Source of the DNA: a virus
Taxonomy: Duplodnaviria > Heunggongvirae > Uroviricota > Caudoviricetes
IMG/VR virus record: IMGVR_UViG_3300009709_000001
Location: 317,336-381,335 of that record
Length of the DNA: 64,000 bases
Strand: one strand, 5' to 3'
How positions within the stretch are numbered: position 1 is the stretch's first letter; every line of letters starts with the position of its first letter. The notes under the pieces are model-generated. The model saw only the letters and a program-made list of their open reading frames with translations, ran no database searches and was not told the DNA's origin. Shown here piece by piece: positions 1-64,000 of the stretch. The translations under genes were made by a program, and so were the position numbers.

Positions 1-52
1 CAGTTCGTCGAGATGATCTTCGATACATGTGACAAGGCAATAATAGAAGACT

Positions 53-238
53 TTATCCTTCGTCATCATCGGGCATCCATTCGATCGTTACCTTGATGGT
101 TCCTTTGGAAATTCCCCATTCGTCTGCCGGTACCTTGCTCATAACCGGATTATAGGATTCGCTCAAAGCTTCGCTGACATCCTGTTCGATATCAATGATA
201 CCTTCGCCGCAATAGGAACGTTCAAAGATTTTGATCAT
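53..238 (-). CDS. hypothetical protein (61 aa)
   Basis: ORF track; its ATG (236-238) overlaps the stop of the upstream 59-aa ORF (ATGA). Confidence 0.5.
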   Translation of the reverse strand: MIKIFERSYCGEGIIDIEQDVSEALSESYNPVMSKVPADEWGISKGTIKVTIEWMPDDDEG

Positions 239-414
239 ACTCTAACTCCAAGCAAGTTGTGATCTGCAAGGCGAGGTCTCGTGTTACCTGAATTGAAAAC
301 TCCTCTGGGGCCAAGGATAAATCCTGTCGGAGTTTTACAATAGGAACACACCACCGGTCCCGATCTGGGGAGTGTCAGAGGCGCACCGCAAGGTTTGCAT
401 TCTTTTTGCATCAT
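235..414 (-). CDS. small zinc-ribbon protein (59 aa, below ORF-track cutoff)
   Basis: Hand translation of minus strand: MMQKECKPCGAPLTLPRSGPVVCSYCKTPTGF...; CxxC...CxxC; fills the 239-410 gap; ATGA overlaps with both neighbours. Confidence 0.55.
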   Translation of the reverse strand: MMQKECKPCGAPLTLPRSGPVVCSYCKTPTGFILGPRGVFNSGNTRPRLADHNLLGVRV

Positions 415-671
415 GATAGCAGATACCGGTGGAACTGATCTTGGTCTACTTCGTAGTCGTAGAGCAGCAGGAAATGTAGTTGATCTTCGGCGCGATCGAA
501 CACGAGCACTTTGTGATTATCGATGAGACGAACATTGTATTTTTTCAACACAGCCTCAACATTATCCCATCCATTTAGCCAATGAACGGTCATGAAGGTT
601 CTCCACCACCGTGGACATTCCCCTAATGAGTTGTCGCCAAGATAGAGAGTGTACCCGGGTGTCTTGGTCAT
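411..671 (-). CDS. hypothetical protein (86 aa)
   Basis: ORF 411..704 trimmed to the ATG at 669-671, which overlaps the stop of 668..946 (ATGA). Confidence 0.5.
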   Translation of the reverse strand: MTKTPGYTLYLGDNSLGECPRWWRTFMTVHWLNGWDNVEAVLKKYNVRLIDNHKVLVFDRAEDQLHFLLLYDYEVDQDQFHRYLLS

Positions 672-946
672 TCTTGTTCCTTGTAGGAGCCGTGCACCGG
701 ACACACATCGCCAAAATCTTCAAGGGAAAAATCTTCCCAGAATTTCGGATAATACCGGTCCTCTTCTGCAAGATAATACGTTCCGTATTTCTTAATCAGA
801 TCAAGATCGGTAATTTCTTTGTTGTGGAGCTTTACACAATCGGCAAGGTACTCGTTGTGCTTGGCAATGATCGGTGCTTGGGCCTTGGCCGCGGCCGCGC
901 GGGTCGCATCATCATAGCGGCGAGTTTTACCAAATCGTTTGGGCAT
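668..946 (-). CDS. hypothetical protein (92 aa)
   Basis: ORF track; co-directional array; no motif recognised. Confidence 0.5.
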   Translation of the reverse strand: MPKRFGKTRRYDDATRAAAAKAQAPIIAKHNEYLADCVKLHNKEITDLDLIKKYGTYYLAEEDRYYPKFWEDFSLEDFGDVCPVHGSYKEQE

Positions 947-1637
947 GGTGTTCCCTTAAAACCGAGTTTGACCATTGATAATAGTAACCGACCGAACCTT
1001 TAAGTCCCATTTTCTTTAGTGCTAAATTCGAACTACCTGTTTCGATATACAAACCCAAGAACTCATCTTTTCTCTTATCTAATTCAGCAAATTTTTTGTT
1101 ATCCTTTTTTCTACACTCTTTGCCACAGGTAAATTTTTTTACAGAATGTAGGAATTCGCAACCACAAACCCGACAAGTTTGAAAAGAATTATCAAAATCG
1201 TTAACTCTACCCTTAAGCCATCTCTGATCTAAATAAATCTGAATTTCAGAAATCTTTATCTTTTTATTCTCTCTTAGATTTCTATTATAGATCCAACAAG
1301 TTCCAAATTGGGAATTATTTTCACCACTCGATGATTCTTTAATCGATGTCTTGGCCCACTGATAAATTCTTCCCGTAAATCTTACTTGCTCCGATGACGA
1401 ACATTTTGCCATCATAATAGCTGCCCAGGCCAGTTTAGCATTTAATGGGTTTGCCTTACTCAATAGAAGATGTGCAACATAGTGTTCTTTTGCGGTTAGT
1501 TCTACAAGATTATTTAGATTGTCGGTTCCGCCCATGCACCGCGGAATAATATGATGCCTTTCGCGATACACTTCGTCGGATAAAACTCTGTCTTTTGCTT
1601 TTTCTATGAGATTATTGTATACTTTTTGATAATCCAA
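927..1637 (-). CDS. HNH homing endonuclease (236 aa)
   Basis: HNH core RERHHIIPRCMGGTDNLNNLVELTAKEHYVAHLLL; very AT-rich; first codon is TTG; paralog of 14903, 28365 and 46924 genes. Confidence 0.8.
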   Translation of the reverse strand: MDYQKVYNNLIEKAKDRVLSDEVYRERHHIIPRCMGGTDNLNNLVELTAKEHYVAHLLLSKANPLNAKLAWAAIMMAKCSSSEQVRFTGRIYQWAKTSIKESSSGENNSQFGTCWIYNRNLRENKKIKISEIQIYLDQRWLKGRVNDFDNSFQTCRVCGCEFLHSVKKFTCGKECRKKDNKKFAELDKRKDEFLGLYIETGSSNLALKKMGLKGSVGYYYQWSNSVLREHHAQTIW

Positions 1638-1638
1638 A

Positions 1639-1671
1639 ATACTTCTACTCCTATGATGGAAGTAGAAGTAT
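1639..1671 (-). promoter_or_regulatory. 11-bp perfect hairpin abutting the HNH start codon (RBS-occluding candidate)
   Basis: atacttctact (1639-1649) pairs with agtagaagtat (1661-1671), 11-nt loop; on the mRNA the only AGGAG lies at the loop/3' arm junction and the TTG start is 1 nt after the stem. Confidence 0.5.
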
Positions 1672-1681
1672 TTATCATTTT

Positions 1682-1760
1682 TGGTACCCCGGACAGGATT
1701 CGAACCTGCATTGACTCCATTACACTTCTACGCTTTAGAAGAGCGCTGTGGTACCGAGGT
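1682..1760 (-). tRNA. tRNA-like gene, 76 nt + encoded CCA; possible anticodon UCU (Arg); non-canonical D region
   Basis: Hand fold of minus strand: acceptor ACCTCGG/CCGGGGT (7 bp, one G-U), T arm GCAGG-TTCGAAT-CCTGT, discriminator A, CCA; only 5-bp/7-nt-loop arm is GCGCT-CTTCTAA-AGCGT, displaced 12 nt toward the 5' end; no canonical D arm found. Confidence 0.5.
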
Positions 1761-1768
1761 CTGAATTA

Positions 1769-2107
1769 TTATCTAAAAGCGAGAATAACTTTCTGTTTGA
1801 TTTCCATGAGGCGCATCGGACTCATCTTTGCCCGATAACACACCTCCAGCATTTCGTATTCTCTATCGCGAATTGGGGCGATCTTATGTTCTTTCCCCGA
1901 AAGCTTCAGGAATGTTTCGTACTCGCCATCAAGGCGAATAAGCATTCCGGTTCCCTCGTATACATAGAACATCGCACCACCACGAATTAGGGTCGAATTC
2001 CCTTTTATATCATATTCGGTGATTTCGATGTCTACGTAATCCTTCAACAATTCGTAGCAACCTGCAGGAAGCTCCCGAACTGCCGAAGCACGAGCGAAGT
2101 AAATCAT
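1769..2107 (-). CDS. hypothetical protein (112 aa)
   Basis: ORF 1769..2179 trimmed to ATG 2105-2107, which overlaps the stop of the 37-aa ORF (ATGA); stop lies 8 nt before the tRNA-like 5' end. Confidence 0.5.
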   Translation of the reverse strand: MIYFARASAVRELPAGCYELLKDYVDIEITEYDIKGNSTLIRGGAMFYVYEGTGMLIRLDGEYETFLKLSGKEHKIAPIRDREYEMLEVCYRAKMSPMRLMEIKQKVILAFR

Positions 2108-2217
2108 TGCATGAGCAGCGGGGCGACAGCCATGCACAACAGTTCGGTATTGGCACCGTAAGCAGTACGATACCACCAAACGGCCATGTAGTTGAGTGCA
2201 TCCAGGATTGTGTCCAT
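2104..2217 (-). CDS. small hydrophobic protein (37 aa, below ORF-track cutoff)
   Basis: Hand translation MDTILDALNYMAVWWYRTAYGANTELLCMAVAPLLMQ; AAGGAG 7 nt upstream of ATG; own TTGACA-17-TAAAAT promoter. Confidence 0.55.
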   Translation of the reverse strand: MDTILDALNYMAVWWYRTAYGANTELLCMAVAPLLMQ

Positions 2218-2239
2218 GATCTTGCTCCTTGTTGCCTAC

Positions 2240-2268
2240 ATTTTATTGTAGGTTTAGAAAGTTGTCAA
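2240..2268 (-). promoter_or_regulatory. sigma70-type promoter TTGACA-17-TAAAAT
   Basis: Minus strand cgctcatTTGACAactttctaaacctacaaTAAAATgtagg; -35 overlaps stop of 2265..2609; ~22-nt leader with AAGGAG before the 37-aa ORF. Confidence 0.65.
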
Positions 2269-2609
2269 ATGAGCGCGGCGAGCACATCGGCATCGTCTAC
2301 GAAGTTGCCGTACGAGATATCCTTGATAGCACCGGGATTAGCACCGATGCTGGTAAACCATTCATGCCAGTCCGTCATCACTGCATGGATGTCACCCTGT
2401 TCAACTTCGTAGGTATCCATCTCGATACCCGAAGTGACATCGCTGGTTACCAGCGCACCGCCACCATATTTCGCTTCCATACGGCCGACCTGTTCGATCA
2501 TATCATCCACCACAATGGCAGAAGGATTGTCGAGCTTGAAGCCAAAGATGTACTCAGTGCCATCATCAAGATCGGCATCGTAGAAAGAGAAAGAGAAAGG
2601 AATTGTCAT
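2265..2609 (-). CDS. hypothetical acidic protein (114 aa)
   Basis: ORF track; 1-nt overlap with upstream gene. Confidence 0.55.
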   Translation of the reverse strand: MTIPFSFSFYDADLDDGTEYIFGFKLDNPSAIVVDDMIEQVGRMEAKYGGGALVTSDVTSGIEMDTYEVEQGDIHAVMTDWHEWFTSIGANPGAIKDISYGNFVDDADVLAALI

Positions 2610-2872
2610 TATTTTACTCCAAAAATTCGTTCAAAGATAGGGCGTACACGGCGATGATATTTTTCTTCGCGCTGCCGGAGATTCAACCATTTCCTATTGT
2701 CCCACACCGGATCGTCGCCGTGTTTCTCTTCTTGGCGCCTGAACCAGAAGTGTGCCTGATATTTTGACCACCACATGATGGCGCCGTCGCAGGAATTCAC
2801 CGTTTTACTGATCCCGCCGGGGCCGGAAAGTGTAACAGCAACCTTCGGTTTAACTTTGATTTTGTCGCGCAT
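2609..2872 (-). CDS. hypothetical protein (87 aa)
   Basis: ORF track; 1-nt overlaps on both sides. Confidence 0.55.
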   Translation of the reverse strand: MRDKIKVKPKVAVTLSGPGGISKTVNSCDGAIMWWSKYQAHFWFRRQEEKHGDDPVWDNRKWLNLRQREEKYHRRVRPIFERIFGVK

Positions 2873-3075
2873 TACAACACCATCAGGACGAAGGCGAGAA
2901 TGAGTTGAAGAAGTAGGATTACAATCTTCATAAATCCATAGCCAGCCGCGATGGAAATGATCTGCAATTTGGTGCTGAGTTGCGAAGCACCAGTTTCACT
3001 CATGATGTAACGGCCGGCATAGAAGCCGCCAACAACCATAAGTACCAGAGAAAAGAGGGCAAATGCAAGTTCCAT
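2872..3075 (-). CDS. small two-TM membrane protein (67 aa)
   Basis: ORF 2872..3123 trimmed to MELAFALFSLVLMVVGGFY...; ATG 3073-3075 follows the stop of the 56-aa ORF by 1 nt; two hydrophobic helices. Confidence 0.55.
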   Translation of the reverse strand: MELAFALFSLVLMVVGGFYAGRYIMSETGASQLSTKLQIISIAAGYGFMKIVILLLQLILAFVLMVL

Positions 3076-3076
3076 A

Positions 3077-3247
3077 TTAATCTTTCGGGATGATGTAAAC
3101 GGCATGGCCGCTATAGTTGCCAATCATCCAATCCTCCATCACCTCATTGTGGGAGAACTGGTATGCTGTGGCACCAAAGGTAGCCACAACATTCAATTTC
3201 TCTTCAGTCTGAATATAGACTTTGATATCATCTAAGCGCATTCGCAT
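3077..3247 (-). CDS. hypothetical protein (56 aa, below ORF-track cutoff)
   Basis: Hand translation MRMRLDDIKVYIQTEEKLNVVATFGATAYQFSHNEVMEDWMIGNYSGHAVYIIPKD; fills the 3124-3227 gap. Confidence 0.45.
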   Translation of the reverse strand: MRMRLDDIKVYIQTEEKLNVVATFGATAYQFSHNEVMEDWMIGNYSGHAVYIIPKD

Positions 3248-3629
3248 CAATCAACTCTTTCAGTTTCTTATGTTGTTGTTGATTCCAGCCCATCGTTGCT
3301 TCACTCTGCACAAATTTCTCTTCAATCCAGACGTTAGGAATTTCCCATAATGACCGATAATTACCGTCGGTAAATCCGTAACGGTAATCTTGTGGCATGC
3401 GACGAACATTCAACCAGCCACAGTGACCAGTGATTGAGGTATACCAGACATGAGCTTTGTCGTATCTCGGTACAGACATGACCACATGTCCACGTTGCCA
3501 ACCAGTAGTGGTTGTATCACATTGCACCTTAAGCATGCAATCAACAGAAGCAACAATCGGACTGGCCGGCAAGTACCATGCCCCGGGGACAATGTCCCAT
3601 AGCAGAAGAGACTTGTGTTTCTTGCTCAC
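3228..3629 (-). CDS. hypothetical protein (133 aa)
   Basis: ORF track; 4-nt overlap with upstream gene. Confidence 0.55.
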   Translation of the reverse strand: MSKKHKSLLLWDIVPGAWYLPASPIVASVDCMLKVQCDTTTTGWQRGHVVMSVPRYDKAHVWYTSITGHCGWLNVRRMPQDYRYGFTDGNYRSLWEIPNVWIEEKFVQSEATMGWNQQQHKKLKELIDANALR

Positions 3630-4252
3630 AGCTTCTCCAAAAGCCGGCCCAGCAATGCATCCATTTCTTCTTCGGTGTAGCGAAGGTATGCATTGGGCGT
3701 CGGAATTGTGTCGCCGAAATCCGTCTTAGTGAAGATGCGCGAACGTTCCTTCACTGTGGGAAACTCGAACACCATGAACGATGTGAGTTGCGTGGGATCG
3801 TTTTCCACGCTGTGAATTTCGGTGTGGCCCTGGAAGTGCATGTCACCGGGACCCAACACTTGCGTATCGTGTACGCGCAAGCCCCTCTTCGTAACCAGTT
3901 CCAGTTTGATCTTCTTTTCCTTGTTGTCCGGATGCAGTGCCGACGTGAGTGCGTAGATGTTGTAGTCATCCCGCTCGTTATCGAGCTTGTAGACAGTGTT
4001 CGTGATGGTGCCGTGGAGCACCAGAATCTGGCTGTCATACAGGTGGTTGTGGATGTTGACTGCGCGCGTCTGCAGTTCGTCTTGCGGCTCCACGATATAA
4101 AGCCGAATAGTGTGCTCCGGAGTGAACTCGAAGCACACGTAATTCAGACCGGGAAAATGGAAATTCTTGATGGACAGATCACAGATCCGTTTCAGATTGT
4201 GTTTGCGCTGGAGTGCAATCCATTGCTTCCAAAAAATCGTGGACTGGTTCAT
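3626..4252 (-). CDS. cupin-fold metalloprotein-like (208 aa)
   Basis: Two cupin-type motifs: VNIHNHLYDSQILVLHG and GPGDMHFQGHTEIHSVEN; start moved to ATG 4252 (CAGGAG upstream) because the promoter -10 lies inside the longer ORF. Confidence 0.5.
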   Translation of the reverse strand: MNQSTIFWKQWIALQRKHNLKRICDLSIKNFHFPGLNYVCFEFTPEHTIRLYIVEPQDELQTRAVNIHNHLYDSQILVLHGTITNTVYKLDNERDDYNIYALTSALHPDNKEKKIKLELVTKRGLRVHDTQVLGPGDMHFQGHTEIHSVENDPTQLTSFMVFEFPTVKERSRIFTKTDFGDTIPTPNAYLRYTEEEMDALLGRLLEKL

Positions 4253-4282
4253 CACAAACTCCTGAACTAATAGGTTGCATGC

Positions 4283-4311
4283 ATTGTAACGCATGCAAGA
4301 CGGTGTGTCAA
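4283..4311 (-). promoter_or_regulatory. sigma70-type promoter TTGACA-17-TACAAT
   Basis: Minus strand gcacTAATTGACAcaccgtcttgcatgcgtTACAATgcatgc; directly follows the stop of 4312..4731. Confidence 0.7.
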
Positions 4312-4731
4312 TTAGTGCAAGATAGGCGGTTTGCCTAGCCGAGTGGATTCTGGAAAAAGGTTATCAACCGCGTCTTTCAAATCCAAATCATCAAGTGTAA
4401 TATCGCTCATTTCATCAAGAAAGTCTTTCTCGATATTCTCCAGCATTTCAGTCTGCTGGCGTTCTTGGCGAAGAATCATTCGAAGAATATTCTTGGCATG
4501 ATCTTCGGTTAAATCCTGAACGAAGTAAGGAACTGCATCCGCGGTGATCCAAATCTCATCTCTATATTCCTTGCCATCGCCATGGGCGATATAGGTCTTA
4601 TGTTCTTGCCATTCGACCGTATATTCTTCGGTTTTGAGATTCTTTCGAATATCGATGAACCATTTATCTTCGGCGATCAATGGAGCAACGAATGCCTTCA
4701 TTTCTTCATAGACAAGGAATGTCTTTTTCAT
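4312..4731 (-). CDS. hypothetical protein (139 aa)
   Basis: ORF track; 1-nt overlap with upstream gene. Confidence 0.55.
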   Translation of the reverse strand: MKKTFLVYEEMKAFVAPLIAEDKWFIDIRKNLKTEEYTVEWQEHKTYIAHGDGKEYRDEIWITADAVPYFVQDLTEDHAKNILRMILRQERQQTEMLENIEKDFLDEMSDITLDDLDLKDAVDNLFPESTRLGKPPILH

Positions 4732-5093
4732 TATAGTTCCTTATAATTCTTTTCAATCCAGTTTGCAATCTTCTTGAAGCTTACACCGCTATCATTTGCA
4801 TCGACAAGAGATTCATACACATTGCCGGAAATAGTAAGATCATCGGCGACTGAACCTTCACCGTTGTCCATCATAGCCCAGTCCCTAACTTCAAGCGGAA
4901 GAATTGCACTCTCTCCGAGATAAAAACGAGGTTGGGATTGTTCCCTGGCAATTTTCGGATGTGCCTGTGCATGTAGATTACACAGAACACCTAGACAACA
5001 GAACCCTTCGTCATTTCGAAGAGCACCTTCGGTCTTTTTGTATTCACCACTACGAAGTGCTTTCACCCACTTTTCTGCAATCTTCTTTTTCAT
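4731..5093 (-). CDS. hypothetical protein (120 aa), KWVKALRSGEY...CCLGVLC type
   Basis: ORF track; N-terminal pattern KWVKALRSGEYKKTEGALRNDEGFCCLGVLCNL recalls a widespread phage protein of unknown function (from memory). Confidence 0.55.
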   Translation of the reverse strand: MKKKIAEKWVKALRSGEYKKTEGALRNDEGFCCLGVLCNLHAQAHPKIAREQSQPRFYLGESAILPLEVRDWAMMDNGEGSVADDLTISGNVYESLVDANDSGVSFKKIANWIEKNYKEL

Positions 5094-5394
5094 TATTGTT
5101 TTCCTCTGTGTAACCTAGTGCTTTCAACATATTATCGCACCATTGTTTCGATTCTTCTAGTGTTTCGCCCTCTAGGCCATAGCACCAATCGAGCCATTCA
5201 TCCCATTTATATTCGACGTATTTTCCACCGTCTTCAAAGTATCCGACATCCTCACGATGATATGCAGCACGGATTCGAACTCGAGGTGTCTTCTCGATAA
5301 GAGCGACACGAGTTTCTACACGGTCAGGATCGGCACCAGAAATAGTCCGAACTACGAAACCATCACATTGAATCCATGGGCTGATTTTTTGCAT
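5050..5394 (-). CDS. hypothetical protein (114 aa)
   Basis: ORF track; only ATG available is 5 nt downstream of a consensus -10 (leaderless layout). Confidence 0.55.
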   Translation of the reverse strand: MQKISPWIQCDGFVVRTISGADPDRVETRVALIEKTPRVRIRAAYHREDVGYFEDGGKYVEYKWDEWLDWCYGLEGETLEESKQWCDNMLKALGYTEENNNEKEDCRKVGESTS

Positions 5395-5399
5395 ACTTA

Positions 5400-5428
5400 A
5401 TTATATGTGAGTTCTCTGGAAAAGTCAA
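5400..5428 (-). promoter_or_regulatory. sigma70-type promoter TTGACT-17-TATAAT, ATG 5 nt after -10
   Basis: Minus strand aagTTGACTtttccagagaactcacaTATAATtaagtATGCAAAAA. Confidence 0.7.
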
Positions 5429-5600
5429 CTTGATTAAGAATAGTGTTTCGTCAATCAAGTTGTTGCCTAAAGGCAACACTTCTTCGAAAATGAAGAATTG
5501 GACGGCGTTTGACTCAAAAGTGTTGGTTCTGAGCAACAAAACGCTCTAATGTTTCAATGATTTTCGTTGTGATCTGATCAGATTTCGAATGAGTTTCGTG

Positions 5601-6176
5601 TCATTCTTCGTCATCAAATTTCGGCTTTGTAGTTCGGAAGAGGACCTCATATTCCATGTCTGATATCTGGCGCATCCTCTCATGTTTTTCGCATAAGACC
5701 TTGGTGCCGGGCATGTTTACCATTTTTCCGGGTGAACCACAATCTTCACAGATTCTTTTCGACATACTCTGCGCCATAAGCAGATAATAACCATGTTCGT
5801 CGGTGCCGTTTAACATACCGATTCTTAATGTACCGAACTTTTGACGAACGCTAGTAATGGTCGGAAGTTCAGCGCGGAATTCCTCTAATCTCTTTTCTTG
5901 TCCGATAATTAACTCTCGAAGGTTACCTGAATCCTTCACATCAGTCTTTTCGCATTCTTCTCGGTAATATTCAAGTCGATTTTCGACCTGCTGTACCTTA
6001 TGATAAATTGTTTCGAAAAAGGTTTCTAGAATACCTGCCCATCCCGGGCCAACTGCAAAATGATCTATATCTGATTTCTCGAATAGATAGGGCCATTGAA
6101 AGACAAAGGGTTCTATTTCTAGATCTGGAATATTATCAGAGCTCATATTGGGTAGATTTGGTAGACGATTAGGCAC
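5601..6176 (-). CDS. hypothetical protein (191 aa) with C-terminal Cys cluster
   Basis: ORF track (first codon GTG at 6176; alternative ATG at 6146); C-terminal CEDCGSPG...LCEKH. Confidence 0.55.
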   Translation of the reverse strand: MPNRLPNLPNMSSDNIPDLEIEPFVFQWPYLFEKSDIDHFAVGPGWAGILETFFETIYHKVQQVENRLEYYREECEKTDVKDSGNLRELIIGQEKRLEEFRAELPTITSVRQKFGTLRIGMLNGTDEHGYYLLMAQSMSKRICEDCGSPGKMVNMPGTKVLCEKHERMRQISDMEYEVLFRTTKPKFDDEE

Positions 6177-6272
6177 ATAGGCACGTTTTCTGTGCGGGAT
6201 TTTCCCGCAGGATTCCTGTGCAAGATTCCAAATCCTGCGTCCAAATCTGATCTGGAAATCTAGGTCAGAAAG

Positions 6273-6734
6273 TTACGCTAGAACTGGACATAGGATACTA
6301 TAGACCGGTGTCTTCTTTCCGTAGTTATAGAAGTTGTCTTTTGTATTCCCGAATTCTTTTGAATGAATTGGTGCATCTTTATTACTCGGGAACTTCGGGC
6401 CATTGAAATACATCTCATAAACTGCAGACATGATGCCAGTCTTACAGTTCATTACAACACCCTTCATCATGCTCGTGACCATAATTGTCTTACCATCGAC
6501 GTTAATGGTTGTAGGCTTGTCGAGTGTGATTAAAAAGTCGCCGCCCGAAATGACTGTATGGTCAACATAGGTTGCGATTAGTGTTGAAGAATCGAAATAG
6601 AGATGTTCACCATTCTTAGAAACAAGACCGTAAACTTCTTTCCATTCCGGTTCAGGAAAAATGAGACCGGCTGTAGCATAAATGCCGACAACAGCGAGAC
6701 CAAGGCAACATAAGATCTTATTCAGTTTTGACAT
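6273..6734 (-). CDS. secreted or membrane-anchored protein (153 aa)
   Basis: N-terminal hydrophobic segment ILCCLGLAVVGIYATAGLIF. Confidence 0.55.
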   Translation of the reverse strand: MSKLNKILCCLGLAVVGIYATAGLIFPEPEWKEVYGLVSKNGEHLYFDSSTLIATYVDHTVISGGDFLITLDKPTTINVDGKTIMVTSMMKGVVMNCKTGIMSAVYEMYFNGPKFPSNKDAPIHSKEFGNTKDNFYNYGKKTPVYSILCPVLA

Positions 6735-7059
6735 ACTTCTTTCTCACTCCATCGGCAATTTGAGCAACCGTTATATTTACATCGATACGCTCAATGACAA
6801 TACGATTGCAGGCCAACTTCATCAGCAATGCTTCACCCGGATCCATCTTGGCATGATAGATGGTAACCAAGCCTTCGTTGCTTCTATTTGCTATGTTTTC
6901 GATGCCGACCTTATATGCATCTTGCACCGTTTGTATGCGATATGGAATGTTTCTTTGTGTAAGGTAAACACCTACATCAAAGCCGTCTGTCCATGGCTCC
7001 AGAATTTTGTAATTCAGAAGGGCCACAGGCTCCGGAAAAAGTTCTTCACGTTCAGCCAT
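6718..7059 (-). CDS. hypothetical protein (113 aa)
   Basis: ORF track; co-directional array. Confidence 0.5.
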   Translation of the reverse strand: MAEREELFPEPVALLNYKILEPWTDGFDVGVYLTQRNIPYRIQTVQDAYKVGIENIANRSNEGLVTIYHAKMDPGEALLMKLACNRIVIERIDVNITVAQIADGVRKKYVKTE

Positions 7060-7355
7060 GGTCTATTTTTTAGAATTGTTACGCCATTGAACAGCATCTT
7101 GAGTGCTGTCATATCTTCATCATCACCAAGAATGACGAAGGTGTAAACCACATATTCGTATGTCCAATTTTCGGGAACTGTGGATCCGTAGGTTACAAAC
7201 CCTACCGCACGCTCAACCTTCTTTGGAATATAATCGAATGGGATCAGCTCTTGCGAGTAATCCGCACTTACACTATAGGCAATACCTTTGCCCTTAAGGT
7301 AAGTGACCATTTCTGTATCATCGCCACTATCAAGTGCAAAGGTAATCCATTTCAT
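7014..7355 (-). CDS. hypothetical protein (113 aa)
   Basis: ORF track; contains ILGDDEDMTALKMLF, a weak match to the EEDA-helix motif. Confidence 0.5.
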   Translation of the reverse strand: MKWITFALDSGDDTEMVTYLKGKGIAYSVSADYSQELIPFDYIPKKVERAVGFVTYGSTVPENWTYEYVVYTFVILGDDEDMTALKMLFNGVTILKNRPWLNVKNFFRSLWPF

Positions 7356-7570
7356 AGTTCTCTAATCTTTCCGGCTGTACAAGCCAATCTTAAGAAAAGC
7401 AATTCGTATTTGGTTAGTTCAACTTCATACTCGATAAACATAGTGAGTATCAAATCTTTTACGGTGCCACGCGAATTGGGTTTTTCTCGTTTCACACCGA
7501 GAAGAGCCAAAGTGGACTTTAGTTCTTCGTGGTGTGTATCTTCAATAATGATGTGGTATCTTTTCTTCAT
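7352..7570 (-). CDS. hypothetical protein (72 aa)
   Basis: ORF track; 4-nt overlap downstream, 1-nt upstream. Confidence 0.5.
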   Translation of the reverse strand: MKKRYHIIIEDTHHEELKSTLALLGVKREKPNSRGTVKDLILTMFIEYEVELTKYELLFLRLACTAGKIREL

Positions 7571-7890
7571 CAGGGTGTGGGTGGGAGGCCATCGACCTTA
7601 ACAGTGATCTTGACCTTGTGTCGTTCGTCTTGTGCTGCTTCTTCGGCAAGCTCTTCTTCTGTACGGGCACGGCGAATCTTCAGATGCTTCATGCCCAGAC
7701 GGAAAGTCAGTGCTGCCTCGGGGTCCATCTCGATAACAGATTCGAGATCGGAATAGCGAGGATCATCGGGATTAACAACCTTGTGCTTTTCGACAACGTT
7801 GTATTCTTCTTCGTTCAGGCGTTGGAGCACTTCATCGAATTTACGCTTATCGCCCTGTTCGTAAGTGAAGGTGTAGTTAGTCCAAGTCAT
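7570..7890 (-). CDS. hypothetical protein (106 aa)
   Basis: ORF track; 4-nt overlap with upstream gene. Confidence 0.55.
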   Translation of the reverse strand: MTWTNYTFTYEQGDKRKFDEVLQRLNEEEYNVVEKHKVVNPDDPRYSDLESVIEMDPEAALTFRLGMKHLKIRRARTEEELAEEAAQDERHKVKITVKVDGLPPTP

Positions 7891-8126
7891 TGTGTTTCCT
7901 TTAGGTTTCCGATAGTCCTAGTAAAATTCATGCAACCATTCAATGGGAAGATTATTTTCATTGCTATTGCATCTTCGCTATCCATTTGCACTGAATACAG
8001 ATAATTTCCTGCACTCATATCAACCGACAGTCGACTATATTCGAGATTGTGGCTTGTTAAAAACTGTTCAAATTCATCACCACGTGGAATTTGAATTTTA
8101 ATGAAGTACCTCGATTTCAAGCTCAT
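7887..8126 (-). CDS. hypothetical protein (79 aa)
   Basis: ORF track; QMDSEDAIAMKIIF is a weak EEDA-helix match. Confidence 0.5.
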   Translation of the reverse strand: MSLKSRYFIKIQIPRGDEFEQFLTSHNLEYSRLSVDMSAGNYLYSVQMDSEDAIAMKIIFPLNGCMNFTRTIGNLKETQ

Positions 8127-8359
8127 TTGATAAATTTATTGAAATATTCGGTTAATGTAAATTTGGTGCTGTCAGCCTTATCATTGATTGAATCAATGAT
8201 CTTCTGCTTTCTCATTGCAGCCTGTTCTTCCTCTAATTCCTTCAACATGGTCTCCTTGAAGATAGGCATTTCGTAATCATAGAAATATTTTGATATCTCA
8301 ATCGACTTCTTAAGACGGATTGTCTCGGAATCAAATACTCGCGGTAATAAGATAATCAC
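8123..8359 (-). CDS. hypothetical protein (78 aa)
   Basis: ORF track; 4-nt overlap downstream. Confidence 0.5.
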   Translation of the reverse strand: MIILLPRVFDSETIRLKKSIEISKYFYDYEMPIFKETMLKELEEEQAAMRKQKIIDSINDKADSTKFTLTEYFNKFIK

Positions 8360-8549
8360 CGTACTTCAACTTTAACCAGACCGCAGCATCTTCCGGGCAG
8401 GTAAAAGTCAATAATGTAAATCCTGTCTTCGTCTTATGAAAAAATGTAGCACTGGTTACAATGCCATCCGAATACAGATCATAACAATCGGCAATGAACG
8501 ATCCATGTACCCTAGAGTTTGTTGGTAATCCGAAATCTTGTGTTATCAT
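8331..8549 (-). CDS. hypothetical protein (72 aa)
   Basis: ORF track; FTCPEDAAVWLKLKY is a weak EEDA-helix match. Confidence 0.5.
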   Translation of the reverse strand: MITQDFGLPTNSRVHGSFIADCYDLYSDGIVTSATFFHKTKTGFTLLTFTCPEDAAVWLKLKYGDYLITASI

Positions 8550-9322
8550 TTTTCTTGTTCTCTAACCAATTGTTCCATGTCGAGAATACGAGTTCGTGTA
8601 TTGCGACTACCTAATAAGATTAGGATACGCTTACCGACAGAGGAATTCATTATCATTACTAGGCATCCACCTGCTGCATTGGTAAAACCAGTCTTTGATA
8701 GGATGATGCTAAATTTCGAAGTAAGTGGATTGGTGTTATGAACACTAATCAACCTGCCTTGCGCCCTAATTTGTGCTGCCGGTAAACTTGACAATTCAGT
8801 AATAACCGAATTATTAGCAGCAACCAACAGCATCTTCAACAGATCCCGAGCAGTGCTTACGTTACCGTAATCAAGGCCTGTGGGTTCATAAAATTTCGTA
8901 TCGTGCATCTCCAACGTTGATGCACGTTCGTTCATCTTCTCTACACAGTTCTCGAGATTCAGGCAAAGAATTTGTGCAGCGAAATTATCAGATCTAACAA
9001 GAGCAAGTGTGAGTAATTCCTTTCGGGTGAGCTGTGTCACCTTACGCGGAATTGTCGAACTTACTTCCCTTGTCTTCAGAATGTTAAGCTCTTCATTTAG
9101 ATCCTGCTCGCTTGCAAGAATACCAATCATTAACTTACTGATTGATGCAATGGATCTAACCTCATTGCCATCCTTCTCGGTAAGGATATTACCGGAGTCA
9201 TCAGCAACAAGGTAGCTCTTCGCACTAAATGTAGGAATAGGTATAGGCTTGGGTTTCTTAGCCGCGTAAGCATTGCCAGTGGCAAGGGCCAGTGTGCAGG
9301 CGATTGTTACCAAGGCTCTCAT
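8546..9322 (-). CDS. secreted D-alanyl-D-alanine carboxy/endopeptidase (peptidase S11, PBP-type)
   Basis: Signal peptide MRALVTIACTLALATGNAYA; SxxK (ASISKLM), SxN (RSDNFAA) and KTG (SKTGFT) in canonical order; start set to ATG 9322 because a promoter lies inside the longer ORF (8546..9346). Confidence 0.8.
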   Translation of the reverse strand: MRALVTIACTLALATGNAYAAKKPKPIPIPTFSAKSYLVADDSGNILTEKDGNEVRSIASISKLMIGILASEQDLNEELNILKTREVSSTIPRKVTQLTRKELLTLALVRSDNFAAQILCLNLENCVEKMNERASTLEMHDTKFYEPTGLDYGNVSTARDLLKMLLVAANNSVITELSSLPAAQIRAQGRLISVHNTNPLTSKFSIILSKTGFTNAAGGCLVMIMNSSVGKRILILLGSRNTRTRILDMEQLVREQEK

Positions 9323-9328
9323 GTTTAT

Positions 9329-9357
9329 AGCATAACACGAGCGCATAGGTTTGTCAA
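9329..9357 (-). promoter_or_regulatory. sigma70-type promoter TTGACA-17-TATGCT, ATG 6 nt after -10
   Basis: Minus strand TAATTGACAaacctatgcgctcgtgtTATGCTataaacATGAGAGCC; -35 directly follows the stop of 9358..9741. Confidence 0.65.
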
Positions 9358-9741
9358 TTAACCCGTAATAAGTCCACTATCTGGTGAGTTCCATAAAGGC
9401 CCAACAGAAACAGGCCCGTATGTCTTCACAGGTGCAGTCATCGTTGTTCCATCATCTAATCTAAAACTTAGGTGACCTGCACGGTTACAGATATCTAGAA
9501 AGTTATCAGTCACCTCAACCATAAATGTTCCTTCTTCCGGAGACAATAAAATGAGTTGACGCATCTTGAACTGTACCGAAGCTGGATTCTTTGGATACCA
9601 GTTAATGGATATAATCCTATCCAGGTCTGTTCCTAATAACCTGAAGTAACTTGGAATGCCGCTTGTGATAACAATGCCGACAAGGCCTGAGCCTTCATAC
9701 GGACTGGAGGGTAATGCCTGGATGCGAGAAATGACTGTCAT
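9358..9741 (-). CDS. hypothetical protein (127 aa)
   Basis: ORF track; 4-nt overlap with upstream gene. Confidence 0.55.
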   Translation of the reverse strand: MTVISRIQALPSSPYEGSGLVGIVITSGIPSYFRLLGTDLDRIISINWYPKNPASVQFKMRQLILLSPEEGTFMVEVTDNFLDICNRAGHLSFRLDDGTTMTAPVKTYGPVSVGPLWNSPDSGLITG

Positions 9742-10076
9742 CTATTATTTATCTGCAAATTATTGTTCCAGTCATAAGAGCCCGATCGAGAAATACCTTT
9801 TCGAAGCTCGAGTGTTCTTTCTTTACTAAGGAAAACTATTCTATCGGATTTTAACCTATTAAATTCCTCGTCAGTTATTAGAGGAACATTATGGCCCCAG
9901 CGAAGCTTTACATATAGGTCGAATCCCTCAGCAGATTCAATAATCCATCCATTGGACCAATCATCAAGTTTTAGATGGCCACGGCCTGTTAACTCTGCAC
10001 TAACACAGACGAGCATACCCGAATAGTCTTCTTCGAGAAGACTAATCTGAGAACTCTTTAGGTAATAGTAGCTCAT
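9738..10076 (-). CDS. hypothetical protein (112 aa)
   Basis: ORF track; 4-nt overlaps on both sides. Confidence 0.55.
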   Translation of the reverse strand: MSYYYLKSSQISLLEEDYSGMLVCVSAELTGRGHLKLDDWSNGWIIESAEGFDLYVKLRWGHNVPLITDEEFNRLKSDRIVFLSKERTLELRKGISRSGSYDWNNNLQINNR

Positions 10077-10357
10077 TTCTTTGTTCTATACTTGTCTTTA
10101 AGCTCGTCGGGAATATAAGAGATTCGCATTCGTTCAGCAAGCCAACTGTTTTGCAACCTAATCATAGTTGCTGTTTCGGAATTAATCTTGCCCCATGTAT
10201 GCCAATAGGTCGTACCATAAGAATCGTCCTGATCTTGTTCTTCGGATATATCAGTACGTTCTAACTGAAATTCATCTTGTAACATTCTAACTTCATGTGC
10301 CATTTCTAGCGCTTCAGCAGCCGTACACATGAATTCGACAAGTACAAATTCTTTCAT
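10073..10357 (-). CDS. hypothetical protein (94 aa)
   Basis: ORF 10073..10477 trimmed to ATG 10355-10357, which overlaps the stop of 10354..10689 (ATGA). Confidence 0.5.
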   Translation of the reverse strand: MKEFVLVEFMCTAAEALEMAHEVRMLQDEFQLERTDISEEQDQDDSYGTTYWHTWGKINSETATMIRLQNSWLAERMRISYIPDELKDKYRTKK

Positions 10358-10689
10358 TCTATTTCTACATATTTGATCTGTATCAATCGTCGGTTGACTA
10401 TCGAACAAGTCGGTGAATAAACTCGACCACGTACTTCGAAATTTTCTATCCTTAGAATTTCGATTGCCCGTGTGCAAGAAATTGACTTGTTCAAGGTTAC
10501 ATTAAGGATTATATCTCGATTATCGTACGATAAATCGAGGCTCTCGATACTCTCCCCAGAGTTCTTGAGCAAGGTTGGTTTCAACAGTGTCTTTTCGGGA
10601 TCGTCATTAATTAACCAGTTCAGGGTAACAACGGTTAACATTAATGACAGGACAACGGTTACCACCCCGTTGCCCAAGAACTTAGTCAT
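10354..10689 (-). CDS. membrane-anchored protein (111 aa)
   Basis: N-terminal TM GVVTVVLSLMLTVVTLNWLI; GGAGAG upstream of ATG. Confidence 0.55.
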   Translation of the reverse strand: MTKFLGNGVVTVVLSLMLTVVTLNWLINDDPEKTLLKPTLLKNSGESIESLDLSYDNRDIILNVTLNKSISCTRAIEILRIENFEVRGRVYSPTCSIVNRRLIQIKYVEIE

Positions 10690-10706
10690 ATTTCTCTCCG
10701 GAAATT

Positions 10707-11204
10707 TTATAGGTTGCAGCTCTTATAGAAATCTTGTAGGTTGGTGTTGAAATCCCGGAGATCGAAAACTGTACGGCGGCGAACGTTGTCAGTGCCTGTC
10801 CATTCAAAGCTAATGGTGCGACCAGTTTTCATGGCTTGCATCATCTGCTTTGTAGATAGGAGCGATTTCATCAGCAGGGGACCATTCTGCTCCCAGGGAC
10901 CATGATCAACGATACGACCGTCAACCTTAACCTCTGGCATTTGCGGAATGTTGCCGATAAGTGTGTTCCAATACAGCGCGATTATCGGCTCTGCTGAGTT
11001 GCCCGGTTTTGTAGAGCAAATCATCCTAAGCCCGGTAACGAACTTTTCATTCTTACCGATTTGTGTGCCGGCTGCACTGACGTGATAAATGAATCCCACA
11101 GTTGCCCTGTCCATATCCTTCACTTCGGTAAGAGTCCAGCCCGTTTGTGCTGACGCTGCAAGCGAAGTAATGGAAAGTAGGAGAGCTGCAAAGACTTTTC
11201 TCAC
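10707..11204 (-). CDS. secreted protein (165 aa)
   Basis: GTG start at 11204 with GAGG 8 nt upstream; signal peptide VRKVFAALLLSITSLAASA/QT; own promoter. Confidence 0.6.
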   Translation of the reverse strand: MRKVFAALLLSITSLAASAQTGWTLTEVKDMDRATVGFIYHVSAAGTQIGKNEKFVTGLRMICSTKPGNSAEPIIALYWNTLIGNIPQMPEVKVDGRIVDHGPWEQNGPLLMKSLLSTKQMMQAMKTGRTISFEWTGTDNVRRRTVFDLRDFNTNLQDFYKSCNL

Positions 11205-11228
11205 GATAGAACCTCTGAAATTTGTAAT

Positions 11229-11258
11229 ATTGTAACTTATAATTACCTGTAAAGTCAA
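11229..11258 (-). promoter_or_regulatory. sigma70-type promoter TTGACT-18-TACAAT
   Basis: Minus strand tgTTGACTttacaggtaattataagtTACAATattac, in the divergent AT-rich gap 11205-11296. Confidence 0.65.
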
Positions 11259-11296
11259 CAGCATAAGAATAAATAACAACATACTTATCGAGAATC

Positions 11297-12355
11297 ATGT
11301 CACAACACGTCTATATCCTTCATAATGAATCTAATGACTATGTCGTTAAAGAAATCTGCAGACGGACAATTGTAAATTCTAGGTATTTTTGCGAAAATCT
11401 AGAACTTACTGAGGATGATTTAATCTATCTGGCCGAACATAGCCCTTCAGATTATTTCTATGTTATTTCGACTAACTATGATCTCGATATTACGTTAAAT
11501 GCATTCGATTACAAGCCACCTGCCTGGGACGGACATTACCTGCATATTTGGCCTGGCGACAATATTCGACTATACAGCAAATACTCGGTACTAGAAAGTC
11601 CCGATAGATATACCGATAAACGATTGTTCGAGGGTAAAGCCGAATTAAAGAGGATGGATAATGTTGTGGCAAAGCATCCAACATTCGATATCATCTTCCT
11701 TAGCTACGACGAGTCATTCGCCGATCAGCATTTTCATGAACTCTCTAGCCGCTATCGTCGTGCCAAGAGAGTTCATGGTGTGAAAGGAATATACGAAGCG
11801 CATAAAGAGGCGGCACGCATTGCCGAAACAGATATGTTCTATGTTGTCGATGCAGATGCCAGAATTTTAGATAGCTTCGATTTTGATTGTTATCATCTGC
11901 ATAGTTTAGATAGGCAATCTGTTCATGTCTGGACATCAAGCAATCCAGTAAATCATCTAAAATACGGATATGGTGGTGTAAAACTATTTCCGACTAAAGC
12001 ACTCAGAAACTACACCGGGTCGCCGATTGATTTTACCACAAGTGTTTCGAATGGATTTAAAGTCATGGATGAAGTCAGTAACCTTACATATTTCAATACC
12101 GACCCATTCTCAACTTGGCGAAGTGCATTTAGAGAATGTACCAAACTTGCCGCTGGATTAATTCGTAATCAAGATCATACCGAAACAGAACACAGACTTA
12201 ATATCTGGTGTACTGTTGGCGATGGGGAGTATGGAGAGTTTGCGCTAATGGGCGCAAATGAGGGAAGGGATTTTGGAACGAAAAACGCTAATCATCCCGA
12301 TATGCTCAGGATGATTAACGACTATACTTGGCTGGAAGATCGATTTAGTTCTTAA
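11297..12355 (+). CDS. GT-A-like glycosyltransferase candidate (352 aa)
   Basis: IIFLSYDESFADQHF (SYNE-like) followed by FYVVDADARILD (DxD-type); one of only three plus-strand genes that is not a homing endonuclease; assignment tentative. Confidence 0.35.
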   Translation: MSQHVYILHNESNDYVVKEICRRTIVNSRYFCENLELTEDDLIYLAEHSPSDYFYVISTNYDLDITLNAFDYKPPAWDGHYLHIWPGDNIRLYSKYSVLESPDRYTDKRLFEGKAELKRMDNVVAKHPTFDIIFLSYDESFADQHFHELSSRYRRAKRVHGVKGIYEAHKEAARIAETDMFYVVDADARILDSFDFDCYHLHSLDRQSVHVWTSSNPVNHLKYGYGGVKLFPTKALRNYTGSPIDFTTSVSNGFKVMDEVSNLTYFNTDPFSTWRSAFRECTKLAAGLIRNQDHTETEHRLNIWCTVGDGEYGEFALMGANEGRDFGTKNANHPDMLRMINDYTWLEDRFSS

Positions 12356-12687
12356 CAGTGAAAGCCGAGATATTTCTCAACTAACTCATTAATGTCTCTT
12401 TCGAGTTTTTCGGTATTGATGAATACCTTAATATCTCGCATCTTCTTGAATGTTTCTTCCATCACTTCCCAGTTCGCATCTTTGTTAACTGGAATTGGAT
12501 GGGTCAATTCGCTACCGCTAAGTTCAACAACATTACCATCATAATACTGCACCAAAATGTGTTCGATGTATTTTGCTGGAATTTCTTTAGCATCTACTTC
12601 TTTCACAATCCGGTCAAAGACTGATGGTTTAGCTATTCTGCTAATAGCCTTGTCGAGATTAAAGCTCGTTGTCCTTTTCGATGGCAT
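12352..12687 (-). CDS. hypothetical protein (111 aa)
   Basis: ORF track; 1-nt overlap with upstream GIY-YIG gene. Confidence 0.55.
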   Translation of the reverse strand: MPSKRTTSFNLDKAISRIAKPSVFDRIVKEVDAKEIPAKYIEHILVQYYDGNVVELSGSELTHPIPVNKDANWEVMEETFKKMRDIKVFINTEKLERDINELVEKYLGFHC

Positions 12688-13223
12688 TAAATAATCTCCT
12701 TATTTTTCTTGGCATTTTTATTGCCAATTTTTGCTAGAGATAATTTCTTTCTATGCTCATCGGACATATTCTTGGTCGCTAACGACAATTTGTCTTTTTG
12801 GGCTTGAGACATAGGGGGCCTGGATTTACCGATTAAACTATTAGAAATATTCTTTTTAGTCTCCTCGGATCTTATAGCACCGAGATGTCTTTGAGAAATT
12901 TTTTCCTTCGATTCTCTAGTATGCTTATATCCGGATGTTCCTTCGACGCCGTTGGTAAAATTCCAAAGTGTTCCTGTTTCTAGATCACGACGACCAAAAA
13001 TTGATATTAAACATTCTTCGAGAAAGAATGAATGTTCTTCGTCCAGTGCATTTATAATTTCGATATTGACGGAAAATCCCGAATCTATAATCTTTTGTTT
13101 TCTAGATTCGACATTTTTATTTTTATCGACTTTAAATCTTCTACCTGTCCCCTTACCGACATAGAATGGCTCATTATTTCTTGTCGGATCTCTAAGAATA
13201 TAGGTAAAGAATTTCTTTGCCAT
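12687..13223 (-). CDS. GIY-YIG homing endonuclease (178 aa)
   Basis: FFTYILRDPTRNNEPFYVGKGTGRR; four NUMOD3-like repeats (HTRESKEKIS, RSEETKKNIS, MSQAQKDKLS, MSDEHRKKLS); AT-rich. Confidence 0.8.
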   Translation of the reverse strand: MAKKFFTYILRDPTRNNEPFYVGKGTGRRFKVDKNKNVESRKQKIIDSGFSVNIEIINALDEEHSFFLEECLISIFGRRDLETGTLWNFTNGVEGTSGYKHTRESKEKISQRHLGAIRSEETKKNISNSLIGKSRPPMSQAQKDKLSLATKNMSDEHRKKLSLAKIGNKNAKKNKEII

Positions 13224-13255
13224 GGTTATCTCCCGTTTACCATATATTTATATGG

Positions 13256-13284
13256 AAAACATGGTTGAATAACAACCATGTTTT
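13256..13284 (-). terminator. hairpin terminator (12-bp stem)
   Basis: aaaacatggttg-aataa-caaccatgtttt, 4 nt after the stop of 13288..14055; A/T tracts form the stem ends, so it could act in both directions. Confidence 0.6.
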
Positions 13285-13287
13285 GGG

Positions 13288-14055
13288 TCAGGCTTTCGCT
13301 GCGCGTTCAGCATCTCTCTTGAGCTTGGCCGCAACCTTAGCATCAAGAGTAGCTTCGGCCTTTTGTACCTTAGCTTCGGCAGCTTTACGTTGATCGCGTT
13401 CACGACGCTTTTGCTTCTGCTCTTCAAGCTTCTGCGCCTTGATTTCTTCCGGCAATGCTGGACGACCACGACCCGGAATAAGTTCCGGATCCAAAGCATA
13501 CGCTTCTTCCCTTAGGGCATCGGCTTTGGCTTCAAGAGCCTGTGCTTCGGTAATGATCTTCTTTGCTCTTGCAACCGGATCAGTCATCAAGCGTGCTGCT
13601 TCTTCGGCGGCCGCAGCCTTTTCAGCCGGAGTACGAGTATCTTCCACTTTAGGTGGAAGAGTCTCGCCACGTTGCTGCGCCATGTACTGATCAACCTTCT
13701 TATCGATTGTTGCATTGATAAGGGCTAGAGGTACTGACTGTCCTGGAAGCGGAACCATTGTTACATTAGCTACCGGCTCCTTACGCAGGAATCCACGTTG
13801 GTGAAGCGAAGTAAGGCAGTTCGTGCCATCCGGGAATGTTCTACGATTTAGAACTTCATAGAAGTTATTCGTTTCTGCAGCTTCTTTCGAATTTAGTGTT
13901 TGAATGACAAAGTCATGGTAACTGTCAGGTAATCTTTCTGTCTCAACGATAAGGCAATGCGAATCGTCGGTTGGAAGAGTTCTGAACACTACAGCTACAC
14001 GTACTCCGGTGTTTACAAGCATCCCGGAGTGCTTTTTGAGGCCTTCAATTGCCAT
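13288..14055 (-). CDS. hypothetical protein (255 aa) with Ala/Lys/Glu-rich coiled-coil tail
   Basis: ORF track; globular N-terminal ~120 aa, then a long charged helical region. Confidence 0.6.
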   Translation of the reverse strand: MAIEGLKKHSGMLVNTGVRVAVVFRTLPTDDSHCLIVETERLPDSYHDFVIQTLNSKEAAETNNFYEVLNRRTFPDGTNCLTSLHQRGFLRKEPVANVTMVPLPGQSVPLALINATIDKKVDQYMAQQRGETLPPKVEDTRTPAEKAAAAEEAARLMTDPVARAKKIITEAQALEAKADALREEAYALDPELIPGRGRPALPEEIKAQKLEEQKQKRRERDQRKAAEAKVQKAEATLDAKVAAKLKRDAERAAKA

Positions 14056-14064
14056 ATTACTCCT

Positions 14065-14487
14065 TTATCCAATGACCGATGCCGGCACATTTGGAAATTT
14101 TCTTTTTAGTTCTTCTCTGAGCTTTGGCTTAACATTGTTTTCGAAATTCTCTTGCACCTTGGCAATACTTGGTGGCCTCGGTGAGAATGGCGCCATAACA
14201 ATCGGCTCGGCCCTTACCCTGATTAAATAATCGATGAGCATATTATTCAACCCATTGTGGGTCATGGCCATATTCATAAGTAAGACTTGAGTGTGCTCAT
14301 CTTCATAATCTAGACTTATAGCCATATAGTAATGTTCGACCCTAACATGCTCACTATGCTCATATTCGTCATCCGTAAGGGTTACTCGATATGAACCAAC
14401 ATTAACGGTTAGATTATTTGCTTCGAAAAAGCATTTAATCAATTCGATGTTTTGTGGTGTTGCGATAATAGTGGTATTCTTAATCAT
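14065..14487 (-). CDS. hypothetical protein (140 aa)
   Basis: ORF track; GGAG upstream of ATG. Confidence 0.55.
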   Translation of the reverse strand: MIKNTTIIATPQNIELIKCFFEANNLTVNVGSYRVTLTDDEYEHSEHVRVEHYYMAISLDYEDEHTQVLLMNMAMTHNGLNNMLIDYLIRVRAEPIVMAPFSPRPPSIAKVQENFENNVKPKLREELKRKFPNVPASVIG

Positions 14488-14516
14488 GTTACTCCATGGG
14501 GCTGAAGCTCCATCGA

Positions 14517-14810
14517 TTACTCTGCTTCTGCGGTTGCGGTTGCGGTTGCTTCAGCTTCTTTTTCCTTGGCCTGTACGCTCTCGACGTATGCAAGGAAGCC
14601 GGCAAGCTTGTTATAAGCCTCGCCAACTTGTGAAAGCTCGGCAGCTTGGAATGCGCCACGACGCGATGCCAAATCGACAATACGTGCTAGGACCTGGAGG
14701 TCAGAAACAGAGAGTTGAACTGGTTCGAGCGAAGCAGTTGCTGGTGCGTTTTCAGCAGCGGTTACAGTTTCTTGTACTTCAGGGACAGCCTTCTTGGTAT
14801 TCTTAGCCAT
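14517..14810 (-). CDS. hypothetical protein (97 aa)
   Basis: ORF 14517..14822 trimmed to MAKNTKK (GGAGA 5 nt upstream of ATG 14810). Confidence 0.55.
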   Translation of the reverse strand: MAKNTKKAVPEVQETVTAAENAPATASLEPVQLSVSDLQVLARIVDLASRRGAFQAAELSQVGEAYNKLAGFLAYVESVQAKEKEAEATATATAEAE

Positions 14811-14902
14811 TGTTTTCTCCATATGTGGTTTAATAATCTACCGTTTTTATTTAGCTGAATTTGCTAAAATCACCCATAATATTGATAATTATCTGGACGA
14901 TT

Positions 14903-15439
14903 TTACAAAGAATACAGCAATGCAGTGATTATAGCGGAATCTTTGGCTTTCTGCAAGTCTAACCAATATTTCTTCCAATATAAATCAACTTCTTCGGGAG
15001 TTTTGAATGGCCGTTGTTTATAGGTGGTATTTCTAAGAGCTTCAGCCCTTTTAGCAATATGCTCGGGTGTTTGTTTACGACCGCGATTAGCATTACCTAT
15101 CTTTTTCTTGTGTTGTTCGGATTTTGGCTTGTCTTTGTGAAGTTTTGAGATTTCTTCAGCCACACGATTTCTTAACCATCCGTACATTTTATTCCTTTTT
15201 ACTTTTCCATCTTTGGACATTCTAACCAATGCGAAAATAAGATATGGATGTTCCGGATATATACGAACTAATAACCTATGTGCAAGCCAATGTTCTTCGG
15301 CTGTTAGTTTAACGATATTTTCGGGATCATCTGTGCCACCTATGCATCGTGGAATTATATGATGCTTTTCGCAATATCCGATAATTTCACGTGATTTGGC
15401 ACATTCGATGAGTTTATTGTATGCTTCTTGATATTTCAT
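14903..15439 (-). CDS. HNH homing endonuclease (178 aa)
   Basis: HHIIPRCIGGTDDPENIVKLTAEEHWLAHRLL; N-terminus MKYQEAYNKLIE parallels MDYQKVYNNLIE of the 927 gene, so the start is set to ATG 15439 (track start 15472 is TTG). Confidence 0.8.
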   Translation of the reverse strand: MKYQEAYNKLIECAKSREIIGYCEKHHIIPRCIGGTDDPENIVKLTAEEHWLAHRLLVRIYPEHPYLIFALVRMSKDGKVKRNKMYGWLRNRVAEEISKLHKDKPKSEQHKKKIGNANRGRKQTPEHIAKRAEALRNTTYKQRPFKTPEEVDLYWKKYWLDLQKAKDSAIITALLYSL

Positions 15440-15501
15440 AACTTGAGATAATACCAGTGGATCTACATCCAAGCCGGCAATTTGGTAAATAATCAGTGCT
15501 C

Positions 15502-15534
15502 AAAAATAAAAAAGGACTGCGCCAACAGTCCTTT
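15502..15534 (-). terminator. rho-independent terminator
   Basis: Minus strand aaaggactg-ttggcg-cagtccttt followed by tttatttttg. Confidence 0.75.
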
Positions 15535-15667
15535 GCGAGTAACAGAAGTGAACTATCCTAAGGGATATGCAGTAAGGCCTTCGTTTAACATACCAGGCCC
15601 TACCACCTTTTGTACTCAAAGTTATTTATCATAAATGTTTCTAGTATTTATCAACATATAGAATCAA

Positions 15668-15695
15668 CCAAGAGAAAGCGCCCCGCGGGGCGCTT
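15668..15695 (-). terminator. GC-rich hairpin terminator after HNH gene 15697..16305
   Basis: aagcgccc-cgcg-gggcgctt starts 1 nt after the stop, followed on the minus strand by tctcttggtt. Confidence 0.6.
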
Positions 15696-15696
15696 G

Positions 15697-16305
15697 TTAG
15701 TCGGAATCCTTATTACTGGGTTCCCGAAGGCGTTGCCTGGGTACATTCACCACATGGATGAGATGCTCGGGCCAATCCACATAGTATGCCCATTCCGGTT
15801 CACGAATTTGAAGTGGCATCGTTTTCTTCTTTGCCAGTATCTCGTAGTAAGTCGGAACATGCGGCATCTTCTTAGGAACAATCTTTGCATTGTCGCCCTT
15901 GGTGCTGTTACAGTCCTTGCAAGCGGTGCAAATATTTTTCCAGTTGGATTTACCACCCATAGACGCAGGGACTACGTGGTCCAGCGTGAGCTCATTCACT
16001 TTGGCTTTTCCGCGGTTTTCCTTGCAATGCTTAGTGATTTGCAGCTGGCACGTGTAGTCGTCACGCAGGTAAATGTTGCCACGTGAATACTTCACCTTCT
16101 TATCCCATGAAACGTGCTTGACCATCATGACAATAGAAGGTACCTTGATCTCAAGCTTTTGAGACTTGATAACCCAGTCGTCGTATTCCTTAACAACCCT
16201 AACCTTACCATTATAGAGCATGTGCAATGCTCGTGCGGCAGGAATCACTGAGAAAGGACTCAGTGACATCGGTTGGCCGTCGGCATTAAGCAGTAATGTA
16301 TCCAT
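15697..16305 (-). CDS. HNH endonuclease (202 aa, McrA-like core)
   Basis: LTLDHVVPASMGGKSNWKNICTACKDCNSTKG. Confidence 0.75.
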   Translation of the reverse strand: MDTLLLNADGQPMSLSPFSVIPAARALHMLYNGKVRVVKEYDDWVIKSQKLEIKVPSIVMMVKHVSWDKKVKYSRGNIYLRDDYTCQLQITKHCKENRGKAKVNELTLDHVVPASMGGKSNWKNICTACKDCNSTKGDNAKIVPKKMPHVPTYYEILAKKKTMPLQIREPEWAYYVDWPEHLIHVVNVPRQRLREPSNKDSD

Positions 16306-16380
16306 AAAGCACCATTATAGTTAGGGAGTTTTAATTCTTGTACCAGTATACGGGAACGTATACTGAAAGGTTAATTGGAG

Positions 16381-16611
16381 TTATCCAATTAATTCAAGGT
16401 AGTCTTGAAATTCGGGCGGGAGTCCGCGTAGACGAAGAGCAACAGCATCTTCTTGTTTTTCGAAATCGACAGTCATGGCATTACGTTCGACTTTATAGAC
16501 GACTTGTTGCTCACAAATCTGATCTACCCAATCCTTGAAGAATAATTCAACTAATAATTTCTTATCAGTCTCGATATTCTCTTTAGTCTTGAATAGTATG
16601 GATGTTCGCAC
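16381..16611 (-). CDS. hypothetical protein (76 aa)
   Basis: ORF track (TTG at 16614); GTG at 16611 has AGGAG 7 nt upstream; FEKQEDAVALRLRG is a weak EEDA-helix match. Confidence 0.5.
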   Translation of the reverse strand: MRTSILFKTKENIETDKKLLVELFFKDWVDQICEQQVVYKVERNAMTVDFEKQEDAVALRLRGLPPEFQDYLELIG

Positions 16612-16643
16612 CAATAGTCTCCTATTGATGCTATTTATCCTTA

Positions 16644-16931
16644 TCAGGATGGAGAAATGAGAAGCTTTAGATTTATGGCCGAAATAACAGCCTCGGCTTC
16701 GATGCGATATGCATCTCTTTGCTCTGCATCGTTATCTGTTGTACCATTCCACAAGGAATCGAATACACGATCCTTTGCATCATCTAGTGCATTGGTCGGA
16801 AGCCTTTTTAAGCTTTCACCAATCATTTGACCAAGTGCCTTGGTTACGTCCCTGTCCCATCGAGTGCGTGCAATCTTCTTTGCAACGAAATCGATAAATT
16901 CTTGATCTGTTGGGAGTAGGTATCCTGACAT
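16644..16931 (-). CDS. hypothetical protein (95 aa)
   Basis: ORF track; 1-nt overlap upstream. Confidence 0.55.
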   Translation of the reverse strand: MSGYLLPTDQEFIDFVAKKIARTRWDRDVTKALGQMIGESLKRLPTNALDDAKDRVFDSLWNGTTDNDAEQRDAYRIEAEAVISAINLKLLISPS

Positions 16932-17122
16932 TAATTCTTTTCCTTAGGTGTATGTTCGACTAGCCATGTAGTCGTATCGCGATAAATTCCCCTGATCGCG
17001 AATTTGGTAAATCCGTCTTCATCTAATACATGATCCCACCAACATGGTAGAAGTATCGAAAGAAGAATAACTCCGAAAGCGAGTCTAATGACTAGCCCTT
17101 CGGTGTGTGTTCTGTTAGCCAC
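16931..17122 (-). CDS. small membrane protein (63 aa), paralog of 17092..17298
   Basis: TM LAFGVILLSILLPCWW; C-terminus WLVEHTPKEKN matches WLTEHTPKG of its neighbour. Confidence 0.55.
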   Translation of the reverse strand: MANRTHTEGLVIRLAFGVILLSILLPCWWDHVLDEDGFTKFAIRGIYRDTTTWLVEHTPKEKN

Positions 17123-17298
17123 TTACAGATGTCCTTATTTATTTCAGAGATCCGCAAGGCCATGCTATCTACGAAATAGGAAAACTGCTTTTGATGCACA
17201 GCCGCACGTTGGGAAGATGCGGGGTCGTAATACCACACACCGAACAAAAACATGGACCACACACCGAACAAAAACATGGCAACTAGAAAGTATTTCAT
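17092..17298 (-). CDS. small membrane protein (68 aa), paralog of 16931..17122
   Basis: Trimmed to MKYFLVAMFLFGVW...; contains a 24-bp in-frame tandem duplication. Confidence 0.55.
   Translation of the reverse strand: MKYFLVAMFLFGVWSMFLFGVWYYDPASSQRAAVHQKQFSYFVDSMALRISEINKDICKWLTEHTPKG
17233..17279. repeat. 24-bp period tandem duplication (2 copies) inside a TM segment
   Basis: ccacacaccgaacaaaaacatgg at 17233-17255 and 17257-17279; encodes the duplicated FGVW(S/Y)MFL-type segment. Confidence 0.85.
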
Positions 17299-17299
17299 A

Positions 17300-17800
17300 T
17301 CAATAGTCGTAAGATCTGTCGGGATCGAAACCGTACTCAAGAACAATTGCAGTACGTTCCGGAGGAGTTAGGCCCCATTTGCCCTCTGCAAAACTGCGGG
17401 CGTTAAGCAACGAAATATTTGCTTTTAGCGCGTGTAAATCTGCAATTTTACGCGAGTTAAGCGCGCTGTAATAATGCCGCGCTATGTTGAGCTCACGCGC
17501 ATTTGCGTTGACCCAAATCGCGGTTGTTGTGTTGGGATTGGCTTTGACATATTCGTTGAGCAGCTCAACTGCATCGCCGTAATACGGTTCTTCGACTCGG
17601 CAAATCTGTGGAGTGTCACCATTGGGCAACTCAACCCAATAACGTGTACCTGAACCACCTGCGCCCAAAGGAATGTTATATTCCTCCGAACGAATGGTCA
17701 GAATCTTGTTCATTTCCAGCTCTGTGAACTTGGGAGTTATGCTTTCCAGCGCAACATCCTCTCTCACGAACAACGGAGCATTTTCAAGGCGTTGTAACAC
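17300..17800 (-). CDS. hypothetical protein (166 aa)
   Basis: ORF track. Confidence 0.55.
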   Translation of the reverse strand: MLQRLENAPLFVREDVALESITPKFTELEMNKILTIRSEEYNIPLGAGGSGTRYWVELPNGDTPQICRVEEPYYGDAVELLNEYVKANPNTTTAIWVNANARELNIARHYYSALNSRKIADLHALKANISLLNARSFAEGKWGLTPPERTAIVLEYGFDPDRSYDY

Positions 17801-18218
17801 TTTTATCCTTGCATTGAAGACCAGTGATATCCGGATACACCTTTACAAACTTGTCATCAGCAATATCACCGATAAACCAAGTATTGTTCGAAGTTTTGTA
17901 GAAGTTGATACCTTCAACAAAGTACCACCCGATCAACTTATCCGGCTCACTGGTATCGTTGAACAACAGGAAGAAGGCACGTTCACGTGCACCGTCAACA
18001 CAGACCTTGGACATACGTGCATACGGTCGCACCATTGCATCGAGCATTTGTTGCGTGGTAGGCTTTTCCACAGGTTCGGCTGCTGGTTGTTCAACTGCCG
18101 ATGCAGCAGCTTCTACCTTGGCCACTTCCTTAGGCTTATCATCAGAGCAGCCGCTCATAGCGGCAGTCACCAATGCAACATTGAGTGCGGTAAGGATGAT
18201 TGTTTTTAACGGCTTCAT
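17784..18218 (-). CDS. lipoprotein (144 aa)
   Basis: Trimmed to MKPLKTIILTALNVALVTAAMSGC (lipobox-like AMSGC). Confidence 0.6.
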   Translation of the reverse strand: MKPLKTIILTALNVALVTAAMSGCSDDKPKEVAKVEAAASAVEQPAAEPVEKPTTQQMLDAMVRPYARMSKVCVDGARERAFFLLFNDTSEPDKLIGWYFVEGINFYKTSNNTWFIGDIADDKFVKVYPDITGLQCKDKSVTTP

Positions 18219-18230
18219 ATATCTCGTAAG

Positions 18231-18252
18231 AATGGGGCATTTCTGCCCCATT
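18231..18252 (-). terminator. 9-bp hairpin after VWA gene (weak T tract)
   Basis: aatggggca-tttc-tgccccatt, 4 nt downstream of the stop of 18257..19456. Confidence 0.45.
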
Positions 18253-18256
18253 GTGT

Positions 18257-19456
18257 TTACCTATTGTTTTGGGGCGAATGGTTGTCCGGCTCGTACCAAG
18301 CAGTCATACCAAACGGTGCGACCAGCCGTCGTTGCGTATCGCCGTGGATGAGGAACAGAGTGTCGCAGTAATTCTCGTCACCCCAGCTACCGCAAGGATA
18401 GCCGTCAGTCATCACGATGAAGCGTTCCGGCATCACATCATTTTCCTTCATGTAATCCCAGTTCACTGTGAAGTCGGTACCGCCACCACCCTTCAGATCG
18501 TAGGTATCGATGTCATCGATATTTTCCGGCGTAAAGATCTGCGGGTTGTAAACGCGAGTGTCGAATGTCCAAACGGTAAGCTTGAAGTCCATGAACTGTT
18601 CCATGATGCCCTTGACTTCGCCGAGCAAGTCACGCAGCATGTCTTCAGACATAGAACCCGATGCGTCAATTGCCACAGCGGCCTCGACACGTACATCTTC
18701 CTTCGTACCCGGCAGGTAGATGCCGCTCGACTGAGACTTACGCGAGCAGCGACTCCAGGTGAAGTCATTGCGAATCATCGACTGAATCTTCATGTTCAGG
18801 ATTTCACGCCAATCCATCTGCGGATTGGTCAAATCCTTCAGCATGCGCTTCACACCTGCAGGCACATTGCCAGCGCCAGCTGCCTTCGAAGCTTGCATCA
18901 CGGCAGCACGGATCTCGTCGCCCAGGATACGGCGTTCTTCCTCTGTCATCGGCTCACCCTTGCCATCGCCTGGCTCCAAGTGGATGTCGAATTCGGGGAA
19001 CTTCTGGCTCGGGTCCTTCATTAGGGCTTCGTACACTTCTTCAGCGAACATACCCTTGAACTTGGGATCGAAGCAGGCAGTCACACCAGATGTCTTGGGG
19101 TCGGGGATCTTACCGACACTGTTCTCGTGGAGTTCCCAGTTGATGACGTAGTCGGCAGCAGCGTTCCAAGCCTTCGGCTTACGCGAACCACGACGACCCA
19201 TGTGGTCATAGACGCAGTGTTCCACTTCGTGCGCAACCAAGAAAATCGTTTCTTGTTTGTTCAACTTCAGAATGAAGTTGCGATTGAAGTAGAAACTGCG
19301 ACCATCGGTGGCAGCAGTGGGGCACCAGCCATCGGGATCGTCGGTAGCGTCCTTCAGAATCAAGCGAGTGGCCAACGTGCCCCAGAACGGCTGTTGCAGA
19401 AGAAGAGAGATGCGTGCTCGCGTCAGCTGTTCAAATGCTTTTTCCTGATCGGTCAT
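18257..19456 (-). CDS. VWA-domain protein with N-terminal HExxH metallopeptidase-like region (MoxR partner, CobT-like)
   Basis: AHEVEHCVYDH (HExxH) and MIDAS AIDASGSMS (DxSxS); GC-rich; own promoter and hairpin. Confidence 0.8.
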   Translation of the reverse strand: MTDQEKAFEQLTRARISLLLQQPFWGTLATRLILKDATDDPDGWCPTAATDGRSFYFNRNFILKLNKQETIFLVAHEVEHCVYDHMGRRGSRKPKAWNAAADYVINWELHENSVGKIPDPKTSGVTACFDPKFKGMFAEEVYEALMKDPSQKFPEFDIHLEPGDGKGEPMTEEERRILGDEIRAAVMQASKAAGAGNVPAGVKRMLKDLTNPQMDWREILNMKIQSMIRNDFTWSRCSRKSQSSGIYLPGTKEDVRVEAAVAIDASGSMSEDMLRDLLGEVKGIMEQFMDFKLTVWTFDTRVYNPQIFTPENIDDIDTYDLKGGGGTDFTVNWDYMKENDVMPERFIVMTDGYPCGSWGDENYCDTLFLIHGDTQRRLVAPFGMTAWYEPDNHSPQNNR

Positions 19457-19483
19457 AAATTTCCTTATTTGTTGCTTAATTAC

Positions 19484-19513
19484 ACTGTAGCATCACCATT
19501 GACGGACTGTCAA
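19484..19513 (-). promoter_or_regulatory. sigma70-type promoter TTGACA-18-TACAGT
   Basis: Minus strand cccTTTGACAgtccgtcaatggtgatgcTACAGTgtaat; AAGGA before ATG 19456. Confidence 0.6.
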
Positions 19514-19731
19514 AGGGTAGCAAACTTGAGTGCGAAGAGTGTGGCTGTCTCTTCATTCTCAAACTCAATATATGGTGTCCCAAAATGGTCAATCATTCCG
19601 TACTCTGCCTTCATTTTTCTCCAGAACTCCTTAACCTCTTCAGAATCAATATCACCATTGGTTCCATAGATGCTGACATAGTTATTCCAGGCTTTGCCAA
19701 ATTGACCTTCGTATACATTCACGAGATGCAT
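19510..19731 (-). CDS. EEDA-helix small protein family member (73 aa)
   Basis: C-terminus YIEFENEETATLFALKFATL. Confidence 0.6.
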   Translation of the reverse strand: MHLVNVYEGQFGKAWNNYVSIYGTNGDIDSEEVKEFWRKMKAEYGMIDHFGTPYIEFENEETATLFALKFATL

Positions 19732-19741
19732 TTTATTCTTA

Positions 19742-19963
19742 TTATGTCCATTTTAGGAGGAAGATTGTTACATCCTCCTCGGTTTCAAATTCGAGTTTAT
19801 GTCGATCAACAACTCTGATACATTTGATGTCTCTGAATGCTCGTTCAAGGCCTCCTTTGCCATCGAATTGAACTTGATCGACAAAGTTAGACCATGCGTT
19901 ATTATTCTTTTCGGAGGCCTTGGGACCGGTAACAGTTAGGTATCGAGACATTATACTGACCAC
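19742..19963 (-). CDS. EEDA-helix small protein family member (73 aa)
   Basis: C-terminus LEFETEEDVTIFLLKWT. Confidence 0.6.
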   Translation of the reverse strand: MVSIMSRYLTVTGPKASEKNNNAWSNFVDQVQFDGKGGLERAFRDIKCIRVVDRHKLEFETEEDVTIFLLKWT

Positions 19964-20169
19964 CTCAGAAGAAATGCAGTTGCATCCTCATCTTCTTCAA
20001 ATTCAATATATGGTGTGTCCCACAAATTATGTCCACCGAATTTTGCCAACTCTTCGAAGATGTCGTAGTAGGGTGTCGGACTATTTTCCGAAATATAATC
20101 ACGAAATCTTAACCATTCGGTTCGGTGTAAACCACCATTGACTATATCTAATCTTGTTGTCATGCCCAT
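19951..20169 (-). CDS. EEDA-helix small protein family member (72 aa)
   Basis: C-terminus YIEFEEDEDATAFLLRWSV. Confidence 0.6.
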   Translation of the reverse strand: MGMTTRLDIVNGGLHRTEWLRFRDYISENSPTPYYDIFEELAKFGGHNLWDTPYIEFEEDEDATAFLLRWSV

Positions 20170-20357
20170 CTGAGCTTGAAGATCAATTCCTGTTCTTCAG
20201 ACTGGAACGGAATTTTTAGCCAATTAATATTCGTACCTAGGTTGAATTGTCGACCTTGATCAACTAACCAGGCCTCGTATTCAAGGCCAGTACCGCCAAT
20301 ATACTTACGAAAATAATCATAAGCATTTTCGAAATAGGGTTGTATCGGGAGTGCCAT
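20160..20357 (-). CDS. EEDA-helix small protein family member (65 aa)
   Basis: C-terminus IPFQSEEQELIFKLRWA. Confidence 0.6.
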   Translation of the reverse strand: MALPIQPYFENAYDYFRKYIGGTGLEYEAWLVDQGRQFNLGTNINWLKIPFQSEEQELIFKLRWA

Positions 20358-20418
20358 AATTTATATCATATATTTTAACAAAATTAGTTATAGTCTGCAA
20401 GATATAAACATAAATACT

Positions 20419-21405
20419 ATGGTAAATGTATTCTATAAGGAATTTCTAAAGATGAAGACACACAAATGCGAAAATATGACTTGCCAGAATAAATCCGAAA
20501 AGGATAAGTACGGCAATTATAAAAGATACTGCTCGGATGAATGCAAAAAGGTATCGAGATTATTAAAATTCAAAGAAACATATCAACATAAAGATATGGG
20601 TGCAATATTACAAAAACGAAAAGATACATTATTGTCTAAGTATGGTGTCGAGAACGCAGCATGTATATCTGAGGTCAAAGAAAAACTGCGTATAACCACT
20701 ACTAATACCGCGCAAATCCGCACAATAAAAACTAAAGAGACAAACTTAGCACGTTACGGCGTTGAGAGTACAAATTCCCTTGAGTCTGTTCAAGAGAAGA
20801 AAAAGCAAACCTTACTTGAAAGGTACGGCGTAGATCATCAACTTAAAATACCAGGAGTAGCTGCCGAAGTTTCGAAGAAGAATTCGGAAAATGCTAAGGA
20901 GCGACTAGTAAAGTCGAAGAAGACCAATCTTGAAAGATATGGATGTGAAAATCCATCTGCAAACGAAGATATCAAACTCAAAAGAACTGCAACTATGATT
21001 GAACGGTTCGGTGTAGAGAATGCATCGCAGAATGCTAAGGTTCAGTCGAAAAAAGTCAGGGCCGGCTTTAAGACTAAAAAATATACTTTCCCGTCCGGAA
21101 GAATAGACCATGTCCAAGGATATGAACCTTTGGCACTCAGTCAACTTTTACAGGAGGGATATCAAGAAAATGACATTATTACGCTTGATGAATTGATGCC
21201 GGAACTATGGTATCATGAATCGGATGGATCTAAGCGCAGATATTTCCCAGATATTTATATCCCGAAAGAAAATCTATTAATCGAAGTTAAATCCGAATAT
21301 ACTTATCGCGGATTTATTGGTTGGCTAATAACCAACCAATTAAAAGAGCAATGTGCCAGAGATGCTGGATTTAATTATCGACTAATGATAATGGTAAAGA
21401 AATAA
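20419..21405 (+). CDS. repeat-rich PD-(D/E)xK-like homing endonuclease candidate (328 aa)
   Basis: Five ~35-aa modules (KYGVENAAC, RYGVESTNS, RYGVDHQLK, RYGCENPSA, RFGVENASQ); C-terminal YFPDIYIPKENLLIEVKSEYT (D...ExK); AT-rich, antisense to the gene array; alternative start at 20452. Confidence 0.55.
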   Translation: MVNVFYKEFLKMKTHKCENMTCQNKSEKDKYGNYKRYCSDECKKVSRLLKFKETYQHKDMGAILQKRKDTLLSKYGVENAACISEVKEKLRITTTNTAQIRTIKTKETNLARYGVESTNSLESVQEKKKQTLLERYGVDHQLKIPGVAAEVSKKNSENAKERLVKSKKTNLERYGCENPSANEDIKLKRTATMIERFGVENASQNAKVQSKKVRAGFKTKKYTFPSGRIDHVQGYEPLALSQLLQEGYQENDIITLDELMPELWYHESDGSKRRYFPDIYIPKENLLIEVKSEYTYRGFIGWLITNQLKEQCARDAGFNYRLMIMVKK

Positions 21406-21432
21406 AAAAGCCCGGTTTAACCGGGCTTTTTG
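21405..21432. terminator. bidirectional rho-independent terminator
   Basis: aaaaagcccgg-tttaa-ccgggcttttt between convergent genes 20419..21405 (+) and 21484..22710 (-). Confidence 0.8.
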
Positions 21433-21483
21433 TTGATAACTTACTTTGCAAAGGCGTTGTAAGTCATTGATTTTAAAGGATTT

Positions 21484-22710
21484 TCAGTCCTCGAGGATGA
21501 ACTTGCCGTACTTGTCGTGGAACGACTTGAACTGCTTCAGCTCACGGTGGTTGATCGGCAACGAATAGTCCCGCAGCGCGGTCTTGGCTCCCAGAACGAT
21601 CATCTCAGTCTGGAAGTTGTCCATCATGAACTTGAAGAAGTGGTCCACGCACTCGTGCCATTGCTTCATGTCGAAGCCGTCGCCATCGCCCTTGCCGTTG
21701 TTCTGCTTGGCCTTCAGCGACCATTCCTGCAGCGTGTAGCAGAGGCTGATGGTCAGCGAGTACATGGCAGACAGGTCCTTGACGTTCAGCGTCTTTTCCT
21801 TGCCCATCAGCACGTCTTCCGACTTCGGCATCTTCGCCGCAACGCGACGGTGTGCAGTGAACTCGGTAGCGTTGCCTTCACCGACGGTACCTGCCACGAG
21901 GGAGGTGTTCATCGATTCCGGCAGGCTGTCGCTGATCAGCTGGGACACGAAAGTCCAGGAACGCGGCGTAGCGAACGCCTTGTCCGGCGACTTCGGATCG
22001 AAGTCGAACAGCTTCTGCTTGTGGTGCGACAGGAAGCCCACAACGTCCGGGTGAACCTTGGCGCCGATCGCCCACTTCTGCCAGTCTTCGAAGTTCGAAG
22101 TCATCTCGATGTGAACCAGACGGTTTGCCAGCGGGCTGGGCATACGGTAGGTCACGCCCTTGTCGCTGTCGCGGTTACCAGCGCACAGCATGGACACGCC
22201 ATCGGGCAGGTGGTATTCGCCGACACGACGGTTCAGGATGAGCTGGTAAGCAGCAGCCTGCACGCTCGGAGGAGCAGCGTTGATTTCGTCCAGGAACAGG
22301 ATCGCGTTGCTCATGTCGTAAGCGGCGCGGATCGACAGGGCGTATTCGCGAGCAGTTTCAGCTTCTTCGCTGACGTCCTTCTCGTCGAACTTGGCCGCAG
22401 CGGCCTCTGCCTTCTCGACGTCCTTCTTCTTGATGGACTTCGGCAGGTCGGCAGGATGTGCCCACTTCATGGTCTTGGTCTCGACGTCGAAGTAGGGGAT
22501 GCCCTTGATGTCAGTCGGTTCGAGCAGCAGCAAGCGCATGTCGATCACCTTGCGACCGGCCTTTGCGCCGATTTCAGCGATCAGTTCCGATTTGCCAATG
22601 CCCGGGGGACCCCAGATCATTGCGGGGCGGCGCACTTCCATGCAGCGCTCCAGAAGAGTCTTGACGTCCTTCGGACGTTCTTGACGGGAAGTAGAATGAT
22701 TTGCAGCCAT
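21484..22710 (-). CDS. MoxR-type AAA+ ATPase (CobS-like, 408 aa)
   Basis: Walker A GPPGIGKS, Walker B ILFLDEINAA; GC-rich; own promoter and terminator. Confidence 0.85.
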   Translation of the reverse strand: MAANHSTSRQERPKDVKTLLERCMEVRRPAMIWGPPGIGKSELIAEIGAKAGRKVIDMRLLLLEPTDIKGIPYFDVETKTMKWAHPADLPKSIKKKDVEKAEAAAAKFDEKDVSEEAETAREYALSIRAAYDMSNAILFLDEINAAPPSVQAAAYQLILNRRVGEYHLPDGVSMLCAGNRDSDKGVTYRMPSPLANRLVHIEMTSNFEDWQKWAIGAKVHPDVVGFLSHHKQKLFDFDPKSPDKAFATPRSWTFVSQLISDSLPESMNTSLVAGTVGEGNATEFTAHRRVAAKMPKSEDVLMGKEKTLNVKDLSAMYSLTISLCYTLQEWSLKAKQNNGKGDGDGFDMKQWHECVDHFFKFMMDNFQTEMIVLGAKTALRDYSLPINHRELKQFKSFHDKYGKFILED

Positions 22711-22751
22711 GTGTTCTCCAGTTGGCGGGGTTAAAATTGCGTTGTGTCTGT

Positions 22752-22780
22752 ATTATGTCTGCATGCAACGAATGAGTCAA
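22752..22780 (-). promoter_or_regulatory. sigma70-type promoter TTGACT-17-CATAAT
   Basis: Minus strand gccgtTTGACTcattcgttgcatgcagaCATAATacag; ~40-nt leader with GGAGA before ATG 22710. Confidence 0.7.
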
Positions 22781-22806
22781 ACGGCAAATGCAGGTACTTG
22801 GGGAAA

Positions 22807-23478
22807 TTAAGAATAATGACCACCTTTTAGGATTTTCATAATTCGAATTTGGTCTGCTTCGTATTTGGCCTGTGCAGCCTCGAAGTCTTCATCGGCCCAT
22901 TGTTGGGCAAGGCTGGGCCAATCTTCCAAAAAGATAATTACATCCCAGCCCCATTCTTCGTTACCACCTCCCCCACTGGAAGTTTTAATTCCAACAAAGT
23001 TGAGGAGATTACTCATCGGGTAAGAACCAAAATTGGTAGTACGGCTTAGGGAACCTCGACAATAACCAGTCCACCCGGGATAACCGGTAGGTTTGTTCTT
23101 ATCTTGAGCACACCAATTCATGAGTCCCCAATCAGGACGTACATGAGAATTTGATGCATGCTTAAATGATGACATATCGAGCTTGATATTTGATATGTCA
23201 TCATTTGCGTGGAAAAAGTCTCCCCACTTGCCAGCCCTAATTGTATTACACCAATCCATAAGTTGTTTCTGGTGCTTTTGAATCCAGGGGCAGATTTCAT
23301 GAAGGTAACTTACTTCTTTCTTCAGTTCGCGAAGTTCCTTCAGAATGTTCGATACAGTCTTTTCGTACCTTGCTTGTGCTACCCGTTTCTTACGGAGTTC
23401 AAGAAGGTGTTCACCATATTCAGCTCTATCTGTGAATATAGAACCAGTGAAAGGACATTTATTAACGATGATTCTCAT
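22807..23478 (-). CDS. hypothetical protein (223 aa)
   Basis: ORF track; no motif recognised. Confidence 0.55.
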   Translation of the reverse strand: MRIIVNKCPFTGSIFTDRAEYGEHLLELRKKRVAQARYEKTVSNILKELRELKKEVSYLHEICPWIQKHQKQLMDWCNTIRAGKWGDFFHANDDISNIKLDMSSFKHASNSHVRPDWGLMNWCAQDKNKPTGYPGWTGYCRGSLSRTTNFGSYPMSNLLNFVGIKTSSGGGGNEEWGWDVIIFLEDWPSLAQQWADEDFEAAQAKYEADQIRIMKILKGGHYS

Positions 23479-23749
23479 ATTTCAATTTAAAAATCGTTGC
23501 ATGTTCTTCATGAAGAAAATAGAATGAGAATTCGTATCTCCAGACTACATCTTTTGACCAACACCAATCGTCACCAAACTGCTCGTCACAATAGTCGAAT
23601 ATTTCATTAAATTTTAGTCCCGGGACATTGTCAAAAGAGACTTTTGTCCAATCTTGCACCTTTTCTTGCCAATTGTCGGATGTAAGTTCGAATTTAGCAA
23701 CCTTCCGAGCAAGGCTCAGGGCCTTAATATCGGCCATCGTATAACTCAT
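23462..23749 (-). CDS. EEDA-helix small protein family member (95 aa)
   Basis: C-terminus FYFLHEEHATIFKLKYENHR. Confidence 0.55.
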   Translation of the reverse strand: MSYTMADIKALSLARKVAKFELTSDNWQEKVQDWTKVSFDNVPGLKFNEIFDYCDEQFGDDWCWSKDVVWRYEFSFYFLHEEHATIFKLKYENHR

Positions 23750-24087
23750 TTAACCTTCCCGGCTAAGACTTCCCACATCAACTTAGCTTCGGCCTCTTCG
23801 ATAAACGAGGGCCAGATCTCTAAAAGCTTTTCAGGCGAAATTTTGACATAGCCCTTGCGTAGTTTGCTCTCACGCAGCTTGTTTAGGTCATGACCCGTAA
23901 TATCCGCCTTAAACTGCATGGCTTTGCCCCTGCGTCCCCAGAATATGCAGCAGTTATAGCCCCAGTCTTTAGTAGTCCATGCAGCCGCATCGGGTGTGGG
24001 GCGCAAGAAGTAACCCCAGATCTTGTCCGAATTTCCCTCTTGGCACCAACCAATAAACACAAATTCTGTAGTCATAGTGTTATTCAA
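23746..24087 (-). CDS. WGR-domain protein (113 aa)
   Basis: NSDKIWGYF ... FWGRRGKAMQFK ... KLRKGYVKI matches the WGR pattern (recalled from PARP/MolR-type proteins). Confidence 0.6.
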   Translation of the reverse strand: MNNTMTTEFVFIGWCQEGNSDKIWGYFLRPTPDAAAWTTKDWGYNCCIFWGRRGKAMQFKADITGHDLNKLRESKLRKGYVKISPEKLLEIWPSFIEEAEAKLMWEVLAGKVK

Positions 24088-24128
24088 TAGTCATAAGATA
24101 AATATAGTTTAGCAGGAGAATAGAAATT

Positions 24129-24881
24129 ATGCAAGAATTTAAACCAACATGGTTATACATAAAGAAACACAATATCACTGGTTTACAATATTTCGGTAAA
24201 ACAAATAGATATCATCCCGAGAAATATATAGGGTCTGGAAAATACTGGCTAGCGCATTTAAGGGTGCATGGAAAAGATATATCAACAACATGGTGTGAAC
24301 TATTCTTCGACCAGCAAACATTGGTAGAATATGCGCTTAAATTTTCAAAAGAAAATAATATAGCCGAATCAAGTGAATGGGCCAATCTTAAGTTTGAAAA
24401 CGGTCTTGATGGAGGTCACAGTGGCGTGGCAAGGAGCGATGAGACAAAGGAAAAATTATCTAAGAAAAATAGAGGAAAACGACATACAAAGGAAACCAAA
24501 AATAAAATTTCAGATTCCAATAAAGGTAAACATAACATGGTAAGACCTGCAGATGTCGGAGCCAAAATTTCGAAAGCACTGACCGGTAAAAAACGAGGTC
24601 CAATGCCAGATGAAACAAAAAGAAAAATTGGTGATGCAAATAAAGGAAAACCTTCATCAAAGAAGGGTATACCAATGCCAGATGAAACAAAAAGAAAAAT
24701 TGGTGATGCAAATAAAGGAAAACCTTCATCAAAGAAGGGTATACCTAGGTCAGCTATTGATAAAGATAAAATCAGAAAAGGCCAAGAAAATGTACCCGAA
24801 ATAACTTGCCCACACTGTCATATTTCAAATAAACCCGGATGTATGAAAAGATGGCACTTTGATAATTGTAAAAAGAAATAA
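24129..24881 (+). CDS. GIY-YIG-type (Seg-like) homing endonuclease (250 aa)
   Basis: WLYIKKHNITGLQYFGKTN; NUMOD3-like repeats (RSDETKEKLS, HTKETKNKIS, PMPDETKRKIG x2); C-terminal CPHC...KRWHFDNC zinc finger; AGGAGA RBS. Confidence 0.75.
   Translation: MQEFKPTWLYIKKHNITGLQYFGKTNRYHPEKYIGSGKYWLAHLRVHGKDISTTWCELFFDQQTLVEYALKFSKENNIAESSEWANLKFENGLDGGHSGVARSDETKEKLSKKNRGKRHTKETKNKISDSNKGKHNMVRPADVGAKISKALTGKKRGPMPDETKRKIGDANKGKPSSKKGIPMPDETKRKIGDANKGKPSSKKGIPRSAIDKDKIRKGQENVPEITCPHCHISNKPGCMKRWHFDNCKKK
24600..24744. repeat. perfect 72-bp tandem duplication (2 copies) inside the endonuclease gene
   Basis: caatgccagatgaaacaaaaagaaaaattggtgatgcaaataaaggaaaaccttcatcaaagaagggtatac at 24601-24672 and 24673-24744; duplicates 24 aa PMPDETKRKIGDANKGKPSSKKGI. 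Confidence 0.95.
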
Positions 24882-24903
24882 GGTGACTTAGTCACCTTAT
24901 TTA
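24879..24903. terminator. bidirectional hairpin terminator
   Basis: taaggtgac-tta-gtcacctta (9 bp); T-rich flank on the minus strand (tttcttttt), weaker (ttt) on the plus strand; lies between convergent genes. Confidence 0.65.
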
Positions 24904-24921
24904 GATTGACGTCAACTGGCT

Positions 24922-25545
24922 TTAGAAGAACAAGCCGCCGAATGCAATGCAGATAATCGTCAGGACGAGCATGACCCAGAAGCCAAGCCATTCGCCGTCG
25001 GTTTTGAGGTCGCCAAAGCTCTTCGGGATGCGAATCAGCTTCGTGCCCTTGAAGAATCCACCCAGGTACGAATATTCCACCTTCTCGTAACGGGCAGTGA
25101 ACAGGCGCTTGTAGATCACACGCACCATCGTCAGGCCCACCGTCAAGAAGATCACACCGTAGAGTGCCTTCATCAGCGCTGCACCAGCGACCTTCCAGAT
25201 GATGATCAGTGCGGTCAGCTTACCCGCGTCAGACTTGAGGAAGTCATTTATCGTGACATTCAGTTCCTTGGCTGCGATGCCCATGGCCTTGGCAAAGCCT
25301 TCGGCTGCGGCAGCGGCCTGTTGGCCCCAGGTTGCAGCGAGTGTCATTGTGGCACCCACATCCTTGGCGGGCGCAGCAGCATCGGCGACACCCTTGGCCT
25401 GTTGTGCGACGATCTGGGCAGCGTGTGCCTTCAGGTCTGCGATCTGGGCATCGGACAGACCCGATGTATCGATATTCGTGCTAGCCGCGAAAGAGGTTGC
25501 GGCGCACAGTGCGAGTGCCATACCGGCGATCATTTTGCGAAACAT
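24922..25545 (-). CDS. membrane protein with signal peptide (207 aa), GC-rich
   Basis: MFRKMIAGMALALCAATSFAAS; C-terminal TMs (LTALIIIWKVAGAALM, GVIFLTVGLTMV, LGFWVMLVLTIICIAFGGLFF); AAGGA RBS. Confidence 0.65.
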   Translation of the reverse strand: MFRKMIAGMALALCAATSFAASTNIDTSGLSDAQIADLKAHAAQIVAQQAKGVADAAAPAKDVGATMTLAATWGQQAAAAAEGFAKAMGIAAKELNVTINDFLKSDAGKLTALIIIWKVAGAALMKALYGVIFLTVGLTMVRVIYKRLFTARYEKVEYSYLGGFFKGTKLIRIPKSFGDLKTDGEWLGFWVMLVLTIICIAFGGLFF

Positions 25546-25583
25546 GGTTTTCCTTTCAGAACAAAGTTTTAACTGACAAATGC

Positions 25584-25613
25584 ATTATAGGGCCACCAGG
25601 GCCCTATAGTCAA
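25584..25613 (-). promoter_or_regulatory. sigma70-type promoter TTGACT-18-TATAAT whose spacer is a 9-bp hairpin
   Basis: Minus strand cagTTGACTatagggccctggtggcccTATAATgcatttg; tatagggcc/ggccctata stem spans the spacer and -10. Confidence 0.65.
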
Positions 25614-25641
25614 CTGAGTTTTACGTCAATTGGAACTGGTT

Positions 25642-26820
25642 TTACCAGTCGCTGCTGCCGGAATCGCTGCTGGAGCTGCTGCCGGAGTCGGACGAACCCC
25701 AGCTGCTGCCGCTGTCGCTGCTCGAACTGGACCAGCTGCTGGAACGGCTGCTGCTGTCGTCATCGTCACGGCTGGACGAATAGCTCGGAGCAGGGGCCGG
25801 CGCGTAGTACGGTGCAGGGGCGGGAGCCGGTTCCGGGGCAGAGCTGGAGCTGAACTCGGAAGTACCACCCCACTCGGCGTCGTCCTTGGCCGAGCTGCTG
25901 AAGGTCGGTGCAGGTGCCGTGATCACGGGCGGGGTGTACGTCGAAGCACTCGAACTGTAGTCACTGGTGCCCGAGGATTCCTCGCGGCGTCGACGAGTCA
26001 CAGTGTCATCATCATGACGATGACGGAGCGCATCGCTGATCATGTTGCCAGCAACCACACCACCTGCCACTGCCACACCCGTTTCCAGAGCCGACGGACC
26101 GGTATGGACCACGGTCGGAGGAACATAGGTGGGTGCCGGAGGAGCCGTATAGGTGCGCGACGGACGGGACCATGCAGCCGGGCTCGGTGCCGGAGGCGTC
26201 GAATAGGTGCTGCGAGTGGTACCCATACCGCTACTGGCCGTGGTCACAGAGGAGGGAGCCGAGGTAGCGGTTGCAGTCACAGGACTGGAGAAGTCGACGC
26301 CACCGTCTTCAGACTTGGTCCGGCGATACCAGTAGTAGCCCAGGCCACCCAGCGTGAACAGGAACAGCAGAACCAGGAACTTGGAACCGAACGAGCTGCC
26401 TTCATCGGCCGGCTTCGTTACCGCCACGGGTTGTGCCTGCACTTGAGGTGCAGCTTGGACGACCACGGGAGGAGGGGGCGGCACATAGGCCTGGACCACC
26501 GGCTGACGGGCGCCGGCGATGTCGCGTTCCATCTTGGCGAACAGGCGCGAACCGAGCACGTCACCCTTGTGATCGTATGCGCGGACGGCGTCCAGTTCAC
26601 GCTGGGCGAGATTGGGGTCTCGTTCCAGACACATGATCGTTGCCGCATTCAGCAGGTGAGCGCGAGCGCTATCCGGGCGCGACACCAGGATCTCATTCAC
26701 GTAATTGCGCGCTTGGGCGCAGTTGCCGTTTTCCAGGGCGGATTCGACCTGCTTCGGACTGGGGAGGGCCATTGCGGTCGCAGACAGCAAGGCAAGGGAA
26801 AGGGACAGAATACGCTTCAT
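25642..26820 (-). CDS. signal peptide + helical-repeat (TPR-like) domain + TM + Ser/Pro/Thr-rich tail (392 aa), GC-rich
   Basis: MKRILSLSLALLSATAMA; TM FLVLLFLFTLGGLGYYWY; tail ends SSSSDSGSSDW; AAGGAG 6 nt before ATG. Confidence 0.65.
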   Translation of the reverse strand: MKRILSLSLALLSATAMALPSPKQVESALENGNCAQARNYVNEILVSRPDSARAHLLNAATIMCLERDPNLAQRELDAVRAYDHKGDVLGSRLFAKMERDIAGARQPVVQAYVPPPPPVVVQAAPQVQAQPVAVTKPADEGSSFGSKFLVLLFLFTLGGLGYYWYRRTKSEDGGVDFSSPVTATATSAPSSVTTASSGMGTTRSTYSTPPAPSPAAWSRPSRTYTAPPAPTYVPPTVVHTGPSALETGVAVAGGVVAGNMISDALRHRHDDDTVTRRRREESSGTSDYSSSASTYTPPVITAPAPTFSSSAKDDAEWGGTSEFSSSSAPEPAPAPAPYYAPAPAPSYSSSRDDDDSSSRSSSWSSSSSDSGSSWGSSDSGSSSSSDSGSSDW

Positions 26821-26838
26821 GTGTAGCTCCTTGGGGGT

Positions 26839-26865
26839 GAAAACTGGGGCCCCGAAGGGCCCCAG
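26839..26865 (-). terminator. rho-independent terminator
   Basis: Minus strand ctggggccc-ttcg-gggccccag followed by ttttc, 3 nt after the stop of 26869..27966. Confidence 0.8.
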
Positions 26866-26868
26866 GGG

Positions 26869-27966
26869 TCAGATTGCAGCCATCCAGTCGTAGTTGGCGC
26901 GGCCGTACACCTCACGGGTGAACACCACGACCGTCTGCGCCGGCGTACCTTCGTCGACCACGTAAGTGAACGTACCCGCTTCCGGTTCGATGCGCTTCAG
27001 GTGCTTCGGATTCAGCTCCAGGGTGAAGCTGTCGTCCTTGTCTTCCGGGCAGCCGGCCGACTCGCCAACGCTGATGTTCAGCTCTTCGCTGGCCACCGGG
27101 CTTCCGCGCCACGTGTCGGGGTAGATGCGGTTGGTGTCGATCGCCTTGCCTTCGCGGATGATGCTGACCTTGTGGCGCATGCTGCTGTCGGCGAACGGTT
27201 TCGCGTTGAGCAGTTCCAGCACTTGGTGCGGCGTCTCGTTGTAGCGGTTCATGTCTTCGACCAGCGCCTTCAGCATGTCGAAGTTGAAGCTTTCGTACAG
27301 CATGGCCAGACGGCAGATCGTCGGGATGTGCGTCTTGTCGTTGAGGCGATCGTTGCAGTATTCTTCGATGAACGCTGCGTCGATGCCCTTGTACTCCAGG
27401 CAGTAGAAGACACGACCCGGCCGATTGCGCATGTGGCTGTTGACGCGGTACTTGTCGTTGCAGGTCAGGATGAACAGCTTCTTGCTCGGGAACACGCCGT
27501 CGAGCAGGGTCAGGATAGCTTCCTGTTCCTTTTCGCCGAACACCTTCTCGAACTCGTCGAACACGACCACGCACGGCTGGTTGATGTTCTGAATGAAGGC
27601 GTTGAAGCCGTCACCGCAGAAGTCGCTGTTGATGACCAGGACGGGCATGTTGTGCGCTTCAACCGCGTTCTTGGCGATGAGCTTGGCCAACATCGTCTTG
27701 CCCGAACCCTTTTCGCCGGTCAGCAGCACACCAGTGCTGTTCGGGCGATCGAGGAAGGTGCTCATGATGCGATCAGCACGGCCGTGGATGTTGCCGTAGA
27801 TCTTGCCGTCGATGTTGAAGTTGTTGATGGGCTTCAAGAAGAAGCCTCGGCCCGGCATTGCACCGACCGTGTACGTGCCCGGGGGCAGCGTCTCGTGCAT
27901 GTCGAGCGCCGCTTTCGGGGTGGGGAAAAACAAGCCGCCTTCGCGGGAGAAAATGGTGCTACTCAT
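26869..27966 (-). CDS. AAA+ ATPase (365 aa), GC-rich
   Basis: Walker A LLTGEKGSGKT, Walker B VVVFDEFEK. Confidence 0.8.
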   Translation of the reverse strand: MSSTIFSREGGLFFPTPKAALDMHETLPPGTYTVGAMPGRGFFLKPINNFNIDGKIYGNIHGRADRIMSTFLDRPNSTGVLLTGEKGSGKTMLAKLIAKNAVEAHNMPVLVINSDFCGDGFNAFIQNINQPCVVVFDEFEKVFGEKEQEAILTLLDGVFPSKKLFILTCNDKYRVNSHMRNRPGRVFYCLEYKGIDAAFIEEYCNDRLNDKTHIPTICRLAMLYESFNFDMLKALVEDMNRYNETPHQVLELLNAKPFADSSMRHKVSIIREGKAIDTNRIYPDTWRGSPVASEELNISVGESAGCPEDKDDSFTLELNPKHLKRIEPEAGTFTYVVDEGTPAQTVVVFTREVYGRANYDWMAAI

Positions 27967-28021
27967 CGCTTCTTTCTTGGTTGCGGGATAAATCCCTGGT
28001 TAAATTTGTTTAACAGTCTCT

Positions 28022-28050
28022 ATTTTATGCAGACGCGTGCGGTGACGCAA
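28022..28050 (-). promoter_or_regulatory. sigma70-type promoter TTGCGT-17-TAAAAT
   Basis: Minus strand cagTTGCGTcaccgcacgcgtctgcaTAAAATagag. Confidence 0.55.
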
Positions 28051-28056
28051 CTGATT

Positions 28057-28287
28057 TTATAGGTTGTAGTTTCTGATCCAGGAAGCCGTTTCTTCGTTGT
28101 CGGTATACAACATAATTTTCGAATGCGGATCGTAACCCTGCTTTTCGATAATATATGTTTTCGAATCAACGGAATCCTTCAGAGAGCGGAAGAAATCCGC
28201 CATTTCCAAAAGATTCTCCATATTGATCTGGCCAAAGTTGAAACCAAACTTGGCCTTCCGTGCTTTCACTTCAACAAAGACACTCAT
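28057..28287 (-). CDS. hypothetical protein (76 aa)
   Basis: ORF track; YTDNEETASWIRNYNL is a weak EEDA-helix match. Confidence 0.5.
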   Translation of the reverse strand: MSVFVEVKARKAKFGFNFGQINMENLLEMADFFRSLKDSVDSKTYIIEKQGYDPHSKIMLYTDNEETASWIRNYNL

Positions 28288-28364
28288 AGCGTACCCACCA
28301 CAGTTTCATCTTTTAATTTCCAAATGCCATCGCCAATTATTGGTCCAAAAAGATAAATAAACAT

Positions 28365-29192
28365 ATGAATACTCCATTTCTAAATAACAAATATACTGCC
28401 CGATATTATAAAATTATTAATACCGTTTTAGAATTAAATCGAAAGAAATTAAAAAGAAATAACCCTGATTACAGGTATTATGAATTGCATCATATTATTC
28501 CCAAATCATTAGGTGGTGACAATTCTTCTGCAAATCTTATACCTTTGACACCAAGGGAACATTATATATGCCACCTTTTACTCACCCGAATGACTGAAGG
28601 TAAAAATAGATATAAGATGCTCTGTGCATTCAACAGAATAACAAATAGAGGCCAGGCAGAAATTAAAAATTCTAGATTATATAATTCTATTCGAGAAGAC
28701 TTTTCGAAATCGCAGGCCGAAAATTATAAAGGTGATAAAAATCATTTTTATGGAAAGACTCACACAAAAGAAATCAGAGATTATTTAGCTGAGGTATGTC
28801 CACGATTCGGTAAAGATAATGGCAATTTTGGTAAATCATTATCTCAATCACAAAAAGATGCAATTTCGAAAAGTAATAAATCCAGAAAAATTATACCTCC
28901 ACCTCCGCAACTCGGTTCAAAAAATCATTTTTCTAAGATTTATAAAATAATCGACCCAACCGGTAATAAATTTACAATAAAATGCATGAGTGAATTTTGT
29001 GAAAGAAACAATCTTTGTAGTCGAACAATGATTTTATTTAAGGACAAAGGAAAAATTCCTGAATTGCAATTCGAACGAGAATATCGTGTAAAGAATCTCC
29101 AAGCAAAGAAGAACTGTGAAGGTTATTCTATTATTTCAATGACCTCGCCCCTTGGTCCTTTTCCATCAATCGACCATACAGTTACCGGATAA
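28365..29192 (+). CDS. HNH homing endonuclease (275 aa)
   Basis: LHHIIPKSLGGDNSSANLIPLTPREHYICHLLL; a 70-nt sample at the 5' end is 23% G+C by hand count; 3' end overlaps the macro-domain gene by 70 nt (convergent). Confidence 0.8.
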   Translation: MNTPFLNNKYTARYYKIINTVLELNRKKLKRNNPDYRYYELHHIIPKSLGGDNSSANLIPLTPREHYICHLLLTRMTEGKNRYKMLCAFNRITNRGQAEIKNSRLYNSIREDFSKSQAENYKGDKNHFYGKTHTKEIRDYLAEVCPRFGKDNGNFGKSLSQSQKDAISKSNKSRKIIPPPPQLGSKNHFSKIYKIIDPTGNKFTIKCMSEFCERNNLCSRTMILFKDKGKIPELQFEREYRVKNLQAKKNCEGYSIISMTSPLGPFPSIDHTVTG

Positions 29193-29626
29193 GTAACTGT
29201 TTCTTCAATAATGCTCTTAATTATATTCCACGAACCTCCGCCGAGGCCAGCACCAATAAACGGAATATGAATTTCCTTGGGTTGAAGATCTGCCATGCTT
29301 TCGAAGCCAGCATTTAGGTAATCCTCAACTTGTTGAAAACAAGTCTGAACTGCGTCATAACTTGTATGACGACCTGGACCACCAAACCCGTCTTGTGTCA
29401 CGGCATTCCAAATCTTGAGATTGATCGTTGCCAGAGATGGATATGCATTACCGAGTTTAAGCTTACCGGCTTCATATAGCTCACGGTAATCAAGATACAC
29501 ACTCGGATAAAGATTCTTGACTCCGAGCGCAACACCCGAACCCATCACACCTTGTGCGTTACAACCATGGACAATATGTCCGGCTGTGACATTGAACAAA
29601 TTACCGGTTTTGACTTGGATCTTCAT
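29123..29626 (-). CDS. macro-domain protein (ADP-ribose binding/hydrolase type, 167 aa)
   Basis: GHIVHGCNAQGVMGSGVALGVK and FIGAGLGGG. Confidence 0.8.
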   Translation of the reverse strand: MKIQVKTGNLFNVTAGHIVHGCNAQGVMGSGVALGVKNLYPSVYLDYRELYEAGKLKLGNAYPSLATINLKIWNAVTQDGFGGPGRHTSYDAVQTCFQQVEDYLNAGFESMADLQPKEIHIPFIGAGLGGGSWNIIKSIIEETVTYPVTVWSIDGKGPRGEVIEIIE

Positions 29627-29636
29627 TTCTTACCTT

Positions 29637-30092
29637 TCAGTATTCGGCAGGACCTTCTTCGATCTCGGGACGAACAATTTCGACACGAGCGCAATACTTC
29701 TCTTTCCACGACTTGTAAGCTTCCTTGACAAAGCCGTCCGGATCATTGCGATGTGCTTCCTTATATTCTTGGCGTTTCTCACTAAACCAAGACATTAGCG
29801 CTACGAAGCCTATTGCAAGGCCAAGGACAGCGATGACACCCATGGCGAGCTGGGCAACCTCGCTGAAGATGAACATGCCATACCAGAGGCTGAAACCGAT
29901 GCCAACAAGTATTTGCGACACGACAAAAGATGCAAGAGTTACACCGAGCAGAATAAGCCCGATTGTCAACAATGAAAACAGGAAGTATCTTGTGTAGGAA
30001 CAAATATCCACAAGGTCACGATCGCGTGCCGGTGTATATTTGTAAATCATCTTGTAATGCCAGCTATCGGGGCTAAACTTGAGAGTTTTCAT
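29637..30092 (-). CDS. multi-pass membrane protein (151 aa)
   Basis: Trimmed to MKTLKFSPDSW (ATG 30092 overlaps upstream stop, TAATG); several hydrophobic helices. Confidence 0.55.
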   Translation of the reverse strand: MKTLKFSPDSWHYKMIYKYTPARDRDLVDICSYTRYFLFSLLTIGLILLGVTLASFVVSQILVGIGFSLWYGMFIFSEVAQLAMGVIAVLGLAIGFVALMSWFSEKRQEYKEAHRNDPDGFVKEAYKSWKEKYCARVEIVRPEIEEGPAEY

Positions 30093-30544
30093 TATTCGAT
30101 CCTTTGGTTGAGTGTTTTGGTTACATCTTCGATCAGAATGTCCTCGGGGATCCATTCGACCTTGTGACTTTCGTACACACGGGTATAGAACTCGCTGCTG
30201 CCGAACAGATCGTGCACAAATTCATGAGCACAATCACCGAAGTCTTCGGTGTCGAGATATTCGGCAATGTTCTCATCGGGCATTGCTTCCGGAGGATGCC
30301 TCTTGAATAGTGTGCGCATTGCAGCAACGTAGGTCTTTTGCTCCCTGTCATTAGGCTCATACATATTACCGAAACCAGCCGGCCAGTTGTTCTTCGATTT
30401 GTGTAGAAGGGCAAGTTCGACCAACAACTTGACTTGAGGAAGAGTAAGACCTTCGGTAATGGTTGTGTTGTAACTATCACCGTCATTTTCCCATGACGTG
30501 ACAGTCAATCGGTAACCCTTAGGGATTCGTGTTTGGACGCTCAT
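30092..30544 (-). CDS. hypothetical protein (150 aa)
   Basis: ORF track; 4-nt overlap upstream. Confidence 0.55.
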   Translation of the reverse strand: MSVQTRIPKGYRLTVTSWENDGDSYNTTITEGLTLPQVKLLVELALLHKSKNNWPAGFGNMYEPNDREQKTYVAAMRTLFKRHPPEAMPDENIAEYLDTEDFGDCAHEFVHDLFGSSEFYTRVYESHKVEWIPEDILIEDVTKTLNQRIE

Positions 30545-30759
30545 TTCTTACCTTTCAGTTTTTCTACTACCTTTTCCATATCGTATAATGCCTTGCATTC
30601 AGGTGGCATACCGATACTTCCTACGACTGCCATACAAGTGGTGCAGCGATAACTGATTCCACTTGAGATATCGAATTCTGCAATACTTCCACAGAGCAAC
30701 TCGATGTCAGGCTCATTACTCGGTTCTATATAAGACCAATCAGGATTTGATTTCCACAT
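30541..30759 (-). CDS. small Cys-rich protein (72 aa)
   Basis: ORF track; CGS...CTTC...PEC. Confidence 0.5.
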   Translation of the reverse strand: MWKSNPDWSYIEPSNEPDIELLCGSIAEFDISSGISYRCTTCMAVVGSIGMPPECKALYDMEKVVEKLKGKK

Positions 30760-30762
30760 CTT

Positions 30763-31035
30763 TTATAAATTCTTTCCGGAGAGTTTCGCAATTATTTGTT
30801 CTTCTTCAATAAATTTCTTCGCTTCGGTTATGAACGTAAGTAGCTCATTCGGACTTACCTTAGTGCTTAGGCTGAAATTACCCTGAGACATAATCAGTTC
30901 GCCATTGCTCTTGATTGCTATTCTAACATCCTTACTGGCATAACCAGTACTTGCATCACACTGTTGGACTTCAATGCCGATTCGATCGGATTGACCTTCC
31001 ATCTCATTAACCGTTAAATACCGTACAGTTGTCAT
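30763..31035 (-). CDS. hypothetical protein (90 aa)
   Basis: ORF track. Confidence 0.55.
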   Translation of the reverse strand: MTTVRYLTVNEMEGQSDRIGIEVQQCDASTGYASKDVRIAIKSNGELIMSQGNFSLSTKVSPNELLTFITEAKKFIEEEQIIAKLSGKNL

Positions 31036-31112
31036 TGTGTTTGTGTGCGTGTGGCGTTGCGTATTGTGCGTTGGAATTTAACGTTAAAACCGTGCAATTT
31101 AGCGTGGCTGCT

Positions 31113-31307
31113 TTAGATTCTGCCCTGTAGCTTTAAAAAGGTATAGCGCTCTTGCAAAGCTTCGTTAAACTCTTCGAGTGTCCAACCCCTCATTTCGCAA
31201 ATCTTGGTTAGTACTGCCGCATCTGTTATCGACGTGTTCATTCGATAAATTGCAAGTTCATTTCGCAATACATCAAAATCACACTTTACAATAGGTGAAT
31301 GGTCCAT
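31113..31307 (-). CDS. hypothetical protein (64 aa)
   Basis: ORF track. Confidence 0.5.
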   Translation of the reverse strand: MDHSPIVKCDFDVLRNELAIYRMNTSITDAAVLTKICEMRGWTLEEFNEALQERYTFLKLQGRI

Positions 31308-31334
31308 GCAACATTATTGCACGGACCATCGAAA

Positions 31335-31359
31335 ACTACAACAGGGCCAAGGGCCCTGT
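31335..31359 (-). terminator. rho-independent terminator of the SPFH operon
   Basis: Minus strand acagggcc-ctt-ggccctgt followed by tgtagttttc, 5 nt after the stop at 31365. Confidence 0.7.
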
Positions 31360-31364
31360 GTTTC

Positions 31365-32612
31365 TTAGCGCTTGTTGGTTGCTGCGCCGCCCTTGACCGA
31401 CAAGTCGATGCCCATTTCACGAGCAGTCTTTGCCGTCATCAGGTCCACCAGATCAGTTGCACGGCTGGCCGAACCACCCGAACCCGATGCGCCCATCACC
31501 ACTTGCGGGCTCCAAGCACCCGGTTGTGCCTTCTCGATCGCCGCTGCGTACAGGCCGTTGATCTTGACCAGCGCTTCCAGCTTCTTGTCCAGTTGACCGT
31601 CAGCTTCCATGACCAGGCGCTTGCGAGTTGCTTCACCTTCACCGCGCAGCACTTCAGACTTCTTGAACGCTTCTGCTTCCTTGACTTGCGCTTCCGCGAT
31701 CGTCACTCGAGCTTGGGCTTCAGCAATCGTCTTCGCAGCCAGGGTCTTTTGTTCCCATTCGGCCTTGGCAGCGTTTGCCTTACCTTGAGCTTCGGCAGTC
31801 AGCGTATCCTGGTCGGCCTTCTTCGCAGTTGCGATGGCCACCACAGCCGCGTTCGTTGCCGCCTGTTGTTCCTGAATCTGCTTCTCGACACGGTCCTCGT
31901 ACTTGAAGCCCGAGATCGTCATCGGCAGCATCTGCACGTTGTACTTCTGCACATAGCTGGCCTGAGCACGCAGCGGAGCACCCTTTTCATCCTTGATGAT
32001 CTCGGTGACCGTCATGTCCTTTTCCACACCAGCGATGTCCTTGGCACGAACCACCACGCTTCGCGTCTTGTAGACGCCGTTCAGCGTTTGATCGTTCATG
32101 ATCTGCAGGAGTTCGTTGCGACGACCAGCTGCCGATTCGAACGAAGTCATCGTCGGACCGGAGAAGGTTGCAGCCGATTCCATGGAGCGTCGGATGGCTT
32201 GCAGCTCGAAGGCTTCGGCCGAACGGAACTCCTTGTGGATCTCGATCACGTCTTTCGGCGTCAGGGGCATCAGCCACGAGATGGAGCCGCAGAGTGCCGC
32301 GTTACCGCCGTCATAGAAACGAATCGCCAGACCAGCGGATGCTTGCGCATGAGCTTTGTCAGTGTCGTTCTTGGCGCAGGCCGGGTCGATGAACTTCAGT
32401 TCGTTACGACGCGGGTACTTGGTGACAGTGCCGAAGCCTTGCCATTTCCAGCCCGGGTCGGTATATACCGCCAGTTCGCCCGACATCGGGCTTTGGATCA
32501 CCATGATCTCCGATGCATCCAGGTTCTCCACCAGCATGGGCGCCGAGATCATCAGGAACAGGGCCACGAAAGCGGCACTGCCGCCAATCAAAACACGTTT
32601 CAAGGACATCAT
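31365..32612 (-). CDS. SPFH/band-7-like membrane protein (415 aa)
   Basis: N-terminal TM GGSAAFVALFLMISAPML, ~250-aa domain, then a long Ala/Glu/Lys coiled coil; family assigned from overall pattern, not one motif. Confidence 0.55.
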   Translation of the reverse strand: MMSLKRVLIGGSAAFVALFLMISAPMLVENLDASEIMVIQSPMSGELAVYTDPGWKWQGFGTVTKYPRRNELKFIDPACAKNDTDKAHAQASAGLAIRFYDGGNAALCGSISWLMPLTPKDVIEIHKEFRSAEAFELQAIRRSMESAATFSGPTMTSFESAAGRRNELLQIMNDQTLNGVYKTRSVVVRAKDIAGVEKDMTVTEIIKDEKGAPLRAQASYVQKYNVQMLPMTISGFKYEDRVEKQIQEQQAATNAAVVAIATAKKADQDTLTAEAQGKANAAKAEWEQKTLAAKTIAEAQARVTIAEAQVKEAEAFKKSEVLRGEGEATRKRLVMEADGQLDKKLEALVKINGLYAAAIEKAQPGAWSPQVVMGASGSGGSASRATDLVDLMTAKTAREMGIDLSVKGGAATNKR

Positions 32613-32857
32613 TCCTTCTTCTCCAGTTGTGCCTTACGGCGGTTGATTTCATCCAGTTCTTCGCGAAGGTGAACGTATTCACGCGCTTCTTCGAGCTCGT
32701 GCTCGGCAGCGTCGACCTTCACCTTCTGCTCCGTATCCTTGCGGAAATTCGGGAAAAGAGGAGTGCCGTACGCCAGCGGCAGACCGACTTGGGTTACGAA
32801 TAGAATCGCAACGCCAAACAGGGCGGCCAAAATCAGCAAATCAAGCAAAACAATCAT
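32609..32857 (-). CDS. small TM + coiled-coil protein (82 aa)
   Basis: MIVLLDLLILAALFGVAILFV; AGGAGA RBS; stop overlaps the SPFH ATG (ATGA). Confidence 0.6.
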   Translation of the reverse strand: MIVLLDLLILAALFGVAILFVTQVGLPLAYGTPLFPNFRKDTEQKVKVDAAEHELEEAREYVHLREELDEINRRKAQLEKKE

Positions 32858-32902
32858 TTTTCCATCTCCTGCGGCGCAAGCAAAATTGTTGACCGCAAAT
32901 GC

Positions 32903-32930
32903 ATTATAACAGTTACAGGAAGTGGGTCAA
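32903..32930 (-). promoter_or_regulatory. sigma70-type promoter TTGACC-16-TATAAT
   Basis: Minus strand ccagTTGACCcacttcctgtaactgtTATAATgcatttg; shares TATAATGCATTTG with the 25584 promoter. Confidence 0.65.
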
Positions 32931-33292
32931 CTGGCTTGCTTAGTGAGCCAGCCAAAAGATAGAATTTTAATTTCACGTTTTGCCTTTAGCATGCCGTGTT
33001 CTACCAAATCCGGACGAAATAGTGTAAATCTCCACCATCGTCGACATTTACCCAAAACATACATTCGATCACCCACAAAATTTCGACCTTCGAAAACGAA
33101 ATTAATTCGATGATGATTGTAGCCGGGCTTCACGGGATCCTTGTGCGTAGGCACAGACACCCCTTCTGGGATTTTGAGGAGGTAAAGATCGCATTTGAAA
33201 AATTCAGAAATCCAAAGCGGCATTTTAAAGTAACCGCTTCCTTGTCGACCTTCAATCCATTTAAAGCTCATCAGCCAGATCCTCAAGTTCAC
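32927..33292 (-). CDS. hypothetical protein (121 aa)
   Basis: ORF track; start uncertain (32-nt overlap with upstream gene). Confidence 0.5.
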   Translation of the reverse strand: MNLRIWLMSFKWIEGRQGSGYFKMPLWISEFFKCDLYLLKIPEGVSVPTHKDPVKPGYNHHRINFVFEGRNFVGDRMYVLGKCRRWWRFTLFRPDLVEHGMLKAKREIKILSFGWLTKQAS

Positions 33293-34337
33293 GAATCAAC
33301 GTAACAAGGGTACCATCCTTGCACTTGTTGAATACATTGTCGATTGTCCAATCGGCACCCGAATAGAAGACATGACTTGTCTTTCCAGACTTAATCACAT
33401 CTTCAATGCAATCGTAAATAGCCTGGTCGTCGTCTCTGAATGTATCACTCTTTAGCGCATCCAACGCCAAATTGGCAAGGTTTCGAGATTCCGCGAAATC
33501 TCTATTTGCCTTGTAACTCAAGAACATATAGTATCCTGTTCTTAGATACCTATCCTTTTTAATGGTATTCTCGATTGCTGTAGCCAAGCAATAATCGATA
33601 ACTCCCGCTTTTTCTCCGGGAACCGCTTTCTGTACTTCATCCAGGATGTTTACCCCGGCTTGCATCAATGTTGCAACAAGGCGCGGATTTCCCAGGATTT
33701 TCTTGTTAACAGTTTCGGTATCTTTTTCGATGCGAGCCTTCTTATCAGCTTCTCTAGTTTCAGTAAGCCAACGAGCATAGTTTCTCTCGTATTCCTGCAA
33801 CTGGTATCTGATTGAGGGAAGATTAGTTTTCGGAACTGTTCGATTCAAGTCGCCGATATAACCTGCAGTATGTGTGATCTGCTTTTTTGTGCGGCTACGA
33901 GAGGTGGGATATTCATAGGTGCTGTAATTCGGAGTAACACCCAGACGTGTCATAATTTCAGTAACACGCTCGACAATCTTCTTATTGTGATCAGCAAGAG
34001 GAATATTTTCGAGTTCAATGACCTCGATGTGAGCTTTCTGTGCTGCGATGGCAGCCAATACTTGCTTATCAATCTCTTCAAGACTAGTTCGTGTCCTAGG
34101 TCCCCATTGACTTGATGATTTCGGCTCATACAATTCCCGATAATCGGGAAGACTATTAACCGCATCTTTTAGTGGTAAAAATCCAACATTTTCGTCGAAT
34201 CCTGCAATTTTCTCTGCCTTGGCGAACTCACGTGTGACACGATCGCGCAAATCGACAAGTTTATCAAAGATTTGGTTCAATTCGGGATCAGTGCCGTACT
34301 TGAAGGGATTATCTTTTTTGGTAATTGGAAGTGTCAT
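33261..34337 (-). CDS. hypothetical protein (358 aa)
   Basis: ORF track; no motif recognised. Confidence 0.6.
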   Translation of the reverse strand: MTLPITKKDNPFKYGTDPELNQIFDKLVDLRDRVTREFAKAEKIAGFDENVGFLPLKDAVNSLPDYRELYEPKSSSQWGPRTRTSLEEIDKQVLAAIAAQKAHIEVIELENIPLADHNKKIVERVTEIMTRLGVTPNYSTYEYPTSRSRTKKQITHTAGYIGDLNRTVPKTNLPSIRYQLQEYERNYARWLTETREADKKARIEKDTETVNKKILGNPRLVATLMQAGVNILDEVQKAVPGEKAGVIDYCLATAIENTIKKDRYLRTGYYMFLSYKANRDFAESRNLANLALDALKSDTFRDDDQAIYDCIEDVIKSGKTSHVFYSGADWTIDNVFNKCKDGTLVTLIRELEDLADEL

Positions 34338-34340
34338 ATG

Positions 34341-34586
34341 TCACCAGGTAAGTCTAAGTTTTGTAATCAGTTCTGCTTGAGGGTGATTGATTAGCGGGAG
34401 TGGTAAACCAAACGGGCAATGGTCTCTTAGAAGAACGACATTCGTACAATAGTCGGAACCGTTATATACGGTAGTACCCCAGATATTCACAAACTCAAAA
34501 CCGATTGGAAATGTGGCTGCTTCAGCTGGGGTAATCAGTGCAAGTGTTTCATCCCATTTTATCATTTTGCTTTGAGGCTTCTTCAA
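34341..34586 (-). CDS. hypothetical protein (81 aa)
   Basis: ORF track; start uncertain. Confidence 0.5.
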   Translation of the reverse strand: MKKPQSKMIKWDETLALITPAEAATFPIGFEFVNIWGTTVYNGSDYCTNVVLLRDHCPFGLPLPLINHPQAELITKLRLTW

Positions 34587-34833
34587 ATAGCTCGTCTATC
34601 GTCCATCCATTATCGGAATAATAATTATGCCATTCTGATGACGGGCGCCCATGCGGCAATGGAGTTTTATCATTGTTAAGACGAGCCCACATCCTGATAA
34701 TCATTTGTATTCTGGATTCTCTTGAGCTACGGGCGAATATTGTCTGCGATACATGATCCACAACTTCAAGGAATGGAGTACGTGTCAGAAGACGAAATGT
34801 CTTCTCTTCCGGAGTTTCATTTTCGCGAACCAT
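34549..34833 (-). CDS. TFxxLxRTPF/GWT small protein family member (94 aa)
   Basis: KTFRLLTRTPFLEV ... DNGWTIDELFEEA. Confidence 0.6.
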   Translation of the reverse strand: MVRENETPEEKTFRLLTRTPFLEVVDHVSQTIFARSSRESRIQMIIRMWARLNNDKTPLPHGRPSSEWHNYYSDNGWTIDELFEEASKQNDKMG

Positions 34834-35131
34834 TTTTGGTGAACAATTCTTTATCTTCGTGTAATGGCAAGGTCACTCTACGCCGGCATTCATTTACAGT
34901 ATCAAACCATGTCCAATTGTGCTTTGCTAGAAATTCAGGACAAGAAAGTCTTGTCAGATTTTCTGTGGGATTACCCGAATACGACCAACGATAAACAATA
35001 TCGTCGAGTGTATAGTTTCCATAGTGGCAAAATTCCTTGATATAATCAGCAATCATTATCTCAAATGGGGTTCGTGTCAACGCCTCAAATGTATCGTCGA
35101 CTGTCGGGACCTTTTTACGAAATGGCCACAT
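34817..35131 (-). CDS. TFxxLxRTPF/GWT small protein family member (104 aa)
   Basis: DTFEALTRTPFEIM ... KHNWTWFDTVNEC. Confidence 0.6.
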   Translation of the reverse strand: MWPFRKKVPTVDDTFEALTRTPFEIMIADYIKEFCHYGNYTLDDIVYRWSYSGNPTENLTRLSCPEFLAKHNWTWFDTVNECRRRVTLPLHEDKELFTKNGSRK

Positions 35132-35313
35132 TACCGTGTATTGGAGTAATAGCCTTCAAGCCATGCAAAAAATTCATCAGTACCGTATTCGTATGGAATA
35201 GCACCAAGGCGAATTAGTTCCTGCATGTCCTTTTCAACAGGATTGTGGACAGCGTAAATAAAGCCTTCCTTCCAGGCTTGATATTCACGTGTCCCTTCGA
35301 CATAACTACTCAT
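35131..35313 (-). CDS. hypothetical protein (60 aa)
   Basis: ORF track; 1-nt overlap downstream. Confidence 0.5.
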   Translation of the reverse strand: MSSYVEGTREYQAWKEGFIYAVHNPVEKDMQELIRLGAIPYEYGTDEFFAWLEGYYSNTR

Positions 35314-35566
35314 TATTATCCTTTTTATATTTTACAGATTCATCTAACAATTCCCGAAATGTCCATCCATGTGATTTATAAAATTCAATCATTTTAACGG
35401 ACGGCCAACAATTGTCAGACGATAGTGTCCAATTTGTATAATGTCGACTCCAACCCCCGATAACCTCATCAATACTAGATCTCGGTGAATATCGAGAAAT
35501 TGCATATTCTATCACCTTAATAAAAGGTGTTCGTCTCAAGGTATTGAATGTATCATCTTCTGACAT
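35306..35566 (-). CDS. TFxxLxRTPF/GWT small protein family member (86 aa)
   Basis: DTFNTLRRTPFIKV ... SHGWTFRELLDES. Confidence 0.6.
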   Translation of the reverse strand: MSEDDTFNTLRRTPFIKVIEYAISRYSPRSSIDEVIGGWSRHYTNWTLSSDNCWPSVKMIEFYKSHGWTFRELLDESVKYKKDNNE

Positions 35567-35618
35567 ACATATTCTGAAAAATTAGCACTCGAGAAAATAC
35601 CCATCTATAAGAATTGGA

Positions 35619-36884
35619 TTAGCCCTTGACACATAACACCTGCTTCAAGGTGTGTACAACCTTGACCAAGTCAGTTTGGCTGAGCATCACATCGTCAATG
35701 GACTTATAGGCTGCCGGACTTTCGTCAATCATGCCTTCGTCCTTACGGCATTCCACACCTGCAGTGGCCGCCACGTGTTCTTCAACCGTAATTTCCTTCT
35801 TTGCTTTGGAACGGCTCATCTTGCGTCCTGCACCATGGCTGCATGAGCAGAAGCTTTCAACATTACCCAGGCCTTCAACGATGAAGCTCTTTGCACCCAT
35901 CGAGCCCGGGATGATGCCCAACTCACCAGCTTGTGCGCTTACCGCGCCCTTACGAGTAACGATCACGTTTTCACCAAAGTGAACTTCTTCGTTGATGTAG
36001 TTGTGGTGGCAATTGATAGCTTCCTTCGTGATCTTGAAGACAGGAAGATGACGAGTCAGCGCCGTAATAACCAGTTCCAACATTGCGTCACGGTTGCGAC
36101 GTGCGTATTCCTGCGCCCAGCTCATTGCCTCGACATAATCGTCGTAATGTTGGCTACCTTCCTGCAAGTAAGCCAGATCCTTGTTCGGAAGAACAATCTT
36201 CTGTTCTTCAGCGTCTTTCTGTGCCAGCTCGATAAAGTAACGACCGATTGCATTACCAATGCCGCGAGAACCACTGTGGAGCATAATCCACACATCGTTG
36301 TTTTCATCGATGCACAGTTCGATGAAGTGATTGCCTCCGCCCAACGAACCGAGCTGAGTACGCGCCTTCTTTTCAGCGTCCTTGACCATCTTGTCGATGC
36401 CAGGATGCTTTGCAACGATTGCTTCCAGGCCAGTCTTCAGATTCTTGAACTGGTTGTTCAGAACGGTGCGTGTATTTTGATGACCCTTGCCATTCAAACG
36501 GTCGGTACTGTGTTCGTCGAACCCAACAGGCACCATCAATTCGATTTCGGAACGAACCTTGTGCAGATTGTCCGGAAGCTGATCAGCAGTCAAGCTGGTA
36601 CGACATGCAATCATGCCGCAACCAATATCAACGCCAACAGCCGCAGGAATTACAGTGCCGTGCGTTGCAAGCACCGTACCAACAGTAGAACCAGTACCAA
36701 CGTGTACGTCCGGCATCGCAGCCACGTGCTTAAATACAAAAGGCAGTTTGGTAATGCTGCGAAGTTGATCGATCGCGCCGGATTCGACGGGGACGTGCTT
36801 AGTCCACATTTTCACATCAACAAGGTCTCCTCGAATTAAATTATATGGGAGATATTTCTCATCATTAATATCTTCTTGCATCAT
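35619..36884 (-). CDS. rtcB: RtcB RNA 3'-phosphate ligase (421 aa)
   Basis: HSGSRGIGN, CHHNY and CSCSHGAGR motifs; full length. Confidence 0.95.
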   Translation of the reverse strand: MMQEDINDEKYLPYNLIRGDLVDVKMWTKHVPVESGAIDQLRSITKLPFVFKHVAAMPDVHVGTGSTVGTVLATHGTVIPAAVGVDIGCGMIACRTSLTADQLPDNLHKVRSEIELMVPVGFDEHSTDRLNGKGHQNTRTVLNNQFKNLKTGLEAIVAKHPGIDKMVKDAEKKARTQLGSLGGGNHFIELCIDENNDVWIMLHSGSRGIGNAIGRYFIELAQKDAEEQKIVLPNKDLAYLQEGSQHYDDYVEAMSWAQEYARRNRDAMLELVITALTRHLPVFKITKEAINCHHNYINEEVHFGENVIVTRKGAVSAQAGELGIIPGSMGAKSFIVEGLGNVESFCSCSHGAGRKMSRSKAKKEITVEEHVAATAGVECRKDEGMIDESPAAYKSIDDVMLSQTDLVKVVHTLKQVLCVKG

Positions 36885-37558
36885 TTTTCCTTACAATTAT
36901 CGAAATGCCATCTTTTCATTTGGCTATTACCGCCAATTTTACCACAATATGGGCACTCAATTTTTATACGAGGAACTCTCATTTTTATTTTTTGTTCCTC
37001 GCTCATTGGTCTATTTTTACTAAATGGTTCTCTACCTTTGTTAGCCAAAGAAATTTTATTTTTCGTTTCTTGAGTTGTAATATGCCCCTTCAGGGAATTG
37101 GATCGTTTTATATTTTCTTCTATTGAAGGTTTTCTACCGGGTACACCTTTCTTAGATTTCGAAATTTTTTCTTTTGTAGAGGCTAAACACGGGCCGGTAC
37201 TCTTTCCAATTTTTGCTACAGACATTTTGGACTTGGCGGCTTCAGAATGTTTTCTTCCACCCGGACCTTCGCCGCCATCTGTTAGATTAAGCAACGGACC
37301 TTTACCGAGATCTTTTCTTCCAAATTTAGAAATAAGTTCTTCCTCAATTAAGTGCGCCAGTTCTTCATCGAGGCCAGAATAAATACCAATAATCGGAATA
37401 ATTTGGTTTCTTTCCATTAATTTTAATCGTTGTATTAATGGATGTTTTCCTTTTCTCTTTAAATGACTCCATGCACGACTATCTCTGCCTTTACCGACAT
37501 ATATCGGTTCATTATTTCGAGAAGGATCGTAGTAGATATAGGTGTAATAATTATTCAT
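36881..37558 (-). CDS. GIY-YIG homing endonuclease (225 aa)
   Basis: YYTYIYYDPSRNNEPIYVGKGRDSRAWSH; NUMOD3-like repeats; C-terminal CPYC...KRWHFDNC zinc finger; stop overlaps the rtcB ATG (ATGA). Confidence 0.8.
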   Translation of the reverse strand: MNNYYTYIYYDPSRNNEPIYVGKGRDSRAWSHLKRKGKHPLIQRLKLMERNQIIPIIGIYSGLDEELAHLIEEELISKFGRKDLGKGPLLNLTDGGEGPGGRKHSEAAKSKMSVAKIGKSTGPCLASTKEKISKSKKGVPGRKPSIEENIKRSNSLKGHITTQETKNKISLANKGREPFSKNRPMSEEQKIKMRVPRIKIECPYCGKIGGNSQMKRWHFDNCKEK

Positions 37559-37573
37559 TACACTATTTATCTA

Positions 37574-37663
37574 TCAGATAAGGTCAACAAGGTCGCCCTT
37601 GATCACGTTATAGAGGTAATCACCAACTTCGTCTTCGTCAATCTTCACTTGCTCAGTCATCAT
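37574..37663 (-). CDS. possible acidic micro-protein (29 aa)
   Basis: Hand translation MMTEQVKIDEDEVGDYLYNVIKGDLVDLI; ATG overlaps the stop of 37660..38082 (ATGA); fills the 100-nt gap. Confidence 0.3.
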   Translation of the reverse strand: MMTEQVKIDEDEVGDYLYNVIKGDLVDLI

Positions 37664-38082
37664 ATACCTTTCAATCGTTCAATGATGCGCTTTTCGCGCT
37701 CGTCGTAAACTTTCTCAGCCAACGTCATCATTGGCGCTTCCATCTTTATAATTGTACTGCAAACCGTTGTGTCGCTATACATGGTATCAGTGGTTTTTTG
37801 AATATTAGTCTCGAGAGTCGTTACTTCGGCCTGTTCGAATATACAATCTTTTAGAAGATGTTGACCATCCCATGTGCTGACACGATAGAGAGTGCTATCG
37901 ATATATTCCTCTGCCTCAAAGATACCTTCGTCAGCATCTCTCCAATGGCCACGCGCCTTCTGTAGTTTACGACCACGAGAACCATACAACGTTACATTCC
38001 ACAATACCCGGTTAGTTTTCGTATTTCTAATTCGAAATCTACGTTCGACTTCCTTAACCCGAACTGTTTTCTTAACCGTCAT
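37660..38082 (-). CDS. hypothetical protein (140 aa)
   Basis: ORF track; 4-nt overlap upstream. Confidence 0.55.
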   Translation of the reverse strand: MTVKKTVRVKEVERRFRIRNTKTNRVLWNVTLYGSRGRKLQKARGHWRDADEGIFEAEEYIDSTLYRVSTWDGQHLLKDCIFEQAEVTTLETNIQKTTDTMYSDTTVCSTIIKMEAPMMTLAEKVYDEREKRIIERLKGI

Positions 38083-38351
38083 CTTAATCTCTGGACGATT
38101 AAATCTTGCCGGATATCATCGACAATCTCCAGAATCCATCTCTCGCTCGGAACTTCTGTAAATTCGTATGCAAGAATTTGATGGTCGGAAAAATCTATCT
38201 CGACATTATTTTTGATCTGTTGTTCAATCCAATATTTTACTTCATGATAGTCCGAGGGCTCTACATGATAGGTGTAATGCGGACCGTTCCAATGATTTAG
38301 GATTGCAAATTCGTCAGTTGAGCGTTTTCTGATCTTGTAATATTTAAGCAT
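38079..38351 (-). CDS. hypothetical protein (90 aa)
   Basis: ORF track. Confidence 0.55.
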   Translation of the reverse strand: MLKYYKIRKRSTDEFAILNHWNGPHYTYHVEPSDYHEVKYWIEQQIKNNVEIDFSDHQILAYEFTEVPSERWILEIVDDIRQDLIVQRLR

Positions 38352-38676
38352 TCTTTCTTTTAAGTTTTTCTGCCACGGCTTCTAGGGACGCTTCTTCGAT
38401 TAGACTTTTTGCTGTTTCCGAAGGTTCGCGCACCTCCCAAGTCCATGTCTCAACTTCGAAATCATCTGCGAAGTCGATTTTCGAACATAGAGTTAGAAGA
38501 CGTTTTAGGTGGTCTATTGTTATTGCTTTACACACCGGCCTTGCATCATTACCGAATTGGGCATGAAGGCCATAATCCCCAATAGTTTTCTGCCAACGAG
38601 CTTTGGATATCTTTCCAGCTTTAAAAGCTGGAAAGATATTTTCCCGTCGACTTACGCTTAATCGCGTAATATTCAA
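38344..38676 (-). CDS. hypothetical protein (110 aa)
   Basis: ORF track; 4-nt overlap upstream. Confidence 0.55.
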   Translation of the reverse strand: MNITRLSVSRRENIFPAFKAGKISKARWQKTIGDYGLHAQFGNDARPVCKAITIDHLKRLLTLCSKIDFADDFEVETWTWEVREPSETAKSLIEEASLEAVAEKLKRKNA

Positions 38677-39281
38677 CCCTCGACTTCGTCAGCGCCATCG
38701 GCCATTTCCTTCTTCATGCGATCGATATTATCCTGAAGAATTTTGGCAACAAAGTCGTTAAAAGTCATATCTGCTTCATGAGCCAATTTCATTGCAGACA
38801 ACATCACATCGTCTTCCAGATTGATTTCAACCATGATGCGTGTATCGTAGGGTTCGCCTCGATACAATGCCGATGCCTTTTCCAACACGTCGGCAGCTAC
38901 TTCAAGATCAATGTATTTTCTTCCATCGATACTTTCTTCCGGATTTTGATTTCGTTCTTTGTGTTCGTTGAAGAGTGCTTCCTTGAAATCAGGACGGACC
39001 CAACGATACTCTCGATTATTGGCATAATCCCATATTTCCATCTCATACACAATATGCGAGCGCGTATCGTATACGACACTGATGCTACGACCATCAGCGT
39101 GTTTGCCGTCCCAATATTCCATGTGCATTGCATTCGGGCCATAACAATCGAACAAGAATGCATCACCCGTGGTGGCATCGTAATTGATGGTTTCCAGAAA
39201 GTCGGTAAGAGTAATCATGATTTTCAAAGTCCTAAAATTGGTGAAGTCAATATTGACACCCCTGCCAATTATTGACTTCAC
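38673..39281 (-). CDS. hypothetical protein (202 aa)
   Basis: ORF track; alternative start at MITLTDF (39218). Confidence 0.55.
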   Translation of the reverse strand: MKSIIGRGVNIDFTNFRTLKIMITLTDFLETINYDATTGDAFLFDCYGPNAMHMEYWDGKHADGRSISVVYDTRSHIVYEMEIWDYANNREYRWVRPDFKEALFNEHKERNQNPEESIDGRKYIDLEVAADVLEKASALYRGEPYDTRIMVEINLEDDVMLSAMKLAHEADMTFNDFVAKILQDNIDRMKKEMADGADEVEG

Positions 39282-39319
39282 ACTTATTACCTACAACTAT
39301 AATGCATCTTCAAGAAAAC

Positions 39320-40312
39320 TTAAAGAGTGCGCTTTTCAATATATTCATCAACCTCAAGTTTGGTAAACACTCGTGGCTCGATTTCTTTAAAGCTTGTTTC
39401 AGTCGCTTTGTAGAATTTCCAATTTTCGAGTTCAATGCAGGTTAATCCTGCCCAGCCCGGCGGAGGTGCAGAATAATCACCATACGGTGTACTTGTTGTA
39501 GGAACCGAAGCATATGCACAGGTATCGATATTAGTTTGACCATCCAATGTTAATGGATGCATCATAATAGTGTGGCCCGAAATAATATGCGACAATTCCG
39601 GATTAAAGTTATTAAGGCGCGGTCTGTATGCAACAAGTTTCTTTATCACATGACTTCTATCCGATGTATCATTTTTGTAGAACGGCATATAAAGGGCACG
39701 ATTCCACAAGAATGCATCACCATCGCCGGCGGTAATCTTAGCAAGAGCTTCGACATTGGATGCCTGTGATAATCTTTCATCGGTGATCTTACCTACGTTA
39801 AGTGGTAATTCCGCATGCAGAATATGATACTTTTTGCCTGCCCTTGTATTCACTGTGATGAGATATGGCATCTCATCAACAAGTTCTAACAAATCGATAA
39901 CTTCTTGATTTTCAGTAGTTGGATATCTGTGAGCAGGATCGTTATTCGGTAATTTGCTCGCCATATAATCGTTTACTGCTTCAGCTCCCCAGAAGCCACC
40001 GTTCTGAAACCAGTATCTACCCATGTATCCGCCGTCGAAGCACGATTGCATGAGTTGTTCATGATTGGCAAGAACAGGATGGAACCAGGGCTGACGAAGT
40101 AACTCTAGGCACTTCTTGCTTTCTGGTCCACGGTCGATTAAATCGCCTACAGAAAACATTCTATCCACTGTAGGATCGAAGTTTATGTTTTTCAGAAGAT
40201 TTTCAAATACGCGATATGCGCCGTGCAAATCGCCTATAACAAAGTCTCGTCCTTTCTCATTCGCCTGAAACGTCTTCAGGGGAAATTTCATTGTCGCTGC
40301 CATCCTTGTCAT
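39320..40312 (-). CDS. Ser/Thr protein phosphatase-family metallophosphoesterase (330 aa)
   Basis: VIGDLHGAY, SVGDLIDRGPES, LANHEQ, SGHT; start ambiguous (ATGs at 40312, 40303, 40291). Confidence 0.85.
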   Translation of the reverse strand: MTRMAATMKFPLKTFQANEKGRDFVIGDLHGAYRVFENLLKNINFDPTVDRMFSVGDLIDRGPESKKCLELLRQPWFHPVLANHEQLMQSCFDGGYMGRYWFQNGGFWGAEAVNDYMASKLPNNDPAHRYPTTENQEVIDLLELVDEMPYLITVNTRAGKKYHILHAELPLNVGKITDERLSQASNVEALAKITAGDGDAFLWNRALYMPFYKNDTSDRSHVIKKLVAYRPRLNNFNPELSHIISGHTIMMHPLTLDGQTNIDTCAYASVPTTSTPYGDYSAPPPGWAGLTCIELENWKFYKATETSFKEIEPRVFTKLEVDEYIEKRTL

Positions 40313-41183
40313 TTTCTTCTTCTTTTTCTTCTTCTTGTTTCTTGAGCTTGTTAATCGCTCTTTGTAATTGCTTCGACTGTGTAGATTTACCAGTTAGCAT
40401 TTCAGCTGTCAAGTCAAGCATCATGACTTCTCTGAGTGTATCGTCCATTTCCCAATCGCTTAAAGCATTCTTTTCGGACATACCCGCAATGAAAAGTGCC
40501 CATTGCTTAACCGTGAGCTTGGATTTAGCAATGTTGTCTACCGTTAGCAACTTGATGATATCGGGATGCTTTCTGATAACTTCACGAATGTCAGTCTTAG
40601 TCGAGCATGTCGATGCATACTTAATGAAGACTTCTTTAAATTTCTCGTCATGCTTAATAAGCTTCAACCAGAAATTAGCATAAGTGGAAAAGCCGGTAAA
40701 ATCAGTAATGTGCTTATCGAATACCCATTTATTGGATTGAATAAGTGTACTAAGGTCACCTGATGTCAGTTTCGATGGTACAGGCTGGCCAGCATCAAGA
40801 ATTCTCTTTGGAATCTGTGCAAATAGGTTACCCTGTGCTCTAACACCCATTCCTTTGTAAAGATCTATATCAAAATATTTCTTTGGATCCTTAGCCATTA
40901 GTCTCGATTTTTGTGCGTCGGATAAGACTTCAAGTTCCTTGGTGGTTAATGTGATTAGCTTACTAGCCGAAACATTCACACCTTCGATTGCATAAACCTT
41001 TTCTCCAATACTAGAAAACTTAATCTTACTAGCCACTTCCGGCACATTGTTAAGGAGCGCAATCTTTTCACTTAGTGATAGATTTGTGAATGAAAATAAT
41101 TCAGGCTGAGACTTAGCCAATTCCACAATGTCCTTTAAGCATCCTGATAAGATACTCTTTGTCGATCCATAATAGTAACTCAT
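40257..41183 (-). CDS. hypothetical protein (308 aa) with acidic C-terminus
   Basis: ORF track; 4-nt overlap upstream. Confidence 0.6.
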   Translation of the reverse strand: MSYYYGSTKSILSGCLKDIVELAKSQPELFSFTNLSLSEKIALLNNVPEVASKIKFSSIGEKVYAIEGVNVSASKLITLTTKELEVLSDAQKSRLMAKDPKKYFDIDLYKGMGVRAQGNLFAQIPKRILDAGQPVPSKLTSGDLSTLIQSNKWVFDKHITDFTGFSTYANFWLKLIKHDEKFKEVFIKYASTCSTKTDIREVIRKHPDIIKLLTVDNIAKSKLTVKQWALFIAGMSEKNALSDWEMDDTLREVMMLDLTAEMLTGKSTQSKQLQRAINKLKKQEEEKEEENDKDGSDNEISPEDVSGE

Positions 41184-41638
41184 AGCAATCCTTTTCTTGT
41201 TCTTCTAGCTATTTCTTTTTTGTATTGTTTCGGAGGAAGCTTCTGCCCATCAATCCAGTATTGTTTTGGTCCACCCGGATCTTCAATGGCAGGTCCATCA
41301 AGTCGATGGAGCTTTCCGTCCTTCATCCAAATCTTTGTGTCTTTGTGTATAATCGCCGGACCACCTTCACGGTGTCTTATGCCGTGAATATACCATTCTT
41401 CAATTTCATATTTGAAACCGATGTAGGCAGGGCCATATACGCGATGATAACGTCCTTCATCATCACGATACGCAATATCTTTAGGGTGTTCGTCTGTGTT
41501 ATGATTCCACCAGTACCACCGGTTAAAATCACTTCTCCAGGCGTCCCCTCCATAGCCGCCGTATAGGCCGCCTCGGGGATCTTCGTATCGTTTTTCTAGT
41601 GTTAGACGTTCAAAAAGTGCATCAAGATTCTCGTCCAT
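41180..41638 (-). CDS. MORN-repeat-variant-like protein (152 aa)
   Basis: Repeats of the type hR.dGPA...W..dGk: YHRVYGPAYI, RHREGGPAIIHKDTKIWMKDGKLHRLDGPAIE, YWIDGQKL; ATG 6 nt after a consensus -10. Confidence 0.5.
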   Translation of the reverse strand: MDENLDALFERLTLEKRYEDPRGGLYGGYGGDAWRSDFNRWYWWNHNTDEHPKDIAYRDDEGRYHRVYGPAYIGFKYEIEEWYIHGIRHREGGPAIIHKDTKIWMKDGKLHRLDGPAIEDPGGPKQYWIDGQKLPPKQYKKEIARRTRKGLL

Positions 41639-41644
41639 GCTTTA

Positions 41645-41673
41645 ATTATAGCATACTTTTCAATATCTGTCAA
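41645..41673 (-). promoter_or_regulatory. perfect consensus sigma70 promoter TTGACA-17-TATAAT, ATG 6 nt after -10
   Basis: Minus strand ccTAATTGACAgatattgaaaagtatgcTATAATtaaagcATGGACGAA. Confidence 0.75.
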
Positions 41674-42040
41674 TTAGGAAACAGTTCTCCAAGAACTGTT
41701 CAATTCCACCGCAGAGTTTTACGGTCATTGCATCCATTTCAGAAAAGAGTATAAGACGACGAGATGTAAAGAAGTAAGGATATTCCATATTAGCCATACC
41801 TGCATGGTGCCTGGCTTTAATTGTTTCTGGAATCTCGAAACTATAGACTGTGAAAATTCGCTTCAGGATAAGAAATCCCGAGTATGTCAACCTTAAGCCA
41901 TCTCTGTGATGAAAAATACGTTGATGGAGTTGTTCATCATTAAGTTCGGCCGCTTCTGCATTCTGTTTGCGGACCTCTTCAAAAATGGCCAACTTGAGTG
42001 GTGTCATAATCGTATTTATATTCTCGTTCTGTTCGGACAT
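41660..42040 (-). CDS. hypothetical protein (126 aa)
   Basis: ORF track. Confidence 0.55.
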   Translation of the reverse strand: MSEQNENINTIMTPLKLAIFEEVRKQNAEAAELNDEQLHQRIFHHRDGLRLTYSGFLILKRIFTVYSFEIPETIKARHHAGMANMEYPYFFTSRRLILFSEMDAMTVKLCGGIEQFLENCFLIDRY

Positions 42041-42059
42041 TTTTTAGATAAATAGTGAT

Positions 42060-42428
42060 ATGAAACTTCGCGAAATTCTACTAGAACACATGGTAACGCA
42101 CTTGCTCGAATTATGCAAACGTGAACTAGAAATTGATCAATTTCCTCAAATACAGCTTATCAACGAGCCAACAACTCGTAGCGGCACATCATTCGGCGAA
42201 TTTGACGGAAATATTGTGGTAGTTATTAAGGGAAGACACCCGATGGATGTTATGAGAACTCTTGCACACGAGTTGGTGCACTGGAAACAAAGAGTTGAAA
42301 ATTTGGAACTAGATGGTTCCGATGGAAGTGATACCGAAAATCAGGCAAATGCGATTGCCGGTATCATAATGCGAAAATTCGGGCAAATGTATCCCGAATA
42401 TTTCTTTGAAACTCTTCCAAAATCTTAA
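42060..42428 (+). CDS. small HExxH-motif protein (122 aa), putative metallopeptidase-like
   Basis: TLAHELVHWKQ; occupies a gap in the minus-strand array. Confidence 0.45.
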   Translation: MKLREILLEHMVTHLLELCKRELEIDQFPQIQLINEPTTRSGTSFGEFDGNIVVVIKGRHPMDVMRTLAHELVHWKQRVENLELDGSDGSDTENQANAIAGIIMRKFGQMYPEYFFETLPKS

Positions 42429-42721
42429 TCGTCACTTTCGGTACACAATGTACCTTCGATTAACTTGTAGACTGCAAAGTCTTCGGTCTTGAACATCTTA
42501 TTCAATCTTTCTGCAAGGTTGAAAGCATGTCCCGAATTTGAAAAACTAACCTTCTTGTATTTTGGTCCCGGATAAGATATCAGGTGGCTGAGTGTTCTTA
42601 GATTGATTGGTTTACCTTGATAGAAAACCGCATAGATAGCTTCGGCCTCTAAAACTTGCTCAGCCTTGTAAGTTTTGGAATTAACATTCTCTAGAATGAT
42701 ATTTGGTTTAGGTCTTGCCAC
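42425..42721 (-). CDS. hypothetical protein (98 aa)
   Basis: ORF track. Confidence 0.5.
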   Translation of the reverse strand: MARPKPNIILENVNSKTYKAEQVLEAEAIYAVFYQGKPINLRTLSHLISYPGPKYKKVSFSNSGHAFNLAERLNKMFKTEDFAVYKLIEGTLCTESDD

Positions 42722-42804
42722 TTCAATGTCTCCTTTATAGTAGTATTTATCTGATCGGAATGAAAAACACTCCGGTTGAAATAAATACTAAACTGGGAGA
42801 AACT

Positions 42805-43041
42805 ATGAAGTTATACGAATTGGCTGAAGGTTATTGGAAAAATATCGACATTGCTCGACAGGAAAGACCTGCTCCGCCATCTGTGTTAAACAAGCCTAAA
42901 AGATTTCATGTTCTTATCAATGGTAAGGTTTGGAAGAAAAATGGAGAACCTGTAGAATTTACTTCACAGGGATCAGCTCAACGTGCAGCCGATACTATTC
43001 GTACACGTCGTAACATTACCACTCAGGTTGTTCCGGCTTAA
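42805..43041 (+). CDS. hypothetical basic protein (78 aa)
   Basis: ORF 42715..43041 trimmed to MKLYELAEGYW (GGAGA 5 nt upstream of ATG 42805). Confidence 0.5.
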   Translation: MKLYELAEGYWKNIDIARQERPAPPSVLNKPKRFHVLINGKVWKKNGEPVEFTSQGSAQRAADTIRTRRNITTQVVPA

Positions 43042-43429
43042 GTGGTCCACCTAGCACCAGCTCCCCACGCATTTTCATAATCGAAATTTGCATCAAGAAC
43101 TCTTCTGCAATAGAAGATCCACATTTACCAAGAAACTTATCGTTTTCTATAACTCTGAAATTTTTCGACTTATCGGCTAACTCTTGAGTTAGTTCTTCGA
43201 AGTCGTCTACCTTTTCGATTGTAATAGATTTACCAATCTTACCGTAGAACTTGTAATAGATCTTGTCTGGCTTACGGAACTTACGATTTACTTCGTCCCA
43301 GTAATCATAAACCATCTTGTCCTGATCTTTAGGCACGAAGTATCCCCAAAAGGAACCCTTGTTCGCATCCTTGCGAATGCCAACCCATTTAAGATCAATA
43401 TAACCGTTAATCGATAAAGGATCCGCCAT
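43016..43429 (-). CDS. WGR-like protein (137 aa), tentative
   Basis: NKGSFWGYFV ... FYGKIGKSITIEK parallels NSDKIWGYF ... FWGRRGKAMQFK of 23746..24087. Confidence 0.4.
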   Translation of the reverse strand: MADPLSINGYIDLKWVGIRKDANKGSFWGYFVPKDQDKMVYDYWDEVNRKFRKPDKIYYKFYGKIGKSITIEKVDDFEELTQELADKSKNFRVIENDKFLGKCGSSIAEEFLMQISIMKMRGELVLGGPLKPEQPEW

Positions 43430-43607
43430 CTAATATCTTCGGTGTTGTCGATACTTCTTTGACTACAACTTGGGCTGGCTTTTTAGCCTGTTCAACAAGT
43501 GCATCAATTTCGGTTAACAAATTCCTAGCCTCCGTAACTGTCATTCTGTATTCGGGAACACCTTTAGATATATTCTTTAGGCGAGTTCTTAGTTTTTCAA
43601 TTTCCAT
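43407..43607 (-). CDS. hypothetical protein (66 aa)
   Basis: ORF track. Confidence 0.5.
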   Translation of the reverse strand: MEIEKLRTRLKNISKGVPEYRMTVTEARNLLTEIDALVEQAKKPAQVVVKEVSTTPKILDGGSFID

Positions 43608-43947
43608 ATTGTCGTCCCTGTAATACCGAGAATGTCATATCGATGACTGTATCCTCGAGTAGATTCCAGACTTCGCCTAACGGATGTGAAATTCCTTCGT
43701 GCGAAATATCTTCATAGATCTGTTTCAGATTGAAGATTTCGGCTCTAATATTTTTCAGACCAAAATTCTGCAGAGATCCGAGTGATTTGCAATACGATAC
43801 CGTACCGTTAACAAGTCCAACCATGTAAGATTGAAATAGCTGATCTTTTATGATATTACCGCATGATCCGGTTGGTCTAAAGATGAGGACGTGCAACTCC
43901 TCATCTCCATCCATTCTACGACCAATGAAATCAATTTTATAATGCAT
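43597..43947 (-). CDS. hypothetical protein (116 aa)
   Basis: ORF track. Confidence 0.55.
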   Translation of the reverse strand: MHYKIDFIGRRMDGDEELHVLIFRPTGSCGNIIKDQLFQSYMVGLVNGTVSYCKSLGSLQNFGLKNIRAEIFNLKQIYEDISHEGISHPLGEVWNLLEDTVIDMTFSVLQGRQYGN

Positions 43948-44233
43948 CTTTCAACACTTTCATCGAAAGTTGTATTTCGATATCGCGTATTACCTCTGGA
44001 AAGCTCGACTTAATTCTTTCCATCGAAATATCTTTCCAGCCCTGCGTTAATTTTGTAGATCTTGTCGATCTCGGTATTTCAAAGGACCAATGAATTCTAT
44101 TCATATGCATGTGGGCCGATTTGCATTCACCGTAGACACGATAAGCATCTTGTCCGACTGTAATCGTTCCATAGAGATGATGCTTCCCGCGTTGATCGCG
44201 TTTATGCACCATCCATACTAACGACCAGCTCAT
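43937..44233 (-). CDS. WGR-like protein (98 aa), tentative
   Basis: KLTQGWKDISMERIKSSFPEV parallels KLRKGYVKISPEKLLEIWPSF of 23746..24087. Confidence 0.4.
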   Translation of the reverse strand: MSWSLVWMVHKRDQRGKHHLYGTITVGQDAYRVYGECKSAHMHMNRIHWSFEIPRSTRSTKLTQGWKDISMERIKSSFPEVIRDIEIQLSMKVLKDAL

Positions 44234-44727
44234 TTCTTGCTGTTATTTTCTTTACGAAGTTTGTTCAACGCCAAACGCATTTCTGCTTCGGTCTTAAACG
44301 GACCGGCATATTCGTATGTTTGTAGAGTTGAGTATTTCGGGCAATGTGCAGGCATCCAATTCTTAGGGAAATGGAGACAGTAATAACCGGCACTGTAATA
44401 AACATCACTTGTCGGCTTCTTGCTGAACAATGGCAATTTATTTCCTTTGATGATTACTTCATGTGGGCTATCGAAATCTACAGGATAACCATTGATGAAA
44501 TAATCCTTCTTTACTTCTTCTTCGGGTTCGACAGCAACAACATTGTCGAATACATTTTCCTTGAAGTAACCATTTACGTCTTTCTGGGAGAGGAACAATT
44601 TCTTTTCACCCTTTACCATCAGGACATACTGATCTCTAATTTCCGACAGAAGACCAATTCGCATCTCTTCTGTGTCGCCCAATACTAACCAGCTCTTTTC
44701 TGTTATTGGTTTTAGTTTTACCGTCAT
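44230..44727 (-). CDS. hypothetical protein (165 aa)
   Basis: ORF track; 4-nt overlaps on both sides. Confidence 0.55.
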   Translation of the reverse strand: MTVKLKPITEKSWLVLGDTEEMRIGLLSEIRDQYVLMVKGEKKLFLSQKDVNGYFKENVFDNVVAVEPEEEVKKDYFINGYPVDFDSPHEVIIKGNKLPLFSKKPTSDVYYSAGYYCLHFPKNWMPAHCPKYSTLQTYEYAGPFKTEAEMRLALNKLRKENNSKK

Positions 44728-44924
44728 TTGATCTCGATTATAGATTCTTTCTTAATACATACCATATCTTGACTATGTGTCAAGATGGCGTAACCCTGCA
44801 GGTCGGTACACTGTCTTCTAAATTTTGAATAAGGACTATCCCTTAGGTCACCGCGTTCAGCACGAGCAAAGCTCAAGCCAGCCAGAATAAGAACTAACAA
44901 TAGAACACCGACTGCAGATTTCAT
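44724..44924 (-). CDS. small secreted/membrane protein (66 aa)
   Basis: MKSAVGVLLLVLILAGLSFA. Confidence 0.55.
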   Translation of the reverse strand: MKSAVGVLLLVLILAGLSFARAERGDLRDSPYSKFRRQCTDLQGYAILTHSQDMVCIKKESIIEIK

Positions 44925-45976
44925 TATACATACCTAGATTTTAGCATTGGCATGAACTTCTCAGAGTGATTGCCAATTCTTTGCAGATCCCATTTACCAC
45001 AGAAGCGCATAAATCCCATACCAATCTCGATTGCCGGCACTGGTGGACGATTTACTGTTTCATTGATGATAGCTAAGCTCGATGCTTTAATATCTGCAGG
45101 GATTTCAGAAAGATCAATGAGCTTCTTATTCAGCTCGTATCTTTCTTTAACACGCTGCTCGACATCATTATGATCGACCCATTTCTGCAACATGAAATTG
45201 TTCCATGCGTATCCCTTACCATTCATGTCACCGTAGGCTTCGCGAATACCGACAGTAGTCTTGGTACCCTTTTCACGAACACCGGGATATGCACTGAAAA
45301 TGTTATCGGTATTATCACCACGAATGCACTTTAGGAACAATGCATATTCATACCATTTGTCTTCGCATACAAATGTCGGATCTTTCTTACCTACTTTAAT
45401 CTTCGCCTGGCTGGTAACAGTAAACGATAACTTATTGCCGTCATCGTCATATACACCATCTTGTTTGATCAGGATATCCTTAACCGGATCGTATAATGTT
45501 ACATTCGGGAAACGCAACAACTGGAAGAAGTCTGAATCTGAACTAACCAGAATGTGCTTATCATCTGGATGCGCTTCAATAAAGATTGCAATCATATCAT
45601 CAGCTTCGGCAACTGGATTGCGCAGAACTGTGATATTGGTCTTTGTTGATAAGAATTCAACGAAATCGTCAAATGCTTCCACCGCGATCATGTGATCTTC
45701 TTGTTCTTTCGGTGTCTGCTTGGCAAAGGTGACTGCTCTATTCAGTTTATATTCTGGATAGATATTCCTGCGCCAAGAACGACCTTCCATGTAAAACACG
45801 GTATGCGTACCACCCCACTTGTTATACTCCTTTTTCATGGAGTTAAAGATCATGTGGAGTGCCATACCGATAGCACTATCCAAACCCAACGAAGGGTTGG
45901 TCATATTAATCTGTCTATGAAACAGATTACTGCCGTCGGTATGAATAAAAACGTGTGGCTTTTTCTCTTCAGTCAT
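44924..45976 (-). CDS. 5'-3' exonuclease / RNase H (FEN-type, T4 RNase H-like, 350 aa)
   Basis: HTDGSNLFHR, YPEYKLNR, AEADDMIA, SSDSDFFQL. Confidence 0.8.
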   Translation of the reverse strand: MTEEKKPHVFIHTDGSNLFHRQINMTNPSLGLDSAIGMALHMIFNSMKKEYNKWGGTHTVFYMEGRSWRRNIYPEYKLNRAVTFAKQTPKEQEDHMIAVEAFDDFVEFLSTKTNITVLRNPVAEADDMIAIFIEAHPDDKHILVSSDSDFFQLLRFPNVTLYDPVKDILIKQDGVYDDDGNKLSFTVTSQAKIKVGKKDPTFVCEDKWYEYALFLKCIRGDNTDNIFSAYPGVREKGTKTTVGIREAYGDMNGKGYAWNNFMLQKWVDHNDVEQRVKERYELNKKLIDLSEIPADIKASSLAIINETVNRPPVPAIEIGMGFMRFCGKWDLQRIGNHSEKFMPMLKSRYV

Positions 45977-46247
45977 TAGCGAAATGTTCCCTCATTGCCT
46001 TGTACTGTTCCGGATGTGAACGCCAGTACATGGTATAGGCCTTATGTCCGGCATTGTAGTATCTATCGAAAATACGGCCACGAACTCTTTCGCTGCGAAC
46101 TTTGTGACCAATATTACCAGGACACTGATGTGTTCTATGCTCGAGAAGCTTGTCCCGAACTGTTCGATTGCATCCAATTCTGTTCTTAAAAGGAACGTGA
46201 CTTGTAGTGCCGATTTTGGCTGCTGTATGTGCGTTTACCGAAATCAT
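45969..46247 (-). CDS. hypothetical basic protein (92 aa)
   Basis: ORF track. Confidence 0.5.
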   Translation of the reverse strand: MISVNAHTAAKIGTTSHVPFKNRIGCNRTVRDKLLEHRTHQCPGNIGHKVRSERVRGRIFDRYYNAGHKAYTMYWRSHPEQYKAMREHFAND

Positions 46248-46882
46248 TTGTAACCCTTTCTTCCGTCCTTAAAGACTTCTGTTTCAAAACTCCAGCGTTT
46301 CATGGCTTCAAGGTTTGCTTCCGAATCAGCAGTGAAATCACCAGTACCATCAAATTCTTCGAGTGCTACGTTTCTGCATACTTCCATAAACCATTGGTTT
46401 ACCAGATGATCAGCAGATGGGCCTACATATCCTTCAGACTTTAGCTTTTCAACAAAAGCATCGTTCCAGTCTAATTCAAAACTACCTTCGAGTGATGTAG
46501 ACTTACCGAAGTCCATATGTACCACCGTAACCCACGGCTCTCCCTTAAGTGTAGCACATTTTTTAGAATATTCTGTATCCCCAATTGAGCCTTCACGAAA
46601 GTCAAGTTCCGCCTTTGCTAAGGCACGAAGTTTATCGTCCTTAATCAAATCTAACAATCCATGTTCGTATTCTGACCTTGTGATCTTGGCATACTTCAGC
46701 CTGAGGTCTAACATTCTCTGATTGAAGTCTTCCGATGACATTTCATCTTGGCGAATTTGGAGTAATTTTTCTTCTCTCTCAAATCCAGTAAGCTCGTATT
46801 CAGCTTTAGCAGTCTCTCTTGTCTTTCCGGCTAGGCCCCAACTATAGGGCCACCAGGAAAAAGGAATTAATCGTTTAGACAT
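46244..46882 (-). CDS. hypothetical protein (212 aa)
   Basis: ORF track. Confidence 0.6.
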   Translation of the reverse strand: MSKRLIPFSWWPYSWGLAGKTRETAKAEYELTGFEREEKLLQIRQDEMSSEDFNQRMLDLRLKYAKITRSEYEHGLLDLIKDDKLRALAKAELDFREGSIGDTEYSKKCATLKGEPWVTVVHMDFGKSTSLEGSFELDWNDAFVEKLKSEGYVGPSADHLVNQWFMEVCRNVALEEFDGTGDFTADSEANLEAMKRWSFETEVFKDGRKGYK

Positions 46883-46923
46883 TATTTCAGCTCCCAGAAA
46901 CTTATGCGTTGATAAATATATTT

Positions 46924-47592
46924 ATGATCAATATTCATTTTTATAAAACATTTTTAGGTAACAAATACTCGAAATGGTATTTGTCTATTATTGTTGCTGC
47001 ACAATCGAAAAATCGTAAAAAATCCGAAGATTGCTATTACGAGCGTCATCATATTATACCCAAATCTATAAATCCTGAGATTTCGAACTTAAAATTAAAT
47101 CCCTGGAATGGAGTATTACTAACCGCGAAAGAGCATTTCATTTGTCATCTTCTTCTTACAAAAATGGCTATAGGAAAAGATAAGAATAAGATGATTTATG
47201 CATTATGGAATCTACGTAATCAGAAAACTAAATCTCAGGACCAGAGATTTACCTCAAATCTATACAACGTATACAAGAAACAGATGCAAGAAGCATTATC
47301 TGTAGATCGAAAAGGTAAATCTCTGGAAGAACGATACGGGATTACTCGTGCATCGGAGATTAAAGCATCCTACCGCACAAGAATCCCTCGTGGGAAAGTT
47401 TCCAATGAAGAAAAGGGTAAACTTTCTGAAAATATGAAAACTCTTCATCAAACCCGGCCTTGGAAAAGATTTATGCAAACCAACGGTGTTCTTCCAAAAA
47501 ATACCTGCCCGCATTGTAATAAAACAATGGATGTCGGTAATTATGGAAGATATCACGGGGACAAATGTAAATTACGCGAGATTAGCAAATAG
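46924..47592 (+). CDS. HNH homing endonuclease (222 aa)
   Basis: RHHIIPKSINPEISNLKLNPWNGVLLTAKEHFICHLLL; C-terminal CPHC...YHGDKC zinc finger; first ATG is 46924 (track start 46909 is TTG); 3' end overlaps the QueE 3' end by 21 nt. Confidence 0.8.
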   Translation: MINIHFYKTFLGNKYSKWYLSIIVAAQSKNRKKSEDCYYERHHIIPKSINPEISNLKLNPWNGVLLTAKEHFICHLLLTKMAIGKDKNKMIYALWNLRNQKTKSQDQRFTSNLYNVYKKQMQEALSVDRKGKSLEERYGITRASEIKASYRTRIPRGKVSNEEKGKLSENMKTLHQTRPWKRFMQTNGVLPKNTCPHCNKTMDVGNYGRYHGDKCKLREISK

Positions 47593-48453
47593 ATGCATTT
47601 GCATTTGCATTCTGTAACCGTGCTCCATACAATATCTACCCACGTATTCGTGATTTTCTTGTATCTTCTGCATATTTAATAATCCCGGTTCGAAGAAATT
47701 AATAACTTCATCAACAGTTGAGCGCTCATCCATTGTGATATTGCCTTTTTCGTTGTGTAGAATTTTAATCTTCTGTGGAAGGCTGTTATACACATTCATC
47801 GGGCTAAGATATACTTCCTTAGTAGGATTATTTCTTTTCCACTCATGTGCCCATTCCGGAATTTGATTGTATGGGCTATCTGTTTCGGCACTAACGACAA
47901 ACTTCAAGCAATCTGCTCTTTCCAAAATTTGTTTGGTAGGAGAAAGATACTTAGTAGCCACACCATTCTTTTCAGCACATTTCGGGCTGCAAACGAGTGT
48001 AACACCTTCAGGAATAGGAAGATTTACAGTACCATTGCTTTCGATTTGTACTGCTCTGAAGTTAGGAACTTGTCTTTCTAGGAATGCTGTAAGGTTTGAT
48101 TGTAGTGTGGGTTCACCACCTGTAATAACCATAACAATGTTCGGGAAACTATATGCCTTCTTATCTGGATGTGCCCAAATAGGTGCTACACCACCTTTGT
48201 CTTCCCAATATTTATAGATCGTGTCACCTACCTTCTTTTCCAGTTCTTCATAAGTCATCCAATCTCCATCATCGAAGAATGTATCACAGAAAGAACAAGC
48301 TAGGTTACATTTTGTCAATCTAATGAATAGTGCAGGAGAACCGGCGTATGGACCCTCGCCTTGAAGTGTAAAGAACATACTTGTAACAAATAAACTATTC
48401 TCTGGTGCATCTTTGAAAAATTTCTGGCCAATAATTTGGTTAGTTCCGAACAT
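47572..48453 (-). CDS. queE: 7-carboxy-7-deazaguanine synthase QueE-like radical SAM enzyme (293 aa)
   Basis: TLQGEGPYAG followed by CNLACSFCDT (CxxxCxxC). Confidence 0.8.
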   Translation of the reverse strand: MFGTNQIIGQKFFKDAPENSLFVTSMFFTLQGEGPYAGSPALFIRLTKCNLACSFCDTFFDDGDWMTYEELEKKVGDTIYKYWEDKGGVAPIWAHPDKKAYSFPNIVMVITGGEPTLQSNLTAFLERQVPNFRAVQIESNGTVNLPIPEGVTLVCSPKCAEKNGVATKYLSPTKQILERADCLKFVVSAETDSPYNQIPEWAHEWKRNNPTKEVYLSPMNVYNSLPQKIKILHNEKGNITMDERSTVDEVINFFEPGLLNMQKIQENHEYVGRYCMEHGYRMQMQMHLFANLA

Positions 48454-48985
48454 CTATTAATTCCTTCATTTCGTTTAGTGATAGAAATAACTTTTCACAG
48501 CTAAAACCATCTTTCTTATATTTGCTATTTTCTAAACACCAGCTTCTTATTGTTGTGTGATAAACACCGTAGAATTTGGCAGCGTGTTCTAGGGATGGAA
48601 ATTTTCCGTCTAGTGTGGTTACCAACATTTTCCATCCTTTTGCATCATCTCTGTCAATTTTGCCGAGAGAACACTCAACTTCTGGAACAACATATTCTCT
48701 AGAAAGGTAATTTATTGCACTTTGTAGAAGAGAAATATCATCCTTGAATAACCCGAGTGCGGTGTTGCAGTCAGTGCATAGTAGACCTCTGATTTTTCCA
48801 GATACATGATTATGATCAACTGCTAGATCTCTTCCGCAATAGTCGACTTGCTGGCAGATGCAACAGACACCATTTTGATCGGATTTTATTGCTTCATATT
48901 GATCGTAGTTTATTCCAAACTTCAAAAGAAGCCCATTTTTCTTTCTTCTTTTTTTAGATCTTTCCGGTGTATTAATTATTCCCAT
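48440..48985 (-). CDS. Endonuclease VII-type (HNH-like) homing endonuclease candidate (181 aa)
   Basis: CCICQ...LAVDHNHVSGKIRGLLCTDCNTALG; C-terminal HTH-like tail; AT-rich. Confidence 0.75.
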   Translation of the reverse strand: MGIINTPERSKKRRKKNGLLLKFGINYDQYEAIKSDQNGVCCICQQVDYCGRDLAVDHNHVSGKIRGLLCTDCNTALGLFKDDISLLQSAINYLSREYVVPEVECSLGKIDRDDAKGWKMLVTTLDGKFPSLEHAAKFYGVYHTTIRSWCLENSKYKKDGFSCEKLFLSLNEMKELIDVRN

Positions 48986-48991
48986 AAAAAT

Positions 48992-49018
48992 CTCCTTGTT
49001 TCTTATTTATACAAGGAG
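48992..49018 (-). promoter_or_regulatory. hairpin sequestering the Shine-Dalgarno of the EndoVII-type gene
   Basis: mRNA CTCCTTG-tataaataagaaa-CAAGGAG-attttt-ATG; the 3' arm contains the AAGGAG RBS. Confidence 0.55.
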
Positions 49019-49023
49019 CTGGT

Positions 49024-49049
49024 AAACACTATAGAAATCTATAGTGTTT
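49024..49049 (-). terminator. 11-bp hairpin overlapping the stop of 49048..49629
   Basis: aaacactatag-aaat-ctatagtgttt; T tract lies within the stem end. Confidence 0.5.
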
Positions 49050-49629
49050 ATTCATCGGTCCCTTTTAACTTTTCAATAATTTTAGAGGATTCCAGCATGA
49101 AAGTCAAGTCATCTGCTGTCAGGGCGCCTTTCTCCTTCGCAAACCGAATTACATCTTCAAAGACTTGATCTCGAATCTTACATTTCAGAGCGTGACTAAT
49201 ACCGAGTTTATTTTCGACACTAAAATTCAGCATCTTTTCAAATTGTCGGGATGCTTCATTGACATCTACTTCGGGCGCCCATTCGACTGATCCATCCTTA
49301 TTCAGACGAACAAGTTCTTTACCTGCGGCAGAATAGATTGTCAACAATGTCTTATCAGTTGCTGAGCTGCTGAATACATATGAAGAAGCTGGCGGAGACG
49401 CCGGCATTGTAAACCAACTCGACGAAACTCCTACGCCACCAGTAAGAATACCACTTGTGAACATTCCGCTGCTACTACCGGTAGTAGTGATCGAGCCCAT
49501 ATTAATTCCCGATGATCCTACTGCACCGACATTAGTCATTGGTGTTCCACTTGCATTACCTGTTGGTGCTGGTGGTACTACATTATTCAACGGAGTCTCT
49601 TGTCTTTTCTTAAAATATTTTTCAAACAT
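49048..49629 (-). CDS. hypothetical protein (193 aa) with Gly/Ser/Thr-rich N-terminal half
   Basis: ORF track. Confidence 0.55.
   Translation of the reverse strand: MFEKYFKKRQETPLNNVVPPAPTGNASGTPMTNVGAVGSSGINMGSITTTGSSSGMFTSGILTGGVGVSSSWFTMPASPPASSYVFSSSATDKTLLTIYSAAGKELVRLNKDGSVEWAPEVDVNEASRQFEKMLNFSVENKLGISHALKCKIRDQVFEDVIRFAKEKGALTADDLTFMLESSKIIEKLKGTDE
49079..49107 (-). promoter_or_regulatory. internal sigma70-type promoter TTGACT-17-TAAAAT upstream of the EndoVII-type gene
   Basis: Minus strand gacTTGACTttcatgctggaatcctcTAAAATtattg, inside the 3' end of 49048..49629. Confidence 0.5.
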
Positions 49630-49913
49630 TATTCCTCCTTGCCAGCTGCCGGTCCATTAACCAGTGCTAGAATAGTTTGATATGCATCATATGCTTCCTT
49701 GAGTGCTGGATATTTCTCATGTAACTCAAGGTGCGGATGTAGAATTAGAAGCCGTGTCTCAATATTGCTGAGGCGTGCTTCTATTTGTGCAAGATTTTCT
49801 TGCGTCTTATCGGTTGTCGTTGTCCAATAAGCGGTTGTGCCTGTGCTGCCGCTCATCAGAACATTGCCAAGTGCACCGTAATTTGTCGGAAGTATTGAAT
49901 TTGTTGTACTCAT
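49629..49913 (-). CDS. hypothetical protein (94 aa)
   Basis: ORF track; 1-nt and 4-nt overlaps. Confidence 0.55.
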   Translation of the reverse strand: MSTTNSILPTNYGALGNVLMSGSTGTTAYWTTTTDKTQENLAQIEARLSNIETRLLILHPHLELHEKYPALKEAYDAYQTILALVNGPAAGKEE

Positions 49914-50188
49914 TTTGAAAACCTTATTTTGAAAACTAATGCATCTTCAGGATTTTCAAAGCCCACGAAGACTATTACATTTCCGTGATTGCTGAGCACT
50001 TTCACATCTGCTGACCCCGACGTATTATCGTGGAGCCAGTAGAGCAATTCTAAATACATTTCCTGCTGATACGGAAACTTGATTATAGTTCTGAATTTTT
50101 CGTCGAAGTTAACCACTAATGGTTCCGGCTCCAGACTTACTGTCGGTTGCTTCCGGAACATATTCCAAAGTTGCGCCATTTTCCCCAT
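49910..50188 (-). CDS. EEDA-helix small protein family member (92 aa)
   Basis: C-terminus VFVGFENPEDALVFKIRFSK; start uncertain (overlaps the QueD-like 3' end). Confidence 0.55.
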   Translation of the reverse strand: MGKMAQLWNMFRKQPTVSLEPEPLVVNFDEKFRTIIKFPYQQEMYLELLYWLHDNTSGSADVKVLSNHGNVIVFVGFENPEDALVFKIRFSK

Positions 50189-50495
50189 CTTCGCTAACCT
50201 CTACGGAAATTTTACGATTTGGATAGGTCTTGCTGATGTAGTCAATTAAGTCTTCAGCAAGCATTTCGCAACTCTTGAAATCTACCTGCAATGTTGCTTC
50301 GGAATACAGAGCTTCGAGTTCTCTCTTAAATAGGATGAACTCGATATCCCTGTCATTGTGAAATACTTCCACTGTAACCCTGAAGTGGAAAATATGTCTG
50401 TGTGGATGTTTTAGAAATTCTACACCTTCTGGTGCATCGGGATACCTATGAATCCCTTCTTTCTGAAATGTTACGAAAATTGTCCGTGAAATCAT
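50109..50495 (-). CDS. queD: QueD/6-pyruvoyl-tetrahydropterin synthase-like protein (128 aa)
   Basis: TFQKEGIHRYPDAPEGVEFLKHPHRHIFHFRVTVEV aligns by eye with the E. coli QueD N-terminus ([30 protein letters not shown], from memory). Confidence 0.55.
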   Translation of the reverse strand: MISRTIFVTFQKEGIHRYPDAPEGVEFLKHPHRHIFHFRVTVEVFHNDRDIEFILFKRELEALYSEATLQVDFKSCEMLAEDLIDYISKTYPNRKISVEVSEDGENGATLEYVPEATDSKSGAGTISG

Positions 50496-50701
50496 TTTAT
50501 TCTTTTTGTCTTAACCTTATACCTAGATTTGAATTCCATCTTCTTTAATTTCCGATAGTATTCTTCGAAAGTATATGGTCGAAAAATCATTGCCGCACCA
50601 ACTGGTGCAAAGCTTGTCTTGTCTTCATGCCACAGAGAAACTAAGCGTCCACTTAGTTTCTCTATGATATATAACTTCTCTGCTTCGGCACGAGTTGTCA
50701 T
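50492..50701 (-). CDS. hypothetical protein (69 aa)
   Basis: ORF track; 4-nt overlap downstream. Confidence 0.5.
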   Translation of the reverse strand: MTTRAEAEKLYIIEKLSGRLVSLWHEDKTSFAPVGAAMIFRPYTFEEYYRKLKKMEFKSRYKVKTKRIK

Positions 50702-51583
50702 TTACTTCTTCTTAGATGCCGCCTTTTTCGCACCCGATTCTTGGGTTTCGGTCGTGCCATCTGCATGAGCATAGAGATCAGCGACTTCCTGCTTCGTCGA
50801 GCTTCCTTGCGAAAGAACAACTTCACTCTTGACTTCTTCATCCGCTTCAGCCTTTAGTTGAGAAGGTGAGGTTGGGTCAAGGCCGAGAGATGCATCGTTC
50901 TGCACGGGTGTCTCGGCCTTCTCAACAGCCTTAACCTGCTTTGCGATCAAATCACTCGGATCGATGTAAGTAATCTCTCGTTCTGGCTCCTTGCGAACAA
51001 CATATGGAGGCATCGGTGTAGGTAATACATCATGAGACGGTGATGCAGAGATATTAACCTGACCGGTAACATCTTCATCAGTCACATAATCTTGCCAATC
51101 AGTGAAACGATTGCTGTCGGTTAATTCAGTGAAATGCCTGCACCATACACCTGGATTAGTTGCCTTGAAATCAATATCATCGATCTTAACCGTTAGATTA
51201 GGACTAGACATTTCGATCTTAGGAATACGAACACTGAGCAAGGGCACGAATAAACGAGATTGCCATACACCAGCACTGAAGATGTTTAAGACATCCTTAT
51301 GTTGATGTGCCTGATAATCGATTGTTACCCAAAAACCACGATCGAGCAAGTGTGTTGCAAGATCATTCCAATTCTTGTTTTCGACATCAGAATTTGCCTC
51401 AACATCAAATGAATGATTTGCGCCAAGGAATACATGCTGTACCTTATATTGGCGAGCATATTTTTCCACTTCTTGTGGACTCTGATATCCGACTACAAAG
51501 AGTGTCTTTTTCGAGTATGCCGGAGTATGTTCAACTTCCGGTCCAATGAAATATTTTGTTTTTTCGTGTCCTGCTCTATTCAT
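50702..51583 (-). CDS. hypothetical protein (293 aa): unknown N-domain + acidic/Lys-rich disordered tail
   Basis: ORF track; no motif recognised; embedded in the deazaguanine gene set. Confidence 0.6.
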   Translation of the reverse strand: MNRAGHEKTKYFIGPEVEHTPAYSKKTLFVVGYQSPQEVEKYARQYKVQHVFLGANHSFDVEANSDVENKNWNDLATHLLDRGFWVTIDYQAHQHKDVLNIFSAGVWQSRLFVPLLSVRIPKIEMSSPNLTVKIDDIDFKATNPGVWCRHFTELTDSNRFTDWQDYVTDEDVTGQVNISASPSHDVLPTPMPPYVVRKEPEREITYIDPSDLIAKQVKAVEKAETPVQNDASLGLDPTSPSQLKAEADEEVKSEVVLSQGSSTKQEVADLYAHADGTTETQESGAKKAASKKK

Positions 51584-51592
51584 AATTTCCTT

Positions 51593-52783
51593 TTAGTATT
51601 TTTCGCGGCCGACGTGCTTTCTATAATCTAGTCCGTTTCGTGCCCACTGTGCGCCGTTACCCTTTTCGCCACCCTCAAGGATATCGATGGTACGGTCAAT
51701 TGTTCCATTCTGCCAATCGCTGACTGCACCAGTTGTAAACTTTGCAGGATTGTTCAGCATTGCGGTTAGCTTTGCTGCGGCATCATCTAAGCTCCACGGA
51801 ATATACAAGTTATTCGCATTATTTGCGAACACTTCCGGGAAACTACGATAAGCTGGGAACAAGGTCAGTGTTCCAAATGTGTCGGCTTCGCTAACAGTGT
51901 TACTTACCCAATCTTGAAGGGCACAGTTGAATAAAACGACACTGTCTGCGACAATTTCGTAATAATCGTTCTTCTTCAGACCGGTATAGACCTTGAAATT
52001 AGCAGTTCCGCTAGATTCCAGGTATTTCGCAAACTCGATGTTTTGCGGATTGTTGCTCTTCAATTCAGGATGTCCAGTCACTACCGCAAATTCCACATCA
52101 GGGTGTGTCTTGAACATTTTCTGTGCGAGCTGCATATAGAAGTCGGGTTGCTTCTCATCATCCCAACGAGCTGCAAACACGACACGTTGTTCACGCGAGG
52201 TAATTGGCTTGATGTACTCAACACGTTCAAGCACTTCTTCTTTGCCAAACGGAAGACCAGTAACATAGATAGGTGCCTTGAATCCTGCGATACGCAGATT
52301 AGCAACCATTTCTTCACTTGCCACAAGGATGCCCGATACAAATTCGTCGATCATCAACTCATAGTTACGCATCCAATGACCCATTCCTTCGCGGTTAACG
52401 AAATCATCGGGATCAATGGATTGTGCAAGACAACGAACATAAACCTTCGGACGATACTTCTTAGGCACCTGGTCCATGATGTACGGTAAACATTCAATGC
52501 CTGGAGTAAACATATCTTCGTAGAAGATAACGTCATTACTTGTGACTTTACCTTCCTTCATCAGCTTGATCAGATTTGCAGTCTGCATCATGCTGTAATA
52601 TGTTCGACCGTGTGCATCAAGTACACTACCGGTAACAATGTTCTTGTCGGCAGTTAATTCTGCACCTTTGACAATCTCGTAGTCGATGCCACGAGCTTGA
52701 AATACACGTTCATTCCAGTCTTGGAGTTGCAGTGTGTATCGAGCTTCGTATGCTTCCAAGCCCATATAGAACAGTTTTTTCAT
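51593..52783 (-). CDS. GT-B-like glycosyltransferase candidate (396 aa)
   Basis: Trimmed to MKKLFYMGLEAY (ATGA overlap with upstream stop); C-terminal half RVVFAARWDDEKQPDFY ... VSEADTFGTLTLFP resembles a GT-B Rossmann domain; size similar to T4 alpha-glucosyltransferase; tentative. Confidence 0.4.
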   Translation of the reverse strand: MKKLFYMGLEAYEARYTLQLQDWNERVFQARGIDYEIVKGAELTADKNIVTGSVLDAHGRTYYSMMQTANLIKLMKEGKVTSNDVIFYEDMFTPGIECLPYIMDQVPKKYRPKVYVRCLAQSIDPDDFVNREGMGHWMRNYELMIDEFVSGILVASEEMVANLRIAGFKAPIYVTGLPFGKEEVLERVEYIKPITSREQRVVFAARWDDEKQPDFYMQLAQKMFKTHPDVEFAVVTGHPELKSNNPQNIEFAKYLESSGTANFKVYTGLKKNDYYEIVADSVVLFNCALQDWVSNTVSEADTFGTLTLFPAYRSFPEVFANNANNLYIPWSLDDAAAKLTAMLNNPAKFTTGAVSDWQNGTIDRTIDILEGGEKGNGAQWARNGLDYRKHVGREKY

Positions 52784-53151
52784 AGGTCTTCCTTGTTGAT
52801 TCCCCATTTTACTTTAAGTGTATGTATATCGTCAAAGGGGCCAGTCATTGGCTGCACTCCGAGAAGTTCATCGGCAATAATGTTAGGCATAATTCGATTA
52901 ATCATTGGAATTCTTATACCCTTAGGCTTTGGAGGGGCCTTAAGTTTTTCGATAATCTTTTCAGCCTCAATTTCCTCTGTTGTCATACCCGCAAGACGCA
53001 ATTCTTCTGCAGCCTCTGCATCAATCTTTTCGGCAAAAATCCTGGCTTGTTCTTCCAGCATATACTTGACGATATCATTATTACTACTGGTAATCGAATC
53101 TATTAATTCTTTCTTGGATTCGTTCCAGTTTTCGAATAATTTCTTTGTCAT
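52780..53151 (-). CDS. 123-aa protein carrying a T4 gp23-type capsid motif
   Basis: INRIMPNIIADELLGVQPMTGP versus T4 gp23 VRRAIPNLIAFDICGVQPMNSP (from memory). Confidence 0.5.
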   Translation of the reverse strand: MTKKLFENWNESKKELIDSITSSNNDIVKYMLEEQARIFAEKIDAEAAEELRLAGMTTEEIEAEKIIEKLKAPPKPKGIRIPMINRIMPNIIADELLGVQPMTGPFDDIHTLKVKWGINKEDL

Positions 53152-53432
53152 TTCGACATTCTCAATACATAGGCCACGGCATCGGGTCCGTCGAGTTTAA
53201 TTGACGCGTCGCTATAAATCTGATATCCTGCCTCGGGCATCCAACCATAGCCAGACTTGGCAAGTGGCTTTACCTTGATTGTTTTCGGACTAATTGTAGT
53301 GACCTTGCTGACGATTAATTGGTTTTGTCTAGCAAATGCTACTGTATCGCCTAATTTTAGTTCAGTACCTAGAAGATCTTTTTGGACTAACGGTTCTTTC
53401 TTTTTTCTTGTTGTTTTTATTTCTTCAGTCAC
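53148..53432 (-). CDS. hypothetical protein (94 aa)
   Basis: ORF track. Confidence 0.55.
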   Translation of the reverse strand: MTEEIKTTRKKKEPLVQKDLLGTELKLGDTVAFARQNQLIVSKVTTISPKTIKVKPLAKSGYGWMPEAGYQIYSDASIKLDGPDAVAYVLRMSK

Positions 53433-53445
53433 TTACCTACTTTCC

Positions 53446-53913
53446 TTAAATCCAGGTACCCTCTCTCGATACCTTGTTATCAATACCTGCCAATTTATTC
53501 ATCGTTTTTTGCTGATTTGCAAATTCAGTTTCTTGATCGATGCGCTTCTTTAGATATGTTCTAATCACGTCACGATGATACCAAATGAATTCTTCATATT
53601 TGGATAGACCATTACATGGACAACACAATACGAAATTAATGCCATTGATAATACGACCTGATACTGCATCGCTGTCGTAATGCAAGATCACTTTATCAGG
53701 ACTTTCTTTATATCGAAACTCGCAATGTTCTGCCCAGTTCTTTTCATCTTCTTCGTCACACTCAGACCAACCCCAATCGACATTGACGCACAAATGTTCA
53801 CGTCCGCACCAATTGCAATCCATCTGATAAGAACCGTGGCCAGGTTCTGCTTCACGGCAGGCATCTAAAAAAAGCTCCGTTGGAGCTTTTGGGCAATCTT
53901 TAGGATTTTTCAT
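53446..53913 (-). CDS. Cys/Trp-rich hypothetical protein (155 aa)
   Basis: ORF track; CNWCGREHLC ... LCCPC. Confidence 0.55.
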   Translation of the reverse strand: MKNPKDCPKAPTELFLDACREAEPGHGSYQMDCNWCGREHLCVNVDWGWSECDEEDEKNWAEHCEFRYKESPDKVILHYDSDAVSGRIINGINFVLCCPCNGLSKYEEFIWYHRDVIRTYLKKRIDQETEFANQQKTMNKLAGIDNKVSREGTWI

Positions 53914-54145
53914 GTCCGTCCTTTATAATATCGAATATAGTGCTCTTATACTCGTATTCAGTCGCAAAGAATATCTTGTTCATGATCATATCAAATCTTG
54001 TCCAATAGGGTTGATGAACTTGTTTTCTTAGTACAAATTCTAACCAAACTGTTTCTTTGTCATTGATCTTAACTGGATGCCAAGCAAACCAGCGGTGCCA
54101 TACTAAGCGTGGATTTTCTGACGGATTATAAACTTTCCATCTCAT
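53900..54145 (-). CDS. hypothetical protein (81 aa)
   Basis: ORF track. Confidence 0.5.
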   Translation of the reverse strand: MRWKVYNPSENPRLVWHRWFAWHPVKINDKETVWLEFVLRKQVHQPYWTRFDMIMNKIFFATEYEYKSTIFDIIKDGHEKS

Positions 54146-54978
54146 GGTTCAAAGTCCTTTGCCTGCTCGTGTGTTCTTTTAAAGCCGGATGCAGTCTTGT
54201 GGCCACCGCCTCCAAAGATTTCGGCAATCTCAGCAACATTCATACCTTCTGCAGTCGAACGTAGACCAAATTCTCTATGTGTGGCAGTGTCGTAATAATA
54301 CGCTGCGAAAGGCTCGTTTTTCGCCAAAATTGAGCAAATATCAGAACCAAACTGATAGGGAACGTTAGCAGCTGGAACATTAAACCCTGCAATATTCAGA
54401 CGTCTAACGACAACGCCAAGTAATTCCTTGACATTTTTCATGTTGGCACGCTCGATAGCTGTACCATCTCTGATTTGCTCTTCAATGCTTTGTTCCGCAA
54501 TCATGTCCCAGTTTTCGAAGTTGTATTCGTAGCTGAAAATGCTCGCGTTGACTTCACGGCAGCCCGGAATTAAAAACTTCCAACGATCCCTATCATCGAC
54601 ATAGCGGATAAACGGTGGAACTTCTAGATCCTTGAAGAAATACTTCCAAGCCAGCATTGCACCGCTTTCAGTATTCTTTGGACTGTAGAAAGATTCGAAT
54701 TTAGGATCCGAAAAACCTTCCATGTCACGAATTGCTGTTTCGTGATGGTCAATGTGAATAACCTGTTTTGCGTCACGAACAATTTGTTCCATGATCGGAC
54801 GCTTATAGCTGAAGTCGACGATGTAGACAATCTTGTCTTTTACATCAGGCGGCTCTTCTTTGTAGACGCCAGGATGATATACAATACTTTCATCCTTGCC
54901 GTGTGCTGCTCTGACTACCCATGCAGCAGTAAATCCATCAATGCATTTGCCGTGATAGATACATACAATTCCACTCAT
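54142..54978 (-). CDS. DHH/DHHA1-family phosphoesterase (278 aa)
   Basis: HGKCIDGFTAAW, HIDHHETA, FGGGGHKTASGF. Confidence 0.8.
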   Translation of the reverse strand: MSGIVCIYHGKCIDGFTAAWVVRAAHGKDESIVYHPGVYKEEPPDVKDKIVYIVDFSYKRPIMEQIVRDAKQVIHIDHHETAIRDMEGFSDPKFESFYSPKNTESGAMLAWKYFFKDLEVPPFIRYVDDRDRWKFLIPGCREVNASIFSYEYNFENWDMIAEQSIEEQIRDGTAIERANMKNVKELLGVVVRRLNIAGFNVPAANVPYQFGSDICSILAKNEPFAAYYYDTATHREFGLRSTAEGMNVAEIAEIFGGGGHKTASGFKRTHEQAKDFEP

Positions 54979-55175
54979 TTGTTCCCGGCTCCGTGGCTCT
55001 GTGCGATAAACGCCTTCAACTCAGCTTCATGTGCCCTCATGAATTGCTCAGCGATAAGAAGGGAAATTCCGGTGGTTCCACCGATTACCTTCGTTGCTAT
55101 ATGTGCTTCTTGCGCTTCTTGCAGGGCGGTAAACACCTCCCCTACAGTTAGCGGATATTGAGCTAGATTTCTCAT
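54975..55175 (-). CDS. hypothetical protein (66 aa)
   Basis: ORF track; 4-nt overlaps. Confidence 0.5.
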   Translation of the reverse strand: MRNLAQYPLTVGEVFTALQEAQEAHIATKVIGGTTGISLLIAEQFMRAHEAELKAFIAQSHGAGNK

Positions 55176-55396
55176 TTCTTTCCTTTGTGTCGAACCCGTG
55201 ATTCGCGCCTAATCTTTTTCGGCATAACATAAAAGTCGGGTTTCATACCAGAAATTAGAGAATGAGAATAAATCATCCCGTTCATCATACCATGCATGTA
55301 CTGGGAGGGTTCACTTGCGGAGGACTGTAAACAATCCTCCTGTATGCCCATCATTTCCTCTAATTTTTTCAGGCGCTTTTGCAGCTCGTCATTCAT
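55172..55396 (-). CDS. hypothetical protein (74 aa; start uncertain)
   Basis: ORF 55172..55477 trimmed to MNDELQKRLKKLEE to limit the overlap with the DpdA-like gene; no clear RBS. Confidence 0.4.
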   Translation of the reverse strand: MNDELQKRLKKLEEMMGIQEDCLQSSASEPSQYMHGMMNGMIYSHSLISGMKPDFYVMPKKIRRESRVRHKGKK

Positions 55397-56954
55397 CGAT
55401 CTTAGAATGATCATCTTGACCTTGATCTGCCATTTCTTCACCAGATGGTGTTTCAGCACGATGGCCATCGATATCACCCCACATTACTGTGTTGGTCATT
55501 GTAGTAGTGGTTTTCTTATCGCCAAAACTTACAAAGTCGAGGAATTTCTGATTCTCTGCCAACATATTGTAAGGGTCTTTGTTGGAAGGGTCAAGTAATT
55601 CCTCAACAAAGGAGTTGAAATACAAAATTGAGTTTGGAACAAAGTTACTAATCGGTGTACTGCTCTTTTTATCACCGGGGCGATAATCTTTCCAACTAAT
55701 TTTAGGCTTCAAAATATATTCGATGTCTGCAAGACGATTAATTTCTTGCACAGCCTGAATATGATTGTATACATTATGTGCCATGACAAGAGCATAAGTG
55801 GTTGTATCCCAACTTGTCTTGCCTTCTTTGCCATGCTTGTTCAAATCGCCGGGCCCCATCACACACATATCAGATGCGTATAATCTTTCCATAATCGGTC
55901 CTTGGAACGGCATTGCAATTTTCTTATCTTTCAAATCCTTGCTATCAATGCCCCTGCCCATCGCATAGGTAAGTTGATCGGGTTTGAAATAATTGTAATT
56001 GTAGGAGAGTGCATAACCACCAGCCGCAACAAAAGGTGATGCAGCGTCGAAGCTGATATTGATATTAGGATTATCGTATTTCTTCAACAGACGCTCGATA
56101 CTAGACAAATAACATGCCCAATCTAAACGACCAATACCCAGAAAGTGAATCCAATCTTTACCCTCTAACAGTCCATCTCTGCGCAAGTCAAGAATACGTT
56201 CAAGAACAGTTTTCATGTTCTTCATGTTGATACCTGCAAATGCCCAACCTTCTAATGTTCTATCCTTGGAATAGCCCATAGCTTCAACACTCGATGGAAT
56301 ACTGAAGTGTTTTACTGTTTCATACCAATCACGAGAATTGCTATTATCACTACCCGAAAGAACATTAAGAAACTTAGTTGCTCCCGGAACCCGATTCTTC
56401 ATGAAATAATGCAAATTGTATTCGGTAACATCCAGACAGTCCTGAAACTTAGTAAGTCCAGTTTTTGCACTCAATGGTGGAAGAGCAGCAAATGCCGGCA
56501 CGTCCAATGTCATTGACCAATCAGCAGTATGTTCTAGGTAACGTAGAATTTCTTCACGTAGCTTATCACCTGCGTCTGTCATGACTGTTGACCAATCAAG
56601 CTTAATAACGCCGGTTGCAATCTGGAAGCCGCCAGAGTCGCCAATCAGTACGGTGTCATCTCCACGCTTGTGAATCATCGGTTCACGATCGTCACAACGT
56701 GATAAATTTCTATCAGCATGTCCTGCTGAATACAAACCCCACTTGTAGTGAAAATAACTATCTTCTGATTTTAGGAAATCGAGTCCTTGAATACCATATT
56801 CAAATTTTTCAGGCACACGTTCTTTCGGTACAAAGTTCTCGTCTGCAAGATCTTTACCGAGATGAGTGGTATAAAAACCACTAATGGCGGGAAGGTATTT
56901 TGCCCAACCGCCTTCGATATGTCTTTCGGTAAAATCTACTCTATTTTTTGTCAT
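55389..56954 (-). CDS. dpdA: DpdA-like tRNA-guanine-transglycosylase-family protein (521 aa), putative DNA 7-deazaguanine transglycosylase
   Basis: LIGDSGGFQIATG (TGT DSGGFQ), WSMTLDVPAF, WIHFLGIGRLDW. Confidence 0.7.
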   Translation of the reverse strand: MTKNRVDFTERHIEGGWAKYLPAISGFYTTHLGKDLADENFVPKERVPEKFEYGIQGLDFLKSEDSYFHYKWGLYSAGHADRNLSRCDDREPMIHKRGDDTVLIGDSGGFQIATGVIKLDWSTVMTDAGDKLREEILRYLEHTADWSMTLDVPAFAALPPLSAKTGLTKFQDCLDVTEYNLHYFMKNRVPGATKFLNVLSGSDNSNSRDWYETVKHFSIPSSVEAMGYSKDRTLEGWAFAGINMKNMKTVLERILDLRRDGLLEGKDWIHFLGIGRLDWACYLSSIERLLKKYDNPNINISFDAASPFVAAGGYALSYNYNYFKPDQLTYAMGRGIDSKDLKDKKIAMPFQGPIMERLYASDMCVMGPGDLNKHGKEGKTSWDTTTYALVMAHNVYNHIQAVQEINRLADIEYILKPKISWKDYRPGDKKSSTPISNFVPNSILYFNSFVEELLDPSNKDPYNMLAENQKFLDFVSFGDKKTTTTMTNTVMWGDIDGHRAETPSGEEMADQGQDDHSKIDE

Positions 56955-57153
56955 ATATTTCTTGTACTTTGGCTATCAGTAATTCAACTGTCCAACCGTG
57001 TTTTGCGATAGTGTCTAATGCACCAGATGGAAACCATACAGATTCATCCTGCCGAACTTCGTATAAGCGACCATATTTGGCTATCATCTCTGTGTGCAGA
57101 GTATGAAAGCTTGATCTCTTTAATCGTTCGAATGTAAGGTCAATGTCTTCCAT
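56941..57153 (-). CDS. TFxxLxRTPF/GWT small protein family member (70 aa)
   Basis: LTFERLKRSSFHTL ... KHGWTVELLIAKV. Confidence 0.55.
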   Translation of the reverse strand: MEDIDLTFERLKRSSFHTLHTEMIAKYGRLYEVRQDESVWFPSGALDTIAKHGWTVELLIAKVQEIYDKK

Positions 57154-57371
57154 TATTCTTGAATTGGCACTATTTGAAAGATCCTATATTTAGATTTGTT
57201 CGGGAACATTGGATCTTTTTTCTGGTTTGCATTTAGGAAATCTCTTGATGATTTTGCACGGTGAAGTGTTCCGTGAAATATTTCACCACCACTTGTGTAA
57301 AAACCAACCTCAGAATTGGGGTTGGTTTCGTCCCAGAGAAATCCTAATGCGAAATATGCATTATCGTTCAT
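57153..57371 (-). CDS. hypothetical protein (72 aa)
   Basis: ORF 57153..57431 trimmed to MNDNAYFALGFLW (ATG 57371, 1 nt after the clamp stop). Confidence 0.5.
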   Translation of the reverse strand: MNDNAYFALGFLWDETNPNSEVGFYTSGGEIFHGTLHRAKSSRDFLNANQKKDPMFPNKSKYRIFQIVPIQE

Positions 57372-57372
57372 C

Positions 57373-58125
57373 TTAGCTCTTGCTTGCTGGAAGAATGTAG
57401 GAATACTTACCAATGCCACTATCGATCTCAATCTTCATTGCACCCATGTCTGAGAAGTACATGGTTGTATCCTTGGCAGTTTCGCTCAACTTCAAAATGC
57501 TGAGAACTTGTGCAAGAGGCCAAGACCACTGATGCTTTAAGCTACCGGTAACATTTTCGGCAAACGGAACAACAGTTCTATCAGTTGGACCTGTACCTAC
57601 AGAGAAGTTCAATGTGTTATTTGCATCGACACTTGCAATGAAGCGCTTTTCAAATCCACCCAATACACCCGAGAAGTAAGAAAGTTCTGCAATCTTCTTC
57701 TTTTCTGGAGTTACAGTCAGATTCCAAGTTGCACCCTTGAATGGCGGAACTTTAATCTGCTCACTAACCATAGCTTCACTCATAAAGCGATAGTTAGATA
57801 CGTGGCCTGTGCCGCTTGCGAATTTGATTTCAGTTGGCATTACATCGCCATTGCGTGTTTCTGTAACGACTTCGACCTTTGCTTTATCTCCAGCAAATGG
57901 TGGGAAGTCGATATAACCCTTGAGAATGCCCATTCTGGACAATCCAATAGTTTTATCAAGTCCATCGATTGGTTGATACATGCTGCCGAAAATAACGACA
58001 GTCTTATCAGCATCGATTGCTTCAATCTTTGCATCGTTAGCTTCGCCAACGATTTTAACCATATCAATAAAGCCCAGCGAACTGGTGTGCTTCACGATAT
58101 CTTTCATGTTATCTAAAATGCTCAT
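57373..58125 (-). CDS. putative sliding clamp (gp45-like, 250 aa)
   Basis: Size and position immediately downstream of PolB, own promoter; no diagnostic motif, so tentative. Confidence 0.4.
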   Translation of the reverse strand: MSILDNMKDIVKHTSSLGFIDMVKIVGEANDAKIEAIDADKTVVIFGSMYQPIDGLDKTIGLSRMGILKGYIDFPPFAGDKAKVEVVTETRNGDVMPTEIKFASGTGHVSNYRFMSEAMVSEQIKVPPFKGATWNLTVTPEKKKIAELSYFSGVLGGFEKRFIASVDANNTLNFSVGTGPTDRTVVPFAENVTGSLKHQWSWPLAQVLSILKLSETAKDTTMYFSDMGAMKIEIDSGIGKYSYILPASKS

Positions 58126-58165
58126 AGTTGTTCCTTATGTTTCTAGTATTTCTACAGCTTTTCAC

Positions 58166-58194
58166 AGTTTAAAGACTTTCAGCGCGAAAGTCAA
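58166..58194 (-). promoter_or_regulatory. sigma70-type promoter TTGACT-17-TAAACT
   Basis: Minus strand aaaTTTGACTttcgcgctgaaagtcttTAAACTgtg; the spacer pairs with the PolB 3' end (ttcagcgcg/cgcgctgaa). Confidence 0.6.
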
Positions 58195-58199
58195 ATTTT

Positions 58200-61151
58200 T
58201 CAAAACGCGCTGAAGTCGAATAATGTTTCAAGGTGTGCGTGTTCTTTATTAGTTCTCGAAAGATCCCAATTCAAAACACCTAGAAGATTCTTAACCTTCT
58301 GATCGACAATCGAACCCATCATTTCATCACTGTCAAATGGGAGGTTCAAGAACCAATCTGGTAAATGGGCTTCATCAACCGGATATGCAATGCTACTCAA
58401 ATTGTTTTCGGCATTGATCTTGAGTTTACAAACAATAATCTTCTGTCCGTCAATAATCCTCATTGCATGCTGGTCACGATGAATTTCTTTCAATCGATTC
58501 CACGCAAGGCTTGCTGTAACGTGTCCTGGTACATGCAAGTTACCGACTGTAATACCTTTTGCTTTCTGAATACCTGCAAGTTCAATCTTATCACGATAGT
58601 GAGTTAGCTTGTTAACTGCTCGCGGAGTTCCTTGTTTCCAAGGCTTCAAATCTTCAAACTGTTCTTTAAACAGGCGAATTTTCTCAATAACGGCATTTTC
58701 GCCCTTGTCTAGTAGAGTATCAAGTAAGATCTCAGACAAGAATTTTTGCACGAATTTAGGTGTATCTGCACGCTTCAAATCGAGACCCATAGCCTTGACT
58801 TTACCCGGCTTTCCGTCGACATCATATCTAATGCCGTCCTTATCGTACATCAAGCAAGCATATCTCTTCTTAACAATCCAAATACCTGTTTCGGACACAG
58901 TTTCACGAGACGATGCAATAACACCAGTCGAACGCTTTTGTGGCACATTCAATTTCTTGTTCAAGAACTCGGGGAATGTAGCAGAAACTGCTTTTGCCAA
59001 ATCATTGTAAAGATCGACAATGCTTTCCTTTGTCCACATAATATCACCACGTGCAATTTCTTCACGTAGAATTGGATATGCAGAGAAATAGCACGAGTCC
59101 GTATCACCATAAACAATTGCCTTGCCGTAATGATTATATTCACCAGCAATCATTTCATTTGTCTGAGCTGCCATGTGCTTCGTGATTGTACGACCAGTAA
59201 GCGTTGTGGATTGTCCTAGACGTTGATCGAAGAATCGACTACCTGCATTCAACAAAGCGCCGTATGCCGAGTTCAAGTTAATCTTCTTAACGAGCTGACG
59301 TTTGTCCCAGAAGCCAACAATACGCTTCAAATCCTTTTGATCGCGATGAATTGCTTTACCGTCCTTGACCATAAGGTTGTGTTGATTCATGTACTGAACA
59401 ACTCTCTTCTTATGACCTTCGGCGATAATTTCCTTCAGTTTCTTCGGCTTGTACGATTCCGATTCTGAATAGGGATTAGCCTTCAATTCTACATCACTGA
59501 TATCATCATTTGTGAACAATTCTGCCGGAACTAGAGTACCTTCAATTTTGGAGTTATCCTGAATGTCTTCATAGTTGGTCATAATACCTTGAAGCGTCTT
59601 ACGCTCGGTATACCAACGTGTCAGAATTCCCGGAATAATACCGTCAATATCTGTTCTAAAGATTGTACCGTTTGCACTGATACACCATGGCTGTCCACTC
59701 TTGAAAATCAAGTCATGCAATTCCTTGCCAGTGACTTCAAATTCAGAGCCGTCTTCCATATCAAGAGTTAGCTTATTGGCAATATCTTGATTATAAAAGT
59801 CTTCCATTTCTAGAACGTTGAATCTATCGTTCCACCAGTTAGCGAATGTGTATTTCGCACCTTTCTTTTCCCAAATGCCGATTGCATCGTTTGTACGATC
59901 TAGACGAATCTGTCCAACAATTGTTTCTGGACTCATATTCAGTGCTCTAAGAACCGACGGATACAGAGACTTCATGTCAGTTGAACCAATCCAGCGATGG
60001 AATCCCTTTCTTGGAGTTGCAACCCAGCCACCTGCAGCACGATTTGCTTCTTCGTCGCTACCACGCTTCTTATCTGGACAGATAAGTCCGCGATTGTGTG
60101 CTTCGACAAGTACAGCCTGGTCAGTAACTGCAACCGCACCCATTGTGGTCTGAATTAGAACACAGTTGGCATGTGCAATCGAATTTGCAAGATCCATGAA
60201 CTGGAGCTTCTTATCTAATCGATCAAGAAGTCGCGTATCCTGGATGTTATACTGTAAGAACTGCTCAAAGTCGTCATTGTAGAGTTCGTCAAGCGTACCT
60301 TCGTATTGTACCTTAGTTTCGTTAAGTTCAATTTCCGAGATAGCATTCAACGCATAACTATGTCTTTCTTCATAGTTGTATTTCTTGTAAAGCTGAAGAT
60401 AATCAACGTGAACACGACCAATAAGGTCGTAAGTTGGTTGAGTCTTGCCGCCGCGTTCAAATTCACGAACTTTAGGTTGCTGGTCCCACAGACAAAGTCT
60501 GCGAGCTTCATGCTTACCAAGAACACGCTTGATACGATTTACAACATAAGGAATATCGTATGCTTCACTATTCCATCCACTAAGAATGTCTGCATCTTCG
60601 ACAACGTCAATGAATGCATTAAGCATGTCTGCTTCGTTCTTGAATAGAACTACATTACCTACCTTATTTGCAATTTCATTAGCTTCATCCCAGGTCAATG
60701 TCTCTGGTGGCAATGCCAAGCAGATAATTTCATCTAGCCATTGCAGATGAACAGAAATTGAAGTGATGTAATTTAGTGCTTCGCTTGCTTCTGACCAGCC
60801 CGACTCTTTATCAAAGCTGGTTTCAATGTCGAAGAATGCAATGTTAAGGGAAGGAGCATCTTGCCCCTGATAATTGTGTTCAATACAGCGGAAGATTGGA
60901 TCTACATCCGATTCCCATGTTTTCGTATTGCTTGCCACAGTTTTCATTAGCTTCTGCTTTTCAGCATAGGTGCGTGGCGCTACCTTTTTTACGGAATTAC
61001 CGTAGATGGTCTTATTAAGACCCTTCGGGTCATTAATGAAGAAGTGATAGTCAGGTTGGAATTCCCGGTAAACTCTCTTACCGTTAACACGTTCAACAAT
61101 TTTGATTACTTCGCTATCACCGCCTCTTTTGAACAAGGCGTCAATATACAT
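58200..61151 (-). CDS. family B DNA polymerase (T4 gp43-like, 983 aa)
   Basis: Exo I FFDIETS, Exo II WNSEAYDIPY, Exo III YNIQDTRLL, motif A DMKSLYPS, motif B KINLNSAYG, motif C YGDTDS; uninterrupted. Confidence 0.97.
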   Translation of the reverse strand: MYIDALFKRGGDSEVIKIVERVNGKRVYREFQPDYHFFINDPKGLNKTIYGNSVKKVAPRTYAEKQKLMKTVASNTKTWESDVDPIFRCIEHNYQGQDAPSLNIAFFDIETSFDKESGWSEASEALNYITSISVHLQWLDEIICLALPPETLTWDEANEIANKVGNVVLFKNEADMLNAFIDVVEDADILSGWNSEAYDIPYVVNRIKRVLGKHEARRLCLWDQQPKVREFERGGKTQPTYDLIGRVHVDYLQLYKKYNYEERHSYALNAISEIELNETKVQYEGTLDELYNDDFEQFLQYNIQDTRLLDRLDKKLQFMDLANSIAHANCVLIQTTMGAVAVTDQAVLVEAHNRGLICPDKKRGSDEEANRAAGGWVATPRKGFHRWIGSTDMKSLYPSVLRALNMSPETIVGQIRLDRTNDAIGIWEKKGAKYTFANWWNDRFNVLEMEDFYNQDIANKLTLDMEDGSEFEVTGKELHDLIFKSGQPWCISANGTIFRTDIDGIIPGILTRWYTERKTLQGIMTNYEDIQDNSKIEGTLVPAELFTNDDISDVELKANPYSESESYKPKKLKEIIAEGHKKRVVQYMNQHNLMVKDGKAIHRDQKDLKRIVGFWDKRQLVKKINLNSAYGALLNAGSRFFDQRLGQSTTLTGRTITKHMAAQTNEMIAGEYNHYGKAIVYGDTDSCYFSAYPILREEIARGDIMWTKESIVDLYNDLAKAVSATFPEFLNKKLNVPQKRSTGVIASSRETVSETGIWIVKKRYACLMYDKDGIRYDVDGKPGKVKAMGLDLKRADTPKFVQKFLSEILLDTLLDKGENAVIEKIRLFKEQFEDLKPWKQGTPRAVNKLTHYRDKIELAGIQKAKGITVGNLHVPGHVTASLAWNRLKEIHRDQHAMRIIDGQKIIVCKLKINAENNLSSIAYPVDEAHLPDWFLNLPFDSDEMMGSIVDQKVKNLLGVLNWDLSRTNKEHAHLETLFDFSAF

Positions 61152-61402
61152 TAGCCGAGACCTCCAGCCTTGTATAGTTCTTCAAGTTCGTCCCAATCTT
61201 CACGGGCGTCATTCATTCGACCCTTTTGAACGATCTTGATTAGCTTATTCAACTGTGCTGGTTTGACTTCTAGTTCCTCGGCGATTGCCTTCACTGTTTC
61301 ATTGAGACCTTGCTTCAGGTCTTCGCATTCCTGAAGAACTGATACACCATCTTGAACGAGTTGTTTCAGACGTGTGATATTTTCTTGGCTAAGTTTCGCC
61401 AT
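61151..61402 (-). CDS. hypothetical protein (83 aa)
   Basis: ORF track; 1-nt overlap with PolB. Confidence 0.55.
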
Positions 61403-62000
61403 TTTTATTTTTCTCCTGCTCTAATTTTCTTTTAGCCCATCGCTCTTTCATCGATGCACTCTGTTTCATTTTTGCTTCAGGCGTCTGTGGTTGTCCCTTA
61501 TTATAAGGCACTCTACCAGACATATTCTTACTCATTGATTCTTTTGCGGATTCTGTGTGTTTGCGACCCAACATCGGGTGCTGCAATTTAGATCTTGCTT
61601 CGGTTGCTTTTTCATAAACCCAGTCGGGTTGTCTTTTGCCGAAAAATGAGCTATTTTCACCAGAGTGTTGCTGTCTTAATTTTTCTCTAATTTCCGGTGT
61701 TTTAGCATCAGACATTTTCTGTTTGGTTTCAGCAGTATGTTTTCTTCCCGAGGCGCCTTCACCACCGTCGGTTAAATTTCTAAGAATACCTGTTCCGATA
61801 TCTTTTCTGCCATACCAACGAATATATCTTCGTTCTAGTGCAAATGCACCTATTTCTGTAAGATTAGACTCGAGTATAATAATCCGAAATTTATCCGGTG
61901 GGACATTTACAGTATGTCGACCGAGAAATCTTTTACCTGATCCTTTACCGATATAATAAGGAGTATTATCTACTCTAAGATAAGCGTAAACATAGAACAT
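61389..62000 (-). CDS. GIY-YIG homing endonuclease (203 aa)
   Basis: [24 protein letters not shown]; NUMOD3-like repeats ([20 protein letters not shown]). Confidence 0.8.
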
Positions 62001-62021
62001 AAATTACTTACCATTTCAGTA

Positions 62022-62050
62022 AGTATACTCTAGACAACATTGAAAGTCAA
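62022..62050 (-). promoter_or_regulatory. sigma70-type promoter TTGACT-17-TATACT
   Basis: Minus strand actcTTGACTttcaatgttgtctagagTATACTtactg. Confidence 0.65.
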
Positions 62051-62079
62051 GAGTTTCAATGCAAGTCAAAAAAGGGAGA

Positions 62080-62670
62080 TCAGAATCTTCCGTAGGCATC
62101 CCCGGTAATAGGATCGTTGGTTCCCTTATACATATGGGGATCATAGCCGTGAATTGGAGACAATAAACCCTTGGCTTGATTGTCATCACGTACATCACCG
62201 GTAAATCTGTACATTTGGTCAGGCATTACTCGCTTGAACCATTCGACAATTAGCGGTCTAACATCTTGACCGGGCTCTGATTCTTCGATTGACTTGAACT
62301 GATCTGTTAATTCATCGTCATCAATTAGGCCTTCAATAAAAATCGGTGCTATCACAGCAGGGATTGGTTTCTCAAGCATTTTCTTTGCAAGCTCAAAATC
62401 ATCATTTGAGAGTGGCAAACGATGTACTGCTTCAGATAAGGTATTTGACATGCACATTTCCGGAACTAGGCCTTTAAGTTCACGATAATCTGCACGAAGC
62501 TTATCTTTTAGGAATTCTCTGCCGTTAGGAGATGTTCCTGGGTGCATAATCTTATCAACATATCGATCCATGCGTCCTTGGAGCATGTCAATACGCATGG
62601 CTGTTTGCGGCGAGAGGCTACGATCACTCATAGCCCCTTTCGGTAATAATAGTTCTAGAATTCGCATCAT
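62080..62670 (-). CDS. hypothetical protein (196 aa)
   Basis: ORF track. Confidence 0.55.
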   Translation of the reverse strand: MMRILELLLPKGAMSDRSLSPQTAMRIDMLQGRMDRYVDKIMHPGTSPNGREFLKDKLRADYRELKGLVPEMCMSNTLSEAVHRLPLSNDDFELAKKMLEKPIPAVIAPIFIEGLIDDDELTDQFKSIEESEPGQDVRPLIVEWFKRVMPDQMYRFTGDVRDDNQAKGLLSPIHGYDPHMYKGTNDPITGDAYGRF

Positions 62671-62696
62671 GTATTTATCACATGATGCGTCGGTTA

Positions 62697-63068
62697 TTAA
62701 CCGATAGCGAATTCTTCCGCTACGCTTGTAGGAATAAGATCGACATCAAATTCCTTAGCAAATTCAACCAACATTGGAAGAACAAAAACAGTTCCCGGGA
62801 TCGCAAGCAAGAATGCAAAGCGAGTAGAAACCATCAATTCATGTGCTATCTTGTTGGCCTTGGCAATTTCATTTACCGATGCATCACCGGTAGTTGCCTT
62901 CTGATAAATCTGCCACATTTCCTTGCTGTTCTTGGATTCAGCTTGGAAAACGGCCTTAACCTTTTCAAGCAATGCCTTCACATCAGTTTCGTTCTTTGGA
63001 AACTGAGTAAGGTAGCTCGAAGTTACTTTGAAAAATTCTTGTGGGGTCTTTGGAATGGGTCTGAACAT
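62697..63068 (-). CDS. hypothetical protein (123 aa)
   Basis: ORF 62697..63101 trimmed to MFRPIPK (AGGAGA 6 nt upstream of ATG 63068). Confidence 0.55.
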   Translation of the reverse strand: MFRPIPKTPQEFFKVTSSYLTQFPKNETDVKALLEKVKAVFQAESKNSKEMWQIYQKATTGDASVNEIAKANKIAHELMVSTRFAFLLAIPGTVFVLPMLVEFAKEFDVDLIPTSVAEEFAIG

Positions 63069-63169
63069 ATAGTGTCTCCTGTTTATTATTGTGCATTGCA
63101 CGATATTTGTAATGTAGCATATTTACCTCTTGCAGTGCAACATTTCCTTATTACGCGGTAAATATTTGT

Positions 63170-63709
63170 ATGAATACTATCAAATATTGTGCATTACCCG
63201 AATGTGGTAAACCTTTCACTAATTGGAGAAGTTCTTGTTGTTGCAAAAGCCATCAGGGAATCTTTTCGGCTAAAAGTCGACATGGAACACTTGGTAAGCC
63301 TAACATATCAAAAGAGGAATTGAAGATAAAGGCAAAAGATAGAAAAATTCTAAATCAAGAATTTATAGGCCCAAAGAAACCAAAAGAAAAAAGAGTCTAT
63401 ACCAAGAAAGTAAAAACATCTTCCGAATATATAACAATCGAAGAAAGAAAGGCTAAATGGGCAGCTTATATTGCAAATAGGAAGAAGAAAAGGGATCAGT
63501 CAATGCCAGCATGGGCTGACAAAGATAAGATTTTAGAATTCTATATAGAAGCAAGAAAACTTACAAAAGAAACTGGAATACTTCATGAGGTTGATCATAT
63601 TATCCCTTCTAATCATAAGTTAGTCTGTGGTTTACACAATGAGTTTAATCTTCAGATATTAACCAAAGATGAAAATCGTAAGAAAAGTAATAAATTCAAA
63701 ATAGAATAA
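63170..63709 (+). CDS. HNH endonuclease (179 aa)
   Basis: HEVDHIIPSNHKLVCGLHNEFNLQILTKDENRKKSNKF; N-terminal Cys cluster; AT-rich. Confidence 0.8.
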   Translation: MNTIKYCALPECGKPFTNWRSSCCCKSHQGIFSAKSRHGTLGKPNISKEELKIKAKDRKILNQEFIGPKKPKEKRVYTKKVKTSSEYITIEERKAKWAAYIANRKKKRDQSMPAWADKDKILEFYIEARKLTKETGILHEVDHIIPSNHKLVCGLHNEFNLQILTKDENRKKSNKFKIE

Positions 63710-64000
63710 TTATTCCGAAATCCTGAGCGAGCGGAAGACTCTACGAAATAGTTCCTTCTTATCTTTGTCGGATAATAGTGTTGGACACCATTTGAAAAAT
63801 TCTTCAAGCTTACCTTGCTGTGCATACTTTCGCATCTTGGATGCACTAACACCATTTACCTTGCCTGAATTATTTCTGAGGCCGGCCGATTTAACATCTA
63901 ATTCAATGCCCCATTCCTTAGCGTAGGGCATCATTCGTTCTGTAAATTCGGAAACTTGATCACTACCCACAATAAGAATGGCTTTATCGTAATTTTTCGA
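63710..64000 (-). CDS. cytidylyltransferase-superfamily nucleotidyltransferase (NMNAT-like), C-terminal part; continues beyond the window
   Basis: In-frame to the window edge (SKNYDKAILIVGSDQ...); GVSASKMRKY resembles the ISxTxxR motif; its stop abuts the stop of the HNH gene (TAATTA). Confidence 0.45.
   Translation of the reverse strand, partial: SKNYDKAILIVGSDQVSEFTERMMPYAKEWGIELDVKSAGLRNNSGKVNGVSASKMRKYAQQGKLEEFFKWCPTLLSDKDKKELFRRVFRSLRISE

Follow-up and report, generated by a model that had tools for sequence, protein, structure and literature searches.

The window analyzed here, a 64,000-nucleotide stretch of DNA from an uncultivated freshwater jumbo phage clade, carries an endonuclease gene in front of a gene of 7-deazaguanine metabolism. 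Read along the minus strand, a resident gene of 193 codons (49048-49629, with its stop codon TAA at 49050-49048) is followed by a free-standing, homing-type endonuclease open reading frame of 181 codons (48440..48985, ATG at 48985-48983) and then by a QueE-like radical-SAM gene (47572..48453; phrog_2076, E 5e-54), which is presumed to be the target and host gene of the endonuclease and whose start overlaps the endonuclease frame by 14 nt. The clade has a polymerase only about 40% identical to those of RaK2, Atu_ph07, and Phosso, and we consider it to have no close cultured relative, because a megablast search of the 46-52 kb region against GenBank phages returned no matches.

The initial annotation named the product a member of the Endonuclease_7 family, and a Pfam match bears this out: a ββα-Me (Endonuclease_7) domain occupies the N-terminal part of the protein (aa 22-95; PF02945, E 7e-22), which also matches PHROG endonuclease VII families. 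Solved structures are matched over the core only (Hpy99I at 1e-10, T4 Endo VII at 5e-6). The remaining C-terminal domain of about 80 aa is conserved, and its fold is left unassigned because Pfam gave nothing beyond a faint match to HTH_psq (E 0.09-0.2). An exact-word scan of IMG/VR with the endonuclease gave nothing, and homologues were instead recovered by a large protein search and a profile-based scan, 17 of them full length. We rejected the reading of the gene as an orthologue of the T4 gp49 Endo VII Holliday-junction resolvase: similarity to gp49 is confined to residues 19-100 (33% identity, E 8e-7), Hpy99I scores better, the C-terminal 80 aa are unrelated, and the gene is missing from relatives. 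Judged by its domains, the product is best described as a free-standing homing-type endonuclease with a ββα-Me core, an additional C-terminal domain, and a presumed capacity for site cleavage.

Insertion at the 5' end of QueE

Every full-length homologue for which the gene context was read overlaps a QueE-like gene, while the upstream neighbors vary. The endonuclease is missing at the QueE site in all 80 of the QueE-containing syntenic relatives found in IMG/VR. In four endonuclease-free relatives (L003, L004, L019, and L055) the upstream gene lies directly against QueE; in such genomes it ends in ...KLKG(x)*, and QueE, beginning MFGTNE..., starts 2-8 nt later. In the window, the end of the 193-aa frame is fused in frame to a QueE 5' coding remnant, GGGACCGATGAA, which encodes 'GTDE' and is closed by the stop TAA (49048..49062). 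This remnant reads as the left edge of an inserted cassette. Two other lineages (L085 and L096) keep an intact version at the same place, ATGTTCGGAAC..GAATAA, encoding MFGTNE*. A second QueE copy, GGAACTAACCAA, lies at 48447-48436, so that the cassette is flanked by copies of the QueE 5' end.

The ribosome-binding region of QueE (48454..48466) lies inside the endonuclease frame. Its AAGGA (48466-48462), 8 nt before the QueE ATG at 48453, is written within the conserved C-terminal '..NEMKE..' codons of the endonuclease; the same AAGGA(A/G)...ATG arrangement is found at the 3' end of every homologue and, in the endonuclease-free L004, directly upstream of QueE. Identity profiles in 25-nt and 100-nt windows further delimit a block of about 775 bp (48335..49110) that is 97-100% identical to L082-L084, with flanks of just 50-80% identity. 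It runs from the 3' end of the upstream gene through the leader and the endonuclease into some 40 codons of QueE, and its profile is that of an apparently recent transferred or co-converted tract.

The gene thus combines the traits of a homing endonuclease, namely a nuclease fold, sporadic presence at one locus, constant association with QueE, and co-converted flanks, and it would presumably cleave QueE alleles that lack it. Together with its homologues it identifies a QueE-associated family of Endo VII-type homing endonucleases, which could explain mosaicism in phage 7-deazaguanine DNA-modification clusters. We also offer, tentatively, the possibility that the unit represents an undescribed style of intron-less homing cassette, one that lands in the first codons of its target and repairs QueE by supplying a stop of its own for the orphaned remnant, a hairpin that insulates against ribosomes opening the downstream Shine-Dalgarno (SD) hairpin, and a duplicate QueE ribosome-binding site (RBS) and 5' coding end embedded in the 'NEMKE' = ..AAGGA.. 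codons. If this were true, endonuclease and QueE would be mutually dependent and hard to separate.

A probable resident promoter and two hairpins

Upstream of the insertion, within the 3' end of the 193-aa frame, lies the sigma70-like motif TTGACT-17-TAAAAT (49079..49107, minus strand; TTGACT at 49107-49102, TAAAAT at 49084-49079), which scores 10/12 at 17-nt spacing. Such sites occur at chance frequency (21 in 10 kb, with 25.5 expected). The motif is conserved in 9 homologues, with the endonuclease present or absent, in the conserved codons DLT(F/Y)(M/L)L..(S/A)KI of the resident gene. The third-codon positions that fall in the hexamers are invariant (G 9/9, T 9/9, A 9/9), whereas of about 40 third positions on either side just 2 are. 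Given this synonymous-site conservation, we predict that it is probably a real promoter. It is present in the endonuclease-free relatives L003, L004, L055, and L040 and, as CTGACA, in L019, and endonuclease cassettes with different upstream neighbors (MazG or small open reading frames) lack it. It is probably a resident early or middle promoter reading into QueE, and this distribution places it outside the endonuclease's own control elements. RNA begun there would hold both of the hairpins described below and, by the folding models, would be the translationally closed form.

Hairpin 1 (49023..49050, minus strand) consists of a 12-bp stem, TAAACACTATAG/ATTT/CTATAGTGTTTA, with an ATTT loop and the stop codon of the upstream gene at its 5' base. 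Its predicted energy of -13.5 kcal/mol (z = -7.9) was equaled by none of 200 shuffled sequences, and by this modeling it is clearly more than chance. The initial annotation had placed an 11-bp hairpin over this stop codon, which holds with one more base pair, and had described it as terminator-like, a reading that we rejected. Only 3 of the 12 stem pairs are G-C, the stem is followed by CCAGCUCC, and a terminator scan did not report it. Counterparts are found in a subset of lineages (L085/86, z -2.8; L096, z -2.4; weakly in L094) and in none of the others, and no U-run follows any of them. Hairpin 1 is not a canonical Rho-independent terminator, since it is without a U-tract and the QueE gene downstream requires read-through. 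Most likely, although our confidence here is low, it is an accessory spacer or insulator that stops ribosomes terminating at the TAA from melting the next hairpin, or else an RNA-stability element.

Hairpin 2 (48992..49018, minus strand) joins an anti-SD arm, CUCCUUGU (49018-49011), with ACAAGGAG (48999-48992) in 8 bp around an 11-nt loop. Its 3' arm contains the SD sequence of the endonuclease, AAGGAG at 48997-48992, separated by a 6-nt spacer from the ATG at 48985-48983 (48983..48997 in all). The predicted energy is -10.3 kcal/mol (z = -2.4), and 5 of 200 shuffles fold as well; the minimum-energy fold of the 116-nt leader contains both hairpins (z = -4.5, 0/200 shuffles). Rfam returned nothing above threshold; the chance matches were to PyrR (27.8 bits, cutoff 54) and to a miRNA family.

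A predicted late promoter box within the SD hairpin

The loop and 5' arm of hairpin 2 contain a T4-type late promoter box, TATAAATA (49004..49011, minus strand), occupying positions -13 to -6 relative to a predicted late start near 48998; the position and geometry are those of known late boxes (PMC2988020). The initial annotation overlooked this box, at 49011-49004, so that its list of elements lacked the one that would open expression. The predicted start lies 6 nt past the box and 3' of the anti-SD arm (49018-49011), giving a very short late leader that would begin about 1 nt ahead of the SD.

The box is widely kept among homologues. The motif (T/C)ATAAATA occurs in 18 of 20 leaders of homologous endonucleases that are 54-98% identical in protein sequence; of the 15 leaders that were aligned, 13 carry TGTATAAATA unchanged and the remaining two have TGCATAAATA, and in 15 of 18 lineages the box stands 15-21 nt from the ATG. 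Two lineages, L101 and L104, have lost the motif. In divergent relatives, too, ATAAATA is kept in front of the same genes, one of which encodes a virion structural protein, and ATAAATAT ranks first among 56 composition-matched words for proximity to gene starts (22/51 versus a mean of 7%). Exact TATAAATA is not enriched across the window (5 sites versus 2.75 expected); the positional and phylogenetic tests of the late motif were informative, whereas the exact-word count in the window was not.

A tblastn search with T4 gp55, which recognizes TATAAATA, found no match within the 64-kb window, and the same query against GenBank phages matched T4-like phages and cyanophages only, a result uninformative about jumbo relatives. 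With no gp55 homologue detectable in the window, the proposed late machinery is deduced from what is known of relatives and from conservation of the motif. An ATAAATA late motif and a gp55-like sigma factor have been reported in RaK2-like jumbo phages (PMC5259590), and NATAAATA is found in T4-like cyanophages (PMC2984593).

The two predicted transcripts differ sharply in how they present the SD. In the window, the computed probability that it is unpaired is 0.02 on read-through RNA versus 0.69 on late RNA, and RNA starting at 48999 forms no stable fold (-0.7 kcal/mol). With shuffled upstream sequence the mean accessibility is 0.46, and none of 100 shuffles is as low as the read-through RNA; among random 14-mers drawn from the locus, just 0.3% achieve equally good pairing with the SD segment. 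Hairpin 2 is therefore modestly above chance when judged by energy alone, while its modeled occlusion of the SD lies beyond all 100 shuffled controls. The earlier suggestion of an SD-sequestering hairpin that gates translation is in this respect supported computationally: with its SD sequestered, translation of the endonuclease is predicted to be gated.

Across 18 lineages, which are not statistically independent in this or the other conservation counts, mean SD accessibility is 0.24 on read-through RNA, 0.67 on late RNA, and 0.47 when the upstream sequence is shuffled; 16 of the lineages show this direction. Differing loop lengths broke the register of the 3' arm in the MAFFT leader alignment, and for this reason pairing was assessed by a register-free helix test. 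By that test 12 of 18 lineages have an anti-SD helix that exceeds 95% of random controls in length, even as the arm sequences differ among lineages. The paired arms, G·U pairs included, are CTCCTTGT/ACAAGGAG, TCTGTGTA/TACACAGG, CTATGTA/TACATAG, TTCCTCGC/GTGAGGAG, and TCTTATAC/GTATAGGA. In L094 and L095 the calculation shows no opening of the SD in late RNA, and L177 has almost no anti-SD helix.

We propose, with a probability of roughly 0.75, that these elements form a T4-type timing switch in which a late promoter lies within the SD-sequestering hairpin of a homing endonuclease inserted at the extreme 5' end of QueE. The cassette would consist, in order, of the stop that ends the QueE remnant, an optional hairpin 1, TATAAATA within the SD hairpin, the endonuclease frame, and a replacement QueE RBS and start in the last codons of that frame. 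Early or middle transcripts would start upstream, plausibly at the resident TTGACT-17-TAAAAT, and read through the cassette to express QueE. On this RNA the anti-SD arm would pair with the SD; the endonuclease would go untranslated, whereas QueE, having a separate RBS, would still be made. At the late stage of infection, a polymerase equipped with a gp55-type late sigma factor would start near 48998 and yield RNA without the anti-SD arm; the SD of that RNA would therefore be free and the endonuclease made. By computation the locus has two features of such a switch: the SD is paired on RNA started upstream, and the predicted late RNA begins beyond the 5' strand of the hairpin. The sequence anatomy, predicted folds, conservation and covariation across lineages, insertion polymorphism, and transfer block are established by the analyses above, and from them we infer promoter activity and its timing, the transcript 5' ends, and translational repression in vivo.

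Alternative readings were weighed against this timing switch. It is unlikely, in our judgment, that TGTATAAATA and its complementary arms serve chiefly as an operator bound by protein or as a site acting at the DNA level, with the RNA hairpin secondary, whether as a target for autorepression by the DNA-binding domain of the endonuclease or as a cruciform or recognition element for the nuclease. I-TevI does bind an operator that overlaps its late promoter (PMC2988022), the motif is conserved more strictly than the rest of the leader, and hairpin 1 is a perfect DNA palindrome beside an Endo VII-family gene. However, the arms covary with G·U pairs that are compatible only with RNA of this strand, ATAAATA also precedes unrelated genes in relatives, the palindromes are imperfect in other lineages, and by inspection the promoter region has no evident similarity to the QueE insertion site. 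An operator of this kind could in any case coexist with the late-promoter switch instead of replacing it.

The initial annotation had drawn the sigma70-type promoter (49107-49079), the terminator-like hairpin, and the SD hairpin together as a self-contained cassette that restrains a toxic endonuclease and moves as a unit, which we now regard as quite improbable. All three elements do lie on the minus strand where they had been placed, the SD hairpin is real, and the near-identical L082-84 block reaches to about -125, promoter hexamers included, so that the leader does travel with the gene. The promoter, however, belongs to the resident gene: it lies in resident codons, recurs in five relatives that have no endonuclease, and is missing where the cassette sits behind MazG or small open reading frames. 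Hairpin 1 has no U-tract, is missing in most lineages, and was passed over by the terminator scan. Such a cassette would furthermore have no 'on' state, because RNA from its promoter contains the closed SD hairpin, and it leaves the invariant TATAAATA unexplained. That the hairpins and TATAAATA are fortuitous in an AT-rich intergenic spacer, with the endonuclease simply co-translated from operon mRNA, is highly unlikely: the lack of overall enrichment of TATAAATA in the window, the chance frequency of sigma70-like sites, and the z of just -2.4 for hairpin 2 would fit, but the motif in 18/20 leaders at 54-98% protein identity, the conserved spacing, the covarying arms, the 0/100 shuffles that occlude the SD as strongly, and the z of -7.9 for hairpin 1 speak against it.

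Limitation of toxicity, the rationale first put forward for gating the gene, is not specific: in this phage group, genes that are driven by ATAAATA but encode no endonuclease frequently have a promoter in a hairpin as well, and in T4 loss of the I-TevI hairpin caused no drop in viability attributable to toxicity of the endonuclease (PMC2988022). We likewise rejected SD occlusion as an endonuclease-specific trait; other endonuclease-like genes in the window are mostly open, and many non-endonuclease genes driven by ATAAATA are occluded. A second endonuclease gene with an occluded RBS had been reported in the window, for which we found no strong match, only the gene at 13223 being moderately occluded (0.27).

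Relation to known phage switches

The mechanism we propose is already known, and by analogy the locus appears to be a clear further example of it. According to review accounts, T4 I-TevI (and also I-TevII and I-TevIII) has an RBS-sequestering hairpin and a late promoter placed so that late RNAs lose the inhibitory strand (Gott et al. 1988, reviewed in PMC2988022 and PMC3014915). As with I-TevI, the present endonuclease gene sits in the early/middle unit of a metabolic gene with its SD paired on read-through RNA, and the TATAAATA late promoter lies directly upstream of or inside the hairpin, giving a late RNA that is translatable (here by prediction). Unlike the intron-encoded, GIY-YIG I-TevI, this gene is free-standing, intron-less, and of the Endonuclease_7/ββα-Me type; its host is a distant uncultivated jumbo phage instead of T4, and an autorepression operator is hypothetical here.

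The closest match is the arrangement of mobE in Aeromonas phage Aeh1 and segB in T4, free-standing HNH or GIY-YIG homing endonucleases described in published accounts as having RBS-sequestering hairpins (Gibb & Edgell 2007, 2009, cited in PMC2988022; PMC2330249); for segB the T4-type device is a prediction (PMC2988022, PMC3014915, PMC2330249). Shared with the present locus are a free-standing endonuclease within or beside a gene of nucleotide metabolism, a late promoter (here a predicted one), a hairpin over the RBS, and a downstream host gene that depends on read-through. As those accounts portray it, nrdA is divided in two by mobE, whose mRNA undergoes processing at an RNase E-like site, whereas the present cassette lies within the first codons of QueE and, unlike mobE, supplies a duplicate QueE RBS and 5' end. 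In the same accounts segB has no nearby promoter, unlike the endonuclease described here.

In T4, the late genes e (lysozyme), soc, and 49 (Endo VII) are kept silent on early transcripts by hairpins in their leaders (PMC3014915). Their regulatory logic is identical to that proposed here, and gene 49 is one of the classic cases, its product gp49 being homologous to the catalytic core of our endonuclease. Unlike gp49, a core resolvase, the present endonuclease is sporadic and behaves as a mobile element, and the similarity is limited to the ββα-Me core. To judge from the sequences, the T4 device of a late promoter in an RBS hairpin is conserved far outside the Tevenvirinae, on a mobile endonuclease and on ordinary late genes alike. 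This provides a rule for annotation, whereby NATAAATA bracketed by an anti-SD and an SD marks a gene for late-only translation.

A putative late promoter box within the Shine-Dalgarno hairpin

On reading the minus strand, we found all of the elements listed in the initial annotation ahead of the 181-amino-acid endonuclease ORF (48440-48985, minus strand). A sigma70-like motif, TTGACT-17-TAAAAT (49107-49102 and 49084-49079), lies inside the upstream 193-amino-acid ORF (49048-49629); hairpin 1, TAAACACTATAG-ATTT-CTATAGTGTTTA (49050-49023), begins with the three bases of that ORF's stop codon; hairpin 2 is formed by the complementary arms CUCCUUGU (49018-49011) and ACAAGGAG (48999-48992); and the Shine-Dalgarno sequence (SD), AAGGAG, is 6 nt ahead of ATG 48985. 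In the suggested RNA folding, the 116-nt leader has a minimum-energy structure (-27.6 kcal/mol, z -4.5) that includes both hairpins; hairpin 1 by itself reaches -13.5 kcal/mol (z -7.9) and hairpin 2 by itself -10.3 kcal/mol (z -2.4).

Overlooked in that annotation was a T4-type late box, TATAAATA (49011-49004, minus strand), which lies within the hairpin 2 loop and matches the T4 late consensus. T4 late promoters have an 8-bp box at -13 to -6 followed by an AT-rich segment (PMC2988020), and this geometry, applied to 49011-49004, places the predicted late start at ~48998, 3' of the anti-SD arm and directly 5' of the SD. RNA begun there is practically unstructured (-0.7 kcal/mol). In the pairing calculation, the SD is free with a probability of only 0.02 in the read-through transcript but 0.69 in the late one, and in 100 controls with shuffled upstream sequence it was never as strongly occluded. 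Transcripts from upstream would keep the endonuclease SD paired, and late RNA from ~48998 would free it. In known T4-type cases, a stable structure hides the ribosome-binding site on early or middle read-through RNA, and the late promoter is sited where RNAs begun from it leave out the inhibitory strand (PMC2988022, PMC3014915, PMC2330249). The switch at 48985 is clearly a well-supported further example of this already known device; what is new is the phage clade, the endonuclease VII-type family, and the QueE target.

Exact copies of TATAAATA are not enriched in the window (5 sites versus 2.75 expected), and all five are on the coding strand. The positional evidence for (N)ATAAATA as a promoter in this phage group is stronger than the window count: ATAAATAT is followed by an SD, ATG, and ORF at 22 of 51 occurrences versus a mean of 7%, by far the top of 56 composition-matched 8-mers, and ATAAATA is kept 15-28 nt 5' of the same ~98-amino-acid gene in more than 15 divergent relatives, as well as 5' of the 46244-46882 virion-protein gene of the window and of its homologue in one relative's locus, L055. 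The window has no close relative among GenBank phages; its family-B DNA polymerase shares ~40% identity with the enzymes of Phosso, Atu_ph07, and the RaK2 group, all jumbo myoviruses. In the RaK2-like jumbo phages CBB and GAP32, ATAAATA precedes ~35 structural genes and a sigma factor resembling gp55 is encoded (PMC5259590), and T4-like cyanophages use the late motif NATAAATA (PMC2984593). We infer a similar gp55-type sigma link for the present late box; no gp55 homologue was found in the window, which spans only a fraction of the genome. A separate motif, GATAAATA, often lies 1-5 nt 5' of start codons throughout the window (examples at 9753, 37571, 62679, 42047+, and 28352+) and throughout the relatives' loci L002-L081; it appears to belong to a GGAGATAAATA-ATG ribosome-binding context rather than to a promoter and is therefore confusable with the late box.

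The upstream promoter motif and hairpin 1

The initial annotation regarded the sigma70-like motif as the cassette's own internal promoter. The motif (49107-49079) matches at 10 of 12 positions, and such sites are not above chance in the 10 kb scanned (21 versus 25.5 expected in shuffled sequence). It falls within conserved codons of the resident 193-amino-acid gene, D-L-T-(F/Y)-(M/L)-L-x-(S/A)-(S/A)-K-I, whose third positions inside the hexamers are invariant among nine homologues (G of Leu TTG/CTG, 9/9; Lys AAA, 9/9; a T-ending Ser/Ala codon in 9/9 despite the amino-acid switch), versus only 2 of ~40 flanking third positions. Because of this invariance we regard the motif as a probable promoter, though one that belongs to the resident gene and reads into QueE: it is present in the endonuclease-free relatives L003, L004, L055, and L040 (as a CTGACA form in L019) and is missing from cassettes behind other upstream genes. 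RNA from it, with a 5' end at ~49072, would include both hairpins and so be the closed form for the endonuclease. Neither hairpin occurs between the upstream gene and QueE in the endonuclease-free loci L003, L004, L019, and L055.

Hairpin 1 had been described as terminator-like. The scan that also counted sigma70-like sites did not call it a terminator, because its stem is followed by CCAGCUCC instead of a U-tract. Besides the window, L085/86, L096, and, weakly, L094 have such a structure, and all of these loci, the window's included, retain an MFGTN-type QueE remnant; the remaining lineages lack hairpin 1, and no U-run follows its counterparts in the lineages examined. No promoter specific to QueE is evident between the endonuclease and QueE, so efficient termination at hairpin 1 would be detrimental. 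Tentatively, hairpin 1, with TAA at its 5' base, may hold the ribosome that terminates there clear of hairpin 2, the 5' arm of which starts 32 nt further on; alternatively, it could be an RNA-stability element. Thus, the earlier observation stands, but its interpretation does so only in part, since the wrong promoter was credited, the hairpin is no terminator, and the late promoter was missed.

A mobile cassette at QueE

The 181-amino-acid protein carries an Endonuclease_7 (ββα-Me) domain at residues 22-95 and matches PHROG endonuclease VII families. Among solved structures, Hpy99I, a sequence-specific restriction enzyme, matches best (E 1e-10), with T4 Endo VII behind (E 5e-6); both alignments are confined to the catalytic core, and the conserved C-terminal ~80 residues gave no fold assignment beyond a faint HTH_psq match. 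Orthology to the T4 Endo VII resolvase was ruled out, the catalytic core alone being shared. Judged by its sequence, the protein is a homing-type enzyme.

None of 80 QueE-containing relatives fetched from IMG/VR has the endonuclease upstream of QueE, and in the syntenic loci L003, L004, L019, and L055 the homologue of the 193-amino-acid gene stops 2-8 nt before the QueE ATG. Full-length endonuclease homologues number 17, at 54-98% identity; all those whose context was read lie directly 5' of a QueE-like gene, with a 14-23-nt overlap (14 nt in the window, where the downstream gene matches phrog_2076), and the neighbour on the other side varies (193-amino-acid gene, MazG, small ORFs). In most lineages a second copy of the QueE 5' end persists just upstream of the cassette: ATGTTCGGAAC..GAATAA (MFGTNE*) in L085 and L096, and MSKIKIAELFYSIQGVH* in L097, agreeing with its own downstream QueE. 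The window's remnant is joined in frame to the 193-amino-acid ORF (...KLKG-TDE*, 49062-49048), and the "upstream gene's stop codon" is therefore actually the cassette edge. In the comparison with L082-L084, identity is 97-100% between positions of about -125 and +650, counted from the ATG (~49110-48335 in the window), and drops sharply to 50-80% on both sides. This block contains the leader, the endonuclease, and ~40 QueE codons, and we read the pattern as the signature of recent lateral transfer with co-conversion. In L092, L094, and L095, the upstream remnant is of the MFGTN(E/D) type and the downstream QueE starts with MK(E/K)(Y/F)K(F/Y)SEIFG; from this mismatch, the cassette seems to have imported a different QueE 5' end into these genomes.

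Also new is that the 3' coding sequence of the cassette itself includes a second QueE ribosome-binding site and 5' end. The conserved C-terminal endonuclease motif LNEMKE is encoded by ..AATGAAATGAAGGAA... (48454-48470, minus strand), a segment that doubles as the QueE SD, AAGGA, 8 nt ahead of ATG 48453; such coding and regulatory dual use is also seen at the 3' ends of all endonuclease homologues.

Between QueE and the virion-protein gene, the window, L082, and L004 carry a phrog_655 HNH gene (46909-47592, plus strand, in the window) that is missing in L083 and L084 (identity 0-30% at +1400 to +2000 from the endonuclease ATG). It is another mobile insertion next to QueE, independent of the first; L019 and L076 have different endonuclease-like ORFs at its position. 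In the cluster upstream, a 128-amino-acid phrog_17812 protein (50109-50495, minus strand) seems QueD/PTPS-like, judging by its sequence and by the PTPS genes that lie close to QueE in relatives. Also on the minus strand are a 404-amino-acid glycosyltransferase-like protein (51593-52807; sub-threshold GT1 match) and a 123-amino-acid ORF (52780-53151; precomputed Pfam Gp23 match in L001).

Conservation and generality of the proposed switch

We read 20 endonuclease leaders and aligned 15, in which TGTATAAATA is unchanged in 13 and replaced by TGCATAAATA in the remaining 2. The distance from box end to ATG is 15-21 nt in 15 of 18 box-bearing lineages; the late motif has been lost from another two, L101 and L104. 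The flanking arms vary in sequence across lineages and keep their pairing, G·U pairs included (CTCCTTGT/ACAAGGAG, TCTGTGTA/TACACAGG, CTATGTA/TACATAG, CCTTGTA/TACAAGG, TTCCTCGC/GTGAGGAG), and G·U pairs function only in RNA of the leader's own strand. In L102 and L103 the anti-SD is just 3' of the box, yet it still spans the predicted start. The helix is longer than 95% of random same-locus 5' segments in 12 of the 18 lineages (a register-free test), and SD accessibility changes in the expected direction in 16 (exceptions, L094 and L095), counts that are not independent trials, the lineages being mutually related. Averaged over the 18, accessibility is 0.24 for the read-through and 0.67 for the late transcript, compared with 0.47 for shuffled controls. 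These comparisons indicate that the leader moves with the gene and that its regulatory logic is kept.

At least six free-standing homing-endonuclease-like genes lie within the 64 kb (12687-13223, 20419-21405, 24129-24881, 46909-47592, 48440-48985, and 61389-62000), and four of the window's seven ATAAATA+SD+ATG sites stand ahead of one of this kind. Strong SD occlusion among them is confined to 48440-48985, and no strong case fits the claim of a second endonuclease gene with an occluded ribosome-binding site. Nor is the limiting of endonuclease toxicity a specific rationale for the gating, since non-endonuclease ATAAATA-driven genes of relatives show the same trend (0.34 read-through versus 0.62 late, several at 0.00-0.01); the late-box/SD-hairpin switch is therefore a general late-gene tool of the clade, not a special nuclease safeguard. 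T4 genes e, soc, and 49 likewise use the device as a late-gene tool (PMC3014915).

Three of the homing-endonuclease-like genes are on the window's minority plus strand, and ATAAATA occurs 24-35 nt 5' of the 24129 and 20452 starts. The 12687-13223 gene (minus strand; 178 amino acids, phrog_314, NUMOD3) has the same order of hairpin, late box, and endonuclease as at 48985: within 13223-13292, a 12-bp hairpin, AAAACATGGTTG/CAACCATGTTTT, is followed by TATAAATA (13252-13245), GGGAG, and ATG, with only moderate occlusion (0.27 read-through versus 0.49 late). At 42781-42808 (plus strand), ATAAATA lies 17 nt ahead of the ATG of a 78-amino-acid ORF starting at ~42805, whose SD is modelled as fully occluded in the read-through transcript (0.00) and open in the late one (0.96), which would make it a further instance of the switch. 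In L074 (~4640-4700; also L059, ~4673), CCTCCGTAGTTTT-ATAAATA-CTGT-AAAACTACGGAGG precedes a 274-amino-acid ORF (MYYLMIKEIEQTGMKYLCK...) directly 5' of QueE, with an SD accessibility that rises from 0.06 in read-through to 0.71 in late RNA; this ORF is unrelated to the endonuclease, has no Pfam match, and shares the late-box-in-SD-hairpin design at QueE, the target gene of both.

Follow-up and report, generated by a model that had tools for sequence, protein, structure and literature searches.

Two adjacent genes in a 64,000-nucleotide stretch of phage DNA (the window), encoding a 396-residue protein, GT396, and a 293-residue protein, were found to be part of a conserved gene module with which phages replace the guanine of DNA by a 7-deazaguanine. 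We lean towards a scheme in which the module swaps guanine for 7-deazaguanine, GT396 would add a hexose to that base, and the conserved N-terminal domain of the 293-residue protein (N-dom) would more likely be an accessory of the DNA-guanine transglycosylase DpdA.

The two genes

Both genes are on the minus strand, the gene for the 293-residue protein at positions 50702-51583 and that for GT396 at 51593-52783. The translation of the former begins MNRAGHEKTKYFIGPEVEHTPAYSKKTLFVVGYQSPQEV and contains the segment HVFLGANHSF. The longest open reading frame for GT396 extends to 52807 (404 residues), but an AAGGAAG Shine-Dalgarno-like sequence lies 6-7 nt upstream of the ATG at 52783, the start that was also chosen in the public-collection gene call P0121 (396 residues, 100% identical), and all homologues have MKKLF or MRKLF in common at their start. 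The gap between the GT396 stop and the start of the downstream gene is 9 nt (51584-51592). The 293-residue protein had 2068 metagenomic homologues at E ≤ 1e-3, and its family comprised 542 clusters at 50% identity among 1.84 billion representatives, while GT396 had more than 7976 homologues, with 74-88% identity in the best 120 listed. Conservation was column-specific in the alignments of both families, and both open reading frames are genuine genes rather than chance ones. The coordinates, the lengths and the 9-nt spacing given in an earlier note on this DNA were thus confirmed, each protein having thousands of metagenomic homologues.

No near-identical DNA was found among GenBank phages and the phage is known from metagenomes alone. 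Many metagenomic homologues of the module were on contigs of 240-390 kb.

Fold and family of GT396

The AlphaFold model of GT396 (pLDDT 75) consisted of two Rossmann-like halves, the arrangement of a GT-B enzyme, in which two Rossmann-like alpha/beta domains flank a cleft that holds the active site. The earlier note had assigned this fold to the C-terminal half; the fold itself was upheld, but in the model the entire protein, both halves, adopts it. Pfam PF00534 (Glycos_transf_1) matched with E 1.9e-4 and 21.4 bits, below the curated cut-off of 26.4, which is a point against the hexose model, and PF13692 scored 17 bits against a cut-off of 27; no other Pfam family matched at E ≤ 0.01. Some homologues at 75-79% identity have a precomputed PF00534 match. 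A PDB sequence search with the profile of the GT family gave no match.

The residues that were invariant down to 20% identity were E10, E13, R15, Y16, T17, D90, D127, E142, R206, E210, K211, P213, E299, S314 and E317. R206, E210-K211-x-P213 and E299 are in the C-terminal, donor-side half, and R206, E210, K211, P213, E299 and E317 may correspond to the R/K and EX7E donor-binding positions of GT4 enzymes. When the protein databank was searched by structure, 57 other chains, mostly GT4 enzymes, outranked the T4 glucosyltransferases. The comparison with T4 AGT and BGT that the earlier note had proposed therefore held for the GT-B fold and failed for nearest kinship, and GT396 did not show the combination of AGT or BGT as nearest structures with a dCMP hydroxymethylase that marks a T4-type DNA glucosyltransferase. 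As judged from the model, GT396 is a GT-B, GT4-like enzyme, a putative nucleotide-sugar transferase and, being GT4-like, probably retaining.

Neighbouring deazaguanine genes

The gene at 50109-50495 (minus strand; phrog_17812, E 1e-33), called QueD-like in the earlier note, proved to be of the DpdL type, a QueD paralogue, since its motif LKHPHRHIF fits LxxxHRHxF instead of the CxxxHGH of QueD. DpdL was defined by this motif and by its occurrence with FolE, QueD, QueE and DpdA in the absence of QueC, and was proposed to be a 7-carboxy-7-deazaguanine decarboxylase (PMC10516641). The window protein is 50% identical to the DpdL of phage ACP17 and 38% identical to that of phage phiST. An open reading frame of 69 residues between DpdL and the 293-residue gene (50492-50701, minus strand) was called in this window alone and had no tblastn match in 88 loci; in the gene calls of loci L089 and L090, N-dom is followed by a 132-residue, DpdL-sized gene with nothing in between. 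It is probably not a member of the module.

The radical SAM enzyme QueE, 7-carboxy-7-deazaguanine synthase, is encoded at 47572-48453 on the minus strand (phrog_2076, E 5e-54) with the CxxxCxxC-type motif CNLACSFC; the NCBIfam QueE models matched at E 4e-22, below their equivalog cut-offs. QueC was found neither among the scanned window proteins nor in the annotated neighbour families.

The 521-residue product of 55389-56954 (minus strand), designated DpdA521, contains GDSGGFQ and is 52% identical to EST35_0316 of phage PA5oct, which adjoins the PA5oct GT and DpdL genes. It had no Pfam TGT match and no PDB sequence match. In an hhalign profile-profile comparison with the family that holds ACP17 DpdA3, the probability was 89% (E 2e-6, 191 columns). 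With the DSGG[FL]Q motif and homology to a named subfamily, the sequence identifies DpdA521 as a distant member of the DpdA/TGT superfamily and a presumptive DNA-guanine transglycosylase. A 250-residue protein (57373-58125, minus strand) conserved between PolB and DpdA was present in 58 loci. It belongs to a PHROG family of unknown function, is 31% identical (E 4e-43) to a Phosso protein annotated by its depositors as a sliding clamp, and is itself a probable sliding clamp.

Linkage to the deazaguanine pathway

By profile search, 86 of 89 loci had DpdL no more than 10 kb from the GT. The two genes were no more than 1 kb apart in 58 loci, and every phage record with a GT match at E ≤ 1e-5 (17 of 17) also contained DpdL. 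The earlier note had named co-occurrence with the deazaguanine genes as a check on its proposal, and these counts do not refute it. The linkage was retained in at least five gene orders (DpdA..GT-Ndom-DpdL, DpdA-Ndom-DpdL-GT, DpdA-GT-DpdL, GT-TGT-DpdL and DpdL-GT), at GT identities as low as 20-25%, and the module occurs in six unrelated cultured phage groups, PA5oct, ACP17, BUDD, Phosso, BCSR5 (a Burkholderia phage) and BUCT-ZZ01. The DNA of PA5oct is restriction-resistant and has a modified G of undetermined chemistry (PMC12191111). In E. coli, ACP17 DpdL and DpdA3 by themselves produced no dDG, and in the view of the authors further enzymes may be required (PMC10516641).

A target that is neither a nucleic acid nor a base, such as the host envelope or a virion protein, would require the position of the GT to be an accident of synteny, against which the co-occurrence with DpdL and DpdA argues. 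Moreover, two conserved peptide patterns found no relatives of the close GT396 family in 185,579 representative bacterial and archaeal genomes, and direct reading of the sequence disclosed no membrane or secretion feature. We regard such a target as highly improbable.

Another possibility, which the earlier note had raised as a second target, is that the GT glycosylates a different modified base, for example a pyrimidine with a hydroxymethyl or hydroxy group, of the kind found in T4, RB69 or HY126, and merely shares the neighbourhood. All characterised phage DNA glycosyltransferases target pyrimidines (PMC13326640, PMC12783734), and the module lies in a region of replication genes where unrelated modification genes could collect. 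However, no thymidylate-synthase-like hydroxymethylase or hydroxylase was present in 40 further window proteins or in the annotated conserved neighbour families of 89 regions, a scan that covered 64 kb of the 385-kb genome. In addition, the GT was kept beside DpdL or DpdA across many rearrangements in the six unrelated phage groups, and PA5oct behaves as a G-modified phage. A pyrimidine target thus gained no support and is very unlikely.

The 293-residue protein

The conserved N-dom of about 170 residues (51068-51583, minus strand) is followed by a lineage-specific, acidic, lysine-rich tail (50702-51067, minus strand, stop codon included). The earlier note had described an N-terminal domain of about 190 residues without a recognised motif; the conserved domain stood, whereas the size was revised. 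Neither Pfam, PHROG nor NCBIfam had a family that matched the protein, its family profile drew nothing from the PDB sequences, and the sole match in a BFVD search with N-dom was the ACP17 homologue. In other lineages the homologous proteins consist of this domain alone, at 160-190 residues. F12, G14, E16, V17, T27, L28, F29, G32, L80, D136, N143, G145, W163 and D169 were invariant across lineages and E18, H50, P121, N129 and K133 nearly so. The model (pLDDT 71) was alpha/beta and partial-barrel-like, good for residues 1-120 and poor for residues 121-160, and because the poor region coincides with many of the invariant residues, no chemistry can be read from it. The model suggests a separate, enzyme-like alpha/beta domain of an orphan family.

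N-dom had neither the 4Fe-4S cysteine triad nor the homology expected of QueE or another radical SAM enzyme (hhalign probability against QueE 0.2%), and it was not a split-off piece of a TGT (5% and 0.3% against two DpdA families). Among 150 representatives no informative domain fusion was found, the longer proteins adding low-complexity tails alone. A 183-residue protein in the same gene slot of clusters with the other DpdA type was unrelated to N-dom and had a weak T4 endonuclease V-like (Pyr_excise) match.

The tail is confined to the jumbo-phage sublineage of the window, the proteins of other lineages stopping just past FTDWxxYxxD. It contains the motifs N[DQ]xxLGLDxxxxSxLKP, which is doubled in some homologues, and AAEAYAEGxxxDPL...KKxK. 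Residues 176-293 have a pI of 4.9 and a K-rich C-terminus ending KKAASKKK, in agreement with the acidic, lysine-rich tail of the earlier description. Every module protein, DpdA included, is acidic, so that isoelectric points are uninformative on DNA binding.

The earlier note had treated the two genes as a pair. This did not survive the comparison of loci: of 67 loci, N-dom adjoined the GT in 14 and came directly after DpdA in 36, it occurred together with the DpdA521 subfamily in 63 loci, and it was present in none of the 14 loci with the other DpdA type. Since N-dom travels with the DpdA521 subfamily, it more likely serves base exchange than sugar tailoring. One could argue instead that N-dom is the tailoring partner of the GT, modifying the attached sugar or preparing the acceptor, because every genome in this sample that has N-dom also has a member of the GT family and in the sublineage of the window the two genes are 9 nt apart. 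Yet all 14 loci with the other DpdA type bear the GT, the GT-bearing clusters of BUCT-ZZ01, BUDD and Phosso lack N-dom, and in PA5oct it is 28 kb away from the DpdA-GT-DpdL cluster. A tailoring partnership is therefore rather improbable, and we retain N-dom as a putative DpdA accessory.

Sugar supply

Of 87 loci, 71 encode the UDP-glucose 4-epimerase GalE no more than 10 kb from the GT, and in 43 the two genes are immediate neighbours. GalE scored 293 and 311 bits, above the 262 that the NCBIfam equivalog model requires. Its position beside the GT in most relatives suggests that the donor would be UDP-galactose or UDP-glucose. In some sublineages there are also DegT-like aminotransferases, more SDR enzymes and a candidate GT-A-like protein, for which no family was matched. 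Counter to the hexose model, no GalE was found in the window, on its 385,394-bp contig among the best 120 homologues listed, or in its nearest relatives.

Proposed pathway

In the proposed pathway, FolE, QueD and QueE would produce 7-carboxy-7-deazaguanine, which DpdL is thought to decarboxylate, and the DpdA-like transglycosylase would exchange the base into DNA, probably with N-dom as its accessory. The most likely role of GT396 would be to take the hexose of a UDP-hexose donor and attach it to the 7-deazaguanine base. The transfer could follow insertion of the base by DpdA and so take place on DNA, in the manner of T4 alpha- and beta-glucosyltransferases on 5-hydroxymethylcytosine and of the phage HY126 pathway on 5-hydroxycytosine, or it could take place on the free base, as HuiG acts on a preQ0 derivative. 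A polymerase-like C-terminal tail, present on several further DNA-modifying enzymes of these phages, is missing from the GT396 family, an absence equally compatible with a free base and with DNA as the acceptor. A counterpoint is that 7-deazaguanine has no hydroxyl, so the sugar would have to be placed on N2 (as in huimycin), O6, a ring carbon, or the carboxyl if it is not removed.

It is also conceivable, if unlikely, that the GT acts on a small molecule only and leaves no sugar in DNA, the acceptor being free 7-deazaguanine, a pterin intermediate, or the 7-carboxyl, whose glycosyl ester would serve, with DpdL, to activate or handle the compound. The tightest linkage of the GT is with DpdL, of the T-fold family that binds free pterins and purines, and the polymerase-like tail missing from GT396 is carried by DpdA3-type enzymes and by the second GT of BUCT-ZZ01 (447 residues), which is related to GT396 in the donor half only (probability 75%). 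On the other hand, to keep a dedicated GalE, and amino-sugar genes as well in some lineages, would be expensive if the sugar went onto a transient intermediate. Because phiST makes plain dDG with DpdL and without such a GT within 9 kb of it, the GT is dispensable for the basic pathway, which also counts against the hexose model. TGT-family enzymes require N9-H and read the N1/N2 face; a base glycosylated on that face or at N9 could not be inserted by a TGT, and a free-base product would therefore be a dead end unless the sugar were on a C7 substituent.

Transfer of a hexose to the 7-deazaguanine base remains the preferred reading. Its fuller form, which we put forward tentatively and at somewhat under even chance, is that an abundant lineage of aquatic jumbo phages, like PA5oct, ACP17, BUDD/X1, Phosso, BCSR5 and BUCT-ZZ01, has glycosylated 7-deazaguanine in its virion DNA. 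On that view a purine analogue bearing a sugar would be known for the first time from DNA of any kind, a GT4-like enzyme would make it with sugar supplied through a phage GalE, and the 170-residue protein of orphan fold would be a new DNA-transglycosylase accessory.

Significance

Hypermodifications of phage DNA decide which restriction, CRISPR and modification-dependent defences are escaped or triggered. To our knowledge, the sugar decorations of DNA are confined to pyrimidines and the 7-deazaguanine modifications of DNA to small C7 substituents. The earlier note stated that, to its author's knowledge, no sugar-bearing 7-deazaguanine was known in DNA, and no report of one was found in the literature searched. 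If correct, a sugar on 7-deazaguanine would unite the DNA glycosylation and deazaguanine lines in a new chemical class, would explain the G modification of PA5oct, a jumbo phage that is a therapeutic candidate, and would possibly explain the failure of DpdL and DpdA3 alone to reconstitute dDG in E. coli. The module is common, with thousands of metagenomic homologues, and testable in the six cultured phage groups; 7-deaza-dGTP is commercially available, so that DNA substrates can be made by PCR. N-dom represents a large family without known relatives, and its genetic partner, DpdA, is clear.

Comparison with known systems

The T4 alpha- and beta-glucosyltransferases are, like GT396, phage-encoded GT-B proteins of about 350-400 residues. 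They use a UDP-hexose donor and decorate a base that is already modified, protecting the DNA, and it is in these respects that GT396 is proposed to resemble them. There is no sequence similarity between them and GT396, to which the 57 mostly GT4 chains are a better match, and the T4 acceptor is a pyrimidine, 5-hydroxymethylcytosine, whereas the pathway linked to GT396 makes a purine analogue and no hydroxymethylase was seen in the scanned window proteins. Phage HY126 (glycosyltransferase PDB 9iqz) has arabinosyl-5-hydroxycytosine in its DNA, again a pyrimidine acceptor unlike that proposed here. Its system also includes a pathway that supplies UDP-arabinose and a flavin hydroxylase as partner, neither of which was seen here.

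The Cellulophaga phage phiST, whose DNA contains 2'-deoxy-7-deazaguanosine, has FolE, QueD, QueE, DpdL and a distant DpdA and no QueC, as here (PMC10516641). It differs in that neither the GT nor N-dom is encoded within 9 kb of DpdL and its DNA carries the plain base.

GTDC1 is a GT4-type GT-B enzyme. QTMAN/GTDC1 and QTGAL, which form mannosyl- and galactosyl-queuosine in animal tRNA, glycosylate a 7-deazaguanine nucleoside that is already part of a nucleic acid (PMC12518689). Their acceptor, however, is the cyclopentenediol hydroxyl of queuosine, in RNA and not DNA; these phages cannot build the queuosine side chain because they have no QueC, QueF, QueA or QueG. QTMAN/GTDC1 combines an N-terminal DUF3524-type domain with Glycos_transf_1, and GT396 had no match to the GTDC1 N-terminal domain at Pfam E ≤ 0.01.

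HuiG, of huimycin biosynthesis, belongs to an actinomycete secondary-metabolite cluster in which QueC is present and DpdA and DNA play no part, and its acceptor is free O-methylated preQ0. Nevertheless HuiG, like the dapiramicin glycosyltransferases, is a GT4-type enzyme encoded beside FolE, QueD and QueE, as in the GT396 module, and it does glycosylate a 7-deazaguanine base, placing GlcNAc on the 2-amino group of the 7-deazaguanine-derived acceptor (PMC7439116; 10.64898/2026.04.15.718813).

The two genes and the fold of the glycosyltransferase

Both open reading frames described in the earlier note were found, and both are on the minus strand. The first (50702-51583) encodes a 293-aa protein with the N-terminal sequence quoted in that note and an acidic, Lys-rich tail (residues 176-293, pI 4.9), while the second, 9 nt away at 51593-52783, encodes a 396-aa protein designated GT396. 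The start at 52783 is better than that of the longest reading (52807, 404 aa) because it is preceded by AAGGAAG and because the identical public gene call P0121 and all homologues begin there. Neither ORF arises by chance, since the 293-aa protein has 2068 homologues (E ≤ 1e-3; 542 clusters at 50% identity) and GT396 more than 7976. Contigs of 240-390 kb carry many of the homologues, and the one to which the window belongs measures 385,394 bp. No DNA similar to the window was present among 50,697 GenBank phage records.

The sole Pfam match of GT396, Glycos_transf_1, was below threshold, and searches of PHROGs, NCBIfam and PDB sequences returned nothing useful. The match list was headed by GT4 enzymes, which are retaining. 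Matches included sucrose-phosphate synthase (6kih, score 23.8), PimB' (3okc, 22.9), BshA (6n1x, 22.6), a chlorovirus glycosyltransferase (3oy2, 22.2), UDP-glucose:tetrahydrobiopterin glucosyltransferase (5zer, 19.2) and the glycosyltransferase of phage HY126 (9iqz, 17.0). T4 alpha-glucosyltransferase (1y6f, 14.4), to which the earlier note likened the protein in size, ranked 58th; the resemblance is no more than generic. The assignment of a GT-B fold was right, except that the fold spans the whole protein and not the C-terminal half alone. An alignment that took in the most distant relatives (20-25% identity) showed invariant residues in both halves, namely an N-terminal LE-x-x-E-x-RYT loop, D90, D127 and E142 in the acceptor half, and R206, E210, K211, P213, E299 and E317 in the donor half. 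GT396 forms a branch of its own, new and clearly bounded, within a known fold.

Linkage to the deazaguanine genes

The neighboring gene at 50109-50495 (minus strand), formerly read as QueD-like, encodes a QueD paralogue whose LKHPHRHIF sequence fits the defining motif of DpdL, LxxxHRHxF; in phage phiST, DpdL is the proposed 7-carboxy-7-deazaguanine decarboxylase (PMC10516641). The window protein shares 50% identity with the DpdL of phage ACP17. The 521-aa DpdA-like protein (DpdA521; 55389-56954, minus strand) went undetected in Pfam and PDB sequence searches; it has a GDSGGFQ motif and matched the family that includes ACP17 DpdA3 (profile comparison probability 89%, E 2e-6), which bears out its assignment. 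QueE (47572-48453, minus strand) was identified by PHROG and NCBIfam matches, and no FolE, QueD or QueC was found among the window proteins scanned.

Two further genes lie close to GT396. A 123-aa ORF directly upstream (52780-53151, minus strand) matches the profile of the T4 major capsid protein (Pfam Gp23, E 3e-9; PHROG major head protein) over its N-terminal 40 residues alone. This stand-alone N-terminal piece of a capsid protein lies amid replication genes and keeps its position in the closest relatives, L089 and L090 (gene call with PF07068), and in L014 and L016. Between DpdA and GT396, a DHH/DHHA1 phosphoesterase (54142-54978, minus strand; phrog_4771, E 2e-87) is confined to the window's sublineage.

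In all six cultured phages compared, the glycosyltransferase (GT) gene is located within the deazaguanine genes. The gene orders are DpdA-GT-DpdL...QueE in PA5oct, FolE-Ndom-DpdA3-GT-DpdL-QueE in ACP17 (Ndom being the conserved domain of the 293-aa protein), FolE...GT-TGT-DpdL-QueE in BUDD, DpdL-GT-x-FolE...QueE in Phosso, QueE-PRT-x-QueD-FolE-GT447-TGT-DpdL-GT in BUCT-ZZ01 and DpdL...GT-DpdA-like-x-QueE in BCSR5. When 80 IMG/VR loci were gathered and all ORFs clustered, a conserved module containing both genes recurred: PolB - clamp-like - DpdA - Ndom - DpdL - GT - GalE - (PRT) - FolE - (x) - QueE. Sublineages arrange GT, DpdL, Ndom and DpdA differently, yet keep the set together. Each of the 17 phage records matched by GT (E ≤ 1e-5) also contains DpdL, and a profile search located DpdL within 10 kb of GT in 86/89 loci; the others were one phage seen twice (L047/L048) and a contig ending 700 nt from GT. 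Conversely, phiST, RHph_I1_18, Ahp1 and Bakedbeans have DpdL and no GT396-family glycosyltransferase within 9 kb. The GT is therefore an add-on to a DpdL-type pathway, hardly ever found apart from DpdL. This linkage makes an envelope or protein target unrelated to the module unlikely. A pyrimidine as a second modified base, the other target envisaged, found no support in the scanned window proteins or in the annotated families of neighboring ORFs.

In the L047/L048 phage, the only GT-bearing phage lacking DpdL, the DpdL slot is filled by a 340-aa protein (L047:6782-7804, L048:8969-9991) that has a DxD-like motif and ends in a polymerase-like tail, PSLEDLFS; the deazaguanine of this phage may differ, perhaps being the carboxy form, and bear two sugars. 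In Vibrio phage Bakedbeans (gp176, L093:8215-9366), DpdL makes up the last 120 residues of a 383-aa protein, and the N-terminal 260 residues have no assigned identity. In 40 loci (L009-L088) the module includes a 160-aa phosphoribosyltransferase (Pfam Pribosyltran), which also occurs in L001 (4093-4554) and L006 and in BUCT-ZZ01 bears the annotation xanthine-guanine PRT. Its role might be to salvage guanine that DpdA sets free, or to make a deazaguanine nucleotide.

Sugar supply

The commonest additional neighbor is a 320-aa SDR protein, found within 10 kb of GT in 71/87 loci and directly beside it in 43. Two members of this family score above the equivalog cut-off that NCBIfam sets for GalE, UDP-glucose 4-epimerase, and the linkage argues that the glycosyltransferase consumes a UDP-hexose. 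Some sublineages have additional DegT-type aminotransferases, further SDR enzymes and a candidate GT-A-like protein, so labeled from reading of its sequence and without a Pfam match. GalE is absent throughout the 64 kb of the window, as it is in the closest relatives (GT 88% identical, same gene order), and none of the best 120 homologues lay on the window's own contig. The donor would consequently have to be host-derived in this phage.

In close relatives, GalE lies between DpdL and QueE (e.g. L003:11170-14836). In the window (48454-50108) and its nearest relatives, this place is taken by small ORFs of 92 and 94 aa and a Gly/Ser-rich one of 193 aa, none with an annotated function, so GalE seems to have been lost from the sub-clade. 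An endonuclease VII/HNH gene (48440-48985) is present in the window and not in its relatives.

The 293-aa protein

Outside the window's sublineage, homologues of the N-terminal domain (N-dom, 170 aa) stand alone as proteins of 160-190 aa whose sequence stops directly after FTDWxxYxxD. The tail of ~120 residues, an addition specific to the lineage, has two short conserved motifs, N[DQ]xxLGLD (at times duplicated) and AAEAYAEG..DPL..KK. In N-dom, E16, E18, H50, K133, D136 and N143 are kept in all lineages, as are several Gly, Phe and Trp residues. The model was confident over residues 1-120, with alternating strands and helices, and poor over 121-160. A BFVD search retrieved the ACP17 homologue alone, and N-dom is an orphan family. 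Homology to QueE was considered and rejected: the profile comparison probability was 0.2% and the single Cys is not invariant, so any likeness is at most at the level of the fold.

The 293-aa and 396-aa proteins do not form a fixed pair. N-dom immediately follows DpdA in 36/67 loci and touches GT in 14/67, and its genetic partner is therefore DpdA rather than GT. It accompanies DpdA521 in 63 loci and is missing from 14/14 loci of the other DpdA type (DpdA3/TGT2), ACP17 being an exception, where the N-dom gene precedes a DpdA3. In PA5oct, N-dom is 28 kb from the DpdA-GT-DpdL cluster.

In DpdA3/TGT2-type clusters, the slot that belongs to N-dom in other clusters, here between TGT2 and DpdL, is filled by a ~183-aa protein unrelated to it (L040, L042-L045, L049-L051; also L001:10778-11350). 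Its match to T4 endonuclease V (Pyr_excise, E 6.5e-4) is weak and below cut-off. The TGT is closely preceded by a DnaQ-like exonuclease.

Other features of the window

The G+C content of positions 26001-28000 is 0.606 against a background of ~0.41. This stretch, with ORFs at 25642-26820 (weak TPR match) and 26869-27966 (AAA/STAND-type NTPase), looks like a recently acquired island. The window also encodes an RtcB RNA ligase (35619-36884, E 6e-129), a DUF2201 metallopeptidase with a VWA-like domain (18257-19456) and, near the latter, an AAA ATPase (21484-22710). Homing-endonuclease-type genes are abundant among 40 scanned proteins (NUMOD3 in five, HNH in three, endonuclease VII in one), for example at 46924-47592, 48440-48985 and 61389-62000.

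Proposed reaction and comparison with known systems

We infer that GT396 transfers a hexose to a 7-deazaguanine base. The sugar could be attached to the 2-amino group, as in huimycin and dapiramicin, to the carboxyl group, should the base retain it, or to a ring carbon, and transfer might occur after insertion of the base into DNA or on the free base. The strongest rival explanation is that the enzyme acts purely on a small molecule. In its favor, the GT396 family has no polymerase-like C-terminal tail, which also leaves the free base as an acceptor for the proposed hexose transfer.

Such tails were observed elsewhere. The window PolB (58200-61151) ends in a hydrophobic-acidic tail, HLETLFDFSAF, and those of its relatives in FQTLFEW, LSTFFEF or SLESLFG. 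A (S/T)LE(E/D)LFG tail ends 10/14 DpdA3/TGT2-type transglycosylases, and similar tails end the second, 447-aa GT4-like glycosyltransferase of BUCT-ZZ01, the 340-aa protein of L047/L048 and some DpdA521 proteins (VMNEFFEF). Besides the window PolB, tail-bearing sites are L001:6010-7353, L001:7346-8596, L007:9109-10422 and L047:6782-7804. The tails resemble the clamp-binding tail of T4/RB69 polymerase, which suggests that the DNA modifiers bearing them ride on the sliding clamp.

No description of a sugar-bearing 7-deazaguanine in DNA turned up in the literature search. PA5oct DNA contains a modified G of undetermined chemistry (PMC12191111), and ACP17 DpdL and DpdA3 alone gave no 2'-deoxy-7-deazaguanosine in E. 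coli (PMC10516641); both results fit, and do not prove, a pathway with more steps than described so far. HuiG, a GT4-type enzyme encoded beside FolE, QueD and QueE, glycosylates a preQ0 derivative in huimycin (PMC7439116; 10.64898/2026.04.15.718813), a precedent for a sugar on the 2-amino group. Phage HY126 combines DNA containing a glycosylated base (PMC13326640) with a GT4-like glycosyltransferase (9iqz), which would fit a step after insertion. If hexose transfer to the deazaguanine is right, the product would extend the phage DNA hypermodifications known so far by one more variant.
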